A DNA stretch of 64,000 bases from Acidobacteriota bacterium (GTDB lineage Bacteria > Acidobacteriota > Aminicenantia > UBA2199). Numbering within the stretch: the first letter of the stretch is position 1; each line of letters opens with the position of its first letter. Shown here piece after piece: positions 1-64,000 of this stretch. Made by a program: the position numbers and the translations under genes. The notes below the pieces were generated by a model. The model made no database searches and was not told the DNA's origin. It worked only from the letters and a program-made list of their open reading frames with translations. The DNA is taken from contig JALOLA010000005.1 of assembly GCA_025456205.1 (NCBI GenBank), positions 5,971 to 69,970 on the forward strand, given 5' to 3'.

Positions 1-721
1 CGGCGACGCTCCTGCCGATATGTGCTGACCCTTCCAGCACCCGGGCTTCCAGGAAATAATTGTCGCGGCTGATCTCAGCGGCCGCCGCGCCTGCCGGCAG
101 CAGCCACCTGGAAAAAAAGGTGATGTAGATGAACCCGCCCAGGCAGAGGGGCAGTCCCACCCAGGCGAACTGGAAAAGCCCCAGGCCATTCAACCCCGCT
201 TCCAGGGCCAGGCCGTTGACGATCAGGTTGGTCGAGGTTCCGACCAGGGTGACGGTGCCGCCGATGATGGCGGCATAGGATAGAGGCAGCAGCAGCTTGG
301 CCGGGGGAAAATGGCGATTGTTCTTCAACGGCGCGAGGAACGAGGCCACCACGGCGGTGTTGTTCAGGAAGGCCGAGAGTGGGAATATGCTCAGGCACAG
401 GCGGGCCAGTGTGCGCGGCAGCGAATGGCCGACGAGGACCAGGCGGCTCAGCCAGTCGCTGAGGGGCGTCTTCTCGATCACCGCAGCGGCCTGCAGGATC
501 AGGACCAGGGTCACCAGCGCCGGGTTGATGAATTGCGCGAGCAGCTGCCCGGCCGGGATCAGCCCGGAAACAAAGAAGACGAACAGCGCGGCGGCGAAAA
601 GGAACGCCGGGTGGGTCTTGGTCCGGATCAGCAGGACGAACAGCAGGGCGATCACGAGAATGACGAATGCGGCGATGGGGCCTCCCGTCGGCGCCCCAGT
701 GTACCCGAAACGCCCGCGCAT
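1..721 (-). CDS. SLC13/DASS-like anion permease with the start of a TrkA-C domain; N-terminal part only, gene runs off the left edge
   Basis: Absent from the ORF track because it has no stop in the window. My reverse-strand translation from ATG 721..719 gives MRGRFGYTGAPTGGPIAAFVILVIALLFVLLIRTK...NNTAVVASFLAPL...AAIIGGTVTLVGTSTNLIVNG...FLEARVLEGSAHIGRSV. This is a multi-TM permease with the GTSTNL region followed by a TrkA-C-like motif. GC3 bias fits this frame. Confidence 0.7.
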   Translation of the reverse strand, partial: MRGRFGYTGAPTGGPIAAFVILVIALLFVLLIRTKTHPAFLFAAALFVFFVSGLIPAGQLLAQFINPALVTLVLILQAAAVIEKTPLSDWLSRLVLVGHSLPRTLARLCLSIFPLSAFLNNTAVVASFLAPLKNNRHFPPAKLLLPLSYAAIIGGTVTLVGTSTNLIVNGLALEAGLNGLGLFQFAWVGLPLCLGGFIYITFFSRWLLPAGAAAAEISRDNYFLEARVLEGSAHIGRSVA

Positions 722-793
722 TTCAAGGCAACGGCCGCGTCCAGCGGCCGCTTCCGGGTTGACCGCCCGTGCTTTTTCTGCTACAAGGGAGCC

Positions 794-1852
794 ATGACAG
801 TCGAACAGTTCCTGCCGGCCTTTCATTTCGGCGATGCGGTCGGCAATTCCGCCTGGGCCCTGCACCGCTTCCTGCTCAGCCGCGGCATCGAAAGCCGTCT
901 GGTGGCGATGACGCGCGATGACTGCCTGAAGGACAAGGCCGTGGCCTTCGCCGAGTACCAGCTCGACCCGCATTCCGTGAAGATCCTGCATTTTGCCGTG
1001 CCCTCGGCCCTGAGCGATTTCTTTGCGGGACTGAAGGGCAAGAAGGCCCTGATCTACCATAACGTCACCCCGGCCCATTTTTTTGCCGGCTATTCTGATT
1101 TTTTCACCCGCTTCACCACGGCCGGACGGGAACAGCTGCAGAGGCTGAACCAGGCGTTCGACCTGGCCGTCGGCGATTCCACCTACAATGCCGACGAGCT
1201 GCGCGCGCTGGGTTTTGCCAACGTCCACACCTTCCCCCTGATCGTCGACCTGGACGACTATGGCGGCGAGCCCAGCCGGGCCTACATGGAGCTGCTCAAA
1301 AACGAGCGCCGGAACATCGTGTTCGCCGGCCGCATCATGCCCAACAAGAAGATCGAGGACCTGGTGCGGGTGGTGTTCTTCTACAAGAAGTACATCTCGC
1401 CCGCCGTGCGCCTGATCGTGGTCGGCAACACCCGTTCGCTGCCGAAGTATTTCCATGCCGTTTCCGACCTGGCCGCGCGCTTTTTGCTGACGTCCGAGGA
1501 CGTCCTGTTCACCGGCCACCTGCCCGGCGATGAATTCCTGGCGGTGTACCGGCTGGCGGACGTGTTCCTCTCCATGAGCGAGCACGAGGGATTCTGCCTG
1601 CCGCTGCTGGAAAGCTGCTATTTCCAGGTGCCGGTGCTGGCCTACGATGCCGCGGCGGTGGCGGAGACCCTGGGCGGGGCCGGGATCCTGCTGCGCGACA
1701 AGGATCCGGCGCGCGCCGCCGGCCTGGTGGAGCAGGTGCTGGAGAGCGAGCCGCTGCGCCGGCAGCTGCAGGCCAGGGCCGCCGCCCGCATCGAGAGCTA
1801 CCGCCGGCAGTCCGATCCCGCGGTGCTGCTGGACATGTTGAGCCGGCTGTAG
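794..1852 (+). CDS. Glycosyltransferase family 4 (Glycos_transf_1 type)
   Basis: Internal ATG at 794 of ORF 311..1852 (MTVEQFLPAFHFGDAVGNSA...), with AGGGAG upstream. The C-terminal half has the retaining-GT motif region (FTGHLPGDEFLAVYRLADVFLSMSEHEGFCLPLLES). ORF residues before 794 are antisense to the permease gene and are rejected. Confidence 0.85.
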   Translation: MTVEQFLPAFHFGDAVGNSAWALHRFLLSRGIESRLVAMTRDDCLKDKAVAFAEYQLDPHSVKILHFAVPSALSDFFAGLKGKKALIYHNVTPAHFFAGYSDFFTRFTTAGREQLQRLNQAFDLAVGDSTYNADELRALGFANVHTFPLIVDLDDYGGEPSRAYMELLKNERRNIVFAGRIMPNKKIEDLVRVVFFYKKYISPAVRLIVVGNTRSLPKYFHAVSDLAARFLLTSEDVLFTGHLPGDEFLAVYRLADVFLSMSEHEGFCLPLLESCYFQVPVLAYDAAAVAETLGGAGILLRDKDPARAAGLVEQVLESEPLRRQLQARAAARIESYRRQSDPAVLLDMLSRL

Positions 1853-1856
1853 GTCG

Positions 1857-2960
1857 ATGATCTCCGTCGGCGTCGTCATCCAGCGCTACGGCAAAGACGT
1901 GACCGGCGCCGCCGGGACCCTGGCCCGCAACGTGGCCGAGCGCTTGCGGAGACTGGGAGCGCGGACGACCGTTTTCACCACCTGCGCCAGGGACCCTCTC
2001 GCCTGGGGCAACGAGCACCCCAGCGGGGAATCGCTGTTGCAGGGGGTGCGCGTCAGGCGCTTCCCGACCGTTGGCGCCGGGCCGGATTCGCCGGACCTGG
2101 TGGCGGGGCTCGTCGCTGCCCAGCGGGAGATCGACCTCTTCCTTTTTTTCTCCTGCTCCGCGCCGGCCGCCCTGGAGGGGATCCCGGCGCTGAGCAAGCC
2201 GGTCATCCTCTTCCCCCTCGTCCAGGACGGGCTCCCCGCCTGCCCGCCGGCCACGGCCGGGGTCTGGATCCGCCCGCGCGCCCTTTTTTTCCTGACCGGA
2301 GCCGAGATGGACGTGGTGCAGCGGCAATTCGCGCCGCCGGGAAGGATGCGCCTGGTGCGCATCGGGGTGGAAACCCGTGCCGCCGTCGACGAGGCGCCCT
2401 TGCGCCGCCGCTTCCAGCTGATCGCGCCCTACCTGCTCTATGCCGGCCGCATCGAGCCCGGGCGGGGGCTGGAGGCGCTGTTCGACCATCATCGGGCCGT
2501 CCGCCAGGAGGCCTTTGTCGACCTGGTGCTGATCGGCGAGAAGCGCATGGACCTGCCCGCGTTCCAGGGGGTGAAATGCCTGGGCGTCCTGCGCGGGGAC
2601 GAGCGCTTGGCCGCCTTCCAGGGCGCCCTCCTTTCCGTGCAGCCTGCGGCGCGGGAGAGCCTCTCGCTCGCCACGCTCGAATCCTTCGCCGCGCGCACGC
2701 CGGCGCTGGTCGACCGCCGCTTCCCTGTCCTGCTGGAGCACGTCGAAGCCTCGAACGCCGGGCTGGCCTACGACGGCGTGGAGGAATTCCTGGCCGGGTT
2801 CAGGCGCATCCAGCGCCGCCCGGCGCTGCGGCAGCGGCTGGGCGAGAGAGGCCTGGAGCATGTGCAGCGCTATTACTCTTGGGAAACGGTGATGGGGGAG
2901 ATCCAGGCAGGAATAGCAGAAGTCTTGGAAAAAAAAAAGACGGCAGACGTTAGACGTTAG
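1857..2960 (+). CDS. Glycosyltransferase (GT-B fold, family 4-like)
   Basis: 367-aa ORF starting 4 nt after the previous GT. N-terminus VVIQRYGKDVTGAAGTLARNVAERL and C-terminal YAGRIEPGRGLEAL...ESLSLATLESFAARTPALV resemble GT4 enzymes. The last codons (DVRR*) lie inside heptamer repeat A. Confidence 0.7.
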   Translation: MISVGVVIQRYGKDVTGAAGTLARNVAERLRRLGARTTVFTTCARDPLAWGNEHPSGESLLQGVRVRRFPTVGAGPDSPDLVAGLVAAQREIDLFLFFSCSAPAALEGIPALSKPVILFPLVQDGLPACPPATAGVWIRPRALFFLTGAEMDVVQRQFAPPGRMRLVRIGVETRAAVDEAPLRRRFQLIAPYLLYAGRIEPGRGLEALFDHHRAVRQEAFVDLVLIGEKRMDLPAFQGVKCLGVLRGDERLAAFQGALLSVQPAARESLSLATLESFAARTPALVDRRFPVLLEHVEASNAGLAYDGVEEFLAGFRRIQRRPALRQRLGERGLEHVQRYYSWETVMGEIQAGIAEVLEKKKTADVRR

Positions 2961-3067
2961 TAGTTAGCAAGAGAGAGCGATCTTATTATTTTCGGATAGG
3001 AATCGGTAAAGGCTCAGTTAACGTCTTTTTTACTCTTGCTAACGTCTAATGTCTGACATCTAACGTC
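2946..3067. repeat. Heptamer-arm inverted repeat element A (compact copy)
   Basis: Left arm 2946..2973 is gacgtta gacgtta gtagtta gcaagag. The AT-rich centre holds core AGGAATCGGT at 2998..3007. Right arm 3033..3067 is ctcttgc taacgtc taatgtc tgacatc taacgtc, the reverse complement of the left units. It fills the gap between the convergent GT gene and rho. Confidence 0.85.
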
Positions 3068-3079
3068 TTCTTCGGGGTT

Positions 3080-4345
3080 TTACATCCCCTTTGACATCAT
3101 GTTGATGAACTCGGCGTTGGACTTGGTCTTGGAGAGCTTGTCCACCAGCAGTTCCATGGCCTCGACCTCGGACATCTGCGCCAGCACCTTGCGCAGTACC
3201 CAGATCTTGCTCAGCTCATCGCGCTCGATCAGCAGCTCTTCCTTGCGCGTGCCGGAGCGGAACAGGTCGATGGCCGGGAAGACGCGCTTGTCGGCGAGGC
3301 GGCGGTCGAGGTTGATCTCCATGTTGCCGGTGCCCTTGAATTCTTCGAAGATGACCTCATCCATGCGGCTGCCGGAATCGACGATGGCCGTGGCCAGGAT
3401 GGTCAGGCTGCCGCCGCCCTCGATGTTCCTGGCGGCGCCGAAGAACTTCTTGGGCTTGTTCAGGGCATTGGCGTCGATGCCGCCCGAGAGCACCTTGCCG
3501 GATGCCGGCGTGATGGCGTTATGGGCGCGGGCCAGGCGGGTGATCGAGTCGAGCAGGATGACCACGTCCTTGCCCATCTCCACCATGCGCTTGGCCTTCT
3601 CGAGCACGATGTCAGCCACCTTGGTGTGGCGCAGGGGGATCTCGTCGAAGGTGGAGGCGATGACCTCGCCCTTGACGTTGCGGCTCATGTCGGTGACTTC
3701 CTCGGGACGCTCGTCGATGAGCAGGACGATGAGGTTGACCTCCGGGTGATTGACCTCGATGGACTTGGCGATGCTCTGCAGGATCATGGTCTTGCCGGTG
3801 CGCGGGGCGGCCACGATCAGGCCGCGCTGCCCCTTGCCGATGGGGGTGAGCAGGTTCATCACCCGGCCGGACATGTTGTCCGTGCCGGTCTCGAGGTTGA
3901 TCTTCTCGTCGGGGTAGAGCGGCGTCAGCTTCTCGAAGCGGACGTTGCGCCGCTTCTCGTTGACCGTCTCGGGGTCCTCGTTGTTGACCGCCTCCACGCT
4001 CAGCAGGGCGAAGTACTTCTCCCCGGTCTTGGGCGGGCGCACCGAGCCCGACACCGTGTCGCCGGTGCGCAGGTCGAACTTGTTCACCTGGGAAGGGGAA
4101 ACGTAGATGTCCTCCGGGCTGGTCAGGTAGGCGTATTCCTGGAAGCGCAGGAAGCCGTAGCCCTCGCTGTGCACTTCGATGACGCCCTCGGCGAAGAGCT
4201 TGCCGCTGGCGCGGGCCTGGGCGTCCAGCACCTTGAAGAACAGGGAGTTCTTGTCGCTGACGTCCTTGTCATCGATCTCCATTTCCTTGACCAGTTTTTT
4301 CAGCTCCAGCGCTTTCATGGCTTGCAGGTCTTTCAATGAATACAT
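3080..4345 (-). CDS. rho: Transcription termination factor Rho
   Basis: [24 protein letters not shown] (Rho N-terminal domain), an RNA-binding OB region, Walker A AAPRTGKT, and the C-terminus [25 protein letters not shown]. Start is the internal ATG 4345, preceded by AGGAG. Confidence 0.95.
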
Positions 4346-4347
4346 GT

Positions 4348-4920
4348 TCACTCCTTGATGGCCTCTTTGATCCGCCGCCAAATCTCGCTTTTGCCCGCCG
4401 GTGATTTGATCGAGAAGGAAATGGCGAGCAGCCCGAATTTGTTTTTGAATTGCGCGATGAGGTCCCGTTGTTGCGAAAAGGAAATCTTATCACTCTTGGT
4501 CAGGATTGTCAAGATGGGGAAATTTTTTTCGACGATCTGGGCCAGCGTCTCCAGGTCGGGGGGCAGGAAGCCGTGCCGCGAGTCGATGAGCATGACGGCC
4601 AGCTTGACGTTCTCCACCCGGGCCAGGAAATCGGCGATGAGCTTGCGCACGCGGACGCTCTCGCCCTTGGACACCCGGGCGTAGCCGTAGCCGGGCAGAT
4701 CGGCGAAGACCAGCCTGCCGTCGACGCGGTAATAATTGACGCTCAGCGTCTTGCCGGGCATGGAGCTGGTCTTGGCCAGGCGCCGCTCCAGCAGCGCGTT
4801 GATCAGCGAGGACTTGCCCACGTTGGAGCGGCCGAAGAACAGCACCTTGGGGTGCGGGTCGGCCGGCAGCTGGCTGGCGTTGAAGAAAGTGCCGGCGAGT
4901 TCGGATCTTTTTATGTTCAT
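4348..4920 (-). CDS. engB: Ribosome-biogenesis GTPase EngB/YihA/YsxC
   Basis: 190 aa with G1 motif [14 protein letters not shown] and DLPGYGYA. Sits directly downstream of lon, as in Bacillus. Confidence 0.9.
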
Positions 4921-4937
4921 GCTCGAAAAACGGTCGT

Positions 4938-7255
<2,318 letters not shown>

Positions 7256-7268
<13 letters not shown>

Positions 7269-8470
7269 TTTTTGTCTTTGAGGAATGTGCCGTCGATCAG
7301 CACCTTGCCGACCGACTCCTTGCGCGAGGGGATCTCGAACATCAGGTCGAGCATGATCTCCTCGAAGATGGCGCGCAGCCCGCGGGCACCGACGCCGCGG
7401 GCGACGGCCTGGGCGGTGATCATCTCCAGGGCTTCTTTGGAGAACTCCAGGTCGACGCCGTCCATCTTGAGCAGGGCCTTGAACTGCTTGGTGAGGGCGT
7501 CCTTGGGCTCCAGCAGGATGCGGTAGAGCTGGTCCTTGTCGAGCTCATTGAGCACGCCCATGACCGAGAAGCGCCCGACCAGCTCGGGGATGAGGCCGAA
7601 GCGGATCAGGTCGTCGGGCTGCGCCTGCTCGAAGATGTCGGCGCGGAAGGCCCGCGCCTTCTCCTTGGCGGTGGAGAAGCCGATGACGTTCTTCTTCAGG
7701 CGCCGCTGGATGATCTTGTCCAGGCCGACGAAGGCGCCGCCGGCGATGAAGAGGATGTTCTTGGTGTCGATCTTGAGGAATTCCTGGTAAGGGTGCTTGC
7801 GCCCGCCCAGCGGCGGCACGTTGGCCACGGTGCCCTCGACGATCTTGAGCAGCGCCTGCTGCACCCCTTCGCCGGAGACGTCGCGGGTGATGGACGGGTT
7901 CTCGCTCTTGCGCGAGATCTTGTCCAGCTCGTCGATGTAGACGATGCCCTTCTCGGCCAGCTCCTTGTTCTCGCCGGCGGCCTGGTAGAGCTTGAGCAGG
8001 ATGTTCTCCACGTCCTCGCCGACGTATCCCGCCTCGGTCAGGGTGGTGGCGTCGGCCATGGCGAAGGGCACGTCCAGCACCTTGGCCAGGGTTTCGGCCA
8101 GCAGCGTCTTGCCGGTGCCGGTCGGCCCGATGAGCAGGACGTTGCTCTTGCGGATGTCGACCTTGGCCAGGTTCTGGTTGTGGCCGATGCGCTTGTAGTG
8201 GTTGTAGACGGCCACGGCCAGCTTTTTCTTGGCCGCGTCCTGGGAGATGATATACTCGTCGAGCTTGCCCTTGATCTCGACCGGGGTGAGCAGCTTCAGC
8301 TTCTTGCCGCTGGCGGCGGGCTTCGGGGCTTCGCCGCCGCTGAAGATCAGGTTGTAGGCGGTCTTGGTGCACTCGTCGCAGATGTATACCCCGGGCCCGG
8401 CGATCAGCTTGACCGCCCGCGACTGGGGAATGCCGCAGAAGCTGCAGCGGGCTTCCTTTTCTTCCTTCAT
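7256..8470 (-). CDS. clpX: ATP-dependent Clp protease ATP-binding subunit ClpX
   Basis: N-terminal C4 zinc finger CSFCG...CDEC, Walker A GPTGTGKT, and the C-terminal AAA lid. Confidence 0.95.
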
Positions 8471-9072
8471 TTGCTCGCTTTGCGCTCCTTCTTGCGGTCG
8501 ACGATCACCGAGTCGATGATGCCGTACTTCAAGGCCTCGTCCGGGGACATGATGTAGTCGCGCTCGATGTCCTGGGCGACCTTTTCCGGCTTCTGCCCGG
8601 TGTGGAAGGAGAGGATCTCGATCGTCTTCTCCTTCACCTTGCGCATCTCCTCGGCCTGGATCATGATATCGGTGGCCTGGCCCTCGAAGCCCCCGAGCGG
8701 CTGGTGGATGATCACCTTGGAGTTGGGCAGGGCGAAGCGCTTGCCCTTGCTGCCGCCGGCGAGCAGGAGGGCGGCCATGGAGGCGGCCTGGCCGATGCAG
8801 ATGGTCACCACGTCGTTCTTGATGAAGCGCATGGTGTCGTAGATGGCCATGCCGGAGCTGATGATGCCGCCGGGGGAGTTGATGTAGATGGAAACGTCCT
8901 TCTCCGGGTCCTCGGCCTCGAGGAACAGCAGCTGGGCGATGGTGACGTTGGCCACGTTGTCGTCGATCGGCGAGCCGAGGAAGATGACCGAATCCTTCAA
9001 CAGCCGGGAATAGATGTCGTAGGCCCGTTCGACGTTCCCGGCCTGCTCGATGACCATGGGGATCAGTGGCAT
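8467..9072 (-). CDS. clpP: ATP-dependent Clp protease proteolytic subunit ClpP
   Basis: 201 aa with IYINSPGG and the catalytic serine region [11 protein letters not shown]. Overlaps clpX by 4 nt. Confidence 0.95.
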
Positions 9073-9073
9073 G

Positions 9074-10399
9074 TTATACCTCTTTTACCTTGATTTTTCC
9101 CTTCAGGAACTCGTTGATCTTGACCTGGAGCAGGTGGTCCCTCAACTCGGCCGCCTTTTTCTCCTCGCCGTAGTACTTGCGGATCTCCTTCTCCGCCACG
9201 TGGTGGTGCTGCGCCAGGTGGGCGTACTCCTTCTCCAGGTCGGCGTCGTTGACGGCGAGCTGGTACTTCTCGCGTACCCGGTCCAGGATCAGCGACAGGC
9301 GCACCGCCTTTTCGGCCTGAGCGAAGATCAGTTCCTTGAACCTGGCCTTCTCTTCATCGTCCTTGAAGTTCAGGGGCTGGCGGTTCTGGGTCAGGCGGCG
9401 GGTCACCTCCTGCTCCTGCAGGGAGCGCGGCACCGGGAAACTGCTGGCGGCCAGCAGCTTCTCGAAGATGCCGTCCAGCAGCGCCTCGTCGCGGCGGTGC
9501 TCCTGGTGGTGCTGGTGCTCCTCCTTCAGCTGGCGCTTGAACTCCTCAACGCTTTTCAAACCCAGCGACTGGAGGAATTCCTCGTCCAGCGCGGGTTTTT
9601 TCAGCTCGTAGATCGCCTTGATCTCCACCTGGTGCTCGATCCTCTTCCCGGACCAGGCCTTTTTCTTGGCGTCGGCGGGGTAGTCGGCCTGCAGCGTGAA
9701 GCTCTCGCCGCCCTGCTTGCCCAGCAGGGCGTCGTACAAGCCGGCGATCTCCGAGGGATTCTCGGCCTTCATCATGAAATAGGTCTCCTGGCGGGGCCAT
9801 TTCCTCTTGCTGGCCGCCTCGGAGGACTGCACCATGAGCAGCACCAGGTCGTCGGCGGCCACGGGCCGCCCCTGCACCGGCAGCGACCTCTTGTTGCCCT
9901 CGAGCACGCGCTCGATCTGCTGCGCTTCGTCGAACGCCTCGCCCTTCAGGGCGGCGGCCGGGATCTCGACGCGCAGGCCGTCCAGTTCGGGCAGGTCGAC
10001 CTCGGGCAGGACCTCGACGGCGATATCGGCCAGGAAGCCTTCCGCGCCGCGGTCATCCATCTTTTCCACGTAGGGCTCGCCGGCGATGGCCAGCTTGTCC
10101 TGCTCGATGCGGGCGAAGGCCAGCTTGCTCACCGCCTGCTGGATGACCTCGTCGCGCAGGGCCTGCTGGTGCACTTTTTTCACCACGTCCACCGGCACTT
10201 TGCCCTGGCGGAAGCCGGGCATTTTCATTTTATGGCTGTATTCCTCGGCCAGCAGGTCGATGGCGCGGGCGATCTCCTCGCGGCCCAGCGAAACCTGGAA
10301 GCGGCGCAGCAGCGGATGGTCCTCCGTCGTGGCGGGGGCCGGGACGCCGCCGGCCTCGGAAGCGGGCTTGTTTTCCATATCCGCTTTTTCGTGATTCAT
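9074..10399 (-). CDS. tig: Trigger factor
   Basis: 441 aa with the ribosome-binding GFRxGKxP motif ([14 protein letters not shown]). Sits in the tig-clpP-clpX-lon synteny. AGGAG lies 8 nt upstream. About 30 aa of N-terminal extension. Confidence 0.9.
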
Positions 10400-10465
10400 G
10401 ATGGTGACTCCTGGTTCGGTCTTGGGAAAGGCTTAGGGAAACTGTAACAAAAAAGCCCTGCTTTG

Positions 10466-11359
10466 TCAAATGGCCAGGGAAGCGATGTCGCGGCGGATCT
10501 GCTCCGCCAATTCGCCGGCGCCGGCGAATTTTCTCTCGTCGCGGATCTTGTCGATGAAGTGCAGGCGGACCTTGCGGCCGTAGACCATGCGCCGGAAGCC
10601 GGGCAGGTGCGTTTCGATGCGCGGGCCCTGGGCGGCCTGGCCGAAGGTCGGGGCGCAGCCGATGTTGGTGAGGGCGGGGTAGGAGGCGCCGGCGATGTCC
10701 ACCCGGGTATGGAACACGCCGGGAGGCAGGATGGCGTTCTCGCTGGCGATGTTCAGTGTCGGAAAGCCGAGCGTGCGGCCGCGGCCCGCCCCGCGCACCA
10801 CCCGGCCGTCGATGAAATAGGGCTTTTCCAGCAGGCGCCCGGCCTGGCGGACGGCCCCGGCGGCAAGCTGCTTGCGGATCAGGGAGCTGGCCACCCGGCA
10901 GCCGTCGATCTCGACGTCGGGGGCCTGGATGAGGGTGAAGCGGCCGCCGGTCTCGCGCCGCAGGGTGGCCAGGTCGCCCTCGCGGTCGCGGCCGAAGCGG
11001 AAATCGCCGCCGACGACCAGGACGCTCAAGCGCAGGGTGCGCAGCAGGATGTCGGCGACGAAGTCACGGGCCGGGCAGGCGGCCACGGCGGCGAAGTCGA
11101 TGAAAAATAGGCGGTCCAGCGCCTGGCGCCTCAGGCTTTCCAGGCGTTGGGCGTCGGTGCTGATCAGGCGGATGGGCTGGCCGAAGAACACGCGCGGGTG
11201 GGGGCGGAAGGTGAGGACCACTGCCGCCAGGGAGCGCCGTTGCGCCTCGGCCGTCAGCGTCTCGATGATGCGGCGGTGGCCGGCATGAAAGCCGTCGAAG
11301 TTGCCGATGGCCACGGCGCTGGGGCCGGCGAGCCTCTCCAGGCGGGTGCGCAGTCTCAT
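10466..11359 (-). CDS. ribF: Bifunctional riboflavin kinase / FMN adenylyltransferase
   Basis: 297 aa. N-terminal GNFDGFHAGHRR nucleotidyltransferase motif and a C-terminal riboflavin kinase domain (GFPTLN). Confidence 0.9.
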   Translation of the reverse strand: MRLRTRLERLAGPSAVAIGNFDGFHAGHRRIIETLTAEAQRRSLAAVVLTFRPHPRVFFGQPIRLISTDAQRLESLRRQALDRLFFIDFAAVAACPARDFVADILLRTLRLSVLVVGGDFRFGRDREGDLATLRRETGGRFTLIQAPDVEIDGCRVASSLIRKQLAAGAVRQAGRLLEKPYFIDGRVVRGAGRGRTLGFPTLNIASENAILPPGVFHTRVDIAGASYPALTNIGCAPTFGQAAQGPRIETHLPGFRRMVYGRKVRLHFIDKIRDERKFAGAGELAEQIRRDIASLAI

Positions 11360-11365
11360 CGCCGG

Positions 11366-12346
11366 TCAGCGCGCGGGCTGGGAGATCGGCAGGCGGTCGC
11401 GGTACAGCTGCGCCTTCAGCAGCATGTTCTTGTCGTTGAAGGGCCGCAGCGGCGTGAAGAAGGTCAGCAGCAGGAGCAGGGCCAGCGCCGCCAGCAGGAA
11501 CTGGCCCAGGCGGCTGAGCTTGCGGGCGTTGTCGTGCTCCAGGTCCTCGAAGAGCTTCTTTTCCTGGATCTCCTGGATCTCGGTCTTCAGCTTTTTCTGC
11601 ATCAGCCCCTTGTTGAAGAGGTTGTACAGGTTCTTGTAGATCTTGTACTCGGTGAACTGGCCCATCTCCACGATGTCCTTGACCGTGTTCCTGCCGTTGA
11701 TGTGCTTGAGCAGGTTGACCTCGGTCTCGGTCATGTAGAGCGTGTCGGCGTCCTTGTTCTGCAGGTCGTCGTCGTATTCCGAGATCAGCGCGACCTTCTT
11801 GCTGCTCAGGGACACCGGCTCGAAGATGATGCCCTCGTCGGGAATGACCTTCTTGATCAGCGGCCACTCGTCGAGCATCTGCACCCCTTCCATGATCAGG
11901 TTGTCCACGGCGATGGGGGAGAGCAGCCGCAGCTCCTTGTCGACGTAGTCCAGCACCTTGAAGTTGTATTCGCCCTTCTTCCAGTTGAACAGCGAGAGCA
12001 CGATCTGGGTGGCCTGGATCCTGAGCACCTCGGGGATGATCTTCTCGTCGATCAGCCCCATGCCGATCAGGATCTCGCCGACCTTCTGGTTGGTCCGCTT
12101 CTGGATGGCCAGCGCCCGCTGCAGCATCTCCTCGCTGATGATCTCCTGCTTGACGAAGACGTTGCCCACGCGCATCTCCAGTTTCTTGGGGAAGGCGTCG
12201 ATGCCGATGATGAAGCCGTCCTCGAAGATCAGGGTGATGAACCCTTCCTGGCTGTTGAAGGTCAGGATGCCGGTCTTTTTCTGCAGCGAGATCAGCTGCA
12301 GGATGTCCGGGACCTTGAATTCGCGCAGCGTTCCCTTAAAAGCCAT
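11366..12346 (-). CDS. DUF4388 (PatA-N-like) domain protein with a C-terminal TM helix
   Basis: N-terminus FKGTLREFKVPDILQLISLQKKTGILTF is the typical DUF4388 opening. A second similar module follows. A hydrophobic helix (LLAALALLLLLTFF) lies near the C-terminus. Confidence 0.65.
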   Translation of the reverse strand: MAFKGTLREFKVPDILQLISLQKKTGILTFNSQEGFITLIFEDGFIIGIDAFPKKLEMRVGNVFVKQEIISEEMLQRALAIQKRTNQKVGEILIGMGLIDEKIIPEVLRIQATQIVLSLFNWKKGEYNFKVLDYVDKELRLLSPIAVDNLIMEGVQMLDEWPLIKKVIPDEGIIFEPVSLSSKKVALISEYDDDLQNKDADTLYMTETEVNLLKHINGRNTVKDIVEMGQFTEYKIYKNLYNLFNKGLMQKKLKTEIQEIQEKKLFEDLEHDNARKLSRLGQFLLAALALLLLLTFFTPLRPFNDKNMLLKAQLYRDRLPISQPAR

Positions 12347-14102
12347 CGGGATTCCCCTTCAGCGAATAGGCGGTAACGGCCAGGTACAGAACGATGGCCG
12401 CGAGCCCGATGATGTTCAGGAACATGGGCACGGCGCCGAACACGCCCTTGAAGTTCAGGGTGTTGACCAGGAAAAGGCCGGCGACGACGGACCAGAGGAG
12501 GAACAGGGGCGCGAAGACCCGGCCCTTGTCCCGGAAATTCAGTATGAAGCCCGGCACGACCAGGCAGACGGACAGCAGCAGCGAGTTCTTCAGGCGGAAT
12601 TGCCGGGCGATCTCCCGCTCCTTGAGCAGCTTCGCCTCCAGGAAGATGGGGTCCTTGATCAGGAACAGCTGGTAGCATTCCTCGCACAGGGCGTGCGACT
12701 GCGCCTGCTCGATCGACATCTTGCGGATGATCTTGCCGCACTTGCTGCAGAAGATGCTCTGGCCCAGCCCCGGGAAGAACTTCTTCAGCAGCGAGATGTA
12801 TGTCAGCATGACCAGGATGGCCAGCAGCACCGGGAAGCGCAGGAACTCGCCGGCCGTCACCTCAAGGAAATGCCAGAAATGGAACTTTTGCCAGGAATAG
12901 TTCAGCAGTCGGCGCCACAGGATCTTTTCCGGGAGGCGGTCCTTCTGCAGGACGGAGACCTTGTCCTTGAAGCGGCTGATCTGCGGATAGTTCTTGCTGT
13001 AAAAGAGGAACAGGTCGGGGTCGTTGTTCTTCAGCAGGGCCACGGTGAAGTTCTTCAGCGTCAGCGGGTTGCGGTCGTCCAGGCTGAGCGACTGTCGGTA
13101 ATACTGGATGCTCTGGGGGATGTTCCCCCTCTCGAAATGGATGTCCCCCAGCAGGTTGTACTTGAGGGGGGTGCCGTAGGCGCTGCCCGTTTCCAGGAGG
13201 ACGTCCAGGGCGGCGTCGGGCTGGTCGTGGTGGTAATAAGCGTAGGCCTGCATGACCTTCATCTCGTTGTCGAAGCGGCCGTAGGTTTCGGCGGGAAACA
13301 GCTGGCCGGAATAGAGCTGCTGGACGGCCTGGAAGCCAGGGCTGAGCATGCTTTTTTCCAGGTACTGGCCGATGCTGTAGAGCAATGCCAGCAGCAGCAG
13401 CAGGACCTGGATGCGCTTGACGTTGACGCGCTCGTCGTGGTTGAGATAGCCCCAGAGGAGGCCGCACAGCAGGAACGGGTAGAGCGCCCAGCCGCCGGTG
13501 ACCAGCAGCGGCCAGAGCACGAGCAGCAGCAGCAACAGCAGCTTCAGCATGTTGAAGCGCGAGCGGCCCTCGAGGATGAAGTCATGGGCGGCCAGCTTGA
13601 AGTAGCGGATGGTCAGGGCAACGGCGACCAGGAAGAAGAGCAGCAGCCCGGAGAACATGAGGGCGCTGAAGAAGCCGCCCAGCAGGAGCAGCGAGGCGGG
13701 AAAACTGCGCGTCACCTGGGCGAATTGCCGCGCCACGTTGGCGAAGCGCCAGATGACGCCCCCGCGGCGCCGGGAGATCTTTTCCAGCTTGTTGTACAGC
13801 GGCCAGGAGTCCTGGGGGGAGATGCTCAGCGCTTTCCTGTAGAACGCCTCGGCCAGGGCGTCGTCGTTCTTCAGGTAGCTGCGGTCGCCCAGCTCGGCCA
13901 GTTTCCTCATCAGTTCGATCTTGTCGTTGGGGGGCAGGCCCTCGGCGTCCAGGCGCTCCAGGTTGCGCCGCACCTCGCCCAGGTTGCCGCTGGCCTCGTA
14001 GAAGTAGATCTTTTTCAGGCTGCCCCAGGGGCTGGCGGCGGCGAGGGCGCCGGACAGCAGCAGCACCAGGGCGGCGGCGGTGCCGAGCATTCTCCTAGGC
14101 AT
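12336..14102 (-). CDS. Polytopic membrane protein with TPR-like segments and an internal CxxC...CxxC zinc ribbon
   Basis: 588 aa. Signal/anchor MPRRMLGTAAALVLLLSGALAAAS, TPR-like stretches (AEAFYRKALSISP; GNIPQSIQYYRQSLSLD), at least 8 hydrophobic helices, and CSKCGKII...CEEC between helices. No family recognised. Confidence 0.6.
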   Translation of the reverse strand: MPRRMLGTAAALVLLLSGALAAASPWGSLKKIYFYEASGNLGEVRRNLERLDAEGLPPNDKIELMRKLAELGDRSYLKNDDALAEAFYRKALSISPQDSWPLYNKLEKISRRRGGVIWRFANVARQFAQVTRSFPASLLLLGGFFSALMFSGLLLFFLVAVALTIRYFKLAAHDFILEGRSRFNMLKLLLLLLLVLWPLLVTGGWALYPFLLCGLLWGYLNHDERVNVKRIQVLLLLLALLYSIGQYLEKSMLSPGFQAVQQLYSGQLFPAETYGRFDNEMKVMQAYAYYHHDQPDAALDVLLETGSAYGTPLKYNLLGDIHFERGNIPQSIQYYRQSLSLDDRNPLTLKNFTVALLKNNDPDLFLFYSKNYPQISRFKDKVSVLQKDRLPEKILWRRLLNYSWQKFHFWHFLEVTAGEFLRFPVLLAILVMLTYISLLKKFFPGLGQSIFCSKCGKIIRKMSIEQAQSHALCEECYQLFLIKDPIFLEAKLLKEREIARQFRLKNSLLLSVCLVVPGFILNFRDKGRVFAPLFLLWSVVAGLFLVNTLNFKGVFGAVPMFLNIIGLAAIVLYLAVTAYSLKGNPDGF

Positions 14103-14373
14103 GCGCCGCTCCCGTTTTCCTGGCGAACAGCTCCTGCAGGTTCCCGATCATGTCGTCCAGGAAAGCCGCTTCATCGGAACGCAGGTTTGGCGCCGTCCTG
14201 CGCCGCAGTTCCTGGAGCAGGTCGATGAAAAAGCGGGCCCCCTCGGCGTCCAGGGCGGCTTCCCCGCTGAGGGGGTCGGGGATCTCTCCCAGGCGGATCA
14301 TGCCCTGGGCGGCCAGCAGGACGGCGATGGCGCGGATGTCCCTTTTTTCCGGGTAGATTTTGCCGATTCCCAT
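14095..14373 (-). CDS. DUF1844 small protein
   Basis: The C-terminal 92 aa of ORF 14095..15045, from ATG 14373: LLAAQGMIRLGEIPDPLSGEAALDAEGARFFIDLLQELRRRTAPNLRSDEAAFL matches the DUF1844 pattern. The rest of that ORF is antisense to mazG. Confidence 0.6.
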   Translation of the reverse strand: MGIGKIYPEKRDIRAIAVLLAAQGMIRLGEIPDPLSGEAALDAEGARFFIDLLQELRRRTAPNLRSDEAAFLDDMIGNLQELFARKTGAAHA

Positions 14374-14436
14374 GCCGATAACTATATCACAAGGCCGGGA
14401 CTTCTTCAAAGTCAATAGGCCGGCCGGCCCCGGCCC

Positions 14437-14465
14437 TTGCCATGGCGGTGGATTGCCGCTATGAT
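14437..14465 (+). promoter_or_regulatory. Sigma-70-type promoter candidate for mazG
   Basis: TTGCCA (14437..14442), 17 nt, TATGAT (14460..14465). Lies about 30 nt upstream of ATG 14497. Confidence 0.4.
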
Positions 14466-14496
14466 ATCCTATGGAGCGCCGATCCCGGGGACGAAA

Positions 14497-15264
14497 ATGA
14501 AAGAATTCAGCAAGCTGGTCCGCATCATGAAGAAGCTGCGCCACCCCCGCCGCGGTTGCCCCTGGGACCTGAAGCAGACGCCCGCCTCGCTGAAGGAGTA
14601 TGTCCTGGAGGAGGCCCACGAGCTGATCGAGGCCATCGACGGCGGCGACGCGGCCGCGGTCCGGGAGGAGATGGGCGACCTGCTGCTGCAGATCGTTTTC
14701 CTGGCCCAGATCGCCGCCGAAGAGGGCACATTCACCATCGCGGACGTGATCGACGGCATCGCCGGCAAGCTGGTCCGCCGCCATCCCCACATATTCGGCA
14801 GCGTCACGGTCAGCGGCGCCGACGAGGTCAAGGCCAACTGGGAGCAGATCAAGGTCGCCGAGAAGAACAAGCAGAGCGTGATCTCCGACTACCCGCTTTC
14901 GATGCCCTCCCTGCTGCTGGCCAACCGCATCGCCTCCCAGGCTTCGGGGGTCGGCTTTGACTGGGACGACGCCGCCAAGGCCCTCGACAAGGTCAGCGAG
15001 GAGGTCGCCGAGCTGCGCGCCGAGATCGCGGGCAACCGCCGGCACGAGGCCGAGGACGAGATCGGCGACCTGCTGTTCGCCGTGGCCAATGTGGCGCGGC
15101 TGCTGCAGATCAATCCCGAGTTCGCCCTGGCGCGCGCCAACCGCAAGTTCACCTGCCGCTTCCGCTTCATCGAGGCGGAGCTGCTCCGGCAGGGCAGGGA
15201 GATCGGTCAGGCGTCATTGGCGGAGATGGAGGAGCTCTGGCAAAGGGCCAAAACCGAAGAATAG
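14497..15264 (+). CDS. mazG: Nucleoside triphosphate pyrophosphohydrolase MazG (tandem MazG domains)
   Basis: MKEFSKLVRIMKKLRHPRRGCPWDLKQTPASLKEYVLEEAHELIEAI is the canonical MazG opening. A second EEVAEL...EIGDLLF module follows. Confidence 0.9.
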   Translation: MKEFSKLVRIMKKLRHPRRGCPWDLKQTPASLKEYVLEEAHELIEAIDGGDAAAVREEMGDLLLQIVFLAQIAAEEGTFTIADVIDGIAGKLVRRHPHIFGSVTVSGADEVKANWEQIKVAEKNKQSVISDYPLSMPSLLLANRIASQASGVGFDWDDAAKALDKVSEEVAELRAEIAGNRRHEAEDEIGDLLFAVANVARLLQINPEFALARANRKFTCRFRFIEAELLRQGREIGQASLAEMEELWQRAKTEE

Positions 15265-15434
15265 GTTCGATGTTCGAAGTTCGACGTTCGACGTAAAAAG
15301 AACCGAGCGAGCGTTTTCCTGAATTCGCTCCTCGATACTGGTTCAGGCTCGAACTAAATCCTTTTTCAATTCATCAGGATCGTTTCATTGCCTTTCAACT
15401 TCGAACATCGAACATCGAACTTCGAACTTTTTTT
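15265..15434. repeat. Heptamer-arm inverted repeat element B, with a T7 tract (terminator-like)
   Basis: Left arm 15265..15292 is gttcgat gttcgaa gttcgac gttcgac and starts immediately after the mazG stop. Right arm 15399..15427 is cttcgaa catcgaa catcgaa cttcgaa c, followed by TTTTTTT at 15428..15434. Sits between convergent mazG and the DUF151 gene. Confidence 0.85.
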
Positions 15435-15449
15435 ATTCAGGAAAGAGCG

Positions 15450-15944
15450 CTACTGCTCGATCTCGCCGAAGTCGTCCGCCGACAGGGAATCGAACCAGGA
15501 ATCAATCTTGTCCTCGCCGCTGAGGATGTTGCTGAACATGTCCGCCAGGACCGAGGTCTCCAGCACCTGCCGCGACACGTAGATCTTGGCCCGGTTCTTC
15601 AGGGCCAGGGCCACGGCGTCCGAGGGCCGGCAGTCGATGATCCTCTCCTTGCCGTCCCTCTCGATGTGCAGCTCGGCGTAATAGGTGTTCTCGACGATGT
15701 CGGTGATGATCACCTTGGCCAGGATGGCCTCGAGGTCGCACATGATGTTCTTCATCAGGTCATGGGTCATGGGCCGGGGCGAGCAGACGTTCTCCAGCTC
15801 CATGGCGATGGCGTTGGCCTCGTTCATGCCGATCCAGATGGGGATGACCTTTTTCTGGTCCAGGGCCTTGAGCACCATGACCGGAGACTTGGAGATCTGG
15901 TCCATGATCAGCCCGACAAGGTTCACTTCGACGAATCGTTCCAT
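15450..15944 (-). CDS. Bifunctional nuclease family protein (DUF151/BFN domain)
   Basis: MERFVEVNLVGLIMDQISKSPVMVLKALDQKKVIPIWIGMNEANAIAMEL...RPMTHDL...IDCRPSDAVALAL is the DUF151 signature. I chose ATG 15944 over the TTG at 15962. Confidence 0.8.
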   Translation of the reverse strand: MERFVEVNLVGLIMDQISKSPVMVLKALDQKKVIPIWIGMNEANAIAMELENVCSPRPMTHDLMKNIMCDLEAILAKVIITDIVENTYYAELHIERDGKERIIDCRPSDAVALALKNRAKIYVSRQVLETSVLADMFSNILSGEDKIDSWFDSLSADDFGEIEQ

Positions 15945-15949
15945 TAACT

Positions 15950-15978
15950 TATATAGTATCAAAAAGGTTATTTGTCAA
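15950..15978 (-). promoter_or_regulatory. Sigma-70-type promoter placing the TSS on the ATG of the DUF151 gene (leaderless candidate)
   Basis: The minus strand reads TTGACA (15978..15973), 17 nt, TATATA (15955..15950), AGTTA, then ATG (15944). There is no Shine-Dalgarno. Confidence 0.5.
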
Positions 15979-15999
15979 TTGTTCGAGCCTAAAGAATTA

Positions 16000-16146
16000 G
16001 GCGTAAGGTGTCAGGCGTAAGGCATAAGGTAAGAAAAAGAATTCAAGAGCGAATTTTTCATTTTCTATTACACATGGGCAGGATTCGCATCACTGAGAAA
16101 CGGGCTTTGATTCTGCCCTTGCGCCCTACGCCGTGAGCCTTACGCC
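16000..16146. repeat. Heptamer-arm inverted repeat element C
   Basis: Left arm 16000..16034 is ggcgtaa ggtgtca ggcgtaa ggcataa ggtaaga. Right arm 16118..16146 is cttgcgc cctacgc cgtgagc cttacgc c. Lies downstream of the SDR gene and upstream of the DUF151 promoter. Confidence 0.8.
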
Positions 16147-16160
16147 GAGGCCTGTTCCAT

Positions 16161-16910
16161 CTAATGCACGTAACTTGCCGCGTTGATGTCGATGGTGGAG
16201 CCGGTGGCGTGGTCGGCCAGGCCGCTGGCCAGGAAAGCGACGGTGGGAGCGATGTCCCCGGGCTCGGTCAGCCGCTCCAGGGCGATGTCCTTCAGCACCA
16301 GGTCCTCGCCGTGCAGGTCGATGAACTGCTGGGCCATTTGCGTGCGCGTGAAGCCGGGGGCGATGACGAAGGCCTGGATGTTGTCCTTGCCGAAGCCGCG
16401 GGCCAGGGAGCGCGTCAGGGAGACCACCCCGCCCTTGGAGGCGGCGTAGGCCAGGTAGGCGGGCACGTCGCCGCGGAAAGCGGCCCTGGAGGCGATGTTG
16501 ATGATGCGGCCGCCGCCGCGGCCCTGGAAGTGGCGCACGGCCTCGCGGCAGAGGATGCCGCAGGCGGTCAGGTTGACGGCCATGATGCCCTGCCAGTCGG
16601 CCAGCCAGCGGTCGTCATCGAGTTCCAGCGGCGAGTCGAGGGCGAAGCCGGCATTGTTGACCAGGATGTCCAGGCCGGAGAACTCGCGCGCCACGCGGCG
16701 GAAAAGGTCCCGGGCCTGGCCGGGGGAGGCCAGGTCGGCCTGGAAGGCCTGGACCTGCCCGGGAAAGTCCGCGGGGGCGATGGCGTGGGTGGAATAGTGG
16801 GCCGCCACGCGGGCGCCCGCCTCGGCCAGTTGCGCGGCGATGGCCCTGCCGATGCCCCGGCTGGCCCCGGTCACCAGGGCGTTCCTGCCTCTCAGGTCGA
16901 TCGTGAGCAT
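16161..16910 (-). CDS. Short-chain dehydrogenase/reductase (classical SDR)
   Basis: Internal ATG 16910, preceded by AGGAGG. MLTIDLRGRNALVTGASRGIGRAIA (TGxxxGIG), NNAG, and the YxxxK region YLAYAASKGG. Confidence 0.9.
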   Translation of the reverse strand: MLTIDLRGRNALVTGASRGIGRAIAAQLAEAGARVAAHYSTHAIAPADFPGQVQAFQADLASPGQARDLFRRVAREFSGLDILVNNAGFALDSPLELDDDRWLADWQGIMAVNLTACGILCREAVRHFQGRGGGRIINIASRAAFRGDVPAYLAYAASKGGVVSLTRSLARGFGKDNIQAFVIAPGFTRTQMAQQFIDLHGEDLVLKDIALERLTEPGDIAPTVAFLASGLADHATGSTIDINAASYVH

Positions 16911-16956
16911 GGTACCTCCTTGCCTGTCTGCTGGTGCATGCCGCCGCGCACGGGGG

Positions 16957-17421
16957 CTAGCCGCGGCGCACGGCCACCGTGGCGCGGTCGTCGCCCATGA
17001 CCCTGGGCTCGGCGAAGCGGACGCTGAAGTATCCTTCCACCTTGAAGGGCAGCGCATAGCCCTTCTCGCGGAAGAGCCCGATGAAATCATTGCCGTTGCC
17101 GCGCGGCAGCCGCCGGCAGCCGCTGGCGTTGGCCATGACCGGGAGCTCGACCGCCTCGATGCGGGTCGTCACTTCCGGCCGGCGGTCGAGGTGCTTTTTC
17201 AGAGCCTCCGCTTCCTGGCGGCTGAACTGCTCGTTGATATGCTCCTCGGGGAAAGCCCGTTCCTTTTCATTGAGCTGGCCGTAGTCCTGGATCGCTTCCG
17301 CGTAGGGAACAAGGGGGGCCGGGCGCTCGACCACAAACCAGGTGACCTTGACCTCCTCGTAGGCGGTGCCTTCGTATGTGAAGCCGCGGACCAGGGAATG
17401 GACGCTGAATAGTTCGTTCAT
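16957..17421 (-). CDS. Hypothetical protein, 154 aa
   Basis: Intact ORF with a non-repetitive, balanced amino-acid composition (unlike the Ala/Arg/Gly/Pro-rich shadow ORFs) and 46 nt upstream of the SDR gene. No family recognised. Confidence 0.5.
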   Translation of the reverse strand: MNELFSVHSLVRGFTYEGTAYEEVKVTWFVVERPAPLVPYAEAIQDYGQLNEKERAFPEEHINEQFSRQEAEALKKHLDRRPEVTTRIEAVELPVMANASGCRRLPRGNGNDFIGLFREKGYALPFKVEGYFSVRFAEPRVMGDDRATVAVRRG

Positions 17422-17612
17422 ATTGCTCTCCCAAAATTCATAAAAGAACTCGGCGTACGGCAGGCAGTGGGTGGCTCATGGCAACCGCGAATCGACGCAA
17501 TAGACCGGGCAATGGCTGTTGCCGTCGGCCATAGGTCATCTGCCGATCCCTTGCGATTGACTGCATCCGTCGACTCTCCAGACTATTTTGAAATCGCCAT
17601 CTCTGTTGTATC

Positions 17613-17641
17613 ACTATATCTTTTGCGTGAAATGATTTCAA
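17613..17641 (-). promoter_or_regulatory. Sigma-70-type promoter candidate with a long (about 185 nt) leader
   Basis: The minus strand reads TTGAAA (17641..17636), 17 nt, TATAGT (17618..17613), inside a low-GC 250-bp spacer upstream of the 154-aa ORF. Confidence 0.4.
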
Positions 17642-17671
17642 CTGACGCCTTCGATCCGGGAGGAAGCCTGC

Positions 17672-18574
17672 CTACCCGTCGCGCCGTAAGGAGCGGACGA
17701 TCTCCTCGCACTCCTCGCCGTTGAATCGATCCGCGACCGCCAAATAGCGCAGTTCCCATGGCAGCGGCCCGAAGGCGTTCTGATAGATCAATGCCGTGAT
17801 GTCCTGCCCCTCCCACCGATAGCGATACCAGAACCAGTGCCCGGGCACTCCCGGCCATTGCTGCCAGGATTCCAGGAGCTGGAAATCGGCAAAATTATTT
17901 TTATGAGCATGGATGGCCTTCTCCTGGAACTGCCACTCCGTCAGGTCGGAGGGCATGTACTTCCAGGTGATCAGCACGACCCGCTCATCCTTTTCGAGCG
18001 CGTCTTGGACATGGAGCGCCAGCGGGAAATTTTTGTTCGGGCGCACCTTGAATTCCGGGGGGCAGCGGACGATCATGCCGTTGTGCCCGGTATGCGTGGT
18101 CCACCCCTGGAGCCCATCCACGATTCCTGTCGCCTGTTGGAACGCCTGTTCCGCAGCCAGGATAGCGTTCGTCGCCTGTTGGGCCGCGGCGGCCGACAGC
18201 TGCGGCGACCGCGGAGAACGCTGCCACTCGGCATTGGATTGGATGAGCCCTTCCGCGCAGATGCGCATTACTTTCATCAGCCCGAACGGGCAATCGGCTG
18301 GGTCGGTGGAGCCGGAATGTATCGGTGCTTCCGCTCCCCGGAAAGCCAGATATTCCCCCTTGGCGCGGCGTACCAGATCAAGGGCCTCGGCGTAGCCCTG
18401 CTGTTCCCGATCACTTTTCGCCGCGCCGGACGCCGCTTGCAGGCGGACCAGGGCCGTCTCCAGCTTGCTATCCAGCGGCCAGTCCGCGAAGGCCCCACTG
18501 CGATCAGGGGGGGTGGTTGCCGGCACTGCGGCCAGCGTGAAAAAGAAAAATGCCATGGCTGCGATCTTCTTCAT
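17672..18574 (-). CDS. Secreted hypothetical protein, 300 aa
   Basis: Internal ATG 18574, preceded by GGGAGGGA. Signal peptide MKKIAAMAFFFFTLAAVPA. Trp-rich C-terminal half. No family recognised. Confidence 0.55.
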   Translation of the reverse strand: MKKIAAMAFFFFTLAAVPATTPPDRSGAFADWPLDSKLETALVRLQAASGAAKSDREQQGYAEALDLVRRAKGEYLAFRGAEAPIHSGSTDPADCPFGLMKVMRICAEGLIQSNAEWQRSPRSPQLSAAAAQQATNAILAAEQAFQQATGIVDGLQGWTTHTGHNGMIVRCPPEFKVRPNKNFPLALHVQDALEKDERVVLITWKYMPSDLTEWQFQEKAIHAHKNNFADFQLLESWQQWPGVPGHWFWYRYRWEGQDITALIYQNAFGPLPWELRYLAVADRFNGEECEEIVRSLRRDG

Positions 18575-18662
18575 CTTCCCTCCCTGCGGGTCGCAGTACG
18601 GTCCGCTTCCAGATAACAAGGATTGTAGTAAAACGACAGGCGCGAGTCAACCCGTTTCCGCC

Positions 18663-18691
18663 TTGACAATTTCGGGCCGTCCCGCTACAGT
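18663..18691 (+). promoter_or_regulatory. Sigma-70-type promoter candidate for the 823-aa gene
   Basis: TTGACA (18663..18668), 17 nt, TACAGT (18686..18691). Confidence 0.45.
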
Positions 18692-18762
18692 CTTCGTAAA
18701 TGCGGTCTGGAACGCCCGTCCCGGCCCCGCAGCAACCGGGAAACCAAGGCGGGGAGGAAATC

Positions 18763-21234
18763 ATGAAAAAAACTCGATGCGGTTTGGTGCCGCTGGCGCT
18801 GATCTCAGGGATTTTAATTGTCGTCCTTTTTCTGTTTGCCGGCCAGGGACGGTTGTCCGCCGATGAGGGTTACACCTGCAAGATCATCGAGTACCGCGAT
18901 CCGGCGAATCCCGATAAGGCCGGCTGGCTGGTGAGGGAGGAGCAGGGGCTCAGGCTGATCGTTCACGTTGGAAACAACGATGCTTTCGATTCGATCTATA
19001 TCCGGGTATACGGACAAGCGAAATGGCAGTCGCTGGGGTTTTCGCGCTTTTTAAGGCTGGGAAGGCACTGGCAGGAAGCTGTAGGGGAGGCGGCCAAGGC
19101 CTGCGACGAGTGGAAGAAGAAGGCCATAACCTCTCAGCAACGGATCGTGCCGCCGGTCCGTGAAGAACGGCAGCCGCCCAGGCTGGCCGAGATGGTCGTC
19201 GAGCAGCGTCACCTCGTCCGCGAGAAGGCGCAGTTCCGCGTCTCGGCCCGCGCCGAGTACCAGGACATCGGCGCATTTCGGCCCGGCGATATCGCGTTTA
19301 CCGTAATGGCTCGCTCCGGCCAGAACCGAAACGACTTGATCTGGACGCTCCGCCCCGGCGAGAGAGGTCTGCGCCAGCAGGGGGACCAGCTGTTGCTCGA
19401 CTTCCAGGGCGACATCGTCCAGCCGGGGACCTACGCCGTCTCGGTTGTGCTGCGGGATTCCCGCTTCCGCAGCGGCGCTCATGGTTCCCTCGATTACGAG
19501 GACCGGCTGCGCCTGACCATGCAGGTGCAGCGGCCGGTGGCCGAGATCAAGGAAACCTCAGGCAACGTCGCGGTCATGCGCATCGAGCCGGCGACCGCGA
19601 CGGGCGGCGTGCGCGTCAAGTCCGGCGGCAAGGCGCACCCGCGCAAGAATCCCGACCTCCTGAAGGATCTCTCGGTCATTTTTGGGCAATGGCAGCCCGA
19701 TCCCTATGCCGGCGAGTCCCTCCGCTGGGAAAAGGCGTCGAGTCGCTTCGTCTACGAGGGAGACAAGATCTCGTTGTGGGGGGAGCGCGACCGGGCACGG
19801 ATTCGGGAGTTCTGGCGTTCGGGCGAGATGAATCGATGTAGCACCGATGAGTTCATCAAGGTCATGTCTTCCGGAACAAGCCGCGTCGTGCTGGAATGGC
19901 AGAGCGGTTTGAAGGGGGAGGCGATCTGGGACCCCCGGCCGGGCACGGTCAATATGTCGGGAGAATTCATTGTTGGCGCCTCGCGCGCCACCTCGGGGAA
20001 ATGGCGGGAGAAATGGAGAGACTTCTTCGGCCAAGCCTGCCAGATGCTTTTCGAGCAGGGGATAGACGAGGCCAAGGAGCAGGCGCTCGAATGGCTGCTG
20101 AGCTTTAAAATACCCAGCGGCGGCCCCGTCGTGTCCCTGTTCAACCTGGGAGCGGGAGACACGATCTATGACGACCTGATCTATGTCCGCTTGAACTCCA
20201 GGGTCTATATCCGCGGCGGCCGGGGCCAGGTCGAGATCTTCACCCTGGAGGGCGCCCCAGAGCTGATCGAACCGCGCACGAACCGCCGCATTATCGTCCG
20301 GCCCGGACAGATGGCGACGGCAAAACGGGGGTCGGTCTCGATTCCGCAAATTTTTCAGTCTCGTGATTTGATTCCGCCGCATTGGCTGCGCGAACCCGAG
20401 GCGAAGCGGCGGGTCGATCCGAAGCGGCAAATCCCGGTCATCGGGGGGCTGCAGGCGGTGCCGGCGGGCATTCGCTTTTTCGAGAGCGCCAAAGGTGAGA
20501 CGCTGTTTGCAAAAAGGCAATACCGCACACGATTCTCCGCGGACGAGGCCCGCTACATCAACTGGGAACTGCGTCTCCAGCACCCTGCTCCCCGACGCCG
20601 GGTGGATTTCCAGATATCCGCCCTCCTGGTCGACGCGCAGGGGAAGGAATTGGCCAGACCGTCCTGGAAAAGCCACCTGGAGAAGGATTGGACCGACACC
20701 AATCATCCATATGGCTGGGGAGCGGACAAACCGGGTTTCTGGAAACCGGGGACCTACACGCTCGCGCTGTCAATCAACGGGCAGGAAGTCGCCAGGGATT
20801 CCTTCGAGGTCATGGGCAAGAAGGGCGGCAAGATCCAGTGCATACCCTACCTGAATGCCGATATCGTGAGATTCGCCTTATTTGCCGGCGAAAGGAACCC
20901 GCCTGTCATCGCAGAACGCAGGTTCCGGGATGAGTTCTCCGCCCAGGACACGCGCTACATCAATTGGCAACTGCAGCTGGTCCACCCAGCGCTCAAGGCC
21001 CCCAGGACGCTGACTGTCGAGACCGTGTGGTGCCGGAGCGACGGGCGGGAAATCGCCCGGCATAAAAACCAGTTTGCGATGCCGGCGGGCGCCAAGGAAA
21101 CATATTATGATTCGGGCTGGGGGAACGACCAGGGCAATTTCTGGCAGCCCGGCTCGTACTTCGTTTCCCTGTACCTTGACGATGTCAAGATCGCCTCAAC
21201 ATCTTTCGCGGTTACGGCGAGCGGAAATCGCTGA
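18763..21234 (+). CDS. Large membrane-anchored/secreted hypothetical protein, 823 aa, with two C-terminal 99-aa repeats
   Basis: ATG 18763 after GGGGAGGA. N-terminal anchor MKKTRCGLVPLALISGILIVVLFLFAG. Internal repeats at 20515..20811 and 20917..21213 share R-x-[YF]-R-x-x-FSA-x-x-x-RYINW-x-L-x-L-x-HPA...GWG...FW-x-PG-[ST]-Y...SF-x-V. Confidence 0.6.
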   Translation: MKKTRCGLVPLALISGILIVVLFLFAGQGRLSADEGYTCKIIEYRDPANPDKAGWLVREEQGLRLIVHVGNNDAFDSIYIRVYGQAKWQSLGFSRFLRLGRHWQEAVGEAAKACDEWKKKAITSQQRIVPPVREERQPPRLAEMVVEQRHLVREKAQFRVSARAEYQDIGAFRPGDIAFTVMARSGQNRNDLIWTLRPGERGLRQQGDQLLLDFQGDIVQPGTYAVSVVLRDSRFRSGAHGSLDYEDRLRLTMQVQRPVAEIKETSGNVAVMRIEPATATGGVRVKSGGKAHPRKNPDLLKDLSVIFGQWQPDPYAGESLRWEKASSRFVYEGDKISLWGERDRARIREFWRSGEMNRCSTDEFIKVMSSGTSRVVLEWQSGLKGEAIWDPRPGTVNMSGEFIVGASRATSGKWREKWRDFFGQACQMLFEQGIDEAKEQALEWLLSFKIPSGGPVVSLFNLGAGDTIYDDLIYVRLNSRVYIRGGRGQVEIFTLEGAPELIEPRTNRRIIVRPGQMATAKRGSVSIPQIFQSRDLIPPHWLREPEAKRRVDPKRQIPVIGGLQAVPAGIRFFESAKGETLFAKRQYRTRFSADEARYINWELRLQHPAPRRRVDFQISALLVDAQGKELARPSWKSHLEKDWTDTNHPYGWGADKPGFWKPGTYTLALSINGQEVARDSFEVMGKKGGKIQCIPYLNADIVRFALFAGERNPPVIAERRFRDEFSAQDTRYINWQLQLVHPALKAPRTLTVETVWCRSDGREIARHKNQFAMPAGAKETYYDSGWGNDQGNFWQPGSYFVSLYLDDVKIASTSFAVTASGNR

Positions 21235-21274
21235 GCTGGGGAGACGGCCGCCCCTCCATCCCCTGTTGGTGGAG

Positions 21275-22717
21275 TCAGCCCAGGTTCTGAAGGAACTCGA
21301 CCAATAAGCGCACGCCGAAGCCGGTGGCGCCCTCGCTGTTCAGGCAGAAATTCGGCTTGCTCAGGAAGGCGGTGCCGGCGATATCGATATGGGCGAAGGG
21401 GACCCTGCCCGTGAACTCGCTCAGGAACAGCCCGGCCTTGATCGACGAGGCGCCATTGTAGTTGGCGTTCTTCAGATCGGCCACTTTGGAAGCGATGCTC
21501 TCCCGGTACTCGCCGGGCAGGGGCATCTCCCAGAGCAGCTCGCCGCTGGACTCCGCCGCCTGCAGCAGGCCGGCGCTCAGCCTGCGGTTGCGACAGAAGA
21601 GCCCGGCATAGGAGTCGCCCAGGGCGGTGACGATGGCGCCGGTGAGGGTGGAGAGCTCGATGATCATGTCGGGCTTCAAGCGGGCGGCGACGATCAGGGC
21701 GTCGGCCAGGATCAGCCGGCCCTCGGCGTCGGTGTTGACAACTTCCACCGTCTTCTTGTTGGCGTAGGTGATGATGTCGCCGGGCTTGTAGGCGCGGCGC
21801 CCGGGCAGGTTCTCGGTGAGCGGCGCCAGGCCGATGACCTTCAGCGGCAGGCGCAGGCGGGCGACGGCGCTCAGCGCCCCCAGGACGGCTGCCGCTCCGG
21901 CCATGTCGCACTTCATCTCCTCCATGCTGTTGCCGGGCTTCAGGTTCAGGCCGCCGGCGTCGAAGGTGATGCCCTTGCCGACCAGGACCACGGTGCGCGA
22001 GAAGTCACGGGGCTCATGGGTCAGGGTGAGCAGGGCCGGCTCGCAGCACGAGGATGCGCCCACGGCCAGCAGGCCGCTCATGCCGTTGGCTTCCAGCTCC
22101 GGGCGGCGCCAGGCCTCGAGCTTCAGGCCATGCCGGCCGGCGGCGGCGGCGAAGGCCTGCACCATGGCGTCGGGGTTGGCCCTGGCCGGGATCTCGTTGA
22201 CCAGGTCGCGCGCCAGCCGCGCTTCCTCCAGAACGATCGCCCGTTCCGGCCATTCGGCGCCGCTCCAGGAGACGCGCTTCTTGAAGGCCAGCTCGATGCG
22301 CTCGACGGGCTTGCTCTTTTTCTTGCGGTAGCGGTCGAAGCGGTAGTTGTTCAGGTGCAGGTAATCGACGAGGTTGCGCAGGTACTCGGGAGGATAGGGC
22401 AGCGGGGCGGCGAAGTAGAGCAGCGCCCGGGTGGCGAGGTGCTCGCGCAGCAGCGTCATGGTCCGGCAGGCCAGCCGGCGGGCATCGGCCAGGCGGCCCG
22501 GCTTCCCGGCCCCGACCAGCAGAAAAAGCCGCCGCTGCTCCAGGGAATGGCAGGCGAGGGCCTCGCCGATCTCGCCCTTGATCCTCTTCTGCCGGGCGGG
22601 ATATTCCAGCTCGGGGAATTCTTGCCACAGCTCCGCCAGCGCCGCGCCCTTGAAAACGGGGATCACGACGCAGACGTGCGGCTGCGGCCGGTAGGAGCTT
22701 TTTTTGATGATCTTCAT
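21275..22717 (-). CDS. pepA: Leucyl aminopeptidase (M17)
   Basis: 480 aa with the M17 signature NTDAEGRLILADAL and metal-ligand regions (VGKGITFDAGG). Confidence 0.9.
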   Translation of the reverse strand: MKIIKKSSYRPQPHVCVVIPVFKGAALAELWQEFPELEYPARQKRIKGEIGEALACHSLEQRRLFLLVGAGKPGRLADARRLACRTMTLLREHLATRALLYFAAPLPYPPEYLRNLVDYLHLNNYRFDRYRKKKSKPVERIELAFKKRVSWSGAEWPERAIVLEEARLARDLVNEIPARANPDAMVQAFAAAAGRHGLKLEAWRRPELEANGMSGLLAVGASSCCEPALLTLTHEPRDFSRTVVLVGKGITFDAGGLNLKPGNSMEEMKCDMAGAAAVLGALSAVARLRLPLKVIGLAPLTENLPGRRAYKPGDIITYANKKTVEVVNTDAEGRLILADALIVAARLKPDMIIELSTLTGAIVTALGDSYAGLFCRNRRLSAGLLQAAESSGELLWEMPLPGEYRESIASKVADLKNANYNGASSIKAGLFLSEFTGRVPFAHIDIAGTAFLSKPNFCLNSEGATGFGVRLLVEFLQNLG

Positions 22718-22719
22718 TT

Positions 22720-23663
22720 TTATCTCCCCGGGGCGGCGCTGAAGTGGTCAAAGCCGAGTTTGGTGACCCTCAGGGGCCGGCCGTTCTCGCGCAGGCGCAG
22801 CCCGCGCCTGGCGCTGACCCTGCCGATCAGGTGGTAGGCCGTTCCCGTCCGGCGCAGGCGGGGCTCCTGTTGCGGCGGAACGGTGAACAGCAGCTGGTAG
22901 TCCTCGCCGCCGGCCAGGACCAGGTCGCGCTCGCTAAAGCGCCGCTGCCGGCAGAGGCGGCGGAAGCCGGGCGCCATGGGCAGCTTCTCATAGTCGATCT
23001 CGGCGCCGACGCCCGAGGCGCGCAGCAGGCGCGAGAGGTCGAGGAGCAGGCCGTCGGAGACGTCGATCATGGCGCTGGCGTGGGCGGAAAGGCGCAGGCC
23101 TTTCTCGCATTGCGGCCGGGGGTGCTGGTGGCGGAGGATGAAGGGCGAGCGCGTCTCGCCGGCCAGCAGCAGCTTCAGCCCCAGCGCCGACTCGCCCGTC
23201 GGCCCGGTGATGCCCACCCAGTCGCCGGCGCGGGCGCCGCTGCGCCGGACCGGTCGGGCGCTGGCACCGACGATGGTGATGGCGATGAGCATCTGCCGCG
23301 AGCGCGAATAGTCACCGCCGGCGAGCTCCACTTCCCAGCGGCGGGCGGCGCGCGAAAGGCCGGAGAAGAAACGGCGCAGGGCGCTCGCCCCCAGGCGGGG
23401 AGGAAAGCCCAGGCCCAGGTAGAAGTATTGCGCCCGGCCGCCCATGGCGGCGATGTCGGACACGTTGACCGCCAGCGCTTTTTCCGCCAGGGCCGCCAGC
23501 GGAACGTCGCTGAGGCGAAAATGGACGTCCTCGACCAGCAGGTCGGTGCTGATCAGCTGGAAGGACTTGCCGCAGCGCACCACCGAGGCATCGTCGCCGA
23601 TGCCCAGGCCGCGGCGGAAGGGAAATTTTTTCTCCAGGAAGTCGACGAAGCGCCGCTCGTCCA

Positions 23664-23664
<1 letters not shown>
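22720..23664 (-). CDS. thiL: Thiamine-monophosphate kinase
   Basis: 314 aa. N-terminus GIGDDASVV and AIR-synthase-like domains. The start overlaps the lon2 stop by 1 nt (TGATG). Confidence 0.8.
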
Positions 23665-26048
<2,384 letters not shown>

Positions 26049-26058
26049 GCTTTCCCTC

Positions 26059-26460
26059 TTACTTGATCTCGACGGCGATCTTGGACTCGTCGCGCTTGCG
26101 CACCTCGATGGTCAGGACGCCGTTCTCCATGATCGAGCGCACCGAGGTCGTATCCAGGGGAAAATCGATGACGATCTTCTTGAAGAAGGTGCCGAACTCC
26201 CTCTCGAAGAGGTAGTAGGTCACGGACGGCTGCTCCAGCCGCGGCTGCTTCTTGAGCCCCTTGACGATCAGTTCCTGGTTGTTGAGCAGGGTGATGGACA
26301 CATCGCTCTTGGCCACCCCCGGCAGCTCCATCTCGATGACCAGCGAATTGCGCGTCTCCACGATATTGGTGCTGGGCTTCCAGTCGATGTGCGTGCTGAT
26401 GCCCGACGGGTAGTTCTTGCTGATCTCGACCTCGAAAAATGGGAAGTTCTTCTTGGCCAT
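26059..26460 (-). CDS. Hsp20/alpha-crystallin small heat-shock protein
   Basis: 133 aa with alpha-crystallin-domain features (PSTNIVETRNSLVIEMELPGVAKSDVSITL...GVLTIEV). The ATG overlaps the nrdR TGA. The AGGAGGA SD lies inside the nrdR 3' end. Confidence 0.85.
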   Translation of the reverse strand: MAKKNFPFFEVEISKNYPSGISTHIDWKPSTNIVETRNSLVIEMELPGVAKSDVSITLLNNQELIVKGLKKQPRLEQPSVTYYLFEREFGTFFKKIVIDFPLDTTSVRSIMENGVLTIEVRKRDESKIAVEIK

Positions 26461-26915
26461 CATTCCTCCTTTTTCAAGAGACCCTGCAGCTCGGCGAGGA
26501 ACTCCTCCAGGCTCTTGAATTCCAGGTAGACCGAGGCGAAGCGCACATAGGCCACCTTGTCCATCTTCTTCAGCTTTTCCATGATCATGCTGCCGATCTT
26601 GAAGGTGGGCACCTCGCGGTCGGAGCGGGAAAAGAACTCCTCCACCTGCCGGGCCAGCTGCTCGATCTGCTTGGTCTGCACCGGCCGCTTTTCCAGGGCG
26701 CGGTACAGCCCCTTGCGGATCTTGTCCATGTCGAAGGGCTCGCGCCGTCCGTCCTTCTTCACCACCATCAGCGGGATGTCCTCGATCTTCTCGTAGGTGG
26801 TGAAGCGCTTGCCGCAGTGCAGGCATTCGCGGCGGCGGCGGATATAGAGGCCGTCCTTGCTCTCGCGGGTCTCGATCACCTTGTCGGCGATCTCAGCGCA
26901 TTGCGGGCAGTTCAT
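26460..26915 (-). CDS. nrdR: Transcriptional repressor NrdR
   Basis: MNCPQC...CLHCGKRFTTYE zinc ribbon followed by an ATP-cone. Confidence 0.9.
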   Translation of the reverse strand: MNCPQCAEIADKVIETRESKDGLYIRRRRECLHCGKRFTTYEKIEDIPLMVVKKDGRREPFDMDKIRKGLYRALEKRPVQTKQIEQLARQVEEFFSRSDREVPTFKIGSMIMEKLKKMDKVAYVRFASVYLEFKSLEEFLAELQGLLKKEE

Positions 26916-27951
26916 CTTTTCTCCCCAGGCGGCCGAGGGACCTGAAGCTCAGCCCCTCGTGCCATAAGGCCAGCAGTCCCAGGGCGATGGGCGCCAGCAG
27001 CAGCAGGAAGTGGAACAGGATGGTGAAGGCCACCGCCGTGCCCGCGGACACGGCGAACAGCCCGGTCAGGGCGTACTTGGACGCCAGGTCCAGGCTGCCG
27101 GCCATGCCCGGCGTGGGCACCGCCGCCGAGACGAAGACCACGGCCAGGTAGGGGACGACGTCGGCCGGGGACAGGGCAATGCCGCTGAATCCCCGCATCA
27201 GCACCCCGTAGGAGAAGGCGATGATGCCCCAGTGCAGCAGCGAGCAGCCGGCCACGGCCGCGATGCCCCTCCAGCCCAGGTCCAGGCGCAGCGCGCGCAC
27301 GAAGTGCAGGGTGAAGCCGACAACCGGCTCGCGCCAGCGACCGGGCAGGAGCCGGGACGCTCCCCGCGCCAGCTTCTCCGTCCAGGGGAAGACACGCGGG
27401 TGATTGGCCAGCACCACCAGGAAGAACACCAGGAAGACCAGCGGCAGCAGCAGGATGGCCGCCGCGCGCAGCTGGCGCAGGACCGGGGAGGGGCTGCCGG
27501 CCCCGGCAGCCAGGTAGAGGGCCAGCAGCGTGAGCACCGTCAGCAGGTCGAACAGCCTCTCGTTGACGATGGTGGCGATGGCCTGGCTCTTGCGCAGGCC
27601 TTCTTTCTCGGCCAGCAGCACCGGCCGGGCCACCTCGCCCAGGCGCCCCGGCAGCAGGTAGGAGATCATGAAGCCGATCAGGGAGAAGTTCCACAGGCTG
27701 CGGAAGGGGACGCGCTCCTTGAATGGGCGCAGCAGCAGCCCCCAGCGCAGCGCGCGCACGGCGTACTGCGGCAGCGCCAGCAGCAGGAACAGCAGCGGGT
27801 AGTGCAGGGGAATGGAGCGCCAGGCAACGGCGATCTCGGCAAGATCGATGCTCTGCAGGAAAAGCCAGACGAAGAACGCCGACAGGGCGCAGAAAAGCAA
27901 TATCTTCCAGGCTTTCATGTATGCCGGCATGGTAACCCGTTGCCCGGCCAT
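26893..27951 (-). CDS. Flippase-like / lysylphosphatidylglycerol-synthase-TM-region family membrane protein (UPF0104)
   Basis: About 8 TM helices and the GRLGEVARPVLLA motif typical of the family. Start is ambiguous (TTG 27957, ATG 27951 or ATG 27918). Confidence 0.7.
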   Translation of the reverse strand: MAGQRVTMPAYMKAWKILLFCALSAFFVWLFLQSIDLAEIAVAWRSIPLHYPLLFLLLALPQYAVRALRWGLLLRPFKERVPFRSLWNFSLIGFMISYLLPGRLGEVARPVLLAEKEGLRKSQAIATIVNERLFDLLTVLTLLALYLAAGAGSPSPVLRQLRAAAILLLPLVFLVFFLVVLANHPRVFPWTEKLARGASRLLPGRWREPVVGFTLHFVRALRLDLGWRGIAAVAGCSLLHWGIIAFSYGVLMRGFSGIALSPADVVPYLAVVFVSAAVPTPGMAGSLDLASKYALTGLFAVSAGTAVAFTILFHFLLLLAPIALGLLALWHEGLSFRSLGRLGRKDELPAMR

Positions 27952-27968
27952 TGTCAACCGACGCGGGC

Positions 27969-30083
27969 TCAGATGGCGTGCTCGGGGAGGAAGAGGATGA
28001 ACGATGTGCCGGAGCCTTTCTTGGCGTCGATCTCGATCCAGCCCGAGTTCTCCTCGATGATCTCCTTGACGGTGGTCAGGCCCTGGCCGGTCCCTTTTTC
28101 GCCCTTGGTGGTGAAGAAGGGCTCGAAGATCTTGCCGATGATCTTCTCGTCGATGCCGGTGCCGTTGTCGGTGACGCGGATGCGCACGAAGTTCTGCTGC
28201 GCCTTGGGGACGAAGATGCGGTCGCTGCTGATGCGGATCAGCCCCGGCTCGCGCTGCGCCGCCAGGATGGCGTCCCTGGCGTTGATCAGGATGTTGAAGA
28301 GAGCCAGCAGGAACTTCTCCTTGTTCATCAGCACGGCCAGGTCGCCGCCCGTGAGCTGATTCTCGACCTCGATGCGCCTGAGGACGGTCCGGCCCAGCAG
28401 GTTGAGCACCGTCTCGACCGCGTCGCGGACGTTCAGCACCTCTTTTTTCAGTTTTTCCTTGCGCGAGAAGTCCAGGATGTCCTTGCCCAGGTGGTGGGCG
28501 CGCAGGGCCACGTCCTCGATCAGCAGCGTGCGCTTGAAGTGGGGGTGGCCATCGCCGATCTCCTTCTTCAGCATGGTCAGGTGGCCCAGCAGGCTGGTCA
28601 TCAGGTTGTTGAACTCGTGGGTGAAGCGGCTGAGCAGCTCGCCGAGGGTGCCGAGCTTCTGGGCGTGGACCAGCTTCTCCTCGAGCTCGAACTTTTCGCT
28701 GATGTCCTCGATCTGCAGGACGGCGGCCGGGGTGGCGGGCAGGGGGATCTTGTACAGGGTGAGGCGCAGGGTCTTCTCGCCGCCCCGCTCGTGGACCAGC
28801 GAGTAGCTGTCGTGGAAGCAGGGAGTGCCGCTCAGCAGCACCTTGACGTAGTCCTCCTTCAGCGGCGCGAGCGCCGGCAGCGACTCGAACAGCGGCCTGT
28901 CCTTCAGCTCGGTGATCGGCCGCTCCAGCAGCTTCTCGGCCGCCGGGTTCATGGCGATCACCTCGGCGCTCTCGTTGCCGATGATGATGGCCGAGGGCGA
29001 ATGCTCGACGATCTTCTCGAAGAACTGCTGCAGCTCGCGGATCTCGTCGCGCTGGACCTTCAGCGAGTCGGACATCTTGTTGAAGACGTTGGCCAGCTCT
29101 CCGATCTCGTCCCGCGAGTCGAGGCTCATGTGCACGTCGAGGTTGCCGCCGGCGATGGCCTCGGCCCCGTGGGCCAGCTTGGTGATGGGCGACGTGAGGC
29201 GCCGGCCCAGCACGACGCTGGTCAGGATGACGATCAGGCCGATCAGCAGCGACAGGTAGAGCAGGCTGCTGATGCTGACCTGCTTGGCCGCCATGATGTT
29301 CTCGATGTCGACGCCGACGAAGATCTCGCCGACCTGCTGCTTGCCGAAGTCCTCCACGGCGAACGACTCAAGGAGGTAGCGGTCGCCCCCGCTCAGGAAG
29401 CGCACGGCCTGCCGCGAGCGCATGTGGGCCGCCAGGGGAAAGACCATCTCGCCGTTGCCGTCGGTCAGGGTGGAGGTGATGGGCTTGCCCTCGGCATAGA
29501 GCATGATCTCGGCCTTGCATTTCTCCTTGATCTGGTCGGCGAACTCCAGGTTGAAGGGGATCTCGAGCATGGTGAAGCCCTTGAGCCCGAAGGTCTCCTG
29601 GTCGATGATGGGGGAGATGGCGGCGAGGCACAGGTTGCCTTCGACGAGGAAGACGCCGGCCTCGCGGATCAGCGGGTCGCGCTTCGTGTTCAGGAAGGTC
29701 ACCTTTTCCTGGTTGGCGGCCGAGATGTAGCTGGCCGATGAGTTGTCGTGGGTCAGAACGATGCGGCCGGCCGGGTCCAGTATCTTGATGTTGGTATTGG
29801 AAAAGAAGAAGTTCTTGAATTCCAGGGCCATGGCCAGGTCGTCGAGGTTGTCGGTGTTCTCGATGATCTCCTTCAGCTCCGACAGGAACAGCGCCTTGCG
29901 CACCAGGTCGCCCAGGTTCTCCAGGAAAACGCTCTCGGCCACCTTCCTGGCCCCGGCGATCTCCTCCTGCGCCGTCTTTTCATAGCGCTTGGAGATGGAG
30001 AGGATGGAAAAATTGAGGGTGATGACGATGGAGAGGACGGCGATGAAGATCAGGGACAGGAGGAGCTTGGTCTGGATCTTCAT
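27969..30083 (-). CDS. Sensor histidine kinase (TM, large periplasmic domain, TM, HAMP, PAS, HisKA, HATPase_c); no receiver domain
   Basis: 704 aa. H-box FTHEFNNLMTSLLG, N-box ILINARDA, and G-boxes DNGTGI / GTGQGL. The start overlaps the upstream SBP stop (ATGA). Confidence 0.85.
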   Translation of the reverse strand: MKIQTKLLLSLIFIAVLSIVITLNFSILSISKRYEKTAQEEIAGARKVAESVFLENLGDLVRKALFLSELKEIIENTDNLDDLAMALEFKNFFFSNTNIKILDPAGRIVLTHDNSSASYISAANQEKVTFLNTKRDPLIREAGVFLVEGNLCLAAISPIIDQETFGLKGFTMLEIPFNLEFADQIKEKCKAEIMLYAEGKPITSTLTDGNGEMVFPLAAHMRSRQAVRFLSGGDRYLLESFAVEDFGKQQVGEIFVGVDIENIMAAKQVSISSLLYLSLLIGLIVILTSVVLGRRLTSPITKLAHGAEAIAGGNLDVHMSLDSRDEIGELANVFNKMSDSLKVQRDEIRELQQFFEKIVEHSPSAIIIGNESAEVIAMNPAAEKLLERPITELKDRPLFESLPALAPLKEDYVKVLLSGTPCFHDSYSLVHERGGEKTLRLTLYKIPLPATPAAVLQIEDISEKFELEEKLVHAQKLGTLGELLSRFTHEFNNLMTSLLGHLTMLKKEIGDGHPHFKRTLLIEDVALRAHHLGKDILDFSRKEKLKKEVLNVRDAVETVLNLLGRTVLRRIEVENQLTGGDLAVLMNKEKFLLALFNILINARDAILAAQREPGLIRISSDRIFVPKAQQNFVRIRVTDNGTGIDEKIIGKIFEPFFTTKGEKGTGQGLTTVKEIIEENSGWIEIDAKKGSGTSFILFLPEHAI

Positions 30084-31615
30084 CTCATCCGCAGCTCAAA
30101 GAGGGCGATCTTGCCCAGGGGCCCGGGCCGGATGTTGGCCAGTTTGCGGTTGAAGATGACGACCCGCTTGTCCTGGTACAGCGGCAGGACCAGGCCGTCG
30201 GTGACGAAGGCGCGGTCCACCTCGCGGTAGATGGCCTGGCGCTTGTGGGCGTCGCCCTCGCGGCGGGCCGCGACCAGGAGGTCCAGCAGGTCCTGGCGGC
30301 CGCTGGCGGCGATATTGGCGAATCCCTGCTGCTGCAGCTTCTGCGAAAGCTGGGGAAAAAGCATGCTGTCGGCGTCGGGATAGTCGGCGATCCATCCCGA
30401 GTAGGCCAGGTCATAGTCGCCGCTGGCGACGCGGCGGGCGTATTCCCTGGTGTCCAGGCGGATGAGCTTCACCCTCACCCCGGCCTGCTTCAGGTTCCTG
30501 GCGTATATGGAAAGCAGCTGGAAGAGCAGGCCGTCGTCCCGCTGCAGCAGCATCTCCAGCTCACGCCCGGCGGCGCCCCCCTCCTTCTTGAGCAGGGCCT
30601 GGGCCCTGGCCAGGGAGAAATCCAGGGGCGGCGTCGCGCTCCCGCCCGCGGCCAGCCCCGGAGGCAGCAGCGAGTGGATGGGCAGCACGTAGTCCTGGAA
30701 TACCAGCGTCAGGGCGCGCGGGTCCCAGGCATGGCACAGGGCCTGGCGCACGCCGCGGCTTTTCAGGGCCGGCCGCGCGGCATTGATGACCACGTAGGTC
30801 ACCGAGTAGAGCGGGGCGGCGACGACCTGCACCCAGTCCTGCTTGCGGTACGAGACCATCTTGGAGATCGAATAGGTGGACAGGATGTCCAGCATGCCGT
30901 CCTGAAAATATTTGCTCAGCAGCTCGACCTGGGGCTCGATGGTGTCGATGTATTCGTCGATGGCCGGCCGGCCGCGCCAGTAGTCGGCGTTGGCGGCCAG
31001 TACCAGGCGTTTGTTCCGCTGCCAGGAACTCAGCTTGTAGGGGCCGGTCCCGATCGGGTGGGTCGTGAAAGCGGCGCCGTGCTTCTTCACCGCCGCCGGG
31101 GAAACGATGGCGGCGCAGTCGACGGTCAGCGAGGACAGGAAAGGGGAAAAAGGCTCGGAGAGGATGAATTGCACCTGGTAGGGGCCCGCCTTGCGCACCG
31201 CCCTGAGGTAGGTGAATATCTCGGAAAACAGGGGGGAGTCGCTCGGGCTGTCGGGGCCGGAAAGCTGCAGCTGGCGCTGGAAAGTGAACACCACGGCGTC
31301 GGCGTCGAAGGGGGTGCCGTCATGGAAACGCACGCCGCGGCGCAGCTGGAAGGTCCAGGTGCGGCCGTCGGCGCCGGTCTCCCAGGAAACGGCCAGGGAA
31401 GGCACGATCTTCATGGTGACCGGGTCCAGGCGCACCAGGGTGTCGAATATGTTGAGGACGTAGAAGGACGAGGAATCGTCCCAGACGCGTGCCGGATCGA
31501 GAGTCTGGGGCTCGCGCGTGCTGCCGGCGCGAACCACGCTTCCGGCCAGCAGCGGCGCCGCCAGGGCCAGCAGCAGCAGGCTCAGCCACGCCGGCCTTGT
31601 GCTTTTTATATTCAT
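30080..31615 (-). CDS. Family-5 (peptide/nickel/oligosaccharide type) solute-binding protein
   Basis: 511 aa. Signal peptide, then TLDPARVWDDSSSFYVLNIFDTLVR...RRGVRFHDGTPFDADAVVFTF, which is typical SBP_bac_5. Confidence 0.85.
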   Translation of the reverse strand: MNIKSTRPAWLSLLLLALAAPLLAGSVVRAGSTREPQTLDPARVWDDSSSFYVLNIFDTLVRLDPVTMKIVPSLAVSWETGADGRTWTFQLRRGVRFHDGTPFDADAVVFTFQRQLQLSGPDSPSDSPLFSEIFTYLRAVRKAGPYQVQFILSEPFSPFLSSLTVDCAAIVSPAAVKKHGAAFTTHPIGTGPYKLSSWQRNKRLVLAANADYWRGRPAIDEYIDTIEPQVELLSKYFQDGMLDILSTYSISKMVSYRKQDWVQVVAAPLYSVTYVVINAARPALKSRGVRQALCHAWDPRALTLVFQDYVLPIHSLLPPGLAAGGSATPPLDFSLARAQALLKKEGGAAGRELEMLLQRDDGLLFQLLSIYARNLKQAGVRVKLIRLDTREYARRVASGDYDLAYSGWIADYPDADSMLFPQLSQKLQQQGFANIAASGRQDLLDLLVAARREGDAHKRQAIYREVDRAFVTDGLVLPLYQDKRVVIFNRKLANIRPGPLGKIALFELRMR

Positions 31616-33114
31616 GTCGTTGACTCCTTGGATACCTCCCGGAACACCACCTGTCCCAGCGGCGTGAAGGAAATGCCGCGCACCCTGCGGTTGCAGGCCA
31701 GGTTGTCGATCAGGTGGAACAGCGGGATCCAGGGCACGTCCTTTTTCAGAACGGCCAGGGCCTGCATGTAGATGCGCTCGCGCTGCCCGGCGTCCATCAT
31801 GGACTTGCCTTCGTCGAGCAGGCGGGTCAGCTCGGGGTTCTCATAGAAGAAGCGGTTGCGGTTGCCGGGGGAGAAAGTGAACAGCGGGTAGAGGAAAAAA
31901 TCGGGGTCGGGGCCGGTGGTCCAGCCCATGAGGAGAATATCGTGTTCGCCGCGGTTGGCGGCGTTCACCAGCTGGGGGAATGGCAGCCGGACCTTGCGGA
32001 TTAAGATGTTGACCTTGCGGGCCATGATCGCCAGCAGGTCGGCGATCTCCTGGATGCCTTGCTGGCCTTCGGCGAAATACAGCGAGCAGGAGAAGCCGTC
32101 GGCCAGGCCGGCCATCTTCAGCAGCGAGCGGGCGACATCCAGGTTGAAGCTGTTCACCGGCTGGACCTTCATTTTCGGGAACAGCGGCCGCGGCAGGGGG
32201 GTGAAGGCCGGCTCGGCCAGGTTCTGGAAGATCTGCTTGACCATGTTCCCCTTGTGCATGATATGCAGGAAGGCGGCGCGGACCTCCTTGCGGTCGAAGG
32301 GCGCGCGGCGCGTGTTGAAACCCAGGTAATGGGTGGAGATGGACGGGTTGCTCAGGATGGCGATATCGCTGCGCCGCGACAGCTCCTCGTATTCCTTGCC
32401 CGACTGCACTGCCGCCATGTCGGCGCTGTGGTTGCGGATCTGCAGCAGCCGCCCCAGCGGGTCGGGCATGACCTTGAAAATGATCTTCTCCAGCCTGACC
32501 GTGCCGCCCCAGTAGTCGGGGTTGCGGCCCAGGATCAGGGAGCGGCCCTTCGACCAGCTGGCGAAGCGAAAGGGGCCGGTGCCGACCGGGCGGAACTCCC
32601 CCGCCGGGGCGGGGCGGGGCGGCTGGATGGACGCGGCCGAGTCGGCCAGGGCGACCAGGAAGGGCGCGTAGGGGCGGTCCAGGGAGATCTCCACGCCGTA
32701 GGCGTCCAGGCTGCGCACGGCGGTGATGCAGGAGAACAGGGAACTCAGGCGCTGGTAGATGCGCTGCTTTTTTTGCAGCCGGCTCTGGAACATGTGCAGG
32801 ACGGCGCGCGAGTCGAAGGCGCTGCCGTCATGGAAGCGCACGCCGCGGCGCAGGATGAAGCGCCAGCGCTTGCCCCCGTCATGGATGCTCCAGGCCGTGG
32901 CCAGGCAGGGCTCGACCCCGGTCGTGCCTTTCTTGAAGCGCACCAGCCCTTCGAACACGTTGACGGCGATCTCGGTGGAATACAGGTCCTCGGCCTGCCA
33001 GGGATTCAGGTTGAGGGCGTCGGCCGGGCGCAGGTAGATAATGGAGTTGTCGGCGGCGAAAGCTGTCCCTGCCAGCAGTAAGATCAGCAAGCGGGCCACA
33101 ATGTTCATTGTCAA
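31612..33114 (-). CDS. Family-5 solute-binding protein (paralogue)
   Basis: 500 aa. Signal peptide, then NLNPWQAEDLYSTEIAVNVFEGLVRF...RRGVRFHDGSAFDSRAVLHMF. Has an ATGA overlap with the next SBP. Confidence 0.85.
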   Translation of the reverse strand: MTMNIVARLLILLLAGTAFAADNSIIYLRPADALNLNPWQAEDLYSTEIAVNVFEGLVRFKKGTTGVEPCLATAWSIHDGGKRWRFILRRGVRFHDGSAFDSRAVLHMFQSRLQKKQRIYQRLSSLFSCITAVRSLDAYGVEISLDRPYAPFLVALADSAASIQPPRPAPAGEFRPVGTGPFRFASWSKGRSLILGRNPDYWGGTVRLEKIIFKVMPDPLGRLLQIRNHSADMAAVQSGKEYEELSRRSDIAILSNPSISTHYLGFNTRRAPFDRKEVRAAFLHIMHKGNMVKQIFQNLAEPAFTPLPRPLFPKMKVQPVNSFNLDVARSLLKMAGLADGFSCSLYFAEGQQGIQEIADLLAIMARKVNILIRKVRLPFPQLVNAANRGEHDILLMGWTTGPDPDFFLYPLFTFSPGNRNRFFYENPELTRLLDEGKSMMDAGQRERIYMQALAVLKKDVPWIPLFHLIDNLACNRRVRGISFTPLGQVVFREVSKESTT

Positions 33115-33344
33115 TGATAATAAGTTAATCTCCCCGTTTTTTCAACCGCCCCGCGAAAAAACGGCGATTTTCCCAAGCCCGCCGGTCCGCCGGCTGCATC
33201 CGCCGGCAACGGCGCGGATCAGCGGCCTGGATCGAGCCGGGAAAAGCGGGGGCGAGGCCTGGAATGGGACATGCCGTGAGCGCACCCCCGCGGGGAGATA
33301 ACAGACGGCAGGGAATTTCCGCCATGAAGCGGCGGAAACCGGGG

Positions 33345-33971
33345 CTAGGTGACCCGCCAGCAGCGTTCCCGCACCAGCTGGGCCAGCAGGTACATGAAGA
33401 TGTCGCTGCGCCGGGTGCGGCGGATGTCGTGATTGCGTACGCCGAACCAGAAGCGGCACAGTTCCTCGAGGGCGCGGCATTGCAGGGAGATGCTGCCGGC
33501 CACGCTGTCGATCTCATGGGCGATCATGTTCCTCAGCTTGCGGTTCAGGATGATGACCTGCTCCTGGAAATCCCAGACCGTCCCGGCGCGCTCGTTGCCT
33601 TTGTGGTTCGTTTCCTGGAAAACGGCGTTCCTGACGTCATCCTCGAGCAGCAGGTCGGCCTGGAAGCGGATGAAGTTGCGGAACTGCTCGGCGGGATTGA
33701 CAGGTTCCTCGCGGACCTCGGCGCCGGCCGGGACGTGGGAGAGGAAGGCCAGCAGGTAACGCAGGGTATGGCAGACCTTCTCGCTGCGCTCGCGGCGCCG
33801 GAAGAACGATTCCAGGGCGGCGGGCGACATGTCGCCGCCGAAGCGTTCGGCCAGCATTAAATTCGGGTCGGCCTCCATGATCTTGAGCAGGTAGATCGCC
33901 TCCCTTCTCGCCCAGTCGACCTTGGCCGGGACATTGAAATTGGCGGCGGCGAAGATGTGGTCGATCTTCAT
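33345..33971 (-). CDS. Hypothetical protein, 208 aa
   Basis: Internal ATG 33971 of ORF 33345..34166, 16 nt after the zinc-ribbon ORF stop. Composition is balanced and non-repetitive, unlike the Ala/Arg/Gly/Pro-rich shadow ORFs; appears mostly helical (by eye, not computed). No family recognised. Confidence 0.5.
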   Translation of the reverse strand: MKIDHIFAAANFNVPAKVDWARREAIYLLKIMEADPNLMLAERFGGDMSPAALESFFRRRERSEKVCHTLRYLLAFLSHVPAGAEVREEPVNPAEQFRNFIRFQADLLLEDDVRNAVFQETNHKGNERAGTVWDFQEQVIILNRKLRNMIAHEIDSVAGSISLQCRALEELCRFWFGVRNHDIRRTRRSDIFMYLLAQLVRERCWRVT

Positions 33972-33987
33972 GGGCGGTGCTTGGGGA

Positions 33988-34200
33988 TCATGTCCCCGCC
34001 GGCTGGGCGCAGCATGCTTCCGGGTACAGCTCCATGACCGTGATGCAGTCCGGCTTGAAGCGCGCCTGTCCGCAGCGGGGACAGATCCGCGGCAGCTCGC
34101 AGGGGGGCTGGTAGACGAAATCGAGGCGCTCGTCGTACTCTTCCTCGAAGAGCAGTTCCTCTTCACAGGCCGGGCAATAGAATAGGGTCTTGGTCTTCAT
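33988..34200 (-). CDS. Zinc-ribbon miniprotein, 70 aa
   Basis: MKTKTLFYCPACEEEL...ICPRCGQARF has two CxxC pairs. High GC3. No SD; a sigma-54 promoter abuts the ATG. Confidence 0.45.
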   Translation of the reverse strand: MKTKTLFYCPACEEELLFEEEYDERLDFVYQPPCELPRICPRCGQARFKPDCITVMELYPEACCAQPAGT

Positions 34201-34211
34201 GGCATTGAATT

Positions 34212-34227
34212 AGCAAGAATCGTGCCA
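34212..34227 (-). promoter_or_regulatory. Sigma-54 (RpoN) -24/-12 promoter
   Basis: The minus strand reads TTGGCACGATTCTTGCTAATTCAATGCC then ATG. TGGCACG-N4-TTGCT is an exact match to the TGGCACG-N4-TTGCW core. The predicted TSS is 0-2 nt before ATG 34200. Confidence 0.7.
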
Positions 34228-34303
34228 AAAGCGGATGACCTGCGGAAACCGTTGTGGGTAGATGGTTCTGCGGGTGCGGCCGGCTGGCGGCATTGGCAGG
34301 GTT

Positions 34304-34320
34304 TGTCCCAATTTTGGACA
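34304..34320. promoter_or_regulatory. Palindromic box 1 (putative enhancer/operator)
   Basis: TGTCCCAATTTTGGACA. Confidence 0.55.
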
Positions 34321-34379
34321 AGGCGCCGGGCGGGCCTGCAAAAAGCCTTGTCAACAAAGGGTTTCCAGCCCGGGCCCTC

Positions 34380-34396
34380 TGTTCCAAATTGGGACA
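34380..34396. promoter_or_regulatory. Palindromic box 2
   Basis: TGTTCCAAATTGGGACA. Confidence 0.55.
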
Positions 34397-34447
34397 GGCG
34401 GTCGGTCAACGAAGATCACCTACTACAAAGGATATTTATATTTGCTT

Positions 34448-34464
34448 GTTTCAAATTGGGACGG
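34448..34464. promoter_or_regulatory. Palindromic box 3
   Basis: TGTTTCAAATTGGGACG. Confidence 0.5.
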
Positions 34465-34489
34465 CATCCCCTGGCGCTGTATTTTTGAT

Positions 34490-34518
34490 TTGCTTTTTGT
34501 AAAAAAGGGTTGTATACT
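34490..34518 (+). promoter_or_regulatory. Sigma-70-type promoter candidate for the nitronate-monooxygenase-family gene
   Basis: TTGCTT (34490..34495), 17 nt, TATACT (34513..34518). Leader is about 100 nt. Confidence 0.4.
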
Positions 34519-34626
34519 ATTTTCACTGCCTTTTTTAACGAAATAAGGATCTGGTTCGGCGATAAATGAGCGATCCATTGTCCCGGGGATTTCTCGTCCT
34601 GAGGCGATCGATTGACGGGAGGACGC

Positions 34627-36033
34627 ATGATATTCTTTAAAATGCCCAAGTTGACCATCGGCAAGCGCACGGCGGCACTGCCCATCATCCAGGGCGGCAT
34701 GGGGGTCGGCATATCCCTCTCCGGCCTGGCGGCGGCCGTGGCCGGGCAGGGCGGCATCGGGGTCATCGCCGCCAATGGCATCGGCATGATCGAGCCCGAT
34801 TACTTCGCGGACGGCCGCGCCGCCAACATCCGCGCCATGCGCTCCGAGCTGCGCAAGGCCAGGGCGAAGACCTCGGGGCTGATCGGCGTCAACATCATGG
34901 TGGCGGCCAACGATTTCCAGCAGCTCCTGGATGCCTGCATCGAGGAAAGGGCCGATGCCTTGTTCATGGGCGCCGGGCTGCCGATCAAGAACATCCCCGT
35001 GGCCAGGATCCGCGCCGCCGGCGTCATGGTCATCCCCATTGTCTCCTCCGGCCGCGCCGCCGACCTCATCTTCAAGTACTGGGAAAAGGCCTACCAGGAC
35101 ATTCCCGATGCCGTGGTGGTCGAGGGGCCGCTCGCCGGCGGGCATCTCGGCTTCAGGGCCGACAGGCTCCAGGATGCCGACCAGCAGCTCGAGGTCCTGG
35201 TGCCGCAGGTCGTCGCCGCCCTGGCCCGCTACGAGGAGGCCTTTCACAAGAAGATCCCGGTCATCGCCGCCGGCGGCATCTATACCGGCGAGGACATCCT
35301 GCGCTTCCTGCAGCTGGGCGCGCAGGGAGTGCAGATGGCCACGCGTTTCGTGGCCACCGACGAATGCGACGCTGACCGCCGCTTCAAGGAGGCGTACGTT
35401 TCCTGCCGTCCCGGGGACATCGCCATCATCAAGAGCCCGGTGGGGCTGCCGGGCCGCGCCATCCGCAACCATTTCCTTGACAACGCCGCCGCCGGCGTGC
35501 GCAACGTCAAGCGCTGCGCCTGGCGCTGCCTGGAACAGTGCGACATCCAGCATGCCGATTACTGCATCTCGATCGCCCTGGACAATGCCCGCCGGGGACT
35601 GCTCGACCAGGGCTTCGCTTTCTGCGGCGCCAACGCCCATCGCGTGGAGAGCATCGTTCCCGTGGCCGAGCTGCTGGACGGCCTGAAGCACGAGTATGAG
35701 GCGGCCTTCATCCAGAGCCTGGTCACGCTGAAGGACGAGTACGTCAGGACGATCGAAGGGAAGTTCGCCGGCCTGCAGCAGGATTACCTGCAGGCGCGCC
35801 AGCGCTTCGTGCTCCTGCGCAGCGAGGCCGGCAAGGCCTGGAACCTGCGCCGGGACTCGCTGCGCGAAGATTATGAAAGGGCCCAGGCCCTGTTCGAGAA
35901 TTTGAAGGGCGAATATGAGGCCGCCATGAAAAAACTGAATTCGCTCAAGGAGCGCTTCCCCGAAAACCTGGCCGAACTGCAGGAGATCGCCCGCCGCTTC
36001 CAGGCCGACCCGCTGCCGCAGCCGGCGCGTTAG
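34627..36033 (+). CDS. NAD(P)H-dependent flavin oxidoreductase, nitronate monooxygenase / FabK-like family, with a coiled-coil C-terminal extension
   Basis: LPIIQGGMGVGISLSGLAAAVAGQGGIGVIA, then GPLAGGHLG, then IPVIAAGGIYTGEDI: a TIM-barrel FMN enzyme. The last roughly 110 aa are charged and heptad-like. Start at ATG 34627 (or ATG 34642). Confidence 0.8.
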   Translation: MIFFKMPKLTIGKRTAALPIIQGGMGVGISLSGLAAAVAGQGGIGVIAANGIGMIEPDYFADGRAANIRAMRSELRKARAKTSGLIGVNIMVAANDFQQLLDACIEERADALFMGAGLPIKNIPVARIRAAGVMVIPIVSSGRAADLIFKYWEKAYQDIPDAVVVEGPLAGGHLGFRADRLQDADQQLEVLVPQVVAALARYEEAFHKKIPVIAAGGIYTGEDILRFLQLGAQGVQMATRFVATDECDADRRFKEAYVSCRPGDIAIIKSPVGLPGRAIRNHFLDNAAAGVRNVKRCAWRCLEQCDIQHADYCISIALDNARRGLLDQGFAFCGANAHRVESIVPVAELLDGLKHEYEAAFIQSLVTLKDEYVRTIEGKFAGLQQDYLQARQRFVLLRSEAGKAWNLRRDSLREDYERAQALFENLKGEYEAAMKKLNSLKERFPENLAELQEIARRFQADPLPQPAR

Positions 36034-36043
36034 GTTTTCCGCT

Positions 36044-36742
36044 TCAGGGCGCTTCCGCAGGCAGGGGCAGGCCCAACAGCCCGAACAGAGGCCGGAAATC
36101 CCGCAGCAGATGGTCCGGCGCCGCCGCCCGCAGGTTCTCCTCGCACTCGAAATCAGAGATCATGGCCACGGTCGTGGCCCCGATGGCCCGGCCGCAGGCG
36201 ATATCGGCCGTGGTGTCGCCGATGACGAAGACGTCGCGGGCATCGATGCCGCCGTTGCCTGAGCCGATGCGCCTTTGCGCCTCCCTGGCCAATTCTTCGC
36301 GCTCTTCGGAATGGTCGCCGAACACCCCCCAGGCGAAATGGCCCCACAGGCCCGCGGACTCGAGCTTCAGGCGGGCTCCCTGCGGGATGTTGCCGGTGAG
36401 CAGGGCCGGCTCCAGGTCCGGGCGGCCGCAGCAGGCCCGCAGCAGCTCGCCGGCCAGGGGGTAGACGCGCACCGGTTGCCCGGCCAGGTTCGCGGCCAGG
36501 CGCCGCACGTAGGAATCGAGCACCTGGGCCAGCAGGGCGGGGAGATCGTTGCCGGAAAAGCCGGAAGCGCGCAGGGCGGAGAGGACGATCTGGCGGTCGG
36601 TCCTGCCGGCGAAGGAGATCGGGCGCACCGCTTCCTCCTTGACGCCGGCCTCGGCCAGCGCCGCGTTCAGCGCCCGGCGGCCGGCGCCGCCGGCATGGAC
36701 CAGCGTGCCGTCGATATCGAACAACAGGAACTTCTTGCTCAT
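36044..36742 (-). CDS. HAD-superfamily hydrolase (phosphoglycolate-phosphatase-like)
   Basis: Internal ATG 36742. MSKKFLLFDIDGTLVHAGGAG carries the DxDGT motif. Has the later IGDTTADI motif. Confidence 0.85.
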   Translation of the reverse strand: MSKKFLLFDIDGTLVHAGGAGRRALNAALAEAGVKEEAVRPISFAGRTDRQIVLSALRASGFSGNDLPALLAQVLDSYVRRLAANLAGQPVRVYPLAGELLRACCGRPDLEPALLTGNIPQGARLKLESAGLWGHFAWGVFGDHSEEREELAREAQRRIGSGNGGIDARDVFVIGDTTADIACGRAIGATTVAMISDFECEENLRAAAPDHLLRDFRPLFGLLGLPLPAEAP

Positions 36743-36845
36743 GGTTTCGTTGCCCCATTGTACGCGAGAATCGCTCTTGGGACAACCCGGCGTTGCCGGC
36801 TTGCAAAGGAACACCAGAGCAGGTATAATTCAGGCGGAGGGAACC

Positions 36846-37598
36846 ATGAAAATGTCGATCATCCTTGTCCTGTCCATCCTGATCCTCGCGCCGGCCATCC
36901 TGGCGGAGGATGGCCGGCCCGGACGCTGGACCGCTGAACTGGAAGGGGGAGCCGTCTTCTCGGGCTACAACGATGCGCGCATTCCCAATGTCGGCGGCAC
37001 CCTGGTTTCCCTTTCCGAGGACCTGGACATCGCTGCCAAGGCCTATTATCGGCTCCGGCTCTCCTATGCGTTATCCCGCCGGCACGAGCTGTCGCTGCTC
37101 TACGCCCCGCTGACCCTCAAGGCCCAGGGCGCGCTGCCGGCGGACGTGAATTTCTCGGGAGTGCTCTTCCCGCGCGGAAGCGAGGTCGACGGCATCTACA
37201 CGTTCAACTCCTACCGCCTCACCTACCGCTATCGCCTGGTGGATCGATCGCGCCTGCGCCTTGACATCGGCTTCACCGCCAAGGTCCGCGATGCCGAGAT
37301 CGCGCTGGCCACGCCGGAGCTTGCCGCCAGCAAGACCAACGTCGGCTTCGTGCCGCTGCTGCACCTGCGCCTGGCCTGGGACTGGAACAGCAAGCTGGGC
37401 CTGCTGCTGGAAGCCGATGCCGCCGCCGCCAAGCAGGGGCGCGCCGAGGATGTGCTGCTGGCGCTGAACTGGCGGCTCTCGCCGCGGGCGCAGCTGCGGA
37501 TCGGCTATCGCTTCGTCGAGGGCGGGGCCGATGTCGACGAGGTCTACAATTTCGCCTGGATCCATTATCTCGCCGCCGGGCTGGCTTTGAACTTCTAG
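36846..37598 (+). CDS. Outer-membrane beta-barrel protein, 250 aa
   Basis: Internal ATG 36846. Signal peptide MKMSIILVLSILILAPAILA, alternating-hydrophobic strands, and a C-terminal ...GLALNF. Confidence 0.6.
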   Translation: MKMSIILVLSILILAPAILAEDGRPGRWTAELEGGAVFSGYNDARIPNVGGTLVSLSEDLDIAAKAYYRLRLSYALSRRHELSLLYAPLTLKAQGALPADVNFSGVLFPRGSEVDGIYTFNSYRLTYRYRLVDRSRLRLDIGFTAKVRDAEIALATPELAASKTNVGFVPLLHLRLAWDWNSKLGLLLEADAAAAKQGRAEDVLLALNWRLSPRAQLRIGYRFVEGGADVDEVYNFAWIHYLAAGLALNF

Positions 37599-37673
37599 GC
37601 CGGTCCGCCCCATATCCGCCTGATCCGATTTCGAAATGGCGCCCGGCCGGGAATGCGCCGGAAGGAAACCCCG

Positions 37674-39524
37674 ATGAACGACGTGCTGAGAACGGCGAAG
37701 AACTGCCGGCATTATGCCATGTGCAAGATCGATTTCCTGGGCTCCGGGGTCTGCCGCTCGGGGCTGGAGAAGCAGTACGTCAGCTTCTATCCCCAGGGCC
37801 GGATGGACCTCTATGCCGCCCTGGCCGAGAAGCGCATCCCGGTCACGCCGGCCTGCGTCGAGATCGCCGATAGCTGCGACCTCTGCGGTCGCTGCGATTA
37901 CCAGTGCTATTTCGTGACCGAGATGCGGCCAACGGCCGTCATGCGCGCGCTGAAGGAGCATATCCGGCTGCACCTGGCCGGAGGCGGCGAGGTGCTTGCT
38001 CCCGAAAAAGACGTTATCCTTGATGAATTGCGGCAGATCGTGGGCAACGATTGGGCGACCAACGACCGCGCCATCGCCCTGACCTATGCCCATGATCCCT
38101 GCCCGGTGGCCGAGCCGCGCATGCCCGGCTACGTCGTCATGCCGGGATCGACGGCCGAGGTCGCGGCCGTGGTCAGGCTGCTGAACCGCCACAGCGTCCC
38201 TTACGCGGTGCGCGGGAACGGCTCCAGCGTCATGGGCTTCGTCATGAGCGCCGGGGCGGTGATCGACATGGGCCGGATGAAGGCCATCGCGTTCGACGAG
38301 AAGAACTGGCTGGTTTGGGTGGGCGCCGGCGTCGCCGCCTTCGACCTGCAGAGGGAGGCCCTGGCGCGCGGCCTGCGGGTGAACGTCGCCGAGCCGGCGG
38401 CGCTGGTATGCGCCAACATCATGTGCTCGGGCATATTCTCGACCTTCTCGGCCAGCTATGGCACCGCCGCCGACAACTGCATCGACGCGGAATTCGTCGC
38501 TCCCGCCGGTGAAGTGTTCCGGCTGGGCGATCCGGCGGCGCCCAACCTCTTCGGCTTTCGCCGCGAGGATGCCCCGCTGCCGGGGATATGCACGTCGGCC
38601 GCCATCCGCCTCCATCCGGTCACCGACGACGAAAGCTCCGTGTTCGTCCCTTTCGCCGCGCTCGACCGCGCCCTGGCTTTTGCGCGCGAGCTCGCCATGC
38701 GCCGCATCGGGCTGGCCGTCGCCGTCCTGGGCGGTGAATACATCTCGACCTTCCTGTCGCCCACCCGGGCGCTCGCCGCCGGGGTGAAGGACGCCTTCCG
38801 GGACAAGCTGAAGATCGCCTACCTGGTGCTGGTGATCGGGGACGCCCACGCCCTGGCCGCCGTGAAAAAAATGGGTCATCCCGGGTTCGACAGCCGCCTG
38901 ATGCGCATCCTGAACCTGGGGCTGCCGTCGCTCGTCTCGGCCCGCTGGCTCGAGCTCATCGGCGAGCTCAGCGATGACGAGCCGTTCTCCTACCTGGGGC
39001 TGGACCATTTCCCCGACCTGGCCGAGGCGGCGCTGGCGCCGTCGCCGGCCCAGCTGGTGCGCGATGTCGACCCGGAGCTGCGGCCGTTCTTCGCAGCGCT
39101 CTACTCGCGGCCGGAGATGACCGACCCGCTCTGGCTGAACATGTTCCGCATCGTCAGCGCCCGCATGGGGCGGGAGAAGCACGTGGTGGCCTGGATCATC
39201 TACCTGCCGATCGACGAGCGCCTGGTCGCCGAGATCGACGGCGAGTTCAGGCGCATCGCGGAGCGACACGGGCTGAAGAACGATTTCGGCTTCATCACCC
39301 CCCTGGACAACGGCAAGCGCTGCGTGTTCGAATACGACTATTACCTCGACCAGAACGACGAGGACGAAAAGAGCAGGATGCGCCAGGCCATGGGCGAGGC
39401 CGGGATGATGATCGAAAAATTCACTGCGGCCACCGGTACGGTGACCTGGATCCGCCACGTGTTCCGCCAGGGCTTCAGCCGCAAGGAAAGCTTCCTCTAC
39501 CCGGGAGCCGCGGCCGGGCGATGA
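37674..39524 (+). CDS. FAD-linked oxidase (FAD_binding_4 plus FAD-oxidase_C architecture) with an N-terminal Cys-rich Fe-S-like module
   Basis: The N-terminus has CRHYAMC...C and CDLCGRCDYQC (Cx2Cx2Cx3C). This is followed by PGYVVMPGSTAEVAAVVRLLNRHSVPYAVRGNGSSVMG, typical of GlcD/VAO/AGPS-type flavoenzymes. ATG 37674 has a GGAAGGA SD; ATG 37653 is also possible. Confidence 0.75.
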   Translation: MNDVLRTAKNCRHYAMCKIDFLGSGVCRSGLEKQYVSFYPQGRMDLYAALAEKRIPVTPACVEIADSCDLCGRCDYQCYFVTEMRPTAVMRALKEHIRLHLAGGGEVLAPEKDVILDELRQIVGNDWATNDRAIALTYAHDPCPVAEPRMPGYVVMPGSTAEVAAVVRLLNRHSVPYAVRGNGSSVMGFVMSAGAVIDMGRMKAIAFDEKNWLVWVGAGVAAFDLQREALARGLRVNVAEPAALVCANIMCSGIFSTFSASYGTAADNCIDAEFVAPAGEVFRLGDPAAPNLFGFRREDAPLPGICTSAAIRLHPVTDDESSVFVPFAALDRALAFARELAMRRIGLAVAVLGGEYISTFLSPTRALAAGVKDAFRDKLKIAYLVLVIGDAHALAAVKKMGHPGFDSRLMRILNLGLPSLVSARWLELIGELSDDEPFSYLGLDHFPDLAEAALAPSPAQLVRDVDPELRPFFAALYSRPEMTDPLWLNMFRIVSARMGREKHVVAWIIYLPIDERLVAEIDGEFRRIAERHGLKNDFGFITPLDNGKRCVFEYDYYLDQNDEDEKSRMRQAMGEAGMMIEKFTAATGTVTWIRHVFRQGFSRKESFLYPGAAAGR

Positions 39525-40699
39525 AGCGCGGCGACGCGCCGGGGGACGGGCCCTGCCTGCTCACCGGCGCCACGGGTTTCCTGGGCGGCCACCTCATGGC
39601 GGAGCTCCTGGCCCGCGGGCGGCGCCTGGTCATCGCCGGCCGGCCGGCCGGCGGGGAATCACTCGCGGATAGGATCCGCCGCCTGCTGGGCTGGTTCGGC
39701 ATGCAGCGCCGCGAGGCGCAGCTGGAATTCCTGGAAACCGATTTCCTGAAACCCGGGCTGGGGCTCGGCTCGGGGGAATACGAGCGCCTGCGCCGCCGCG
39801 GCCTGGCCATCATCCATTGCGCTTCGGATACCCGCTTCGCCGAGAAGAACCGCGCAGCGGTGATGGCCGCCAACGTCACCGGCCTGGCGGGGATCCTGGA
39901 GCTGGCCCTCCGCAGCCGTGCGCGCTGCTTTCATCTTCTCAGCTCGGCCTATGCCGCGGGCATCGACCACAGCGATTGCCGCGAGGCGCCGGTGCGCTCG
40001 CTGCGCTTCAACAACCCCTACGAAGAGAGCAAGGCGCTGGCCGAGAAGGCGGTCAGCGCAACGTGCCGCGCCCATGGCCTCCCCTTCACCATCATCCGCC
40101 CCGCCATCGTCTACGGGGACGCGCGCACGGGGCGCTCGCTGCGCTTCAACGCCCTCTACCACCCGGTCCGCTCCCTGCTGCAGCTGCGGGACATTTACCT
40201 CGCCGACATCAGGGAGAACGGCGGCAAAAGGTCCGCCGCCTCCGGCATCCGCCTGGAGGACGGCGGGGGCCTGCGCCTCCCCATCCGCATCTTCATCCCC
40301 CGCGAGGGGAAGATCAACCTGGTCTCGGTGGATTATTTCACGGCGGCGGCCCTGGCCATCCTTGAGCGACCGGAAGACGGCGCCATCTATCACCTCACCA
40401 GCCGCCGGCCCGCGAGCATGACGCGGCTGGCGGAGTTCGCGGAGCGTTTCCTGGGCCTCAGCGGCGTCGAAGTGGTCATCGGTGCGGCGGGCGCGGCGCG
40501 GATGCGCAACCCGGCCGAGGAGCTCTTCGACCTGTTCATCAGGCCCTATCGCCCCTATATCGCCGATTGCAGGGATTTTTCCCGGGAGAATGCCGACCGG
40601 GCCACCGGCGGCGCCCAGCCGCCGGATTTCGACTATGCCATCTTTCGCCGCTGCATGGAGTTCGCCGTGGCCGCCGACTGGGGGAAAAAACTTTTTTAG
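39521..40699 (+). CDS. Extended SDR of the thioester-reductase / fatty-acyl-CoA-reductase (NAD_binding_4) type
   Basis: LLTGATGFLGGHL Rossmann motif, then NVTGLAGILELA, then NPYEESKALAE (YxxxK). ATGA overlap with the upstream flavoenzyme gene. Confidence 0.75.
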   Translation: MKRGDAPGDGPCLLTGATGFLGGHLMAELLARGRRLVIAGRPAGGESLADRIRRLLGWFGMQRREAQLEFLETDFLKPGLGLGSGEYERLRRRGLAIIHCASDTRFAEKNRAAVMAANVTGLAGILELALRSRARCFHLLSSAYAAGIDHSDCREAPVRSLRFNNPYEESKALAEKAVSATCRAHGLPFTIIRPAIVYGDARTGRSLRFNALYHPVRSLLQLRDIYLADIRENGGKRSAASGIRLEDGGGLRLPIRIFIPREGKINLVSVDYFTAAALAILERPEDGAIYHLTSRRPASMTRLAEFAERFLGLSGVEVVIGAAGAARMRNPAEELFDLFIRPYRPYIADCRDFSRENADRATGGAQPPDFDYAIFRRCMEFAVAADWGKKLF

Positions 40700-40745
40700 T
40701 GAAGTTTCCGGTGGCGTTTTTCCGGCAGAATTGCTAGGATGAACG

Positions 40746-41846
40746 ATGCGGCACGAAAAGATACTGATCTGCTACAACGAACCGTTGGGCATCTACGAGA
40801 ACTACAGCGGCAAGGACCGGGCGGACGGCGCCGAGCCCGAGGACACCTCCGACCCGGGGCTGGTCGCCCAGGTGCTCCATATGCAGGCGATCCTGCAGCG
40901 CCGTTTCGAGCAGGTGGAATGCCTGCCTTTCAGCCGCGACTTTTCCAAGGCGCTGCGGCGCATCCTGCAGCACGCCCCCGACGTCATCCTCAACTTCGTC
41001 GAGGCGCTGGCCGGCGACGTCAATTTCGAGAGCCACATCGCCGGAGCCTTCGAGATCCTGGACATCGAGTTCACCGGCAGCAAGGCGCTGACCCTGGGCA
41101 ACTGCCTGGACAAGCTCAAGACCAAGCAGATCCTGAGGTCCCTGGGGGTCAGGACGCCGCGCTACGCGCTGGCCCGGCTCAACCGCAAGCCGCAGGAGGC
41201 GGAGCTCAAGCTGAAATTCCCCCTCATCCTGAAACTGAACAGGGAGGACGCCAGCATCGGCATCTCGGAGAACTCGGTGGTCAACGATCTCTCCGGCCTG
41301 CAGGCGCAGCTTGATTTCCTTTTCCGCGCCTTCCGCCAGGACGTGCTCATCGAGGAGTGCCTGCCCGGCCGCGAGATCAGCGCCGCCGTGTTCGGCGACC
41401 GCGTGCTGCCGCTCTCCGAGATCGCCTACGACGGGCTGCCGGAGGGTCTGCCGCGCATCGTCACCTACGAGGCCAAGTGGGCGCCGAACAGCGCCTATTA
41501 CAAGGGGACGGTTCCGGTGTGCCCGGCGCCGGTGGACGCGGAGCTGCGGGCGCTGATCGAGAAGACGGCGCTGGCCGCCTTCAATGCCCTCGACTGCCGG
41601 GACTACGCCCGGGTGGATTTCCGCCTGAGCAAGCGCGACATCCCCCACGTCATCGATGTCAATCCCAACCCCGACCTGTCGCCCGAGGCCGGCTTCATCC
41701 GCTCGGCCGGCCGCGCCGGCCTCAGCTACGAGGAGGTCCTTTTCAGCCTGGTGGAGTTCGCCCTGCAGCGCGGCAGCGCCAGCGGCCGCCCCATCGCCGA
41801 GCGCCGCAGGAACCTGAACGCCTACCTGCAGGAGCTCAAAGGCTAG
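40746..41846 (+). CDS. ATP-grasp enzyme of the D-alanine--D-alanine ligase family (not the housekeeping Ddl type)
   Basis: 366 aa. DKLKTKQILRSLGVRTPRY, FPLILKLNREDASIGI, LIEECLPGREISAAV and DYARVDFRL...IDVNPNPDLS are ATP-grasp motifs. Confidence 0.75.
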   Translation: MRHEKILICYNEPLGIYENYSGKDRADGAEPEDTSDPGLVAQVLHMQAILQRRFEQVECLPFSRDFSKALRRILQHAPDVILNFVEALAGDVNFESHIAGAFEILDIEFTGSKALTLGNCLDKLKTKQILRSLGVRTPRYALARLNRKPQEAELKLKFPLILKLNREDASIGISENSVVNDLSGLQAQLDFLFRAFRQDVLIEECLPGREISAAVFGDRVLPLSEIAYDGLPEGLPRIVTYEAKWAPNSAYYKGTVPVCPAPVDAELRALIEKTALAAFNALDCRDYARVDFRLSKRDIPHVIDVNPNPDLSPEAGFIRSAGRAGLSYEEVLFSLVEFALQRGSASGRPIAERRRNLNAYLQELKG

Positions 41847-41852
41847 AACGAG

Positions 41853-41932
41853 GCTCGAAGTTCAATGTTCGACGTTCGATGTTGATAGACAAAGGCAAAA
41901 GGCAAAAGTAAAAAGGCAAAAGTCAGAGAAGA
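41853..41932. repeat. Heptamer repeat element D (two unit families in tandem, no clear partner arm)
   Basis: 41853..41887 is gctcgaa gttcaat gttcgac gttcgat gttgata. 41891..41925 is aaaggca aaaggca aaagtaa aaaggca aaagtca. Begins 7 nt after the ATP-grasp stop. Confidence 0.75.
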
Positions 41933-42110
41933 AAGCGTTGGTGGCCGAACTGTAGCTCTAACGAGCAAAATCGTAGTGTTAGTAACAGCAATTTATCGAG
42001 ACAGTAAAAGATTGACCTCTTGCCGTTTCTCAGCACTTATCGGGCATCCCACATGGAGTGGCCCAGACTCTTTTTCGTGCCCCTCTCTCCCCGTCCGGTT
42101 TTTTTTTGAG

Positions 42111-43406
42111 CTAGGACTGCTTCGCGCTGAAGGCGATGAGGTCCGCCGTGGTCTGGGTGGCGGGATCGAAGGTGATGGTGCGGCGGAAAGCGGCACTCGC
42201 GAAAAGGGGAATGTACAGCAGGATGGTGACCGCGAAGCTGACCGAGATCAGGATGCGGATGGGGATAAACTCGGCCAGTATGCCGCCCATCACCATGGCC
42301 AGGGGCATGAGGCCCGTGCTGATGCTGCCCAGGATGCCGAACACTTTGCCGCGCATCTCCTGGGGCACGGTGAACTGGATGACGCTGGCCATGAAGGTGT
42401 TGAGCAGCGCCGAAGCCACGCCGCCCACGAAGGCCAGCAGCGCCATGAGCGGGAAGTAAAGGAAGAGGGGAAACAGGATCATGCTGAACGAGGAGATGAA
42501 GCCGCAGGCCGCGAAGAGCCGGAAGCGCTTGGATGGCCGAATGTGCACGAGAGACGAAAAGAGCAGGCCGGCCAGGAGACCGCCGGTGAAGCAGGCCATG
42601 ACCAGGCCGTAAAGGGCGGGCCCCAGGTGGCGCTGGCGCTCGAAGAGCGGCAGGATGAGCATGACGCCCATGGAAGCGAAAAAATTCATGATGGCGGCGA
42701 ACGCCAGCAGGTGGCGCAGGCCGATGAAGCGCCAGACGAAGGAGAAGCCCTCCTTCATGTCGGAAAAGAAATGGGAGCGCTCCTTCCTGGCTTCGATCCT
42801 GGGGATCTTTACGAAGGGAATGGCCAGGGCTGAAAAGAGGTAGGAGAGGCCGTTGAAAAGGAACATGACCGGAGCCCCCAGGACTTTGAACAGGATGCCG
42901 CCGGCCGAATTCCCCGCCAGGCCCGACAGCGTGTAGATCATATGAAAGACTGAATTGGCCTGCACGAGCTTGTCGCGCCTGACGATGTCGGGAAGGGAGC
43001 TGGCCACCGCCGGGTTGAAGAATGCGCCGCCCAGGCCGATCACGATGGCGGTTGCGAACAGCATCCAGGTGCGGACGAAACCCAGCAGCGCGGCCACTCC
43101 GACCAGGGCCACGGCCAGGCCGCGGACCGTGTCCGTGAGGATCAGCAGGCGCTTGCGGTCGCAGCGGTCGACCAGCACGCCGGCGAAGGGGGAAGCCAGC
43201 ACCCGCGGCAGGGAGGCGGCCGCCAGCAGGGCGCCCATGAGGGCCGTGGAGCCTGTTTTGGCCAGAATCCAGAAACCCAGGGCTATGGAATAGATGACAT
43301 CGCCCAGGGCCGAGACCAGCTGGCCCTGCCACAGGATGAAAAAATCGCGGTTCCAGAGCTTTTCCCCGGCCGACATCTTGTTGGCAGGATCCATTGTCTG
43401 ATTCAT
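42111..43406 (-). CDS. MFS transporter (EntS/macrolide-efflux-like subfamily)
   Basis: About 12 TM helices. NRDFFILWQGQLVSALGDVIYSIALGFWIL and GVLVDRCDRKRLLILTD are typical of this MFS clade. Start is ambiguous (TTG 43418, ATG 43406 or ATG 43394). Confidence 0.85.
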   Translation of the reverse strand: MNQTMDPANKMSAGEKLWNRDFFILWQGQLVSALGDVIYSIALGFWILAKTGSTALMGALLAAASLPRVLASPFAGVLVDRCDRKRLLILTDTVRGLAVALVGVAALLGFVRTWMLFATAIVIGLGGAFFNPAVASSLPDIVRRDKLVQANSVFHMIYTLSGLAGNSAGGILFKVLGAPVMFLFNGLSYLFSALAIPFVKIPRIEARKERSHFFSDMKEGFSFVWRFIGLRHLLAFAAIMNFFASMGVMLILPLFERQRHLGPALYGLVMACFTGGLLAGLLFSSLVHIRPSKRFRLFAACGFISSFSMILFPLFLYFPLMALLAFVGGVASALLNTFMASVIQFTVPQEMRGKVFGILGSISTGLMPLAMVMGGILAEFIPIRILISVSFAVTILLYIPLFASAAFRRTITFDPATQTTADLIAFSAKQS

Positions 43407-43455
43407 TCTGAACGGCAACGTCGCCAGGGGCCTTCAGGGTGTCCCTGACACTACT

Positions 43456-43619
43456 ATCTCGCCCAAGTTCATCGCCTTGGCTTTACGACCACTACCACTA
43501 TCACTACCACTGAGGCCTGTCAGCGCTCCTGCTGCTACTGCCACTGTAACTGACACCAATAGCTCGTCCATATTCATTGCCTTGGCTTTACAACCACTAC
43601 CACTATCACTACCACTGAG
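43456..43619. repeat. Direct repeat pair with 105-bp period, ending in heptamer units (element E)
   Basis: 43468..43514 and 43573..43619 are 47-nt copies with 2 mismatches (ttcatYgccttggctttacRaccactaccactatcactaccactgag). Weaker similarity extends about 12 nt upstream of each. Confidence 0.85.
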
Positions 43620-43637
43620 AATTCGGTTATTTCCTTC

Positions 43638-44243
43638 TTAACGGCTCTCAGGGATGATGATGTCCACCGTCTCGAAGCCCAGCAGGCGGAAGAACTTCTC
43701 CAGCGTCTCGCGCCCCTGCTCGGCGCTGTTCTTGAGGATGCCCTTGTCGCGGGCGTTGCGCTCGAAGATGCGCCGGGCGTCCTCGTGGAACTTCTTGCTC
43801 TCCTCGAAGGTGATCTCGCCCTCCTCGATGAAGGTCTCGAAGCCGCTGGGGTTGATGACCACGTCGAGGATGCGCGCCGGCGGCAGCTTGACCACGATGG
43901 ACTTTTCGCGGCGGATGATCGACTTCTCGTTCAGCTCCGACAGGTCGAAGCCGGCGATCACCTCGCCCTTGGCGATGAAGATCAGCCGCTTGTTCTGGCT
44001 GAAGACCGGCGTGCGCACGACGCCGGTATCATAGACGTATTCGTCGTAGTAGGTCTGGGTGAACATCTGGGCGATGTTCTTCACCTGCTGGATGATCACC
44101 GGCGTCTCCTCGATATGCGCCGTGCCGCCGCGGAACAGGGCGGGCAGCGAGGGCAGGAGGCCGATCCTGGCCAGCGGGTTGTAGAGCAGCAGCAGGATGG
44201 CCAGCAGGGCGGCGATATTGAGGACGGACAGCAGCTTTTTCAT
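43638..44243 (-). CDS. DUF4230-like membrane-anchored protein
   Basis: Internal ATG 44243. N-terminal anchor MKKLLSVLNIAALLAILLLL. The body resembles the upstream paralogue and DUF4230 proteins. Confidence 0.6.
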   Translation of the reverse strand: MKKLLSVLNIAALLAILLLLYNPLARIGLLPSLPALFRGGTAHIEETPVIIQQVKNIAQMFTQTYYDEYVYDTGVVRTPVFSQNKRLIFIAKGEVIAGFDLSELNEKSIIRREKSIVVKLPPARILDVVINPSGFETFIEEGEITFEESKKFHEDARRIFERNARDKGILKNSAEQGRETLEKFFRLLGFETVDIIIPESR

Positions 44244-44833
44244 GTCCGCCCCCCCTTGAAGGCCACGCGCACGGTCGCGAAGCCCATCTTCTTCAGCCAC
44301 GACTCGACCAGGATGCGGGCGTTGCGCGCGGCGCGCTCGAGGATGTCCATGCGCGCCACCTTGGCGCGGATGTCCTTCTCGCCCTGGCTGAGCAGGCCGT
44401 CCTTCTCCTCGTTGGAAAAGTCGCTGCGCAGGATGCCCGACTCGTTGAAGATCTCGCGCATGTGCTCGGGCTTCATGTTGAAGAGGAGGATCTTCGGCCG
44501 CGGCAGGGTGACGGTCACCGCCTTGCCGTCCTGCAGCTGGATGTCGTGGTCGGTCAGCTCGTTGAGGTCGATGCCGGCCTTGACCGTGGCCGCCGTCTCG
44601 AAAAGGATCTTGCGGTCGCCGTACCAGGCCACGTCCTTGTAGGAGACGATCTTGGTCACGCTGTACTCGACCGTGGCCAGCTCGGCCAGGTCCTTGAGGG
44701 TGCGGGCGCTGAGCTGCGGCCGCTCCCTGCGCCGCGGCACGGCGACGTTGACGGCCAGCAGCGCCAGGATCACCGCGCCCAGGACGAGCAGCCGCTGGGT
44801 CCGGGCGGGCTTTTTACGGGCATCGTGGTTCAT
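44240..44833 (-). CDS. DUF4230-like membrane-anchored protein (paralogue)
   Basis: 197 aa. Anchor LLVLGAVILALLAVNVAV. LAELATVEYSVTKIVSY...KAGIDLNEL parallels the downstream gene. 4-nt overlap. Confidence 0.6.
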   Translation of the reverse strand: MNHDARKKPARTQRLLVLGAVILALLAVNVAVPRRRERPQLSARTLKDLAELATVEYSVTKIVSYKDVAWYGDRKILFETAATVKAGIDLNELTDHDIQLQDGKAVTVTLPRPKILLFNMKPEHMREIFNESGILRSDFSNEEKDGLLSQGEKDIRAKVARMDILERAARNARILVESWLKKMGFATVRVAFKGGRT

Positions 44834-44904
44834 ATGTTCTCACTCCCCTGGAGCGGGTTTTCGGGCGCATGCTGATTATAGGCGGGGCGAAAAATAATTG
44901 CAAA

Positions 44905-47439
44905 TCAATGGGAGCGCAGGCAGCCTTCCAGCGCCGCCAGCACAGCCGGTTTCGCCCGCGCCTTCAGCAGCGCGGCGCGGAAATCCTCGTGCATCAGCTG
45001 CCGTGACAGGCGGGCGATGAGCCGCAGGTGCTCCTCGCCCCCTTTTTCCGGGACAACGATCAGCAGGATGCCGCGCACGACGGGCTTGCCGGGCACGCTC
45101 CAGCGCATGGGCCGGGCCGGGCGCAGGAAGGCGATGGAAGCAACGCGCACGGCGGAGGATCTGGCATGCGGCAGGGCGAAGCCCAGGCCCAGGTCGGTGG
45201 CGAAGGTTTCCTCGCGCTTCCAGACGGCCTCTTCCAGGACGGAGGCGTCGGCGATCCTGTTGTCGAGTTCCAGCATATCGCACAGTTCCTTGATGGCCTC
45301 CCCCGGCGTGCGGCTGGCCGAGTCGAGCCGGACCAGCTGCGCGGCGATGACCCTGGGCGAGCCGTTGCTGCCGCGGCCGTTGAACTCCCGCAGCAGCGCC
45401 GCCACTCCGGCGGCGTCGGCGCAGCGCAGGGCGCGGCGCAGCAGGGCGCGGCATTCGCCGCTGTCCAGCTGCGCCAAGCGCTCCCTGGCCACCGGGATCA
45501 TGGCCGGCACCATGCTCAGCTCGTCGAAGCCGAGGCCCACCAGCAGCGGTTGATACTCCCTGTTCCCCGCCATCTCGCCGCAGATGCCCAACCAGCGCTT
45601 CGCCTTGCGGGCCTGCAGCGCGGCGTGCTGCAGCAGGCGCAGGAAGGCCGGATGCAGCGGGTCGTAGAGACAGGCCAATGCGGCATTGCCGCGATCGACG
45701 GCCAGGACATACTGCAGCAGGTCGTTGCTGCCGATGCTGAAGAAGTCGGCCGCAGGCGCCAGAAGGTCGATGGCCAGCGCCGCCGCCGGCGTCTCGACCA
45801 TGATGCCCAGCTCGAGGCGCCGGGCGTGGGGCACGCGGCGCCGGCGCAGCTCGGCGGCGGCTTCGGCCAGCAGCCGGCGCACCAGCGCCACCTCGTCGAC
45901 ACCGGTCACCATCGGCACCATGACCTTCAGCGGGCCGCAGCGGCCGTTCGCCGCGGCGCGCAGGATGGCGCGCAGCTGGGTGCGGACCAGCTCCTCGTGG
46001 TTTGCATAGAAGCGCACGGCGCGGACGCCCAGGAAGGGATTGTCCTCCACGGGCAGGCGCAGGAAGGGCAGGCGCTTGTCGCCGCCGACGTCCAGGGTGC
46101 GGATGATGACCGTCCGGCCCCGCGCCGAGAGCGCCGCCTGGCGGTAAACGGCATACTGCTCGTCCTCGCCGGGCGGGGCCTCGCGGTCGAGAAAGAGCAT
46201 TTCGCTGCGGAACAGGCCGATGGCCCCGGCGCCGCTGCGCCAGGCGGGCTCCAGCTCGGCGGCGCTGCCGACGTTGGCCGCCAGCTCGATGCGCCGGTTG
46301 TCGCGGGTCTGCGCCGCGGGCCGTTTCCCTGTTGCGCCGGGGAGCTCGCGCCGGGCGGCGGCCTCCTGCTCGAGGCGGTAGTAGCGCTTCAGCGCCGCGC
46401 CGGGGGCGGCCACGACCAGGCCGCGCCGGCCGTCGACGATCGCTTCCTCGCCGGCCTGGATCCCGGCCAGCGCCGCCGGCGGCAGCGCGACGGCGGGAAT
46501 GCCCAGGGAGCGCGCCAGGATGGCGACGTGCGCCGTGAAGCCGACCTCGCCGAGCGCCAGTCCGCGCAGCCGGCGGCGGTCCAGGGCCAGCAGCGCCGCG
46601 GGGGACAAGTGGCCGGCCAGCAGGATGGTCGCCCCGGACAAGGCGGGCAAAGCGGCGTCCGCTGCGCCGCCATAAACGATCTCGCCCAGGCGGGCGGCAA
46701 TCTCACGGATGTCGCCGGCGCGCTCGCGCAGATAGGCGCTGGGCGAACGCTGCAGCTCGGTGGCCAGGGCGGCGGCGGCGCGGGTGATGGCCGCGCCGGC
46801 CGGCAGTTTCCATGCCGTGATCAGGTGGCCGATCGTTCCATGGAACTTGGGGTCGGAGAGGATGGCGAGTTGGGCCTTGAGTATGGCCGCGCCCACGGCG
46901 CTCCCCGGCAGCGCCGCCAGCCGCATCCACTCCTCCCGGGCTTTTGCCAGGGCTTCCTGGAAGAGGCGGAGTTCCAGTTGCGGATCTTTTCTGCCGGCGG
47001 CAAAGCGCGCCGGCAGCGCCCGGGTTCGGTTCAGGCGCACGACGCGGCCGCGACCCAGGCCCGGGGCCAGCGCCCGGCCCCGGAACAAGCGTGACGAGCC
47101 CTCATGAAAGGACGGCGGCAACCACTCTGAGCCGCTGGCGACCACGGCTGCGGCCGGCGCTGCGTCATCGGCCCGCGGCAGCACATGGCGCAGGAAAGCG
47201 CGCAGGGCCTGGGCGGCCTCCTTTTCCTGGGGACCGCTGATCTCCAGCCGGCAGGGGTCGCCGGCGACGGTGGCGCTGCCGACCAGCTCCAGCACACTGC
47301 CGGCATCGGCGCGGCGGCGGCTGCGCCCGTTGCGGAAGACGACCACGGCGTCGAAGCGCAGGCAGGCTTCCTGCAGCAGGCTGGCCGGCCGGGCGTGCAG
47401 GCCGGTGGCCAGGGGGAAGGCGAAGGCGATGGCGGTCAT
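44905..47439 (-). CDS. PTS multiphosphoryl transfer protein: HPr, Enzyme I and EIIA(Fru/Mtl-type) fused
   Basis: HPr His motif ATGLHARPAS. EI motifs FTAHVAILARSLGIPAV, GGDKRLPFLRLPVEDNPFLGVRAVRF, IGSNDLLQY and LGICGEMAG. C-terminal PTS_EIIA_2 region with LGFALPHARS. Confidence 0.9.
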   Translation of the reverse strand: MTAIAFAFPLATGLHARPASLLQEACLRFDAVVVFRNGRSRRRADAGSVLELVGSATVAGDPCRLEISGPQEKEAAQALRAFLRHVLPRADDAAPAAAVVASGSEWLPPSFHEGSSRLFRGRALAPGLGRGRVVRLNRTRALPARFAAGRKDPQLELRLFQEALAKAREEWMRLAALPGSAVGAAILKAQLAILSDPKFHGTIGHLITAWKLPAGAAITRAAAALATELQRSPSAYLRERAGDIREIAARLGEIVYGGAADAALPALSGATILLAGHLSPAALLALDRRRLRGLALGEVGFTAHVAILARSLGIPAVALPPAALAGIQAGEEAIVDGRRGLVVAAPGAALKRYYRLEQEAAARRELPGATGKRPAAQTRDNRRIELAANVGSAAELEPAWRSGAGAIGLFRSEMLFLDREAPPGEDEQYAVYRQAALSARGRTVIIRTLDVGGDKRLPFLRLPVEDNPFLGVRAVRFYANHEELVRTQLRAILRAAANGRCGPLKVMVPMVTGVDEVALVRRLLAEAAAELRRRRVPHARRLELGIMVETPAAALAIDLLAPAADFFSIGSNDLLQYVLAVDRGNAALACLYDPLHPAFLRLLQHAALQARKAKRWLGICGEMAGNREYQPLLVGLGFDELSMVPAMIPVARERLAQLDSGECRALLRRALRCADAAGVAALLREFNGRGSNGSPRVIAAQLVRLDSASRTPGEAIKELCDMLELDNRIADASVLEEAVWKREETFATDLGLGFALPHARSSAVRVASIAFLRPARPMRWSVPGKPVVRGILLIVVPEKGGEEHLRLIARLSRQLMHEDFRAALLKARAKPAVLAALEGCLRSH

Positions 47440-47451
47440 GGCCGCGGCGCT

Positions 47452-47751
47452 TTATTTTTCAAGGCGGGCGAAGACGGCTTCGGGACGCTTGATGGCCTCG
47501 GCGACGCTCACCTCGACCTTCTTCAGGGCGGCGAAGCGCTCGCTTCCCTGCACGGCGATGTCGGCGGCGAGGATGACCGCCCCGGCTTCGCGGATCTCCC
47601 TGGCGCTGAGTGCGTTCTCGATGCCCATGGCGCCCTGGGTCTCCACGCGGATGCTGTGCCCGAGTTTTTTCGCGGTCTTTTCCAGCTGCTCGGCCGCCAT
47701 GTAGGTGTGGGCGATGCCGGTGGGGCAGGCGGTCACGGCGACGATCTTCAT
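47452..47751 (-). CDS. PTS fructose-family EIIB
   Basis: Internal ATG 47751. MKIVAVTACPTGIAHTYMAAEQLEK carries the phospho-Cys motif. Confidence 0.85.
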   Translation of the reverse strand: MKIVAVTACPTGIAHTYMAAEQLEKTAKKLGHSIRVETQGAMGIENALSAREIREAGAVILAADIAVQGSERFAALKKVEVSVAEAIKRPEAVFARLEK

Positions 47752-47752
47752 G

Positions 47753-48784
47753 TCATTCTCCCGGGCCGGGCGCCCCGGTCCACTTGCGCAGGACGTTGGC
47801 CAGCAGCGCCACCAGCAGCGTGCCGGCGGCGATGGCCGCGACATAGGCCAGGCGGTTGTCCACCACCGGGATGACGATGGGCCCGCCGTGGGGGGCGTGG
47901 CCGCCGACCCCGCCCAGCATGGCCATCACCGCCGCCAGCATCGATCCCAGCATGATGGTGGGGATGGTGCGCACGGGCTCGGCGGCGGCGAAGGGGATGG
48001 CCCCCTCGGTGATGCCGATCATGCCCATGGCCAGGCTGGCGTAGCCCGCTTCGCGCTCCTGCTGCGTCCACAGCCGGCGCCCGAGCAGCGTGGCCAGGCC
48101 CATGCCCAGCGGCGGCACGCAGATGGCGGCGGCGCAGGCGCCCATGGGCGCGAAGTTGCCCTCCTTGATCATGGCGGCGCTGAAGAAGAAGGCCACCTTG
48201 TTCACCGGCCCGCCCATGTCGAAGGCGATCATGGCGCCCAGCACCGCCGCCAGCAGCACGCGGTTGCCGGTGCCCATCACCTGCAGCCAGGCCGACATCG
48301 AGGTCATCAGGTCGCGGATCGGCACGCCGATGAACTGGAACATGACGAAGCCCACGACCAGCGAGGCGATGACGGGGATGACCAGGATGGGCATCACCGG
48401 CTTGAAGTAGATGGGCACCTTCACCTTCTTGATCAGCATCACCACGGCGCCGGCCAGCAGCCCGGCGGCCAGGCCGCCGAGAAAGCCGGCGCCGATCTGG
48501 TGGGCGATGGCTCCGCCCACGAAGCCCGGCACCAGCGCCGGGCGGTCGGCCATGCCGAAGGCGATGTAGCCGGCCAGCACCGGCACCAGCAGCGAGAAGG
48601 CGGCGCTGCCGATGTCCATGAGCATTTTCAGGAACGGCGAGCCGGAAAAATCGGGCCCGCCCGGGCCCATCGGGGCGAAGGCGATGGCCACGGCGATCAG
48701 GATGCCGCCGCAGGCCACGAAGGGGATGGCGTAGGAGACGCCCGATAGCAGGTACTGCCTGACCTTGAACAGGTGCTGTTTCAT
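47753..48784 (-). CDS. PTS fructose-family EIIC
   Basis: 343 aa polytopic protein with FDMGGPVNK and the GITEGAIPFA motif. Confidence 0.9.
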   Translation of the reverse strand: MKQHLFKVRQYLLSGVSYAIPFVACGGILIAVAIAFAPMGPGGPDFSGSPFLKMLMDIGSAAFSLLVPVLAGYIAFGMADRPALVPGFVGGAIAHQIGAGFLGGLAAGLLAGAVVMLIKKVKVPIYFKPVMPILVIPVIASLVVGFVMFQFIGVPIRDLMTSMSAWLQVMGTGNRVLLAAVLGAMIAFDMGGPVNKVAFFFSAAMIKEGNFAPMGACAAAICVPPLGMGLATLLGRRLWTQQEREAGYASLAMGMIGITEGAIPFAAAEPVRTIPTIMLGSMLAAVMAMLGGVGGHAPHGGPIVIPVVDNRLAYVAAIAAGTLLVALLANVLRKWTGAPGPGE

Positions 48785-48800
48785 CGACGGCCTTCCTCGG

Positions 48801-51800
48801 TCACTCGAAACGGACCTTGACCGACCGGATCTCGAAGGGGCGGAAGGAAAGCTCCAGGCGGCCGTCCTTCAGCTCCAGGGGCGAGCCCTCTTTCTCCAGC
48901 AGGTCGGTGGCAACGGCCCGCGCGGGCGTGCGGAAGAAATGCAGCGTTGCCGTTTCCGCCTTGCCGTTGGCTTCGTATAGCCGGAACAGGAATCCCTTGC
49001 CGTCTTCGGCCAGCTTGATGGCGTCCAGGATGACTCCGGAGCCGTCCGCGCTGAAGAAGCTGTGGCTTGCGGGCAGGGAGCGGTTCCCTGGCGGCCGGCG
49101 CTCCAGGACGCGCGCCAGCAGCGGCTGGTTGAGCTCCTGGCCGCGGCGCACAACCTGGCTCTCGTGCCAGGCTCCGGCGTGGGGGTAGAGGGAATAGGTG
49201 AACTCGTGGCGGCCGCGGTCGGCGGTTGGGTCGGGCCAGGTGGGCGAGCGCAGCAGCGACAGCTTCATGACGCCGTCGTGGATGTCGTGGCCGTACTTGC
49301 CGTCGTTGAGCAGCGCCAGGCCTCCCTGCTCGTCGGAAAGATCGGCCCAGCGCAGCGCCGGCACTTCGTAGCGCGCTTTTTCCCAGAGGGTCTCAAAACG
49401 GGTGGTGCGGCCGATGGCGGCGAAGGGGATCTCGTAGAACGCCTTGTCGGCCCGGACCGCGACCGGAAAGCAGGCCTTCAGCGAAAGATGGTCCTCCCAC
49501 CAGTCGGCCTGGGTGCGGATGTCGACGCGGTCCAGGTCATGGTACAGGGTGATGGTCTGGGTGAAGAAGGAGGAGGGGAAATCCTCGGTCGGGTATTCAC
49601 GCTCCTTGGAGAATCCAAGGAAGCTCTTGTCCACGCGGTAGACGGTCTTCACCGGCCCGCTCGACACCAGCTCCACCTTGTCGGCCTTGTTCAATTCCCA
49701 GCCGCGGCCGGTATAGCCGATGTTCCAGGCGTCCCAGTCCTCGGGGCGGTCCTCGTAGACCCACAGCTTGTTGGCCTGCTCGCCCGGCGCCACGAACTCG
49801 CGGTTCTGGCGCTTGGCGAAGATGCTCTTGAAGTTCCCGCTCTGCAGGTCGATCTCCAGCTTCAGCGCGGCGTTTTCCAGGACGCCGTCACCCTTGCTTT
49901 TTTGAACGGCCGGTGCGGGCGGAGCGGTGGTGAGGGAGTAGCTGCGGTAGCCCAGGGGCGGAACGTTCCGGGCGATGAAGGAGATCTCGGACCTGCCGTC
50001 CTCCCCGGTCTCGCCGATCTCGCAGGGAACCTCCTGCCGCGACTCGTCCAGCAGCCGCGGCGCGAAGCCGGCGGGGACGGCATGGCGGAAGGTCGCGATA
50101 TCGTCGCGCTGCCAGGAAAGGGTGTTGAACACGATCAGCGGCAGGCTGAGGGGATCCTCGTGCAGGACCATGCCGCTGATGCGCTCCAGCGCCCGGTTCT
50201 CCAGCAGCCGCAGGTCCTTCTGCACGCCCTTGTAGGTCTCCAGGGCGTCGCGGTAAACGGGGGTGATGCTCGAGCCGGGCAGGATGTCGTGGAACTGCAG
50301 GGTCAGGGCGCTCTTCCAGCTCTTTTCCAGCTCGGCGGCCGGGTACTTGTCCCCGAGCAGGCTGGCAATGGCGGCGAGCTTCTCGGTGGCGGCCAGCAGC
50401 GCCTCGGTGCGGCGGTTGTTCTTCTTGATGGCGCCCTGGGTGGTGAAGGTGCCCTGGTGGTATTCCAGGTAGAGCTCATCCTGCCACAGCGGCAGGTCGA
50501 GCTTCTGCCGGCGCTTCTCCTGCAGGAAGGGGCTGGGCGTGGTGTGGACGAATTTCGGCGCCAGCGCCAGCCTGCCGTAGCCGCGCACGCGGTCGAGGAT
50601 CTCGCGGTTGGGCCCGCCGCCGTGGTCGCCCAGGCCGTAGAGGATCAGGCTCTCCTTCAGCCCGGTGGTGGCCTCGTACTTGGAGACGCCATGGGCCACT
50701 TCCGACAGCTGCAGCCGGCTGGCGTAGCTCAGCGGCGGCATGTAGGTGAGGATGGTGCTGCCGTCGACGCCCCGCCAGTTGAACAGGAAATGGGGGAAGA
50801 CGGTGGTGTCGTTCCACCACAGCTTCTGGGTGATGAAGCTGTCGATGCCGCCCAGCTTGTAGAGCTGCGGCATGTTCCAGTTGTAGCCGAAGGAGTCGGG
50901 GTTCCAGCCGATGCGCACGTCGACGCCGAACTTCTCGCGGAAATACTTCTTGCCGTAGAGGAGCTGGCGCGCCCAGCTCTCGCCGGAAATGAGGTTGCAG
51001 TCGGGCTCCACCCACATGCCGCCCACGATCTCCCAGCGGCCGCTTTTCACTTTTTCCCCGATGGCCCGGAACAGGTCGGGATGCTTCTTCTCGATCCAGT
51101 CGTAGGTCAAGGCCTGGCTCTGGGCGTAGGTGAGCTCGGGATATTCGCCCATGTTCCTGATTACGGTCTCGTAGGTGTTCTTCGTCAGGGCCATGGTCTC
51201 GGCCATGCGCCACAGCCAGGCGATGTCGATATGGGCGTTGCCCACCAGGTTGATCTTGAATTCCTTGAGGTAGTTCTTTATCGGGGCGGCGGCGGCATAG
51301 GAGCGCTGCAGCGACGCCTGCAGGCGCGGTCCGTCCCCCGCCGCCAGCGCCGGCATGTCCAGGGCGGCGACGGCGCGGGAGAAGGCGGCGTTGAGTTGCT
51401 CCAGCCTATCCTTGGCCACGCGGCGCCGGTCCGGGATGTCGTAGGGCTTGCCGGTGAAGGTGTAGCGCTTCAGCTCGGGGTTGAGCAGGATGTCGGCGAA
51501 CTGGAAGGCGCGCAGCCAGTCCTGCAGAACGGCCAGGCTTTTGCCGGCAACGGGATAAACCAGCTCCGCGGAATTCAGGTAGAAATCGCTGCCCTCGTCC
51601 ACCGGGACGCCGCGTCGGCGCTCGGGCCAGTAGGCGGTGCGCTCGGGAACGAAGCCGCGGTTCTCCACCGCGATCTCCAGCACATGGGCGGCGCCGTCGG
51701 CCTTTTCCGCCAGCAGCACGTCGCTTGCCAGCTCGACGCGGGTGCCGCTCTCGCCGTGCAGCGTCGCCGTCCCGCCCCGCACCGACGCGGCCCCCTCCAG

Positions 51801-52148
51801 CTCGCGGCCGTCCAGGAAGAACGTGGCATGGACCAACCCGCGGGCGCTCATTACGGTTTTGAGGCGCAGCGGCGTCCCCGCCACCCTGGCGGCGGCGAAG
51901 ACCGCGGGCGCCTGGAAGTTGGCGCGCAGGCGGACATTCGCGGCCTTGAGTGCGCGCCCGGGCTTGTACACTTCCCAGCGCTGGCCGTCGAGCGACTGCT
52001 GCCAATCCAGCAGGCGGGCATCGATGGCCTTTTCCAGGGCCGCCAGCTTCTCGCGCGCCGTGTCGGCAGCGAGTCGCGGCGCCATGAGGCACAGGAATAT
52101 CGCCATGAAGACAACTGTTTTTTTCAACGCGGAGAAATGCTTGCCCAT
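48801..52148 (-). CDS. GH38 alpha-mannosidase with an N-terminal signal-peptide-like segment
   Basis: 1115 aa. GH38 catalytic opening LVGNAHIDIAWLWRMAET and WVEPDCNLISGES. N-terminus MGKHFSALKKTVVFMAIFLCLMAPRLAAD. AGGAG lies upstream of ATG 52148. Confidence 0.9.
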   Translation of the reverse strand: MGKHFSALKKTVVFMAIFLCLMAPRLAADTAREKLAALEKAIDARLLDWQQSLDGQRWEVYKPGRALKAANVRLRANFQAPAVFAAARVAGTPLRLKTVMSARGLVHATFFLDGRELEGAASVRGGTATLHGESGTRVELASDVLLAEKADGAAHVLEIAVENRGFVPERTAYWPERRRGVPVDEGSDFYLNSAELVYPVAGKSLAVLQDWLRAFQFADILLNPELKRYTFTGKPYDIPDRRRVAKDRLEQLNAAFSRAVAALDMPALAAGDGPRLQASLQRSYAAAAPIKNYLKEFKINLVGNAHIDIAWLWRMAETMALTKNTYETVIRNMGEYPELTYAQSQALTYDWIEKKHPDLFRAIGEKVKSGRWEIVGGMWVEPDCNLISGESWARQLLYGKKYFREKFGVDVRIGWNPDSFGYNWNMPQLYKLGGIDSFITQKLWWNDTTVFPHFLFNWRGVDGSTILTYMPPLSYASRLQLSEVAHGVSKYEATTGLKESLILYGLGDHGGGPNREILDRVRGYGRLALAPKFVHTTPSPFLQEKRRQKLDLPLWQDELYLEYHQGTFTTQGAIKKNNRRTEALLAATEKLAAIASLLGDKYPAAELEKSWKSALTLQFHDILPGSSITPVYRDALETYKGVQKDLRLLENRALERISGMVLHEDPLSLPLIVFNTLSWQRDDIATFRHAVPAGFAPRLLDESRQEVPCEIGETGEDGRSEISFIARNVPPLGYRSYSLTTAPPAPAVQKSKGDGVLENAALKLEIDLQSGNFKSIFAKRQNREFVAPGEQANKLWVYEDRPEDWDAWNIGYTGRGWELNKADKVELVSSGPVKTVYRVDKSFLGFSKEREYPTEDFPSSFFTQTITLYHDLDRVDIRTQADWWEDHLSLKACFPVAVRADKAFYEIPFAAIGRTTRFETLWEKARYEVPALRWADLSDEQGGLALLNDGKYGHDIHDGVMKLSLLRSPTWPDPTADRGRHEFTYSLYPHAGAWHESQVVRRGQELNQPLLARVLERRPPGNRSLPASHSFFSADGSGVILDAIKLAEDGKGFLFRLYEANGKAETATLHFFRTPARAVATDLLEKEGSPLELKDGRLELSFRPFEIRSVKVRFE

Positions 52149-52221
52149 GATTCACTCCTTTGCCCATGGGGACGGGCCGGGACGTTGTGGCCAGCCTGTA
52201 TTTTATTGGGAATGCCCGCGA

Positions 52222-52250
52222 TTTACAACCCCCGCGAAATATAGTATAAT
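52222..52250 (+). promoter_or_regulatory. Near-consensus sigma-70-type promoter for typA
   Basis: TTTACA (52222..52227), 17 nt, TATAAT (52245..52250). The roughly 90-nt leader has no recognisable SD before ATG 52349. Confidence 0.5.
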
Positions 52251-52348
52251 GACGGCGTAACGGAGCTGCCCGTCCTGATATCTGATCCAGTCGTCGGAAC
52301 CGGAAAGAGTGATCCCTTATTGGAAACATACAGGCCTCGGCAATCCCC

Positions 52349-54166
52349 ATGAAAAAATTTAAAAATATCGCCATCATCGCCCATGTCGACCACGGCAAGA
52401 CCACGCTGATCGACGCCGTGCTCAAGCAGGCCGGCGTGTTCCGCGACAACCAGAACATCGCCGAGCGCGTGATGGATTCCAACGACCTGGAGCGCGAGCG
52501 CGGCATCACCATCTTTTCCAAGAACGCCGCCTTTCAATACCAGGGCTACAAGATCAACATCGTCGACACGCCGGGCCACGCCGATTTCGGCGGCGAGGTG
52601 CAGCGCATCATGAAGATGGTCGACTCGGTGCTGCTGCTGGTCGACGCCTTCGAGGGGCCCATGCCGCAGACCAAGTACGTGCTGAAGAAGTCGCTGGAGC
52701 AGGGGCTGCGCCCGATCGTGGTCATCAACAAGATCGACCGCCCCAACGCCCGCCCCGACGAGGTGCTGAACGGCATCTTCGACCTGTTCGTCGAGTTGGG
52801 CGCCGACGACAAGCAGCTCGACTTCCCGGTGCTCTACGCCTCGGCCAAGGAAGGGGTGGCCCACTACGAGATGGGCGACAAGAACCGCGGCCTGAAGCCC
52901 CTGTTCGACACCATCCTGCGCCACGTGCCCGAGCCCGAGGGCGATCGCGTCAACCCCTTCCAGTTCATGGCCTCGGCCATCAGCTACGACAATTATCTCG
53001 GCAAGATCGGCACCGGCCGCATCCACAACGGCACCGTCACCCAGGGCGAAGAGGTGCTGCTGCTGAAGCGCAACGGCGACCGCAAGGCCTACAAGGTCAC
53101 GCGCATCTTTACTTACGACGGCATCAGCCGCGTCAGCGTGCCGGAAGCCGTCGCCGGCGACATCGTCTCGCTGGCCGGGCTCGAGGACATCGACCTGGGC
53201 GAGACGGTGGCCGACATCGACCAGCCGCTGCTGCTGCCGGCCATGGACATCGACGAGCCCACCCTGGCCATGACCTTCGCCGTCAACGATTCGCCCTTTG
53301 CGGGCCAGGAGGGCCGCTTCGTCACCTCGACGCAGCTGCACGACCGCCTGCGCCGCGAGATCCTCAACAACGCCAGCCTGCGCCTGGAGGACACCGCCTC
53401 CAAGAAGGCCTTCCTGCTCAAGGGCCGCGGCACCCTGCAGCTCTCCATCCTGATGGAGAACATGCGCCGCGAGGGCTACGAGTTCCAGGTCTCCCGCCCC
53501 GAGGTGATCACCAAGCTGGTCAACGGCCAGCGCTGCGAGCCCATGGAGCTGGCCGTCATCGACGTCGCCGACGAGTACGCCGGGGTGGTCATCGAGATGC
53601 TGGGCCAGCGCAAGGGCGAGCTGCGCCACCTGGTGCCCGGCTCCGACGGCTACACGCGCCTGGAGTTCCGCATCCCGGCCCGCGGCCTGATCGGCGTCAA
53701 CAACGACTTCATGACCTCCACCCGCGGCACGGGCATCCTCAACCACTCCTTCATGGGCTACGAGCCCTTCAAGGGCGAGATGAACCGCAAGACCAAGGGG
53801 GTGCTGGTGGTGCTCGAGCCCGGCGTTTCCGTGGCCTACGGCCTGTTCGGCCTGCAGGAGCGCGGCAGCCTGTTCATCGGCGCCGGGGTGCCGGTCTACA
53901 CCGGCATGATCGTCGGCGAGCACAGCAAGGACAACGACCTGGTGGTCAACGTCTGTCGCGGCAAGAAGCTGACCAACATGCGCGCCGCCGGCTCCGACGA
54001 CGCCGTGCGCCTGACGCCGCCGCGGCAGTTCTCCCTGGAGCAGGCGCTGGACTACATCGAGGACGACGAGCTGCTCGAAGTCACACCGAAGAACGTGCGC
54101 ATGCGCAAGAAGAAGCTCGACGCCAACGCCCGCAAGCAGGACGAGAAGCTGAAAAAAGCGGGCTGA
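52349..54166 (+). CDS. typA: Translational GTPase TypA/BipA
   Basis: 605 aa. [27 protein letters not shown] and NKIDR, with EF-G-like domains. Confidence 0.95.
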
Positions 54167-54167
54167 C

Positions 54168-54200
54168 GCACGGACAGGTCATTTTTGTTCTTGTCCGTGC
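54168..54200 (+). terminator. Hairpin immediately after typA (no U-tract)
   Basis: GCACGGACA (54168..54176) pairs with TGTCCGTGC (54192..54200). The loop is 15 nt. No T-run follows, so intrinsic-terminator status is uncertain. Confidence 0.35.
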
Positions 54201-54240
54201 CCGTCCGTGTTGGTCTGATCTTTCCTCTCTTTCCCTCCCC

Positions 54241-54269
54241 TTGACCGCCCACCGCGCCCGGGCTATCAT
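54241..54269 (+). promoter_or_regulatory. Sigma-70-type promoter placing the TSS at ATG 54277 (leaderless candidate)
   Basis: TTGACC (54241..54246), 17 nt, TATCAT (54264..54269). ATG 54277 is 7 nt downstream. No SD. Confidence 0.4.
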
Positions 54270-54276
54270 GGCGCCG

Positions 54277-54909
54277 ATGAATGAACCCTGCCCCCTTTGC
54301 CGCGATCCGGCGGCTTTTTTCAGCACGGCCAGGAAGAGGGATTACCATCTTTGCGGCCGTTGCGGCGCCGTTTTCATGGCGCCGCGGCATCACCTTTCAG
54401 CGGAGGCCGAGAAAAAGAGGTACGAGGCGCACCGCAACGACGTCGACGATCCCCGCTACCAGGCGTTCGTGCGGCCGCTGGTGAACCTCGTGCTGGAACA
54501 GTGCCGCCCGCAGCAGCAGGGCCTGGATTTCGGCTGCGGCACCGGCCCGGTCGTTTCCAGGCTGCTGGCGGAGCGGGATTACCGTCTCGCGCAGTACGAT
54601 CCGTTCTTCCGCGACCGCCCGCAGCTCCTGGAGCGGGCCTACGATTATATCGTCTGCTGCGAAGTGATCGAGCACTTCCGGGATCCGGCCCGGGAATTCA
54701 GGCTGCTGCGCTCGCTGCTGGAACGGGGCGGCAGGCTGTTCTGCCAGACCGAGCTCTATGCGCCGGGGAGCGAGCTCGCGGCGTGGCCGTATGCGAACGA
54801 CACCACCCACGTCATTTTCTACCAGGAGCGGACCCTGGAATGGATCCGCGATCATTTCGCTTTTACCGCGCTTGCCGTCGCCGGCCGCCTGGCGGTGTTC
54901 ACGGCCTGA
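54277..54909 (+). CDS. Class I SAM-dependent methyltransferase with an N-terminal CxxC...CxxC zinc ribbon
   Basis: MNEPCPLCRD...HLCGRCGAVF, then the SAM motif I GLDFGCGTGPV. ATG 54268 is an alternative start. Confidence 0.75.
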   Translation: MNEPCPLCRDPAAFFSTARKRDYHLCGRCGAVFMAPRHHLSAEAEKKRYEAHRNDVDDPRYQAFVRPLVNLVLEQCRPQQQGLDFGCGTGPVVSRLLAERDYRLAQYDPFFRDRPQLLERAYDYIVCCEVIEHFRDPAREFRLLRSLLERGGRLFCQTELYAPGSELAAWPYANDTTHVIFYQERTLEWIRDHFAFTALAVAGRLAVFTA

Positions 54910-54924
54910 TGCCCGGCGAAATTC

Positions 54925-55098
54925 GTGACGCGTGACGCGTGACGCGTGACGCGGAAGAACGGGACTCGGCGTAGGGCGTAGGGCGTAAGACGTAAGGTGA
55001 AATTTCTCTTCACCCGTCTACCGTAAACCGTCAACCGTCAACCGATTCCGATTATTTCATATTCTCTTACTTCTTCCCTACGCCCTACGCCCCACGCC
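54925..55098. repeat. Heptamer repeat element F (three unit families; nested inverted arms)
   Basis: 54925..54952 is (gtgacgc)x4. 54968..55002 is ggcgtag ggcgtag ggcgtaa gacgtaa ggtgaaa. 55014..55048 is ccgtcta ccgtaaa ccgtcaa ccgtcaa ccgattc, containing the core on the reverse strand (ggaatcggt). 55078..55098 is ctacgcc ctacgcc ccacgcc and pairs with the ggcgtag arm. Sits between the convergent methyltransferase and symporter genes. Confidence 0.85.
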
Positions 55099-55126
55099 GA
55101 TTTCCATTCACCCTTGCTTCAACGCT

Positions 55127-56554
55127 TCAGCTCCTTTTGCCTAACATGCTGGCCAGCGGATTCACGGCCAGCGAGACCAGCATGCCGATGGTGCCGGCCT
55201 CGGGGGTGGGGCTGCCCGTGAAATACAGGGTCATGCAGACGCCCAGGCCCAGGACCGAAGAGGAGACAGCGCCCAGCTTGTTCACCCTTGGGCTCAGGAG
55301 GCCCCAGACGAACGGCCCCAGGAAAACCGAGCCGATGGCGCCCCAGGAGATGGCCAGGATGGAGACGATGGTGGCCGGGCGGAAATATGCGAAGATCACC
55401 GACAGCACGATAAAGAAGGCGCTCAGGAAGCGCATCATGCGCGTCAGGCTGCGGTCCGATATCTTGGGGTTGATGAAGCCGGCGTAAAGGTCCTTGGCCA
55501 GGGCCGAGCTCGAGATCAGCACCAGCGCCGCCAGCGTGGACATGGAGGCCGAGAGGATCAGCAGCAGGATGAACACCGACAGGGAACCGGGGATCACGCG
55601 GATCAGCATCTCCGGCACCAGGCTGTCGAACACCGGCTTGCCGCCGGCAAAAGCGGCCGGGGCGTTCTCGGGGGTGAGGAACAGGCGGGTCAGGCTGCCG
55701 GAAAAATAGGCGACGCTGAGAAAGAAAACGGCGAACGCCGTGGAAATCCACATGCCCAGGCGGATGGCCTTCTTATCCTTCACGGCGTAGAACTTCTGCA
55801 CCAGCTGCGGCATGGCGAAGGGGGCGACCGAGGTCAGGAACACCAGGCAGAACAGGGGCCAGATCCCGGGCGGGCCGACCGCCGCCGTAAGCTGCGGTTC
55901 GATGGCGGCCAGCTTCGCCGTGGCCGCGGCCAGGCCGCCGGCCTTGCCCAGGACGCCGAAGATCACCACGCCGCTGCCGAAGATCATCAGCGCGCTGAAC
56001 AACACGTCGATCGCGCTCATGGAATTGTAGCCGCCCAGGATCATGTAGACGGCCGTGAACAAGCCCATGAAAACCAGGGCCTGCCAGTATTCGGTGTTGA
56101 AGTTCAGCTTGAACAGGTAGGAGAGGCCGATGAACACGGCGGCGGAATAGGGGATGAAGAAGACGAATATGGACGCCGAGGAGAATATCTTGAGGAACTT
56201 GCTGCGATAGCGCTTCTCGAAAAATTCGGCCATGGTCGCCACCTGGTACTCCTGCGACATCTTCTTGATGCGGGCGCCCAGCAGCCACCAGACGGCCAGC
56301 ACTCCGAGAAGGCTGTTGCCGGCGGCGATCCACAGCCCCGAATAGCCGAACTGCCAGCCGACCTTGCCGGCGAAGCCGATGAAGACCACGGCCGAAAAAT
56401 AGGCGGCGCCGTAGGTGAATGCCGTCATCCAGGGGCCGACGTTGCCGCCGCCCAGGAAGAATTCGTTGAAGGTGGTCGTCTTTTTTCCCCGCAGGATGCC
56501 GATCACCACGATCATCAGCACGTAAGCCGAGATCACCGATATCTTCAGCAGCAT
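55127..56554 (-). CDS. Sodium:solute symporter (SSS family)
   Basis: Internal ATG 56554 after AGGAGG. About 13 TM helices. N-terminal FFLGGGNVGPWMTAFTYGAAYFSA is typical of SSS. Confidence 0.85.
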   Translation of the reverse strand: MLLKISVISAYVLMIVVIGILRGKKTTTFNEFFLGGGNVGPWMTAFTYGAAYFSAVVFIGFAGKVGWQFGYSGLWIAAGNSLLGVLAVWWLLGARIKKMSQEYQVATMAEFFEKRYRSKFLKIFSSASIFVFFIPYSAAVFIGLSYLFKLNFNTEYWQALVFMGLFTAVYMILGGYNSMSAIDVLFSALMIFGSGVVIFGVLGKAGGLAAATAKLAAIEPQLTAAVGPPGIWPLFCLVFLTSVAPFAMPQLVQKFYAVKDKKAIRLGMWISTAFAVFFLSVAYFSGSLTRLFLTPENAPAAFAGGKPVFDSLVPEMLIRVIPGSLSVFILLLILSASMSTLAALVLISSSALAKDLYAGFINPKISDRSLTRMMRFLSAFFIVLSVIFAYFRPATIVSILAISWGAIGSVFLGPFVWGLLSPRVNKLGAVSSSVLGLGVCMTLYFTGSPTPEAGTIGMLVSLAVNPLASMLGKRS

Positions 56555-56567
56555 GATTCCTCCTGTT

Positions 56568-57884
56568 TTAAAAGCGGAAAAACAATTCGAACTGCACCCA
56601 GTGGAAGGCGTCGGCGCCGGCAATGTAGAAGTTCCCCGGGCGGAAATATTCCCATATCAGGCGGCCGGCCAGGTTCGGGGAAACGTTATAGACGGCCTTG
56701 GCGATGAGCAGGTCGCCGCGGCTTTTGCCGCTGCCGCTGAGCAGCGCGGCTGGGGCCGTGCGCTCCGGCGCGGCCAGGCGGTGCCAGGCCAGGTGCAGCT
56801 TCACTCTCTCCGCCGGCTCGAACACCAGGGCGCCATAGAGGGAGGTGAAGTTGGTCCAGTCGGCCACTCGCGTCTCCCTGGCCTGCAGGTAGATCAGCGA
56901 GTCGCTCCATTTCGGCCAGCGGCTGAAGGCGGCGTCCCAGCCTTCGAACCGTTCCGTTTCCGCATCGTCACCGCTGAGAAAGATGCCGCCCAGGGTCAGC
57001 TGCGCCGGCACGGGAAAGCGCCGGCCCGGCTTGTGGTCGAGGTGGAAATAGCCGCCCAGGCCGCGGCGCTTCCCGGCGCCGAGCGTCCCGAGCTGGAGGG
57101 CGCCCTCGGCGGTCAGCGCCAGCCGGTCGCTGAAGGGATGGACGACGCGCCCGCCGGCCACCTGCAGGGCCCCCTTGGGCATTGCGGCGAAGGCGAAGGC
57201 GTCCTTGCGGAACAGATAGGCATCGAGTGCGGTTTTTTTCAAGCGGCCGCTGAAGTAGAAGCCGAAGCCCTGCTCTTCCTGCTCGACCATGGCCTGCTCC
57301 CTGTCGTTGACGACGGGCAGCAGCGTGTCGCGGCGCCGCTGGCGCACGAAAAAGAAGGTCAGGTTGCTCTTGTTCTTGAACGCGCGGTCCAGCCGCAGCC
57401 CGTTGAAATAGCCCGAGCGCGAGCCGTCGAGCGGGCCGCCGTCCATGACCAGGAAGCCCTCGCCCAGCATCATGTCGAAGCGGCCCAGGGTGAGGGACAA
57501 GCCCGGTTGCCGCGGGCTCTTCCATTGGACGTACAGCTGGTCGAAAAAAACCTCGTGAATATTGAAGTCGGTCTTCAGCCGCGGGTCGAGCTTGGGCGCC
57601 AGGTAAACGCGGTTCTCGTTGGTCAGGCGCAGGTGGAGCCGCCACGCCCCGCTCGGCGTCCATTCGGCGCCGAGGCTGGTGCGCAGGCGCAGGAAGGCGC
57701 TGGAGTCGCCGGCGGCATCGTCGAGGCTCAGGGTGTTGTCCCAGCTCTCCTGGCGCACGCGCTCCCAGAAGTAAATAGAAAAAAGCGGGTCATTCTTGGC
57801 CTCCGCGGCCTGGGCGGCCAGGGGCGGTCCGAGGCAGGAGCAGAAAAGGATGGCCAGGAAACCGGCGATGGATCGATGGGCCAT
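56568..57884 (-). CDS. Outer-membrane porin, alginate-export-like family
   Basis: Internal ATG 57884 after GGAGG. Signal peptide MAHRSIAGFLAILFCSCLGPPLAAQA, beta-strand periodicity, and a C-terminal ...FELFFRF. The family call is tentative. Confidence 0.6.
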   Translation of the reverse strand: MAHRSIAGFLAILFCSCLGPPLAAQAAEAKNDPLFSIYFWERVRQESWDNTLSLDDAAGDSSAFLRLRTSLGAEWTPSGAWRLHLRLTNENRVYLAPKLDPRLKTDFNIHEVFFDQLYVQWKSPRQPGLSLTLGRFDMMLGEGFLVMDGGPLDGSRSGYFNGLRLDRAFKNKSNLTFFFVRQRRRDTLLPVVNDREQAMVEQEEQGFGFYFSGRLKKTALDAYLFRKDAFAFAAMPKGALQVAGGRVVHPFSDRLALTAEGALQLGTLGAGKRRGLGGYFHLDHKPGRRFPVPAQLTLGGIFLSGDDAETERFEGWDAAFSRWPKWSDSLIYLQARETRVADWTNFTSLYGALVFEPAERVKLHLAWHRLAAPERTAPAALLSGSGKSRGDLLIAKAVYNVSPNLAGRLIWEYFRPGNFYIAGADAFHWVQFELFFRF

Positions 57885-57955
57885 GGAACCTCCAGGGGAT
57901 GGTGAATATGAAAAATAACCCAAAATGCGAAAAAATGCAACCGCTGCTTCCGGGG

Positions 57956-57984
57956 TTTACTCGCTGCCGCCAACGGGATACAAT
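57956..57984 (+). promoter_or_regulatory. Sigma-70-type promoter candidate for the 140-aa membrane protein gene
   Basis: TTTACT (57956..57961), 17 nt, TACAAT (57979..57984). The AAGGAG SD precedes ATG 58008. Confidence 0.45.
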
Positions 57985-58007
57985 GGCGCCGCGCAAGGAG
58001 TCGGAAA

Positions 58008-58430
58008 ATGCTCTGGAAGCTGATCACCCTTTTCGCCCTGGGCGTCGCCGAGCTCTGGGCCGCCGCCCCCGCCGGCGTGGCCATGGGCCTGGACCCCGTC
58101 CTGGTCTGCCTGGTCGCCGCCGCCGGCGCCGTCAGCGGCGGATCGGTCGTCGTCCTGCTCGGGGAGCGGGTGAAGGCCTGGCTGCAGAAGCGGAAAAAAC
58201 GCGAGCAGCTGGAGGCGAAGCGCGGGCTGCTCTGGCGCGTCTGGCGGCGCTACGGCGTCATCGGCTGGGGGCTGCTGGCGCCGCTGCTGGTCGGCTCGCC
58301 GCTGGGGGCCGCCTTCGGCCTGGTCCTGGGCGCGCCGCCAAGACGGCTCCTGCCCTGGCTGGCCGCGGGGTCGGTCCTGTGGAGCGTGGTTTTCTCGGTA
58401 CTGGCGGCGGTGGGGAAACAACTGCTATAG
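58008..58430 (+). CDS. Small membrane protein (small multidrug-export-like, tentative)
   Basis: 140 aa with four hydrophobic helices and a basic loop KRKKREQLEAKR. The family call is from memory only. Confidence 0.5.
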   Translation: MLWKLITLFALGVAELWAAAPAGVAMGLDPVLVCLVAAAGAVSGGSVVVLLGERVKAWLQKRKKREQLEAKRGLLWRVWRRYGVIGWGLLAPLLVGSPLGAAFGLVLGAPPRRLLPWLAAGSVLWSVVFSVLAAVGKQLL

Positions 58431-58977
58431 ATGTTAGACGTTAGACGTCAGTAGTCAGCAAGAAATTATAGGAATCGGTTTACGGTTGACGGTTGACGGT
58501 TTACGGGAAGAGATGAAGCAATAGTAAGACTAAAATTCCAAGCACCAAGCACCAAATTCCTAAAAAAGTGTTAGTGATAGTGATAGTGGTTGTGAAGAAA
58601 GGAACTCAGGGCAAAGGCATTCTCCTGGCGGGCATGCAGATCCGAATATCCATTTCCAAAACGAAGGCCCTTCCAATGCCTTTTCTGGGTCAATGGCATT
58701 TCTTACTTTAAGCTTTTTATTTTAAACTTAAACTTTTGCATTGGAAAGTCATCTTCCCTTAGCCCGCCGCCTTACGCTAAGTGCTTTTTCTTCACTTTTG
58801 CCTTTTTACTTTTGCCTTGTCTTCCTATAATCTACTGACTACTGACTACTGACTACTTCTTTTTCTTCTAACGTCGAACCCAAAACATGGGCATGGATTC
58901 TTGGCTTTGCTACCGTCCAACGTCTGGTTGCGGTTTTTCTTTTTCTTGCTAACGTCTAACGTCTATCGTCTAACGTC
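58430..58977. repeat. Heptamer repeat element G (large composite copy, about 550 bp, low GC)
   Basis: Left end 58430..58464 is gatgtta gacgtta gacgtca gtagtca gcaagaa. Core AGGAATCGGT is at 58470..58479. 58476..58510 is cggttta cggttga cggttga cggttta cgggaag. Further unit blocks lie at 58536..58560, 58568..58596, 58793..58825 and 58832..58859 (ctactga x3). Right end 58943..58977 is ttcttgc taacgtc taacgtc tatcgtc taacgtc. The ends are near-identical to element A. Confidence 0.85.
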
Positions 58978-58982
58978 TTCTT

Positions 58983-59681
58983 CTAATCGTATAACTCGTA
59001 GGGATGGCTCATGCCGAGAACCGTTCCGTCCATGGCGGCGACGACGATGTAGCCGCTGGGAAAGATCGTCATGCCGTCGGGGCTGGTGCCCACGGTGCGC
59101 CACTCGACGATGCCCCGGTCGGGGGGCACGTTCACGGCGATGGGGAAGTTGGCAAAATTGATCTGGTAGATCTTGAGGTTCTGCGTGACGTTGAAGCAGC
59201 GGAAATGGATGCTCATGGTCGAGCCGCGGCGATAGCGCTCGCCGGCGCGCGGCATATAGACCTCGATCTTGCTGGCGACCACGTGGAAGTTGGCGTTGCT
59301 CTCGTCGGCTGCGCGGCCGTTCTCGGAGACCACGCGCACCTTGTAGTCCCGGCCCAGCGCCAAGCTGGCGGGCACGTTCCAGGTCCAGCTCCATTTGCCG
59401 GCCACCGGTCCCGCGGGCGTGACCGCCGGATAGCTGCGCACGACCACGCCGTCCTTCTTGATCTGGACGGTCGGGCGGCCGATGTCGCCCATCTTCGTCC
59501 ATTGGATCGTCTGCTGGGCGCCGCGCAGCACCTGCTCGCCGCCATTGGGCGTGGCGACGGTGATGAGGACCCGCGGCGGGGCCAGCAGGGTCGTGTTTGG
59601 CTGCAGCTGCGGCGGGTCCTGGGCCCAGGCGCAAAGGAATGCCGCCAGCAGTATCGCGAAAAGGAAGGCGTGCTTTTTCAT
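58983..59681 (-). CDS. Secreted hypothetical protein, 232 aa (Ig-like beta-sandwich repeats likely)
   Basis: Internal ATG 59681 after GGAGG. Signal peptide MKKHAFLFAILLAAFLCAWA. Contains GGEQVLRGAQQTIQWTKMG...YKVRVVS. Confidence 0.55.
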   Translation of the reverse strand: MKKHAFLFAILLAAFLCAWAQDPPQLQPNTTLLAPPRVLITVATPNGGEQVLRGAQQTIQWTKMGDIGRPTVQIKKDGVVVRSYPAVTPAGPVAGKWSWTWNVPASLALGRDYKVRVVSENGRAADESNANFHVVASKIEVYMPRAGERYRRGSTMSIHFRCFNVTQNLKIYQINFANFPIAVNVPPDRGIVEWRTVGTSPDGMTIFPSGYIVVAAMDGTVLGMSHPYELYD

Positions 59682-59753
59682 GTTGACCTCCATCTTGTCT
59701 GCAGGATGAATACGATAACCGGGGGTTTTATCTCAGCAGATAAGTGAAAGTTT

Positions 59754-59918
59754 CAGTGACAGTGCCAGTGTCAGCAGGAAATGAAAGGAATCGGTTTACG
59801 GTGGACGGTTTACGGTGTACGGTAAGAACTTCTTACTTTTACCTTTTTACTTTTGCCTTTGTCTTTCTCTTCCCCTGTGCCTGATGCCAAGGATATTCCC
59901 ACCGTCCACCGTTGTCCA
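59754..59918. repeat. Heptamer repeat element H
   Basis: 59754..59777 is cagtgacagtgccagtgtcagcag. Core AGGAATCGGT is at 59786..59795. 59792..59826 is cggttta cggtgga cggttta cggtgta cggtaag. 59832..59870 is a tttgcct-type block. 59898..59918 is cccaccg tccaccg ttgtcca, the reverse complement of the cggt units. Confidence 0.8.
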
Positions 59919-59928
59919 AGTCTCAGAA

Positions 59929-61083
59929 TTACTTCAGCGCCTCGACTCCCTTGAACTCCCGCGTGGGCAGGAAGCTGCGCAGGATATGGCGGTCGTCCTC
60001 CGTCTCTTCGTTCCTGGCGATGCGCGTCAGCAGCTCGCCGAGTCCCGGCCCGAGCATGAAGCCCTGGCCGCACATGCCGACGGCGTGGATGTAATTGCTG
60101 ACGGCGGCGTCGCGGCCGACGATGGGAAAGCCGTCGGGGGTCATGGGGTACTGGCCGCGCCACGAGCGGCGCACGCGCAGCGAGGCCAGCCGCGGGTAGA
60201 GCTGGACCATGCGCCTGGCCACCTGCGGGAAAAAGAGCGATGTCGATTCGTTGAGCACCCCGAGGATGGGCGGGTCGGGCGTGATGCAGAAGACCACCTG
60301 GCCCTCATGGTTCTGGTAGAAGTAATAGTTGGCCGAGCCGGGCTCGGGGCGGATGTCGACCACCATGGGGCCGAAAAAGCGCTGCACCGGCTCGGTGATC
60401 GCCCCTTCGTGGTTGTCGGGCTCGACCGGGACGTCCAGATGGGCCAGGCGGGCGATGGCGCGGGCGCTGTTGCCGGCGGCGTTGATCACCTGGCCGCAGG
60501 CGTACTCGCCCTTGTCGGTGACGACGGACGCGATCTTGCCGGCGGCGAGGCGCAGGGCGCTCGCCTTTTCGCTGAAACGGTACTCGGCGCCGGCTTCGAT
60601 GCTCTTGAAGAAGAAGGCGTTGACCGCCAGCAGCGGCGAGGCGCTGCCGTCCTCCGGGGAATACGTGGAGCCGCGCAGGCCGGACATGGAAATGCCCGGC
60701 ACCAGCTCGTTGTATTCGCCGGGAGACACCCAGCGGATGTTCAGGCCGAAGCCATGCTGCACCTTCATCAGGTCCTTCAGCTTACTTTCCATCGCCGCGG
60801 AGTAGGCGGGGTAGCTGTAGCCGTTGCTCAGCCAGCCGATCTCGTCTCCCTCCTTCTCCTTCCAGCCGGCGAAGATCTCGATGCTGCGCTGGCAGACGCG
60901 GATCTTGCCGAAGTCGGAGTGGGTGGCGCGGATGCCGCCGATGGCCTTCTTGTTGCTCAGCTGGCCGGGAGAGGCCATTTCGTCGAGCACCAGCACCGAC
61001 AGGCCGGCGCGGGCCAGGGCGAGGGCGGCGGGCACGCCCACCGAGCCGGCGCCGATGACGACGATATCGTACGCCTTGGCCAT
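59929..61083 (-). CDS. FAD-dependent oxidoreductase, DAO family (SoxB / HcnC / OoxB / proline-dehydrogenase beta-like)
   Basis: MAKAYDIVVIGAGSVGVPAALALARAGLSVLVLD dinucleotide fold. C-terminal HAVGMCGQGFMLGPGLG. ATG 61089 (ATGA overlap) is an alternative start. Confidence 0.85.
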   Translation of the reverse strand: MAKAYDIVVIGAGSVGVPAALALARAGLSVLVLDEMASPGQLSNKKAIGGIRATHSDFGKIRVCQRSIEIFAGWKEKEGDEIGWLSNGYSYPAYSAAMESKLKDLMKVQHGFGLNIRWVSPGEYNELVPGISMSGLRGSTYSPEDGSASPLLAVNAFFFKSIEAGAEYRFSEKASALRLAAGKIASVVTDKGEYACGQVINAAGNSARAIARLAHLDVPVEPDNHEGAITEPVQRFFGPMVVDIRPEPGSANYYFYQNHEGQVVFCITPDPPILGVLNESTSLFFPQVARRMVQLYPRLASLRVRRSWRGQYPMTPDGFPIVGRDAAVSNYIHAVGMCGQGFMLGPGLGELLTRIARNEETEDDRHILRSFLPTREFKGVEALK

Positions 61084-61085
61084 GG

Positions 61086-63173
61086 TCATTCTCCCTGGCC
61101 TTCGCCGCCGGAGCCGGCCAGGGTGCCGAGCGGCACCTCGACGAACAGCGGCCGCCGGGTGCCGGGAACGATGCGCCCCGGGTCGATCCCTTCCTGGCGG
61201 AAGATGGAGCGGATGAGGGTGTCGCACGACTTGCCGCCGCAGGCGCCCATGCCGGCGCGGGTGACGGCCTTGATCTGGTTGATGTCGGTGATGCCCGAGC
61301 GGATCAGGCGGCGCACCTCGGCGGCCGACACCCGCTCGCACAGGCAGGCCATGGCGGCGTGGTCGCCGTCGGCGGCGGCCACGGTCGTGGGCAGGGGTTG
61401 CGAGTCGGCGGCGGCCTGGACGCGGAAGGCCACGACGCGCTTGGCCAGGGCGCGCGGCACGCGCAGGCGCACCAGGCGGGTGAGGTTCTCGCGGTTCTGC
61501 TGAACGGCCGCCACCTCGAACTCGCCCAGCGGGTTGCCGTCGATGTCGACGGCCTGCACCTTGCCGCCCACGGCCAGCGGCACGTGCGACATCTCGTAGG
61601 GGACGGTGACGATGGGGTTCTCCCGGTCGCGGCGGTAGTCCACCAGGGTGATGGCGAGGCCCGGGCAGATGAGCAGGCACTTGGCGCAGCCGATGCAGCG
61701 GCCCTTGTAGCGCGGCAGGCCCAGCAGCGGGTCGTTCTCTAGCTGGATGGAGTTGGTGGGGCAGATGGTCGAGCAGGGGTTGCAGGGAATCTCCTGCAGG
61801 CAGTGGATCACCGGCATCACCCCCTCCTCGCCCTCGGGAAAGACCTGCGGCTCGACCTTGCCGGGGTGGGACTTGAGCAGCTCGGCCTTGTCCTTCCAGG
61901 CGGCGGGGACCTCGCCGGCAGTGGCGCCCAGCGCCCGGGCGACGGCCAGCCCGGCGATGCGGCCGTTGAACATGGCCGAGGAGGCCTCGGCGATCTCGGC
62001 GGCGTCGCCGGCGGCGAACACGGGCAGCCCGGCCGCTTCAGCCTGGGCGGTGAACTCGGCGATGGGGTCGAGGCCGACGGCCACCAGCAGCGTGTCGCAG
62101 GCGAAGGTCCGCTCGGTGCCGGCGAGCGGGCGGAAGCGCTCGTCGACCTTGGCGATGGTCACCGACTCGACGCGCTCGCTGCCGTTGGCCGACAGCACGG
62201 TGTGCGAGGTGTAGACGGGCACGCCCAGGCGCTTGAGCTTGTCGGCATGAACCTTGTAGCCGCCGCAGGCGGGGAGCGCCTCGGCCAGGCCCACCACGGT
62301 GATGCCGGCCTGGATGGCGTGATAGCCGGCGATCAGGCCGACGTTGCCGCCGCCGACGATGAACAGGCGGCTCGACGGCCGCACCAGGTCGCGGTTGACC
62401 AGGGTCTGGAAGGCGCCGGCGCCGTAGACGCCGATCAGGTGGTTGCCGGGGAAGACCAGCGACTTCTCGCGGGCGCCGGCGGCATTCAGCACCACCTTGG
62501 GCACGACCAGCCGGTAGGCCCCCTGGCGCAGCACGCCCACCTTGCGGTCGGAATAGACGTAGAGCACGGTGCTGTCGGGCCAGACCGTCACGCGCGGGTC
62601 GGCGGCCACCGCCTCGGCCAGTTTGCGGCCGATGCGGATGCCGCGCGTGCCGGCCTGCGAATCCTCGACCGAGCCGAAGAACTTGTGCGTCTGCAGCACC
62701 AGCTTGCCGCCGGGCTCGTGCTTGTCGTCGACCAGCAGGGTGGCGACACCGAGGCGCCCGAGCTCGACCGCGGCCGAGAGCCCGGCCGGTCCGGCGCCGA
62801 TGATCAGCACGTCGGTATGGAGCTCGGGTATCTCGCGGATCTCCGGGGCCGCACCGATTTCCGGCAGCGCCGGGAGCTCGTCGGCGGCGTTGACCTTCAT
62901 CCCCGCCGCCAGCGGGGTCATGCAGGACTTCACCGGCCGGTGGTCGGCGATCACCAGGCACTTGGAGCACTGGCCGTTGGCGCAGAAGATGCCCTGGGAG
63001 GCGTGGTCATGGGCGTTGCGCCCGAAGGCGTCGATGCCGGCGGCGATCAGGGCCGAGGAGAGGGCTTCCCCCCTTTTCCCGGAGAGGGGCTGGCCGTTCC
63101 AGTAGAATTTGACCGTTTCCCCGGCTTCCACCGGGAGCACCGGGTGCTCGTGAATGCGCCGATCTTCGCTCAT
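61086..63173 (-). CDS. Fused [2Fe-2S] / FAD-NAD(P) pyridine-nucleotide-disulfide-oxidoreductase / 4Fe-4S ferredoxin / BFD-like [2Fe-2S] protein (HcnA+HcnB / OoxA / PDH alpha-like)
   Basis: Internal ATG 63173 after GGGAGGA. N-terminal CANGQCSKC...C module. TDVLIIGAGPAGLSAA and LFIVGGGNVGLIAG Rossmann pairs. CNPCSTICP...CIGCAKCLLICP ferredoxin motifs. C-terminal CLCERV...MGACGGKSC BFD-like motif. Confidence 0.8.
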   Translation of the reverse strand: MSEDRRIHEHPVLPVEAGETVKFYWNGQPLSGKRGEALSSALIAAGIDAFGRNAHDHASQGIFCANGQCSKCLVIADHRPVKSCMTPLAAGMKVNAADELPALPEIGAAPEIREIPELHTDVLIIGAGPAGLSAAVELGRLGVATLLVDDKHEPGGKLVLQTHKFFGSVEDSQAGTRGIRIGRKLAEAVAADPRVTVWPDSTVLYVYSDRKVGVLRQGAYRLVVPKVVLNAAGAREKSLVFPGNHLIGVYGAGAFQTLVNRDLVRPSSRLFIVGGGNVGLIAGYHAIQAGITVVGLAEALPACGGYKVHADKLKRLGVPVYTSHTVLSANGSERVESVTIAKVDERFRPLAGTERTFACDTLLVAVGLDPIAEFTAQAEAAGLPVFAAGDAAEIAEASSAMFNGRIAGLAVARALGATAGEVPAAWKDKAELLKSHPGKVEPQVFPEGEEGVMPVIHCLQEIPCNPCSTICPTNSIQLENDPLLGLPRYKGRCIGCAKCLLICPGLAITLVDYRRDRENPIVTVPYEMSHVPLAVGGKVQAVDIDGNPLGEFEVAAVQQNRENLTRLVRLRVPRALAKRVVAFRVQAAADSQPLPTTVAAADGDHAAMACLCERVSAAEVRRLIRSGITDINQIKAVTRAGMGACGGKSCDTLIRSIFRQEGIDPGRIVPGTRRPLFVEVPLGTLAGSGGEGQGE

Positions 63174-63244
63174 GGCGACTGTCCTCCCGGCCCGGCATTT
63201 CTCCATGCCCGACCACAGTATCCATATAGCATATCTTGGCCATT

Positions 63245-63346
63245 TGAAAAAAGAAAATATTAGAAAATTATTAAAAATAATACAAAAATATAATAATTAT
63301 CAATAATTATGGAAATTGTAAAAATAATGTGCTAATAATTAAACAA
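63245..63346. promoter_or_regulatory. Extremely AT-rich divergent control region with reiterated AATAATTA motifs
   Basis: About 100 bp, almost entirely A/T, in a GC-rich genome. AATAATTAT at 63292..63300 and 63302..63310; AATAATTA at 63334..63341. Sits between the flavoenzyme operon and the Lrp/AsnC gene. Confidence 0.6.
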
Positions 63347-64000
63347 ATGAATGTTGGAAAATTTGTCGACGATACCGATCTTGCCCTTTTAGAGGAGTTG
63401 AGCCTCAACGGCCGCGAGAGCCTGACGAAACTGGCGGAGAAGCTGGGGCTCTCCAAGCAGCGCCTGGGCTACCGCTTGCGCGGCCTGCAGCGCCGCGGCG
63501 TGCTCTCCGGGTTTTTCGCCATCCCCAACATATTCCGCCTGGGCTTCGACCACTTCCGCATCTTCGTCAAGTTCCAGCACCTGAACGAAGCGCGGGAACA
63601 GGAGCTGCTCGACCACCTGGTCACCCGCTCCGAGGTCTCCTGGCTGACGCAGCTCGACGGCGACTTCGACCTGGAGTTCGTGATCTGGGCCCAGGGCGTG
63701 CCGGCGTTCGAGTCGGCTTATGACGATATCCTGGGGCAGTTCGGCTCGCTGTTCCAGGAGCGCTACTTCTCCCTGGCCACGCGCATCGAGTTTTTCCCCT
63801 GGCGCTTCCTGGCCGCGGGCGACATGGGCGCGCCGATCGTGCTCGAGAACCAGGGTGGAGCGCTGGCCATCGACCCCATCGACCGCCGGCTGCTGGCCGA
63901 GCTCAGCCGCAACGGCCGCCTGTCGCTGGCCGCCCTGGCCTCCCGCTGCCGCGTCCTGCCGGCGACCGCCGCGCTGCGCCTGCGCGCCCTGCGCCGCAGC
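63347..64000 (+). CDS. Lrp/AsnC-family transcriptional regulator with a second HTH module; 3' end beyond the window
   Basis: Not in the ORF track because it has no stop. My translation from ATG 63347 is MNVGKFVDDTDLALLEELSLNGRESLTKLAEKLGLSKQRLGYRLRGLQRRGVL... A second DRRLLAELSRNGRLSLAALASRC HTH follows near the edge. Confidence 0.75.
   Translation, partial: MNVGKFVDDTDLALLEELSLNGRESLTKLAEKLGLSKQRLGYRLRGLQRRGVLSGFFAIPNIFRLGFDHFRIFVKFQHLNEAREQELLDHLVTRSEVSWLTQLDGDFDLEFVIWAQGVPAFESAYDDILGQFGSLFQERYFSLATRIEFFPWRFLAAGDMGAPIVLENQGGALAIDPIDRRLLAELSRNGRLSLAALASRCRVLPATAALRLRALRRS

What the first reader, a model, noticed from the sequence alone, without database searches (positions are those of the whole stretch)
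2946..3067. Elements A and G are sibling copies with near-identical termini and core but a fourfold size difference (MITE-like behaviour)
SEEN: the left ends are gacgtta gacgtta gtagtta gcaagag (2946) and gatgtta gacgtta gacgtca gtagtca gcaagaa (58430). The right ends are ctcttgc taacgtc taatgtc tgacatc taacgtc ttcttc (3033) and ttcttgc taacgtc taacgtc tatcgtc taacgtc ttcttc (58943). Both carry ...ATAGGAATCGGT... 25-50 nt inside the left end. A is about 120 bp; G is about 550 bp and contains extra heptamer blocks of other alphabets. INFERENCE: conserved terminal inverted repeats with a variable interior are the hallmark of non-autonomous mobile elements, or of elements that nest into one another. 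No transposase is present in the window.
Basis: partly seen in the sequence, partly recalled or inferred. Interest (0 to 1): 0.6.

Follow-up and report, generated by a model that had tools for sequence, protein, structure and literature searches.

The report
Heptad-armed hairpin repeats behind genes
The two elements are real members of a genus-specific family of about 40 hairpin-forming repeats that sit just after stop codons; the larger one is a small one whose loop has filled with other repeat modules, and nothing marks either as a classical miniature transposon.

Summary
A (2934-3073) and G (58430-58982) share the same ends: an outer GAAGAAGA, tandem GAYRTYA heptads and an inner GCAAGAR, mirrored on the other side.

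They are not special siblings. The genome has about 38 such loci and about 61 half-arms. A-to-G arm identity (29-30 of 35) is average for the family.

The shared "core" ATAGGAATCGGT appears to be the leader of a second module, GGAATCGGT(TKACGGT)n.

G is a mosaic. At least five dispersed module families, each found at 15-40 other loci, lie inside its loop.

The tests for a miniature transposon (MITE) failed. I found no target-site duplication, no conserved interior, no transposase between or beside arms and no multicopy insertion sequence. The only IS200-like (RAYT) gene carries different repeats.

Elements start -15 to +30 nt from a stop codon and favour convergent gene pairs.

Across congeners the same sites are almost never empty, but the heptad family there often differs, even between sister species. 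The family is confined to one genus, with 0-69 pattern matches per genome.

My best reading is a two-way transcript-end hairpin with stops in all three frames. It would be copied by an unknown non-classical route and change by slippage, nesting and replacement. This is a new variant of the known heptamer-repeat phenomenon.

The parts
2929..2938 (.). A10 run. It reads as T10 on the minus strand directly after the hairpin, so it is a U-tract for the rho transcript.
   Evidence: Sequence read.
2939..2973 (+). Element A, 5' arm: four heptads (GACGGCA GACGTTA GACGTTA GTAGTTA) plus the inner clamp GCAAGAG. The glycosyltransferase stop codon TAG (2958-2960) is supplied by the heptads.
   Evidence: Pfam assignment of the flanking gene.
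2974..3032 (.). Element A loop, 59 nt. It is unique apart from ATAGGAATCGGT at 2996-3007. That 12-mer matches the leader of the GGAATCGGT(TKACGGT)n module, here with no repeats behind it.
3033..3073 (+). Element A, 3' arm: inner clamp CTCTTGC, four heptads (TAACGTC TAATGTC TGACATC TAACGTC) and outer TTCTTC. The rho stop codon (3080-3082, minus strand) lies 6 nt beyond.
58430..58464 (+). Element G, 5' arm: GATGTTA GACGTTA GACGTCA GTAGTCA plus clamp GCAAGAA. The stop TAG of the upstream small export-protein gene (58428-58430) overlaps the first heptad.
58465..58604 (+). Nested modules in the left part of G's loop:
- Leader ATAGGAATCGGT with a (TKACGGT)4 array, 58468-58506.
- Linker GAAGAGATGAAGCAATAGTAAGACTAAAATTCC.
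- (CCAAGCA)2-3 array, 58538-58560.
- (AGTGAT)n array, 58567-58588.

Each recurs at 16-36 other loci.
58605..58775 (.). Centre of G. It has almost no other match in this genome (0-2 short hits). It is 89% identical to a spacer in congener G014. No Rfam match, and function is unknown.
58776..58942 (+). Nested modules in the right part of G's loop:
- CTTCACTTTTGCCTTTTTACTTTTGCC, at about 38 other loci.
- (CTACTGA)3-4 array, 58832-58857.
- A degenerate ACCGTCC/AACGTCT remnant, 58907-58925.
58943..58982 (+). Element G, 3' arm: clamp TTCTTGC, heptads TAACGTC TAACGTC TATCGTC TAACGTC, then TCTTC. It abuts the stop codon (58983-58985, minus strand) of a 236-aa secreted protein of unknown family.

Best explanation
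A and G are two of about 38 loci in this genome of one palindromic repeat family that sits at gene 3' ends.

Architecture. Each element reads the same on both strands: [GAAGAAGA]-(GAYRTYA)2-15-GCAAGAR-loop-YTCTTGC-(TRAYRTC)n-[TCTTCTTC]. Only the arms are conserved. The loop can be any sequence, from about 30 nt to more than 1 kb.

Position. The element begins at or within about 30 nt of a stop codon, sometimes supplying the stop itself. Because 7 is not a multiple of 3, three heptads present TAG (5' arm) or TAA (3' arm) in every reading frame.

Function (inferred, not shown). I think it acts in RNA as a two-way device. It would stop any ribosome that runs past the gene end. It would also fold into a long hairpin followed by a pyrimidine or U tract, which ends or protects the transcript.

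The size difference between A and G (shown). G is not a longer parent or a deletion relative of A. It is the same kind of hairpin whose loop has been filled by at least five other dispersed module families.

Evolution (shown):
- Arms change by slippage of heptads.
- Loops drift or are invaded.
- Whole elements are replaced in place by other heptad families.

Open point. The family was amplified within one genus, so a copy process exists. It does not carry the marks of cut-and-paste transposition, and its agent is unknown.
For: Family and architecture:
- 60 arrays in 38 loci, always with the GCAAGAR clamp next to the loop.
- 61 half-arms.
- A-to-G arm identity is 29-30 of 35, the 62nd-78th percentile of all pairs. 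The nearest neighbours of each arm lie at other loci.

Hairpin:
- A folds at -55.2 kcal/mol on the plus strand and -46.6 on the minus strand, z = -6.6 and -6.9.
- G folds end to end, z = -3.9.

Position:
- 41 of 58 arms follow a stop codon at -15 to +78 nt, mostly within 30 nt.
- 12 have the stop inside the array, at spacings of -1, -8 and -15.
- In tandem gene pairs the element is nearer the upstream stop in 9 of 9 cases that I read from the distances.
- Heptad arrays occupy 41% of convergent spacers, against 15% of tandem and 14% of divergent ones.
- T10 follows A on the rho strand.

Arms are coupled. By my count, at least 11 of 14 convergent loci carry both arms.

Nesting:
- G is a mosaic of modules that recur elsewhere.
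- The GGAATCGGT leader precedes TKACGGT arrays at 58470, 59787 and 55049 (minus strand), and stands alone in A.
- Arms enclose a SnoaL gene at contig C102, and another gene in congener G002.

Slippage and drift:
- Against the closest relative, G021, loops are nearly identical while heptad number differs, 9 against 4 units (locus 10).
- In more distant relatives the loops no longer align.

Replacement in place:
- The glycosyltransferase-rho spacer holds a heptad hairpin in all 20 congeners whose spacer was recovered. A 21st, G014, is cut off by a contig end but still shows the rho-side arm.
- At least 7 alphabets occur there. Sister pairs about 1.3% apart in rho carry different ones.
- At 10 further loci the same family is kept in roughly half of 28 comparisons. 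Another family or a REP sits there in most of the rest. One site is empty.
- The pair C80/C74 shows the same switch.

Amplification:
- The family occurs in 1 genus of 185 sampled, with 0-69 pattern matches per congener.
- A second family ranges from 0 to 368.
Against: - No transcript 3' ends could be mapped. The only metatranscriptome run was too sparse.
- The simple terminator scan finds nothing, because the loops are far longer than 3-8 nt.
- Sense and antisense strands fold equally well in tandem spacers (25 against 24, p = 0.94). This gives no sign of RNA-level G-U selection on the transcribed strand.
- A 480-nt or 1-kb loop is implausible for a working terminator, so large composites such as G may be non-functional intermediates.
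- The enrichment of stop-containing heptads is driven by a few large families. By distinct units it is only 22 of 46, against about 35% expected.
- The copy mechanism is not identified. The genome is a MAG, 87% complete, in 124 contigs.
Confidence: 0.6

Rival explanations
1. True MITE. The arms are terminal inverted repeats recognised in trans by a transposase missing from this incomplete bin. A and G would be independent internal-deletion or cargo variants.
For: - Conserved inverted termini with variable interiors.
- Genus-restricted, strongly varying copy numbers suggest bursts.
- Two empty or near-empty orthologous sites were seen: the C25 locus in G021 and the G locus in G007.
- The MAG is only 87% complete.
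Against: - No target-site duplication above control.
- Arm length varies from 2 to 15 units.
- Every paralogous copy looks to have a different interior.
- No transposase lies between or beside arms, and there is no multicopy IS.
- Placement is tight against stop codons.
- Orthologous sites are almost always occupied by some heptad hairpin rather than empty.
Confidence: 0.13
2. REPIN-like element. The hairpin would be a doublet of repeats mobilised by a single-copy RAYT (IS200-like tyrosine transposase), as for REP/REPIN populations in proteobacteria.
For: - Extragenic hairpin doublets, a preference for gene 3' ends and species-specific population sizes all resemble REPINs (PMC3116915).
- A Y1_Tnp gene exists in the genome.
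Against: - That gene is flanked, and interrupted, by different GC-rich palindromes (GGGCGGGTTTnAAACCCGCCCCTACR). These form their own small family of about 7-10 copies.
- No heptad arms are near it.
- Only one Y1_Tnp match was found, although TRF lists 123 heptamer units in the genome.
Confidence: 0.07
3. DNA-level element. The heptad arrays would be protein-binding or cruciform-forming sites, for example recombination hot spots that allow exchange of the DNA, including genes, held between the arms. Transcript ends would be incidental.
For: - No strand asymmetry of folding.
- Arms enclose different genes in different species.
- The gene next to G is duplicated in G014 and absent from most congeners.
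- A relic copy of a gene 3' end lies inside the spacer of G002.
Against: - Tight, oriented association with stop codons, and scarcity in divergent promoter spacers for this family.
- No candidate binding protein or recombinase was identified.
Confidence: 0.12
4. Purely vertical structural spacers. Similar hairpins would arise locally by slippage and drift, with no copying between loci.
For: - Orthologous elements are inherited, and they change by heptad slippage (loci 10, 12 and 13).
- Sites are conserved as occupied.
Against: - A 20-nt signature, GACGTTAGACGTTAGCAAGA with up to 2 mismatches, is found 44 times here and never in the reversed control. It is limited to one genus.
- Sister species carry unrelated families at the same site.
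Confidence: 0.03

Closest known systems
GGGAATC heptamer repeats of Xanthomonas (Rehm et al. 2015, PMC4692102)
   Same: - Tandem heptanucleotides over-represented in intergenic DNA.
- 70-75 pairs per genome in convergent (inverted) orientation, able to form stem-loops.
- Repeat length varies between related species while the type of repeat is usually kept.
   Different: - One G-rich alphabet there, studied as a quadruplex former. Here there are many alphabets (123 canonical heptamer units by TRF).
- Here there are fixed clamps, placement against stop codons, nesting of families, and family switching at orthologous sites.
Cyanobacterial STRR heptanucleotide repeats (Calothrix PCC 7601; cited in PMC4692102. 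The name and further details are from my own knowledge.)
   Same: Several distinct tandem heptamers dispersed in intergenic regions of one genome, with function still unknown.
   Different: - Different phylum.
- As far as I know, STRRs are not described as clamp-bounded palindromes abutting stop codons.
- I did not test cyanobacterial genomes here.
REP/REPIN elements mobilised by RAYT transposases (Bertels and Rainey 2011, PMC3116915)
   Same: - Short extragenic hairpin doublets.
- Dozens to hundreds of copies.
- Lineage-specific populations.
- Often lie behind genes.
   Different: The only RAYT here carries other REPs. The arms are tandem heptads of variable number rather than a fixed 20-25-nt REP.
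Bacterial MITEs (for example Correia elements of Neisseria and Nezha of cyanobacteria; from my own knowledge)
   Same: Small, non-coding, with terminal inverted repeats, intergenic, and able to form RNA hairpins that affect transcripts.
   Different: MITEs have target-site duplications, a family-typical length and interior, and a related transposase. None of these was found here.
TAACTGA direct repeats of Beggiatoaceae, Cyanobacteria and Bacteroidetes (MacGregor 2015, PMC4679880)
   Same: Abundant intergenic tandem heptamers with a fixed relation to neighbouring genes and an unexplained patchy distribution.
   Different: Those lie just upstream of start codons, are almost never inverted pairs, and use a single alphabet.
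Intrinsic (bidirectional) transcription terminators
   Same: A hairpin directly after stop codons, enriched between convergent genes, followed by a T-rich or pyrimidine-rich tract (T10 after A on the rho strand).
   Different: - Stems of 30-40 bp with periodic mismatches.
- Loops of 30-500 nt.
- Not recognised by the consensus scan.
- Dispersed sequence families rather than idiosyncratic stems.

Membership tests
MITE (non-autonomous DNA transposon) | Terminal inverted repeats shared by all copies | tested here: met
   Arms are shared by about 38 loci, with the clamp always next to the loop.
MITE (non-autonomous DNA transposon) | Target-site duplication flanking each copy | tested here: not met
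   Mean longest flanking direct repeat is 0.48 nt, against 0.58 in permuted controls, over 27 paired loci. Element ends are fuzzy, so very short duplications cannot be excluded.
MITE (non-autonomous DNA transposon) | Family-typical length and a homologous interior | tested here: not met
   Spacing between arms runs from about 30 nt to more than 1 kb. Interiors are dissimilar by eye between paralogous copies, and no all-against-all comparison was run. A's loop has no other genomic match except a 12-mer.
MITE (non-autonomous DNA transposon) | A related autonomous element: a transposase bounded by the same ends | tested here: not met
   - Genes enclosed by arm pairs are SnoaL-like, PAS-like or unknown.
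- No multicopy IS was found.
- The MAG is 87% complete, so absence is not proven.
MITE (non-autonomous DNA transposon) | Empty sites in close relatives | tested here: not met
   About 2 of about 50 orthologous comparisons look empty. The rest hold the same or another heptad hairpin.
REPIN / REP | A cognate single-copy RAYT gene flanked by the same repeat | tested here: not met
   The Y1_Tnp gene at C109 is flanked by GC-rich REPs, not heptads.
REPIN / REP | Extragenic inverted doublet forming a hairpin | tested here: met
Heptanucleotide tandem repeats (STRR-type, or the Xanthomonas type) | Tandem 7-nt units, dispersed, intergenic and over-represented compared with neighbouring periods | tested here: met
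   520 period-7 arrays, against 95 of period 8. Periods 6 and 9 give 331 and 591 and are multiples of three, so probably coding periodicity. 27 of 444 longer arrays lie inside genes.
Heptanucleotide tandem repeats (STRR-type, or the Xanthomonas type) | Convergent inverted pairs of arrays | tested here: met
   About 27 paired loci of this family, by my count. The same arrangement is reported for Xanthomonas.
Intrinsic terminator | Short GC-rich stem, 3-8-nt loop and a U-tract | tested here: not met
   The consensus scan finds none in A or G. A does have T10 after the stem on the rho strand.
Intrinsic terminator | Transcript 3' ends at the element | tested here: inconclusive
   The metatranscriptome run X41 covers only part of rho at depth 1-3.

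The most novel reading that the evidence does not exclude
The heptad hairpins could be a structure-defined class of gene-end cassette.
- A slot directly behind the stop codon is kept occupied, while the family that fills it turns over even between sister species.
- New families would enter by landing in or beside resident hairpins, giving composites such as G.
- The loops would serve as landing pads for other modules and for whole accessory genes.
- The 7-nt period would be selected because it presents a stop codon in all three frames.

This would be a copy-and-replace system without transposon hallmarks, driven by an enzyme not yet recognised.
Probability: 0.2. Interest if true: 0.75.

Novelty: new variant of a known kind. 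Interest (0 to 1): 0.45.

Why it matters
Tandem heptamer repeats have been noted in cyanobacteria, Xanthomonas and Beggiatoa for decades without an accepted function or origin.

This lineage offers an unusually readable version:
- Many families share one grammar: clamp, heptads, clamp.
- They have a fixed relation to stop codons.
- About 25 related genomes are available, in which the same sites can be followed.

The site is conserved while its occupant is swapped, and large elements are small ones with invaded loops. Together these narrow the possible mechanisms. They also give concrete test objects, for example element A between the glycosyltransferase gene and rho, for termination and all-frame stop assays.

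For annotation, it warns against calling such repeats MITEs on the strength of inverted ends alone.

Tried and rejected
- Laying metagenome contigs of four DNA runs on A gave only fragments and cross-mapping from other family members, with no usable insertion polymorphism.
- The only RNA run with a usable share of the sampled words (0.16) was too sparse to see 3' ends.
- Rfam gave no match in or around G.
- The consensus terminator and promoter scan found nothing relevant.
- Comparing fold energy of sense and antisense strands in tandem spacers showed no asymmetry.
- The search for flanking direct repeats showed no signal.
- Self-BLAST for insertion sequences found only contig pairs 72-93% identical. 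The longest, at 81-92%, look like a second related population in the bin.
- I considered that each arm is an independent tag after a stop codon, so that inverted pairs arise only where genes converge. I rejected this as the main rule. Complete pairs also follow single genes in tandem spacers, and arms are paired far more often than independent placement allows. Solo arms and mixed pairs do exist, though.
- I considered that A's loop is orthologous to the loops of G003 and G002. The right flank aligns, but the loop does not align convincingly.
- I looked for a polarity in which arm carries the GTRGTYA variant. By eye there was no consistent rule.
Full report
**Setting.** The window is contig C47:5971-69970 of a 2.59-Mb, 124-contig, 63% G+C metagenome-assembled genome that is 87% complete. 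The best named match to its Rho protein is a Candidatus Aminicenantes bacterium at 71% identity, followed by Acidobacteria. This agrees with the label given in earlier notes of this scan.

**Observation.**
- Element A lies between a group-1 glycosyltransferase gene (1857-2960, plus strand) and rho (3080-4351, minus strand).
- Element G lies between a small export-protein gene (58008-58430, plus strand) and a 236-aa secreted protein of unknown family (58983-59693, minus strand). Both spacers are therefore between convergent genes.
- The arms are inverted repeats: 40 nt at 80% complementarity in A, and 37 nt at 84% in G with 476 nt between them.
- GACGTTAGACGTTAG with up to two mismatches occurs 11 times in the window, all in A and G. 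Shuffles give 0.01.
- The 12-mer ATAGGAATCGGT is exact only in A and G in the whole genome.
- A folds into one long hairpin on either strand (-55.2 and -46.6 kcal/mol, z about -6.6 and -6.9). G folds end to end with z = -3.9.

**The family.** The genome has 520 period-7 tandem arrays, against 95 of period 8, with 123 canonical units.
- The GACGTTA type forms 60 arrays in 38 loci.
- All share one grammar: often an outer GAAGAAGA, then 2-15 units of GAYRTYA, then the inner clamp GCAAGAR followed by purines, then a loop, then the mirror image.
- The clamp is always on the loop side. The reverse arrangement never occurs.
- Between paralogous copies the loops look unrelated and range from about 30 to about 130 nt in simple elements.
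- Over 61 half-arms, pairwise identity across 35 nt averages 27.7. A-left against G-left scores 29 and A-right against G-right scores 30, the 62nd-78th percentile. The nearest neighbour of each of the four arms is at another locus.
- A and G are therefore ordinary members, not a special sibling pair.

**The shared "core".** GGAATCGGT followed by a (TKACGGT)n array occurs three times in the genome, all in this window: at 58470 in G, at 59787, and on the minus strand at 55049. A carries the same leader with no repeats behind it.
- In each case the leader sits just inside the purine clamp of another array type: GACGTTA, CAGTGAC or CGTAGGG.
- The 12-mer is thus the edge of a second module family that tends to lie inside other arms.
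- At the glycosyltransferase-rho site, many congeners carry exactly this ACGGT-type hairpin, or a remnant of it next to rho. A's copy may therefore be a relic of an older occupant. That last step is inference.

**Why G is large.** A BLAST of G against the genome shows that everything except about 58605-58775 and about 58860-58925 consists of modules found elsewhere:
- the two outer arms;
- a compound module, (TKACGGT)n - GAAGAGA..CAATAGTAAGACTAAAATTCC - (AAGCACC)n, that recurs over 90-120 nt at 10 or more loci;
- an AGTGAT array;
- a CACTTTT/GCCTTTT block at about 38 loci;
- a CTACTGA array.

The left half of G holds left-type halves, and the right half holds right-type halves of partly different families. 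G is a stack, not a set of perfect concentric palindromes.

Arms of the same family also enclose about 1 kb with a SnoaL-like gene at contig C102. In congener G002 they enclose a different gene of about 2 kb, where this genome has a 184-aa gene. The fourfold size difference is thus part of a continuum produced by material entering the loop. It does not reflect deletion from an autonomous parent.

**Transposon tests.**
- Flanking direct repeats are no longer than in permuted controls (0.48 against 0.58 nt, 27 loci).
- No gene between or beside arms is a transposase.
- Self-BLAST finds no multicopy insertion sequence. It finds only contig pairs 72-93% identical, and the longest (81-92%) look like a second related population in the bin.
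- The single Y1 (IS200-like, RAYT-type) transposase gene at C109 is flanked and interrupted by GC-rich palindromes of the form GGGCGGGTTTnAAACCCGCCCCTACR. These make up a separate family of about 7-10 copies.

**Position relative to genes.** I used my own codon-usage gene calls (2,241 genes, 87% coding).
- 41 of 58 arms directly follow a stop codon at -15 to +78 nt, mostly within 30 nt.
- In 12 arms the stop is inside the array, at spacings of -1, -8 and -15. The heptads themselves supply TAG.
- The glycosyltransferase here ends ...KKKTADVRR*, reading into the arm. Orthologues without this family end ...LEIKK*.
- Arrays fall in 20 convergent, 34 tandem and 3 divergent spacers. In tandem spacers the element was nearer the upstream stop in all 9 cases I read from the distances.
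- Over all families, heptad arrays occupy 41% of convergent spacers, 15% of tandem and 14% of divergent.
- Arms are coupled. By my count at least 11 of 14 convergent loci carry both, far beyond independent placement.

**Comparison with relatives.** The 20-nt signature GACGTTAGACGTTAGCAAGA (up to 2 mismatches) occurs in 13 of 25 genomes of the genus, with 0-69 matches per genome. It occurs in none of 16 genomes from other genera of the class. With up to 1 mismatch it occurs in 1 genus of 185 sampled across the phylum. A second family, (CGTGACG)n, ranges from 0 to 368.

At the glycosyltransferase-rho site, 20 of 21 congeners yielded the whole spacer, and every one holds a heptad hairpin. The 21st, G014, is cut off by a contig end but still shows the rho-side arm. 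The alphabets are:

| Alphabet at the site | Genomes |
|---|---|
| GACGTTA | G000, G003, G002, G020 |
| AGTGAAA | three genomes |
| GTGACGC | one genome |
| AGTGATT | three genomes |
| ACGGT type | six genomes |
| AGCACCA/AAATTCC | three genomes |
| AGAGGGA | one genome |

- On a rho tree, the sister pairs G010/G015 and G005/G007, about 1.3% apart, carry different families.
- The breakpoints lie at, or a few codons inside, the gene ends.
- At ten further family loci compared with G003, G002, G021 and G022, roughly half of 28 comparisons keep the family. Most of the rest show another heptad family or a REP. One site (the C25 locus in G021) is empty.
- With the closest relative the loops are nearly identical but heptad numbers differ, for example 9 against 4 units.
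- With more distant relatives only arms and flanks align.
- At the G locus, G014 shares the left arm and several inner modules. G001 has a 95-nt spacer with only AGTGRT words. G007 has about 70 nt without heptads.
- Two related contigs within the bin (C80 and C74) again show GACGTTA against AGTGAAA at one site.

**Reading.**
- Flanks show no insertion signature, and relatives share the loci.
- The elements are nevertheless not merely vertical, because the occupant of a conserved slot is often exchanged and family sizes swing widely.
- The best-supported picture is a palindromic gene-end element whose arms are the conserved, copied part. Loops are free to drift and to receive other modules, and turnover proceeds through composite stages such as G.

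I infer the function from position, symmetry and folding: a two-way transcript-end hairpin, which in this family also carries stop codons in every frame on both strands.
- Across all families, arrays starting 8-40 nt after a stop carry a stop trinucleotide on the sense strand in 72 of 127 cases, against 14 of 127 antisense. Composition-matched shuffles give 35%.
- This is driven by a few large families. By distinct units it is 22 of 46.
- Against an RNA-only view, sense and antisense strands fold equally well. Canonical terminator criteria are not met, and no 3'-end data could be obtained.

**Known relatives.**
- The nearest published parallel is the GGGAATC heptamer repeat of Xanthomonas, including 70-75 convergent inverted pairs per genome (PMC4692102).
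- Others are the heptanucleotide repeats of Calothrix cited there, the TAACTGA repeats of Beggiatoaceae (PMC4679880), and REPINs in behaviour (PMC3116915).
- Earlier agents of this scan described the general phenomenon in this genome.
- This report adds the family-level test of the A/G claim, the failed transposon tests, the dissection of G, and the survey of orthologous sites showing slot conservation with family replacement.

Noticed in passing
genome contig C109:7700-8500 (outside the window): A 178-aa IS200-like (RAYT-type) transposase gene is flanked, and apparently interrupted, by GC-rich palindromes GGGCGGGTTTnAAACCCGCCCCTACR. About 7-10 such REPs are in the genome. The same REP type sits in some relatives' spacers (G015 at the rho site; G002, G021 and G022 at the C67 locus).
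   Followed up: partly
whole genome; for example window 54924-54953 and 2946-2966: Heptad arrays lying 8-40 nt after a stop codon contain a stop trinucleotide on the sense strand in 57% of cases, against 11% on the antisense strand (35% expected from composition). With period 7, three units block all three frames. The effect is driven by a few large families.
   Followed up: partly
L015 (congener G002), spacer between glycosyltransferase and rho: A relic second copy of the glycosyltransferase 3' end, about 60 nt, lies inside the spacer. It sits behind a first GACGTYA half-element and before a complete hairpin. This suggests that a gene end and its element were brought in together by recombination.
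   Followed up: no
genome contigs C89/C8, C60/C73, C80/C74, C3/C35, C17/C55: Several contig pairs are 81-92% identical over 1-3.6 kb. The bin probably mixes two related populations. This matters for any copy-number statement from this MAG.
   Followed up: no
window 58983-59693 and flanks; L043/L051 (G014): The 236-aa secreted-protein gene beside G is flanked on both sides by composite heptad spacers. It is tandemly duplicated in G014 and was found in only 3 of 24 congeners. Spacer modules are distributed differently around it in G014.
   Followed up: partly
window 58605-58775: The centre of G has almost no other match in this genome, yet it is 89% identical to a spacer in G014. It contains a small AATGCC/GGCATT hairpin. 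A weak promoter-like match sits on the minus strand at 58747-58719. There is no Rfam match.
   Followed up: partly
window 58476-58567; genome C71:11269-11385, C70:9377-9482 and at least 8 more: A compound module, (TKACGGT)n - GAAGAGA..CAATAGTAAGACTAAAATTCC - (AAGCACC)n, recurs over 90-120 nt at 72-80% identity. Its non-heptad linker is also present in G002 spacers. Some families therefore do have a conserved unique core.
   Followed up: no
genome C114:7276-7468 and C124:23793-23972: Whole half-elements (arm, clamp and the first 15-35 nt of loop) are tandemly duplicated two or three times, with periods of 36 and 56 nt. G014 has three 110-nt tandem copies of a multi-module block at the G locus.
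   Followed up: no
L088 (congener G003, C145): Part of the spacer between two GACGTTA hairpins reads as a run of N (withheld or masked), so that locus could not be compared.
   Followed up: no

Follow-up and report, generated by a model that had tools for sequence, protein, structure and literature searches.

What are the blocks of short tandem repeats that fill gap after gap between the genes of this DNA, and do they belong together? A sequence-only reading of the window (the whole stretch of 64,000 nucleotides analyzed here) had listed eight intergenic loci built from low-GC tandem 7-nt units and proposed a recurrent family of REP/BIME/MITE-like intergenic hairpins at gene 3' ends, a proposal that our analysis supports. 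The copies are assembled from a limited set of modules, mostly short tandem heptamer arrays with some hexamers, of the STRR kind. We give about an even chance to the fuller explanation that these are clade-wide, non-coding, STRR-like mosaic repeats that would grow by slippage and recombination and act as hairpins at gene 3' ends.

The low-GC tandem 7-nt blocks were confirmed at the listed loci, except that 43456-43619 consists of hexamers (period 6, ACCACT). Tandem Repeats Finder called period-7 arrays at all loci but this one and 16000-16146, where imperfect GGCGTAA-type units were detected by the inverted-repeat tool alone. Eight exact period-7 runs were found in the window, compared with 0 to 2 for the other periods from 4 to 12, and the non-coding ~10% of the window holds 16 of its 17 period-7 arrays (binomial p=1.5e-15). 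At least 12 heptamer unit families were seen, tandem and intergenic; the degenerate pattern G-R-C-G-K-W-N, offered for most of them, describes about 10-11 of the 17 arrays but fails for AAAGGCA, CCAAGCA, CTACTGA and GACGCGT (mismatch at position 5). Arrays do start 0-15 nt 3' of stop codons, and in elements A and H, described below, the TAG stop itself belongs to the first TTAGACG unit. Reverse-complement partner arrays are present at elements A, B, C, G, H and I (only 12 nt at I) but absent at 41853-41932 and 43456-43619; reverse-complement pairs made up 5/32 of the array pairs within one gap and 12/244 of those in different gaps (permutation p=0.03). Several slipped pairing registers, spaced 7 nt, were found, as had been predicted from the periodicity of the arms. 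A generic direct-repeat search of the whole window was dominated by coding-sequence noise and was uninformative, and a tRNA/tmRNA scan found none.

Folding of spans 2934-3075 (A), 15262-15440 (B), 15995-16150 (C), 54920-55112 (G) and 58426-58982 (H) gave long hairpins on both strands, with fold z-scores from -4.7 to -7.2, whereas loci D, E and I gave no significant hairpin (z about 0; about -0.9 for I); the hairpin architecture therefore stands for five of the eight loci and falls for three. Element A (2934-3072) lies at the convergent junction of a glycosyltransferase gene (+) and rho (-). Its outer arms measure 40 nt and are 80% complementary (z -6.7/-6.1): (AGACGTT)n occupies 2934-2973 and (CTAACGT)n occupies 3033-3072, with AGGAATCGGT between them at 2998-3007. 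Both H and the L126 element have ends homologous to its own. Element B (15265-15436), between convergent MazG (+) and bifunctional-nuclease-domain (-) genes, pairs (GTTCGAN)4.3 at 15265-15294 with (AACTTCG)4.7 at 15397-15429, followed by T7 (92% complementary; z -5.8/-6.3), and one of its arms is 97% identical to L070 3460-3494. Element C (16000-16146) lies among tandem minus-strand genes, downstream of an SDR gene, and has imperfect GGCGTAA-type arms of 36 nt (72% complementary; z -4.7/-4.9). At the convergent junction of methyltransferase and SSF transporter genes, element G (54924-55109) carries (CGTGACG)4.3 together with a pair of arms (z -7.2/-6.6). One arm, (GGCGTAG)n, spans 54968-54994 and the other, (CCCTACG)n, spans 55076-55098; between them, at 55010-55050, lies the core with its (TKACGGT)5 module in minus-strand orientation.

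The largest element, H (58428-58978), is a 550-nt nested hairpin with outer arms at 58429-58465 and 58942-58978 (z -4.5/-6.0 in a separate folding), and it occupies the whole convergent junction between a 140-aa gene (+) and a 236-aa gene (-). It is a mosaic whose modules recur in L021, L041, L070, L077 and L129. On the plus strand, a conserved ~110-nt module (58450-58570) runs, in order, through AGCAAGAAAT..AGGAATC, (GGTTKAC)4, GGGAAGAGATGAAGCAATAGTAAGACTAAAATT and (CCAAGCA)n; it is followed by a non-repetitive, pyrimidine-rich apex module (58591-58774) with (ACTTTAA)-like units, and then by an inner right part (58789-58879) made up of a (TGCCTTT)-type array at 58789-58818, (CTACTGA)3.7 at 58832-58857 and the inner end TTCTTTTTCTTCTAACGTCGAAC. 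This inner right part is collinear with L070 3382-3473 at 93-100% identity. Element I (59743-59912, plus strand) lies among tandem minus-strand genes, upstream of the 236-aa gene, and comprises (AGTGAC/AGTGCC) at 59743-59774, the core at 59786-59795, (TKACGGT)4.6 at 59792-59823, (TTTTACC/TTTTGCC) at 59829-59860 and a short partner, ACCGTCCACCGT, at 59901-59912; a promoter-like site reads on the minus strand at 59918-59890. Element D (41855-41922, plus strand), at the convergent junction of ddl-like and MFS genes, is a half element with the direct arrays (TCGAWGT)4 and (AAAGGCA)4.6 and no inverted pair. It is 100% identical over 32 nt to L070 3387-3418, and its positions 41923-41899 match 58794-58818 of H at 100%, inverted. 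Element E (43456-43619, minus strand) consists of two direct repeats of ~45 nt, each with an ACCACT hexamer array (AGTGGT/AGTGAT when read on the minus strand); its positions 43616-43590 match 58567-58593 of H at 93%, also inverted. The sharing of units between distant loci in either orientation was thus correctly recognized from the sequence.

The same reading had singled out a conserved core, AGGAATCGGT, at four loci. It is exact at 2998, 58470 and 59786, but the minus-strand copy at 55041 has one mismatch (CGGAATCGGT); with up to one mismatch allowed, the window contains 10 matches against 3.2 expected. It is no core in its own right, since AGGAATCGGT forms the first, in-phase unit of the (GGTTKAC)n array within the ~110-nt module. 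That module could be aligned in 12 copies from 5 genomes or contigs (alignment A1) and the apex module in 6 copies (alignment A2). No internal structure was predicted for the ~110-nt module, no pair covaried in its consensus structure, and the apex module had no covariation-supported structure; because the consensus structures lack covariation, a structured-RNA reading of the two modules was rejected. Both are conserved in primary sequence, with invariant positions and no internal pairing. A module HMM gave full-length matches in Aminicenantes clade loci only among the 1.07 Mb searched, and in the window it matched element G at 54972-55061 on the minus strand (E=2e-12) and element I (E=2e-13). 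The orthologous left module in UBA2199 is identical to the window copy at 105 of 116 positions (90.5%), compared with 73.4% across the 764 four-fold sites in five flanking genes, used as the synonymous reference (p=4e-6), and the two copies differ by 7-nt indels.

Contrary to what the sequence-only reading had suggested, the family is not specific to one genome, since at least three further genomes or contigs of Aminicenantes contain its modules. Modules are common to non-orthologous loci and to different species: identity is 85-100% over 20-110 nt at non-orthologous loci of Candidatus Aminicenantes UBA2199 and UBA6072, and L041, L070 and L077 have no synteny to the window. A scan of a genome collection with the 16-mer GGAATCGGTTKACGGT returned 119 loci, of which 5 were real and the rest chance matches, and repeated true matches were confined to Aminicenantes UBA6072 and UBA2199. 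Element-bearing contigs have 2.3-16 arrays per 10 kb, compared with 0.29 in 114 control loci, and the related contigs L125, L128 and L130 have none. In a metagenome scan with a 23-mer, three of four matches contained a heptamer array: L122 clearly resembles the family, and L121 and L123 have the array alone. The fourth, L124, is probably a chance match. A Saprospiraceae MAG and two unrelated metagenome contigs likewise contain GGAATCGGT joined to a following (TKACGGT)n array. No plasmid or phage record matched H in a BLAST search, two viral-contig scans gave chance matches only or none, and a literature search returned no paper connecting Aminicenantes with heptamer repeats.

Among relatives, arrays change by single 7-nt units, and whole modules are duplicated, lost or swapped. 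Unit-step (7-nt) indels separate orthologous as well as paralogous arrays, and at L129 13560-13860 a higher-order unit of ~105 nt is present threefold. Comparison of orthologous regions revealed variation in presence and number: downstream of DAO there is no element in L128, one of 480 nt in L126 (hairpin z -9.6), and two or three in the window and in L129. At the convergent SSF/methyltransferase junction, the window and UBA2199 carry different heptamer hairpins. Two pairwise comparisons were uninformative on population polymorphism, as L001 differs from the window by 2 substitutions, both outside elements, and L126 and L127 are identical. The 236-aa gene, which is flanked by elements in the window, is duplicated in UBA2199.

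The points where gene 3' ends meet are the almost exclusive sites of the elements. Across 74 junctions from three related contigs, with gene calls partly our own, elements occupy 8/14 convergent, 8/47 tandem and 0/13 divergent junctions (convergent versus divergent, p=0.0014; versus tandem, p=0.005). On both strands, a purine-rich 5' half leads into a pyrimidine-rich or T-rich 3' half in 15 of 17 elements, including ones built from unrelated unit families, although homology among the copies makes these counts non-independent. The stems are followed by T7 at B (plus strand) and T10 at A (minus strand), and by U-rich tails only at the others. None of the elements is picked up by a consensus terminator scan, as their loops are longer than 8 nt; in the window, short canonical terminators are not enriched and sigma-70-like promoters are. 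From this geometry, the junction preference and arm polarity are compatible with a role as terminator or 3' stabilizer. The idea that the C/A-rich arrays serve generally as rut (Rho-loading) sites was rejected, because transcripts arriving from the opposite side are purine-rich.

The sequence-only reading had been unable to place the architecture, and an Rfam search likewise yielded no named family (at the gathering threshold the whole window gave no match, and at E<=1 the span 58400-59950 gave only a chance match to IRES_Bip, E=0.99). It is nevertheless placeable, as tandem-heptamer hairpins are known both as STRRs (PMC2670836) and as the inverted GGGAATC repeats of Xanthomonas (PMC4692102). 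STRRs are intergenic tandem 7-nt units whose inverted copies can pair as hairpins near gene 3' ends or between cistrons, and they have been proposed to act in transcript stability, termination or translational coupling (PMC2670836). Our elements share with STRRs the intergenic tandem heptamers, the several unit families per genome and the hairpin-capable inverted arrays near gene ends (here at 5 of 8 loci), but their host is an acidobacterium of the Aminicenantes with about 65% GC rather than a filamentous or heterocystous cyanobacterium, their units are others (TTAGACG, GTTCGAM, GGCGTAR, GGTTKAC, AAAGGCA, CCAAGCA and more), and their arrays are joined in recurring order with conserved non-repetitive spacers into 120-700-nt mosaics whose modules are 85-100% identical between species. 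To our knowledge, such an ordered, interspecies-conserved mosaic of arrays and spacers has not been described for STRRs. The named STRR1-3 units are CCCCAGT, TTGGTCA and CAACAGT, and no match to them was found among the window units.

In Xanthomonas and Nostoc (Rehm et al. 2015, PMC4692102), GGGAATC/GGGGAYT heptamers of no known function show a strong intergenic bias and differ in length from one related strain to another; each Xanthomonas genome has 70-75 closely spaced inverted pairs capable of forming stem-loops, and gaps between divergent ORFs are under-represented (PMC4692102). The present elements agree in their intergenic inverted heptamers, in being few or absent between divergent ORFs and in varying in length among relatives, and the first unit of the module is (G/A)GGAATC. 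The Xanthomonas repeats, however, consist in essence of a single G-rich unit with G3-4 tracts, which forms G-quadruplexes and occurs preferentially in four copies, whereas the present elements show many unit families, conserved spacers and nested multi-family arms; no array has four or more units with G3-4, as GGTTKAC offers only GG and most other units have no G-tract. BIMEs, REPs and REPINs, for which terminator, mRNA-stabilizer and protein-binding roles have been proposed (PMC3116915, PMC3733652), are similarly extragenic, located at gene 3' ends, mosaic in their units and linker motifs, high-copy and hairpin-forming. REP units are single imperfect palindromes of 20-40 nt with a GTAG or CGTC tag, mobilized by RAYT (Y1) transposases whose genes REPs typically flank, whereas the arms here are heptamer arrays of 16-40 nt in variable registers, and CGTC or GTAG occurs within some units (TAACGTC, GGCGTAG, CAGTAGT) but never as a fixed terminal tag. 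Pneumococcal BOX elements are comparable in their modular build with a variable number of internal tandem subunits, their stable predicted secondary structure and their intergenic dispersal, but their subunits measure about 45 nt rather than 7 and the sequences are unrelated. Finally, the TAACTGA direct repeats of Beggiatoaceae, Cyanobacteria and Bacteroidetes are scattered so patchily among phyla as to suggest that they spread horizontally; some Bacteroidetes and Microcystis have them interspersed with other heptamers, and they lie mostly as direct repeats just 5' of start codons, suggesting a translational role (PMC4679880). They share the intergenic heptamer arrays and the patchy cross-phylum occurrence with our elements, which instead sit at 3' ends, have inverted arms and avoid divergent promoter regions. 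What we describe is therefore the heptamer-repeat phenomenon known from cyanobacteria and Xanthomonas, but the lineage is new and the mosaic form more elaborate; to judge from position and arm composition, the elements probably serve as two-way transcript-end hairpins.

Complete elements contain the module set once per orientation, and therefore either strand, or a transcript from either side, is able to form a long, imperfect hairpin that can pair in several slipped registers. Slipped-strand mispairing would make and resize the arrays, and recombination or some transposition route may spread and reshuffle the copies, with the half elements D, E and I as likely products of decay or rearrangement. 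RNA polymerase coming from either convergent gene would transcribe a purine-rich arm and then its pyrimidine/U-rich complement; the resulting hairpin with U-rich 3' sequence could block read-through into the opposing gene, protect the mRNA 3' end, or both, so that the host would use, or at least tolerate, a bidirectional transcript-end hairpin. Several observations speak against this explanation: some stems are followed by merely U-rich sequence with no U-run, loops and interiors far exceed those of canonical intrinsic terminators in size, no hairpin forms at three of the eight window loci, and element I, located in a 5' region, may include a promoter. The rho gene is present, and factor-dependent termination is therefore open to the cell. 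In addition, a preference for convergent ends is also expected of a selfish element that survives where insertion is harmless, and conservation above the synonymous level could mean recognition by a mobilizing enzyme, or horizontal exchange, rather than host function.

These last points lead to a reading we consider possible but rather unlikely, in which the elements are selfish, non-autonomous mobile DNA (MITE/REPIN-like), with the 37-40-nt arms as TIRs, the modules read by a transposase encoded elsewhere, and convergent ends merely the places where insertions are tolerated. Elements A, H and that of L126 do have 37-40-nt inverted ends in common, as MITEs would, and these are near-identical (AGACGTTAGACGTTAG..CAAGA / TCTTG..CTAACGTCTAACGTCT; sizes 140-550 nt for these, 120-550 nt overall); MITEs measure about 100-600 bp. 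Dispersal to non-syntenic loci, presence or absence at orthologous sites, sharp clade restriction and the conservation of modules that have no RNA structure of their own point the same way. Yet no target-site duplication was recognizable at A, H or L126, and the orthologous loci offered no clean empty site; no transposase gene adjoins any copy, and the 18 window proteins scanned (64 kb of genome) are ordinary housekeeping proteins with no RAYT or other transposase among them, a faint Y1_Tnp match appearing only in the element-poor relative L131. No parent autonomous element with matching ends was found in about 200 kb of Aminicenantes sequence or in plasmid, phage and viral collections, a limited sample, and no element or module was found on the plasmids, phages and viral contigs searched. 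There is no single TIR because many elements are mosaics with differing arms, and these unrelated arm families keep one purine-to-pyrimidine polarity, which transposition does not need. Another idea is that the arrays are independent local microsatellites, produced by polymerase slippage favoring 7-nt units and sharing neither descent nor function. In many prokaryotes no class of long simple-sequence repeats is commoner than heptamers, for which slippage has been proposed as the cause (Mrazek 2007, via PMC4679880, PMC4692102), and unit-step indels are observed here; but long stretches, non-repetitive spacers included, are shared in the same order between loci and species, reverse-complement partners are placed symmetrically, and closely related contigs have no arrays. 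The homology of the modules already contradicts this idea, which we regard as barely credible.

Conservation of modules that do not pair internally could instead mark arrays of binding sites for a heptamer-reading protein, acting on DNA (nucleoid organization, or gyrase/IHF-type as at BIMEs) or on RNA (a single-strand regulator). The working parts would then be the G/T-rich (GGTTKAC)n and the C/A-rich (CCAAGCA/CCAAATT)n that follows it, and the hairpin would be secondary. The invariant, internally unpaired positions of the 110-nt and apex modules, the orthologous module copy that is more conserved than synonymous sites, and the recurrence of the GGAATCGGT-(TKACGGT)n junction in the Saprospiraceae MAG and two unrelated metagenome contigs favor this, and protein partners have been proposed, but none identified, for cyanobacterial and Beggiatoaceae heptamer repeats (PMC4679880; bioRxiv 10.1101/2022.06.06.494920). 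We nevertheless think it quite unlikely, given that there is no candidate protein, that one reader could hardly bind at least 12-15 unit families, that unit number varies freely, and that modules occur in both orientations relative to adjacent genes. Each element might also be a structured non-coding RNA gene, or a G-quadruplex switch like the GGGAATC repeats of Xanthomonas, for which one could cite the strong folding z-scores and the four GG runs in (GGTTKAC)4. This we hold to be very improbable: both strands fold equally, covariation within modules is absent, orientation relative to genes varies, Rfam gave no match at the gathering threshold and only a chance one at E<=1, RNA genes would not be expected at a density of about one copy per 8 kb, and any quadruplex would be limited to two tetrads because the tracts are GG, never GGG. 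A bolder extension, which we judge decidedly doubtful, is that the unstructured modules, (G/A)GGAATC-led (GGTTKAC)n followed by C/A-rich (CCAAGCA/CCAAATT)n, are the working parts of a cross-phylum heptamer-reading system, in which a protein or enzyme would recognize, and perhaps synthesize or resize, 7-nt arrays and which would have spread horizontally among Aminicenantes, Saprospiraceae and others. If true, it would supply a mechanism and a function for the heptamer repeats of bacteria, the STRRs, for which we know of no explanation since 1990.

Tandem heptamers are the most over-represented long simple repeats in many bacteria, and we know of no agreement on the function or origin of STRRs more than 30 years after their description. 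The family described here brings the phenomenon to an unrelated, uncultured, high-GC lineage and shows conservation of modules between species that exceeds the synonymous rate. Such repeats break short-read assemblies and can mediate gene duplication, of which the 236-aa gene duplicated in UBA2199 is an example. Sister genomes with and without elements provide a natural comparison, and two testable regularities, the use of convergent gene ends with avoidance of divergent promoters and the purine-then-pyrimidine polarity of the arms, both point to two-way transcript-end hairpins.

The window has a G+C content of ~65%, and the gaps between its genes are low in GC (41-47%) with sharp borders. Tandem Repeats Finder (TRF) identified 17 period-7 arrays in the window (2.3-5 units each, score ≥30); among exact self-matches, period 7 accounted for 8 and each other period within 4-12 for 0-2. 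Genes were called by codon-position GC and cross-checked with Pfam and with the calls of a 9.8-kb JGI metagenome contig that is 99.98% identical to window positions 53952-63745. On our own gene calls, ~10% of the sequence holds 16 of the 17 arrays (p=1.5e-15), and apart from the array at 15758, which is within a coding region, every array lies in one of the gaps flagged by an earlier sequence-only reading, confirming its low-GC heptamer blocks overall. Its claim of heptamers at every locus held for most: the repeat period is 6 at 43488 and 43593, and the block at 16000-16146 is a 36-nt inverted repeat, too imperfect for TRF and recovered only by inverted-repeat detection. The unit matches that it listed between distant loci were correct, as were its copies of AGGAATCGGT, although the one at 55041 carries 1 mismatch.

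The divergent promoter region that separates the oxidoreductase operon from an AsnC-type regulator contains an A/T-rich stretch (63207-63350, 31% GC). This stretch has ~10-nt periodic A-tracts (TRF periods 10 and 20), resembles bent DNA or a regulator-binding region, and is unconnected with the heptamer family. Also present in the window are CAG runs of 5 units (13389-13403) and ~13 units (13503-13542) inside a 588-aa gene (12336-14102, minus strand), and two full-length Lon protease paralogues (4938-7268 and 23664-26048, both minus strand), 18.7 kb apart, with 76-78% DNA identity over several hundred bases.

Inverted partner arrays were found in intergenic elements A (2934-2973/3033-3072), B (15265-15294/15397-15429), C (16000-16035/16111-16146), G (54957-54997/55076-55109), and H, the focal locus (58429-58465/58942-58978). 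These fold with z scores of -4.7 to -7.2 on both strands relative to dinucleotide shuffles, and A, B, and H have several alternative pairing registers, 7 nt apart. No excess folding was observed at D (41848-41935), E (43456-43622), or I (59740-59920), where z stayed within -1 to +1. Only direct arrays are present in D and E, and the one partner sequence in I is 12 nt long. The inverted arms proposed from sequence are thus present at 5 of 8 loci, the remaining three being half or rearranged elements. Reverse-complement pairs made up 5 of 32 array pairs in the same gap versus 12 of 244 in different gaps (permutation p=0.03). Recurrence of the same unit types across many loci keeps this excess modest.

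By junction type, elements are present at 5 of 6 convergent, 3 of ~31 tandem, and 0 of 6 divergent junctions in the window (convergent versus rest, p=3e-4). After gene calls from L126 (a related contig) and L129 (a UBA2199 region) were added to those of the window, the counts were 8/14, 8/47, and 0/13, respectively (convergent versus divergent, p=0.0014; convergent versus tandem, p=0.005). Arrays abut stop codons, as the sequence-only reading had noted. The first unit of both A and H incorporates the TAG stop. Flanking genes are ordinary, encoding a glycosyltransferase, Rho, MazG, a nuclease-domain protein, an SDR, a D-Ala-D-Ala-ligase-like enzyme, an MFS transporter, a DUF4230 protein, and a methyltransferase. 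Of 17 elements examined, 15 run from a purine-rich 5' half to a pyrimidine-rich 3' half, among them elements whose arm units are unrelated; half elements D and E depart from this polarity. This arrangement survives reverse complementation, so transcripts from either side would carry a purine-rich arm followed by a U/C-rich arm; B ends in T7 on the plus strand and A in T10 on the minus strand. The layout resembles that of an intrinsic terminator, bidirectional and enlarged. In a consensus scan of window positions 1-20000 and 41000-60999, canonical short terminators (hairpin plus T-run) were absent from gene ends and not enriched (24 versus 17 and 17 versus 15, respectively); sigma-70-like promoters were enriched ~fourfold over shuffles in the same segments (10 versus 2.4 and 9 versus 2.5). 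The gene adjoining A (3080-4381, minus strand) encodes Rho (Rho_RNA_bind and ATPase domain), and factor-dependent termination is therefore available to the organism.

The family had been suggested to be genome-specific, which is wrong: its modules recur in other Aminicenantes genomes or contigs. BLAST revealed segments of H of 20-110 nt, at 85-100% identity, in five loci of other genomes (L021, L041, L070, L077, and L129), in the same order in L070; H is a mosaic. L041, L070, and L077 show no synteny with element-bearing parts of the window, and their copies are therefore dispersed rather than orthologous. A scan for GGAATCGGTTKACGGT in one genome per species returned mostly chance matches, along with five that have heptamer periodicity and extended similarity: four in Candidatus Aminicenantes (2 in UBA6072 and 2 in UBA2199) and 1 in a Saprospiraceae MAG. 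Within H, a ~110-nt module (58450-58570) has the form ..AGCAAGAAATGAA-(G/A)GGAATC-(GGTTKAC)3-5-GGGAAGAGAAGAAGCAATAGKAAGACTAAAATTCC-(CCAAGCA/CCAAATT)n; its alignment comprises 12 copies, drawn from five genomes or contigs, and a profile from this alignment found full-length copies only in the Aminicenantes clade (1.07 Mb searched). The array phase is GGGAATC / GGTTTAC / GGTTGAC / ... / GGGAAGA, and what had been taken for a separate conserved core is in this alignment merely the first in-phase unit. Neither the 12 copies of this module nor six aligned copies of the apex module (58591-58774) showed consensus secondary structure or covariation; both modules pair solely with inverted counterparts elsewhere in the element.

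Similar arrays were seen in other phyla. The Saprospiraceae MAG (L097 3300-3400) carries GGAATC-(GGTYGAC)n-GGAAGAG directly 3' of a tRNA gene, two metagenome contigs (L121 578-680 and L123 1066-1196) carry the same leading unit with (TKACGGT/TTCACGG)n arrays, one of which begins at a TAG stop codon, and a Gemmatimonadales MAG (L044 5050-5168) has paired heptamer arrays. The similarity may reflect either homology with the family or convergence.

Orthologous regions were fetched via homologues of the FAD oxidoreductase gene adjoining I. Array density per 10 kb was 2.3 in the window, 2.4 in L126, 3.8-16 in UBA2199 loci, 6-7.5 in UBA6072 loci, 0 in related contigs L125, L128, and L130, 0.7 in L131, and 0.29 in 114 unrelated control loci. 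Element content downstream of the oxidoreductase gene ranges from none in L128 to 3 large elements in UBA2199, where they surround 2 copies of a 236-aa gene. L126 carries a single 480-nt hairpin there (z -9.6), whose (AGACGTT)n/(AACGTCT)n ends resemble those of A and H, and in the window the 236-aa gene is flanked by I and H. The UBA2199 element adjoining a 140-aa gene is the orthologue of H; the left module of H is identical to it at 105/116 positions (90.5%), compared with 73.4% at four-fold degenerate sites of five flanking genes (p=4e-6), and array differences are whole 7-nt units. This orthologue contains, at L129 13560-13860, three tandem ~105-nt composites, each of three arrays. At the SSF/methyltransferase convergent junction, the window and UBA2199 have unrelated heptamer hairpins. 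From these indels, duplications, and turnover, it follows that unit-step slippage, module duplication and exchange, and gain, loss, or replacement of whole elements act together, and some module sequences are held constant despite the turnover.

Each composite in L129 reads (GTTCGAN)4, AAAAAGAAAA, (AGTAGAC)3, and then (AAAGGCA)n, a higher-order repeat of heptamer arrays. The 236-aa gene bracketed by I and H (58983-59693, minus strand) encodes a signal-peptide protein without a Pfam match; it is missing from the syntenic L126 region (11067-12010) and present in UBA2199 as two tandem paralogues (L129 11575-12279 and 12779-13477), each bracketed by elements. The repeats may mediate its gain or duplication through recombination. 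In L125, MmeI-type restriction-modification and Mrr-like genes replace the heptamer elements downstream of the oxidoreductase gene (12445-16320), in what appears to be a variable island.

The existence of the family, its dynamics, and the placement and polarity of its elements are direct observations. The best-supported interpretation is that these are clade-wide mosaic repeats of heptamer arrays of the STRR type (short tandemly repeated repetitive sequences of filamentous cyanobacteria), complete copies of which are two-way transcript-end hairpins. Arrays would be generated and resized by slippage, copies reshuffled through recombination with one another, and elements kept at gene 3' ends, where we infer that complete copies act at the RNA level, in termination and/or 3' protection. 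The REP/MITE-like, terminator-like character suggested earlier is, its genome specificity aside, plausible. The main rival, that the elements are purely selfish MITE/REPIN-like DNA, accounts for dispersal, for sequence constraint, and for the ends that A and H share with the L126 hairpin, but it does not predict uniform polarity, and we found no target-site duplication at A, H, or L126, no parent element in ~200 kb of Aminicenantes sequence or in plasmid, phage, and viral collections, and no transposase among 18 window proteins scanned. Near the orthologous regions a single transposase-like gene was seen, on the related but element-poor contig L131 (12802-13425); it encodes 207 aa and matches Pfam Y1_Tnp (IS200/RAYT-type) faintly.

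Conservation of unstructured modules, and recurrence of GGAATC-(GGTTKAC)n in the Saprospiraceae MAG and two metagenome contigs, would be explained if the elements were a protein-binding platform; unit families are, however, too numerous for a single reader, and a candidate protein is lacking. Independent microsatellites are contradicted by module homology, structured RNA genes by the absence of covariation and of Rfam matches, and G-quadruplex switches by the absence of G3 tracts.

The architecture had also been described as unplaceable; this was mistaken, as cyanobacterial STRRs are tandem-heptamer hairpins located between or behind genes and suspected of transcript stabilisation or termination (PMC2670836), although their taxa and units differ from those of the Aminicenantes family. 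Xanthomonas carries ~185 GGGAATC-type heptamer repeats, 70-75 in inverted pairs, which are transcribed, biased toward non-coding DNA, fewer between divergent ORFs, and different between related strains (PMC4692102); the Aminicenantes family lacks their G-tracts. Families of four to five tandem heptamers are known from Geobacter (PMC2700814), TAACTGA repeats are patchily distributed across phyla (PMC4679880), and heptamers outnumber every other class of long simple repeat in many prokaryotes, with polymerase slippage a possible cause (Mrazek 2007, as cited in PMC4679880). BIMEs and REPINs are likewise mosaic, extragenic, 3'-end palindromes (PMC3116915, PMC3733652), but the present family has no REP palindrome or tag, and no RAYT gene was seen in the sequence examined. 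It is thus of the same kind as these named families, yet fails the defining features of each. Our literature search found no paper connecting Aminicenantes to heptamer repeats. Nor did it find a description of several features seen here: many unit families strung together, with conserved spacers, in an order that recurs; nested arms that combine several families and reach 550-700 nt; between-species conservation exceeding the synonymous rate; and strict arm polarity. The chief value of the family is as a clean system to test what bacterial heptamer repeats do.
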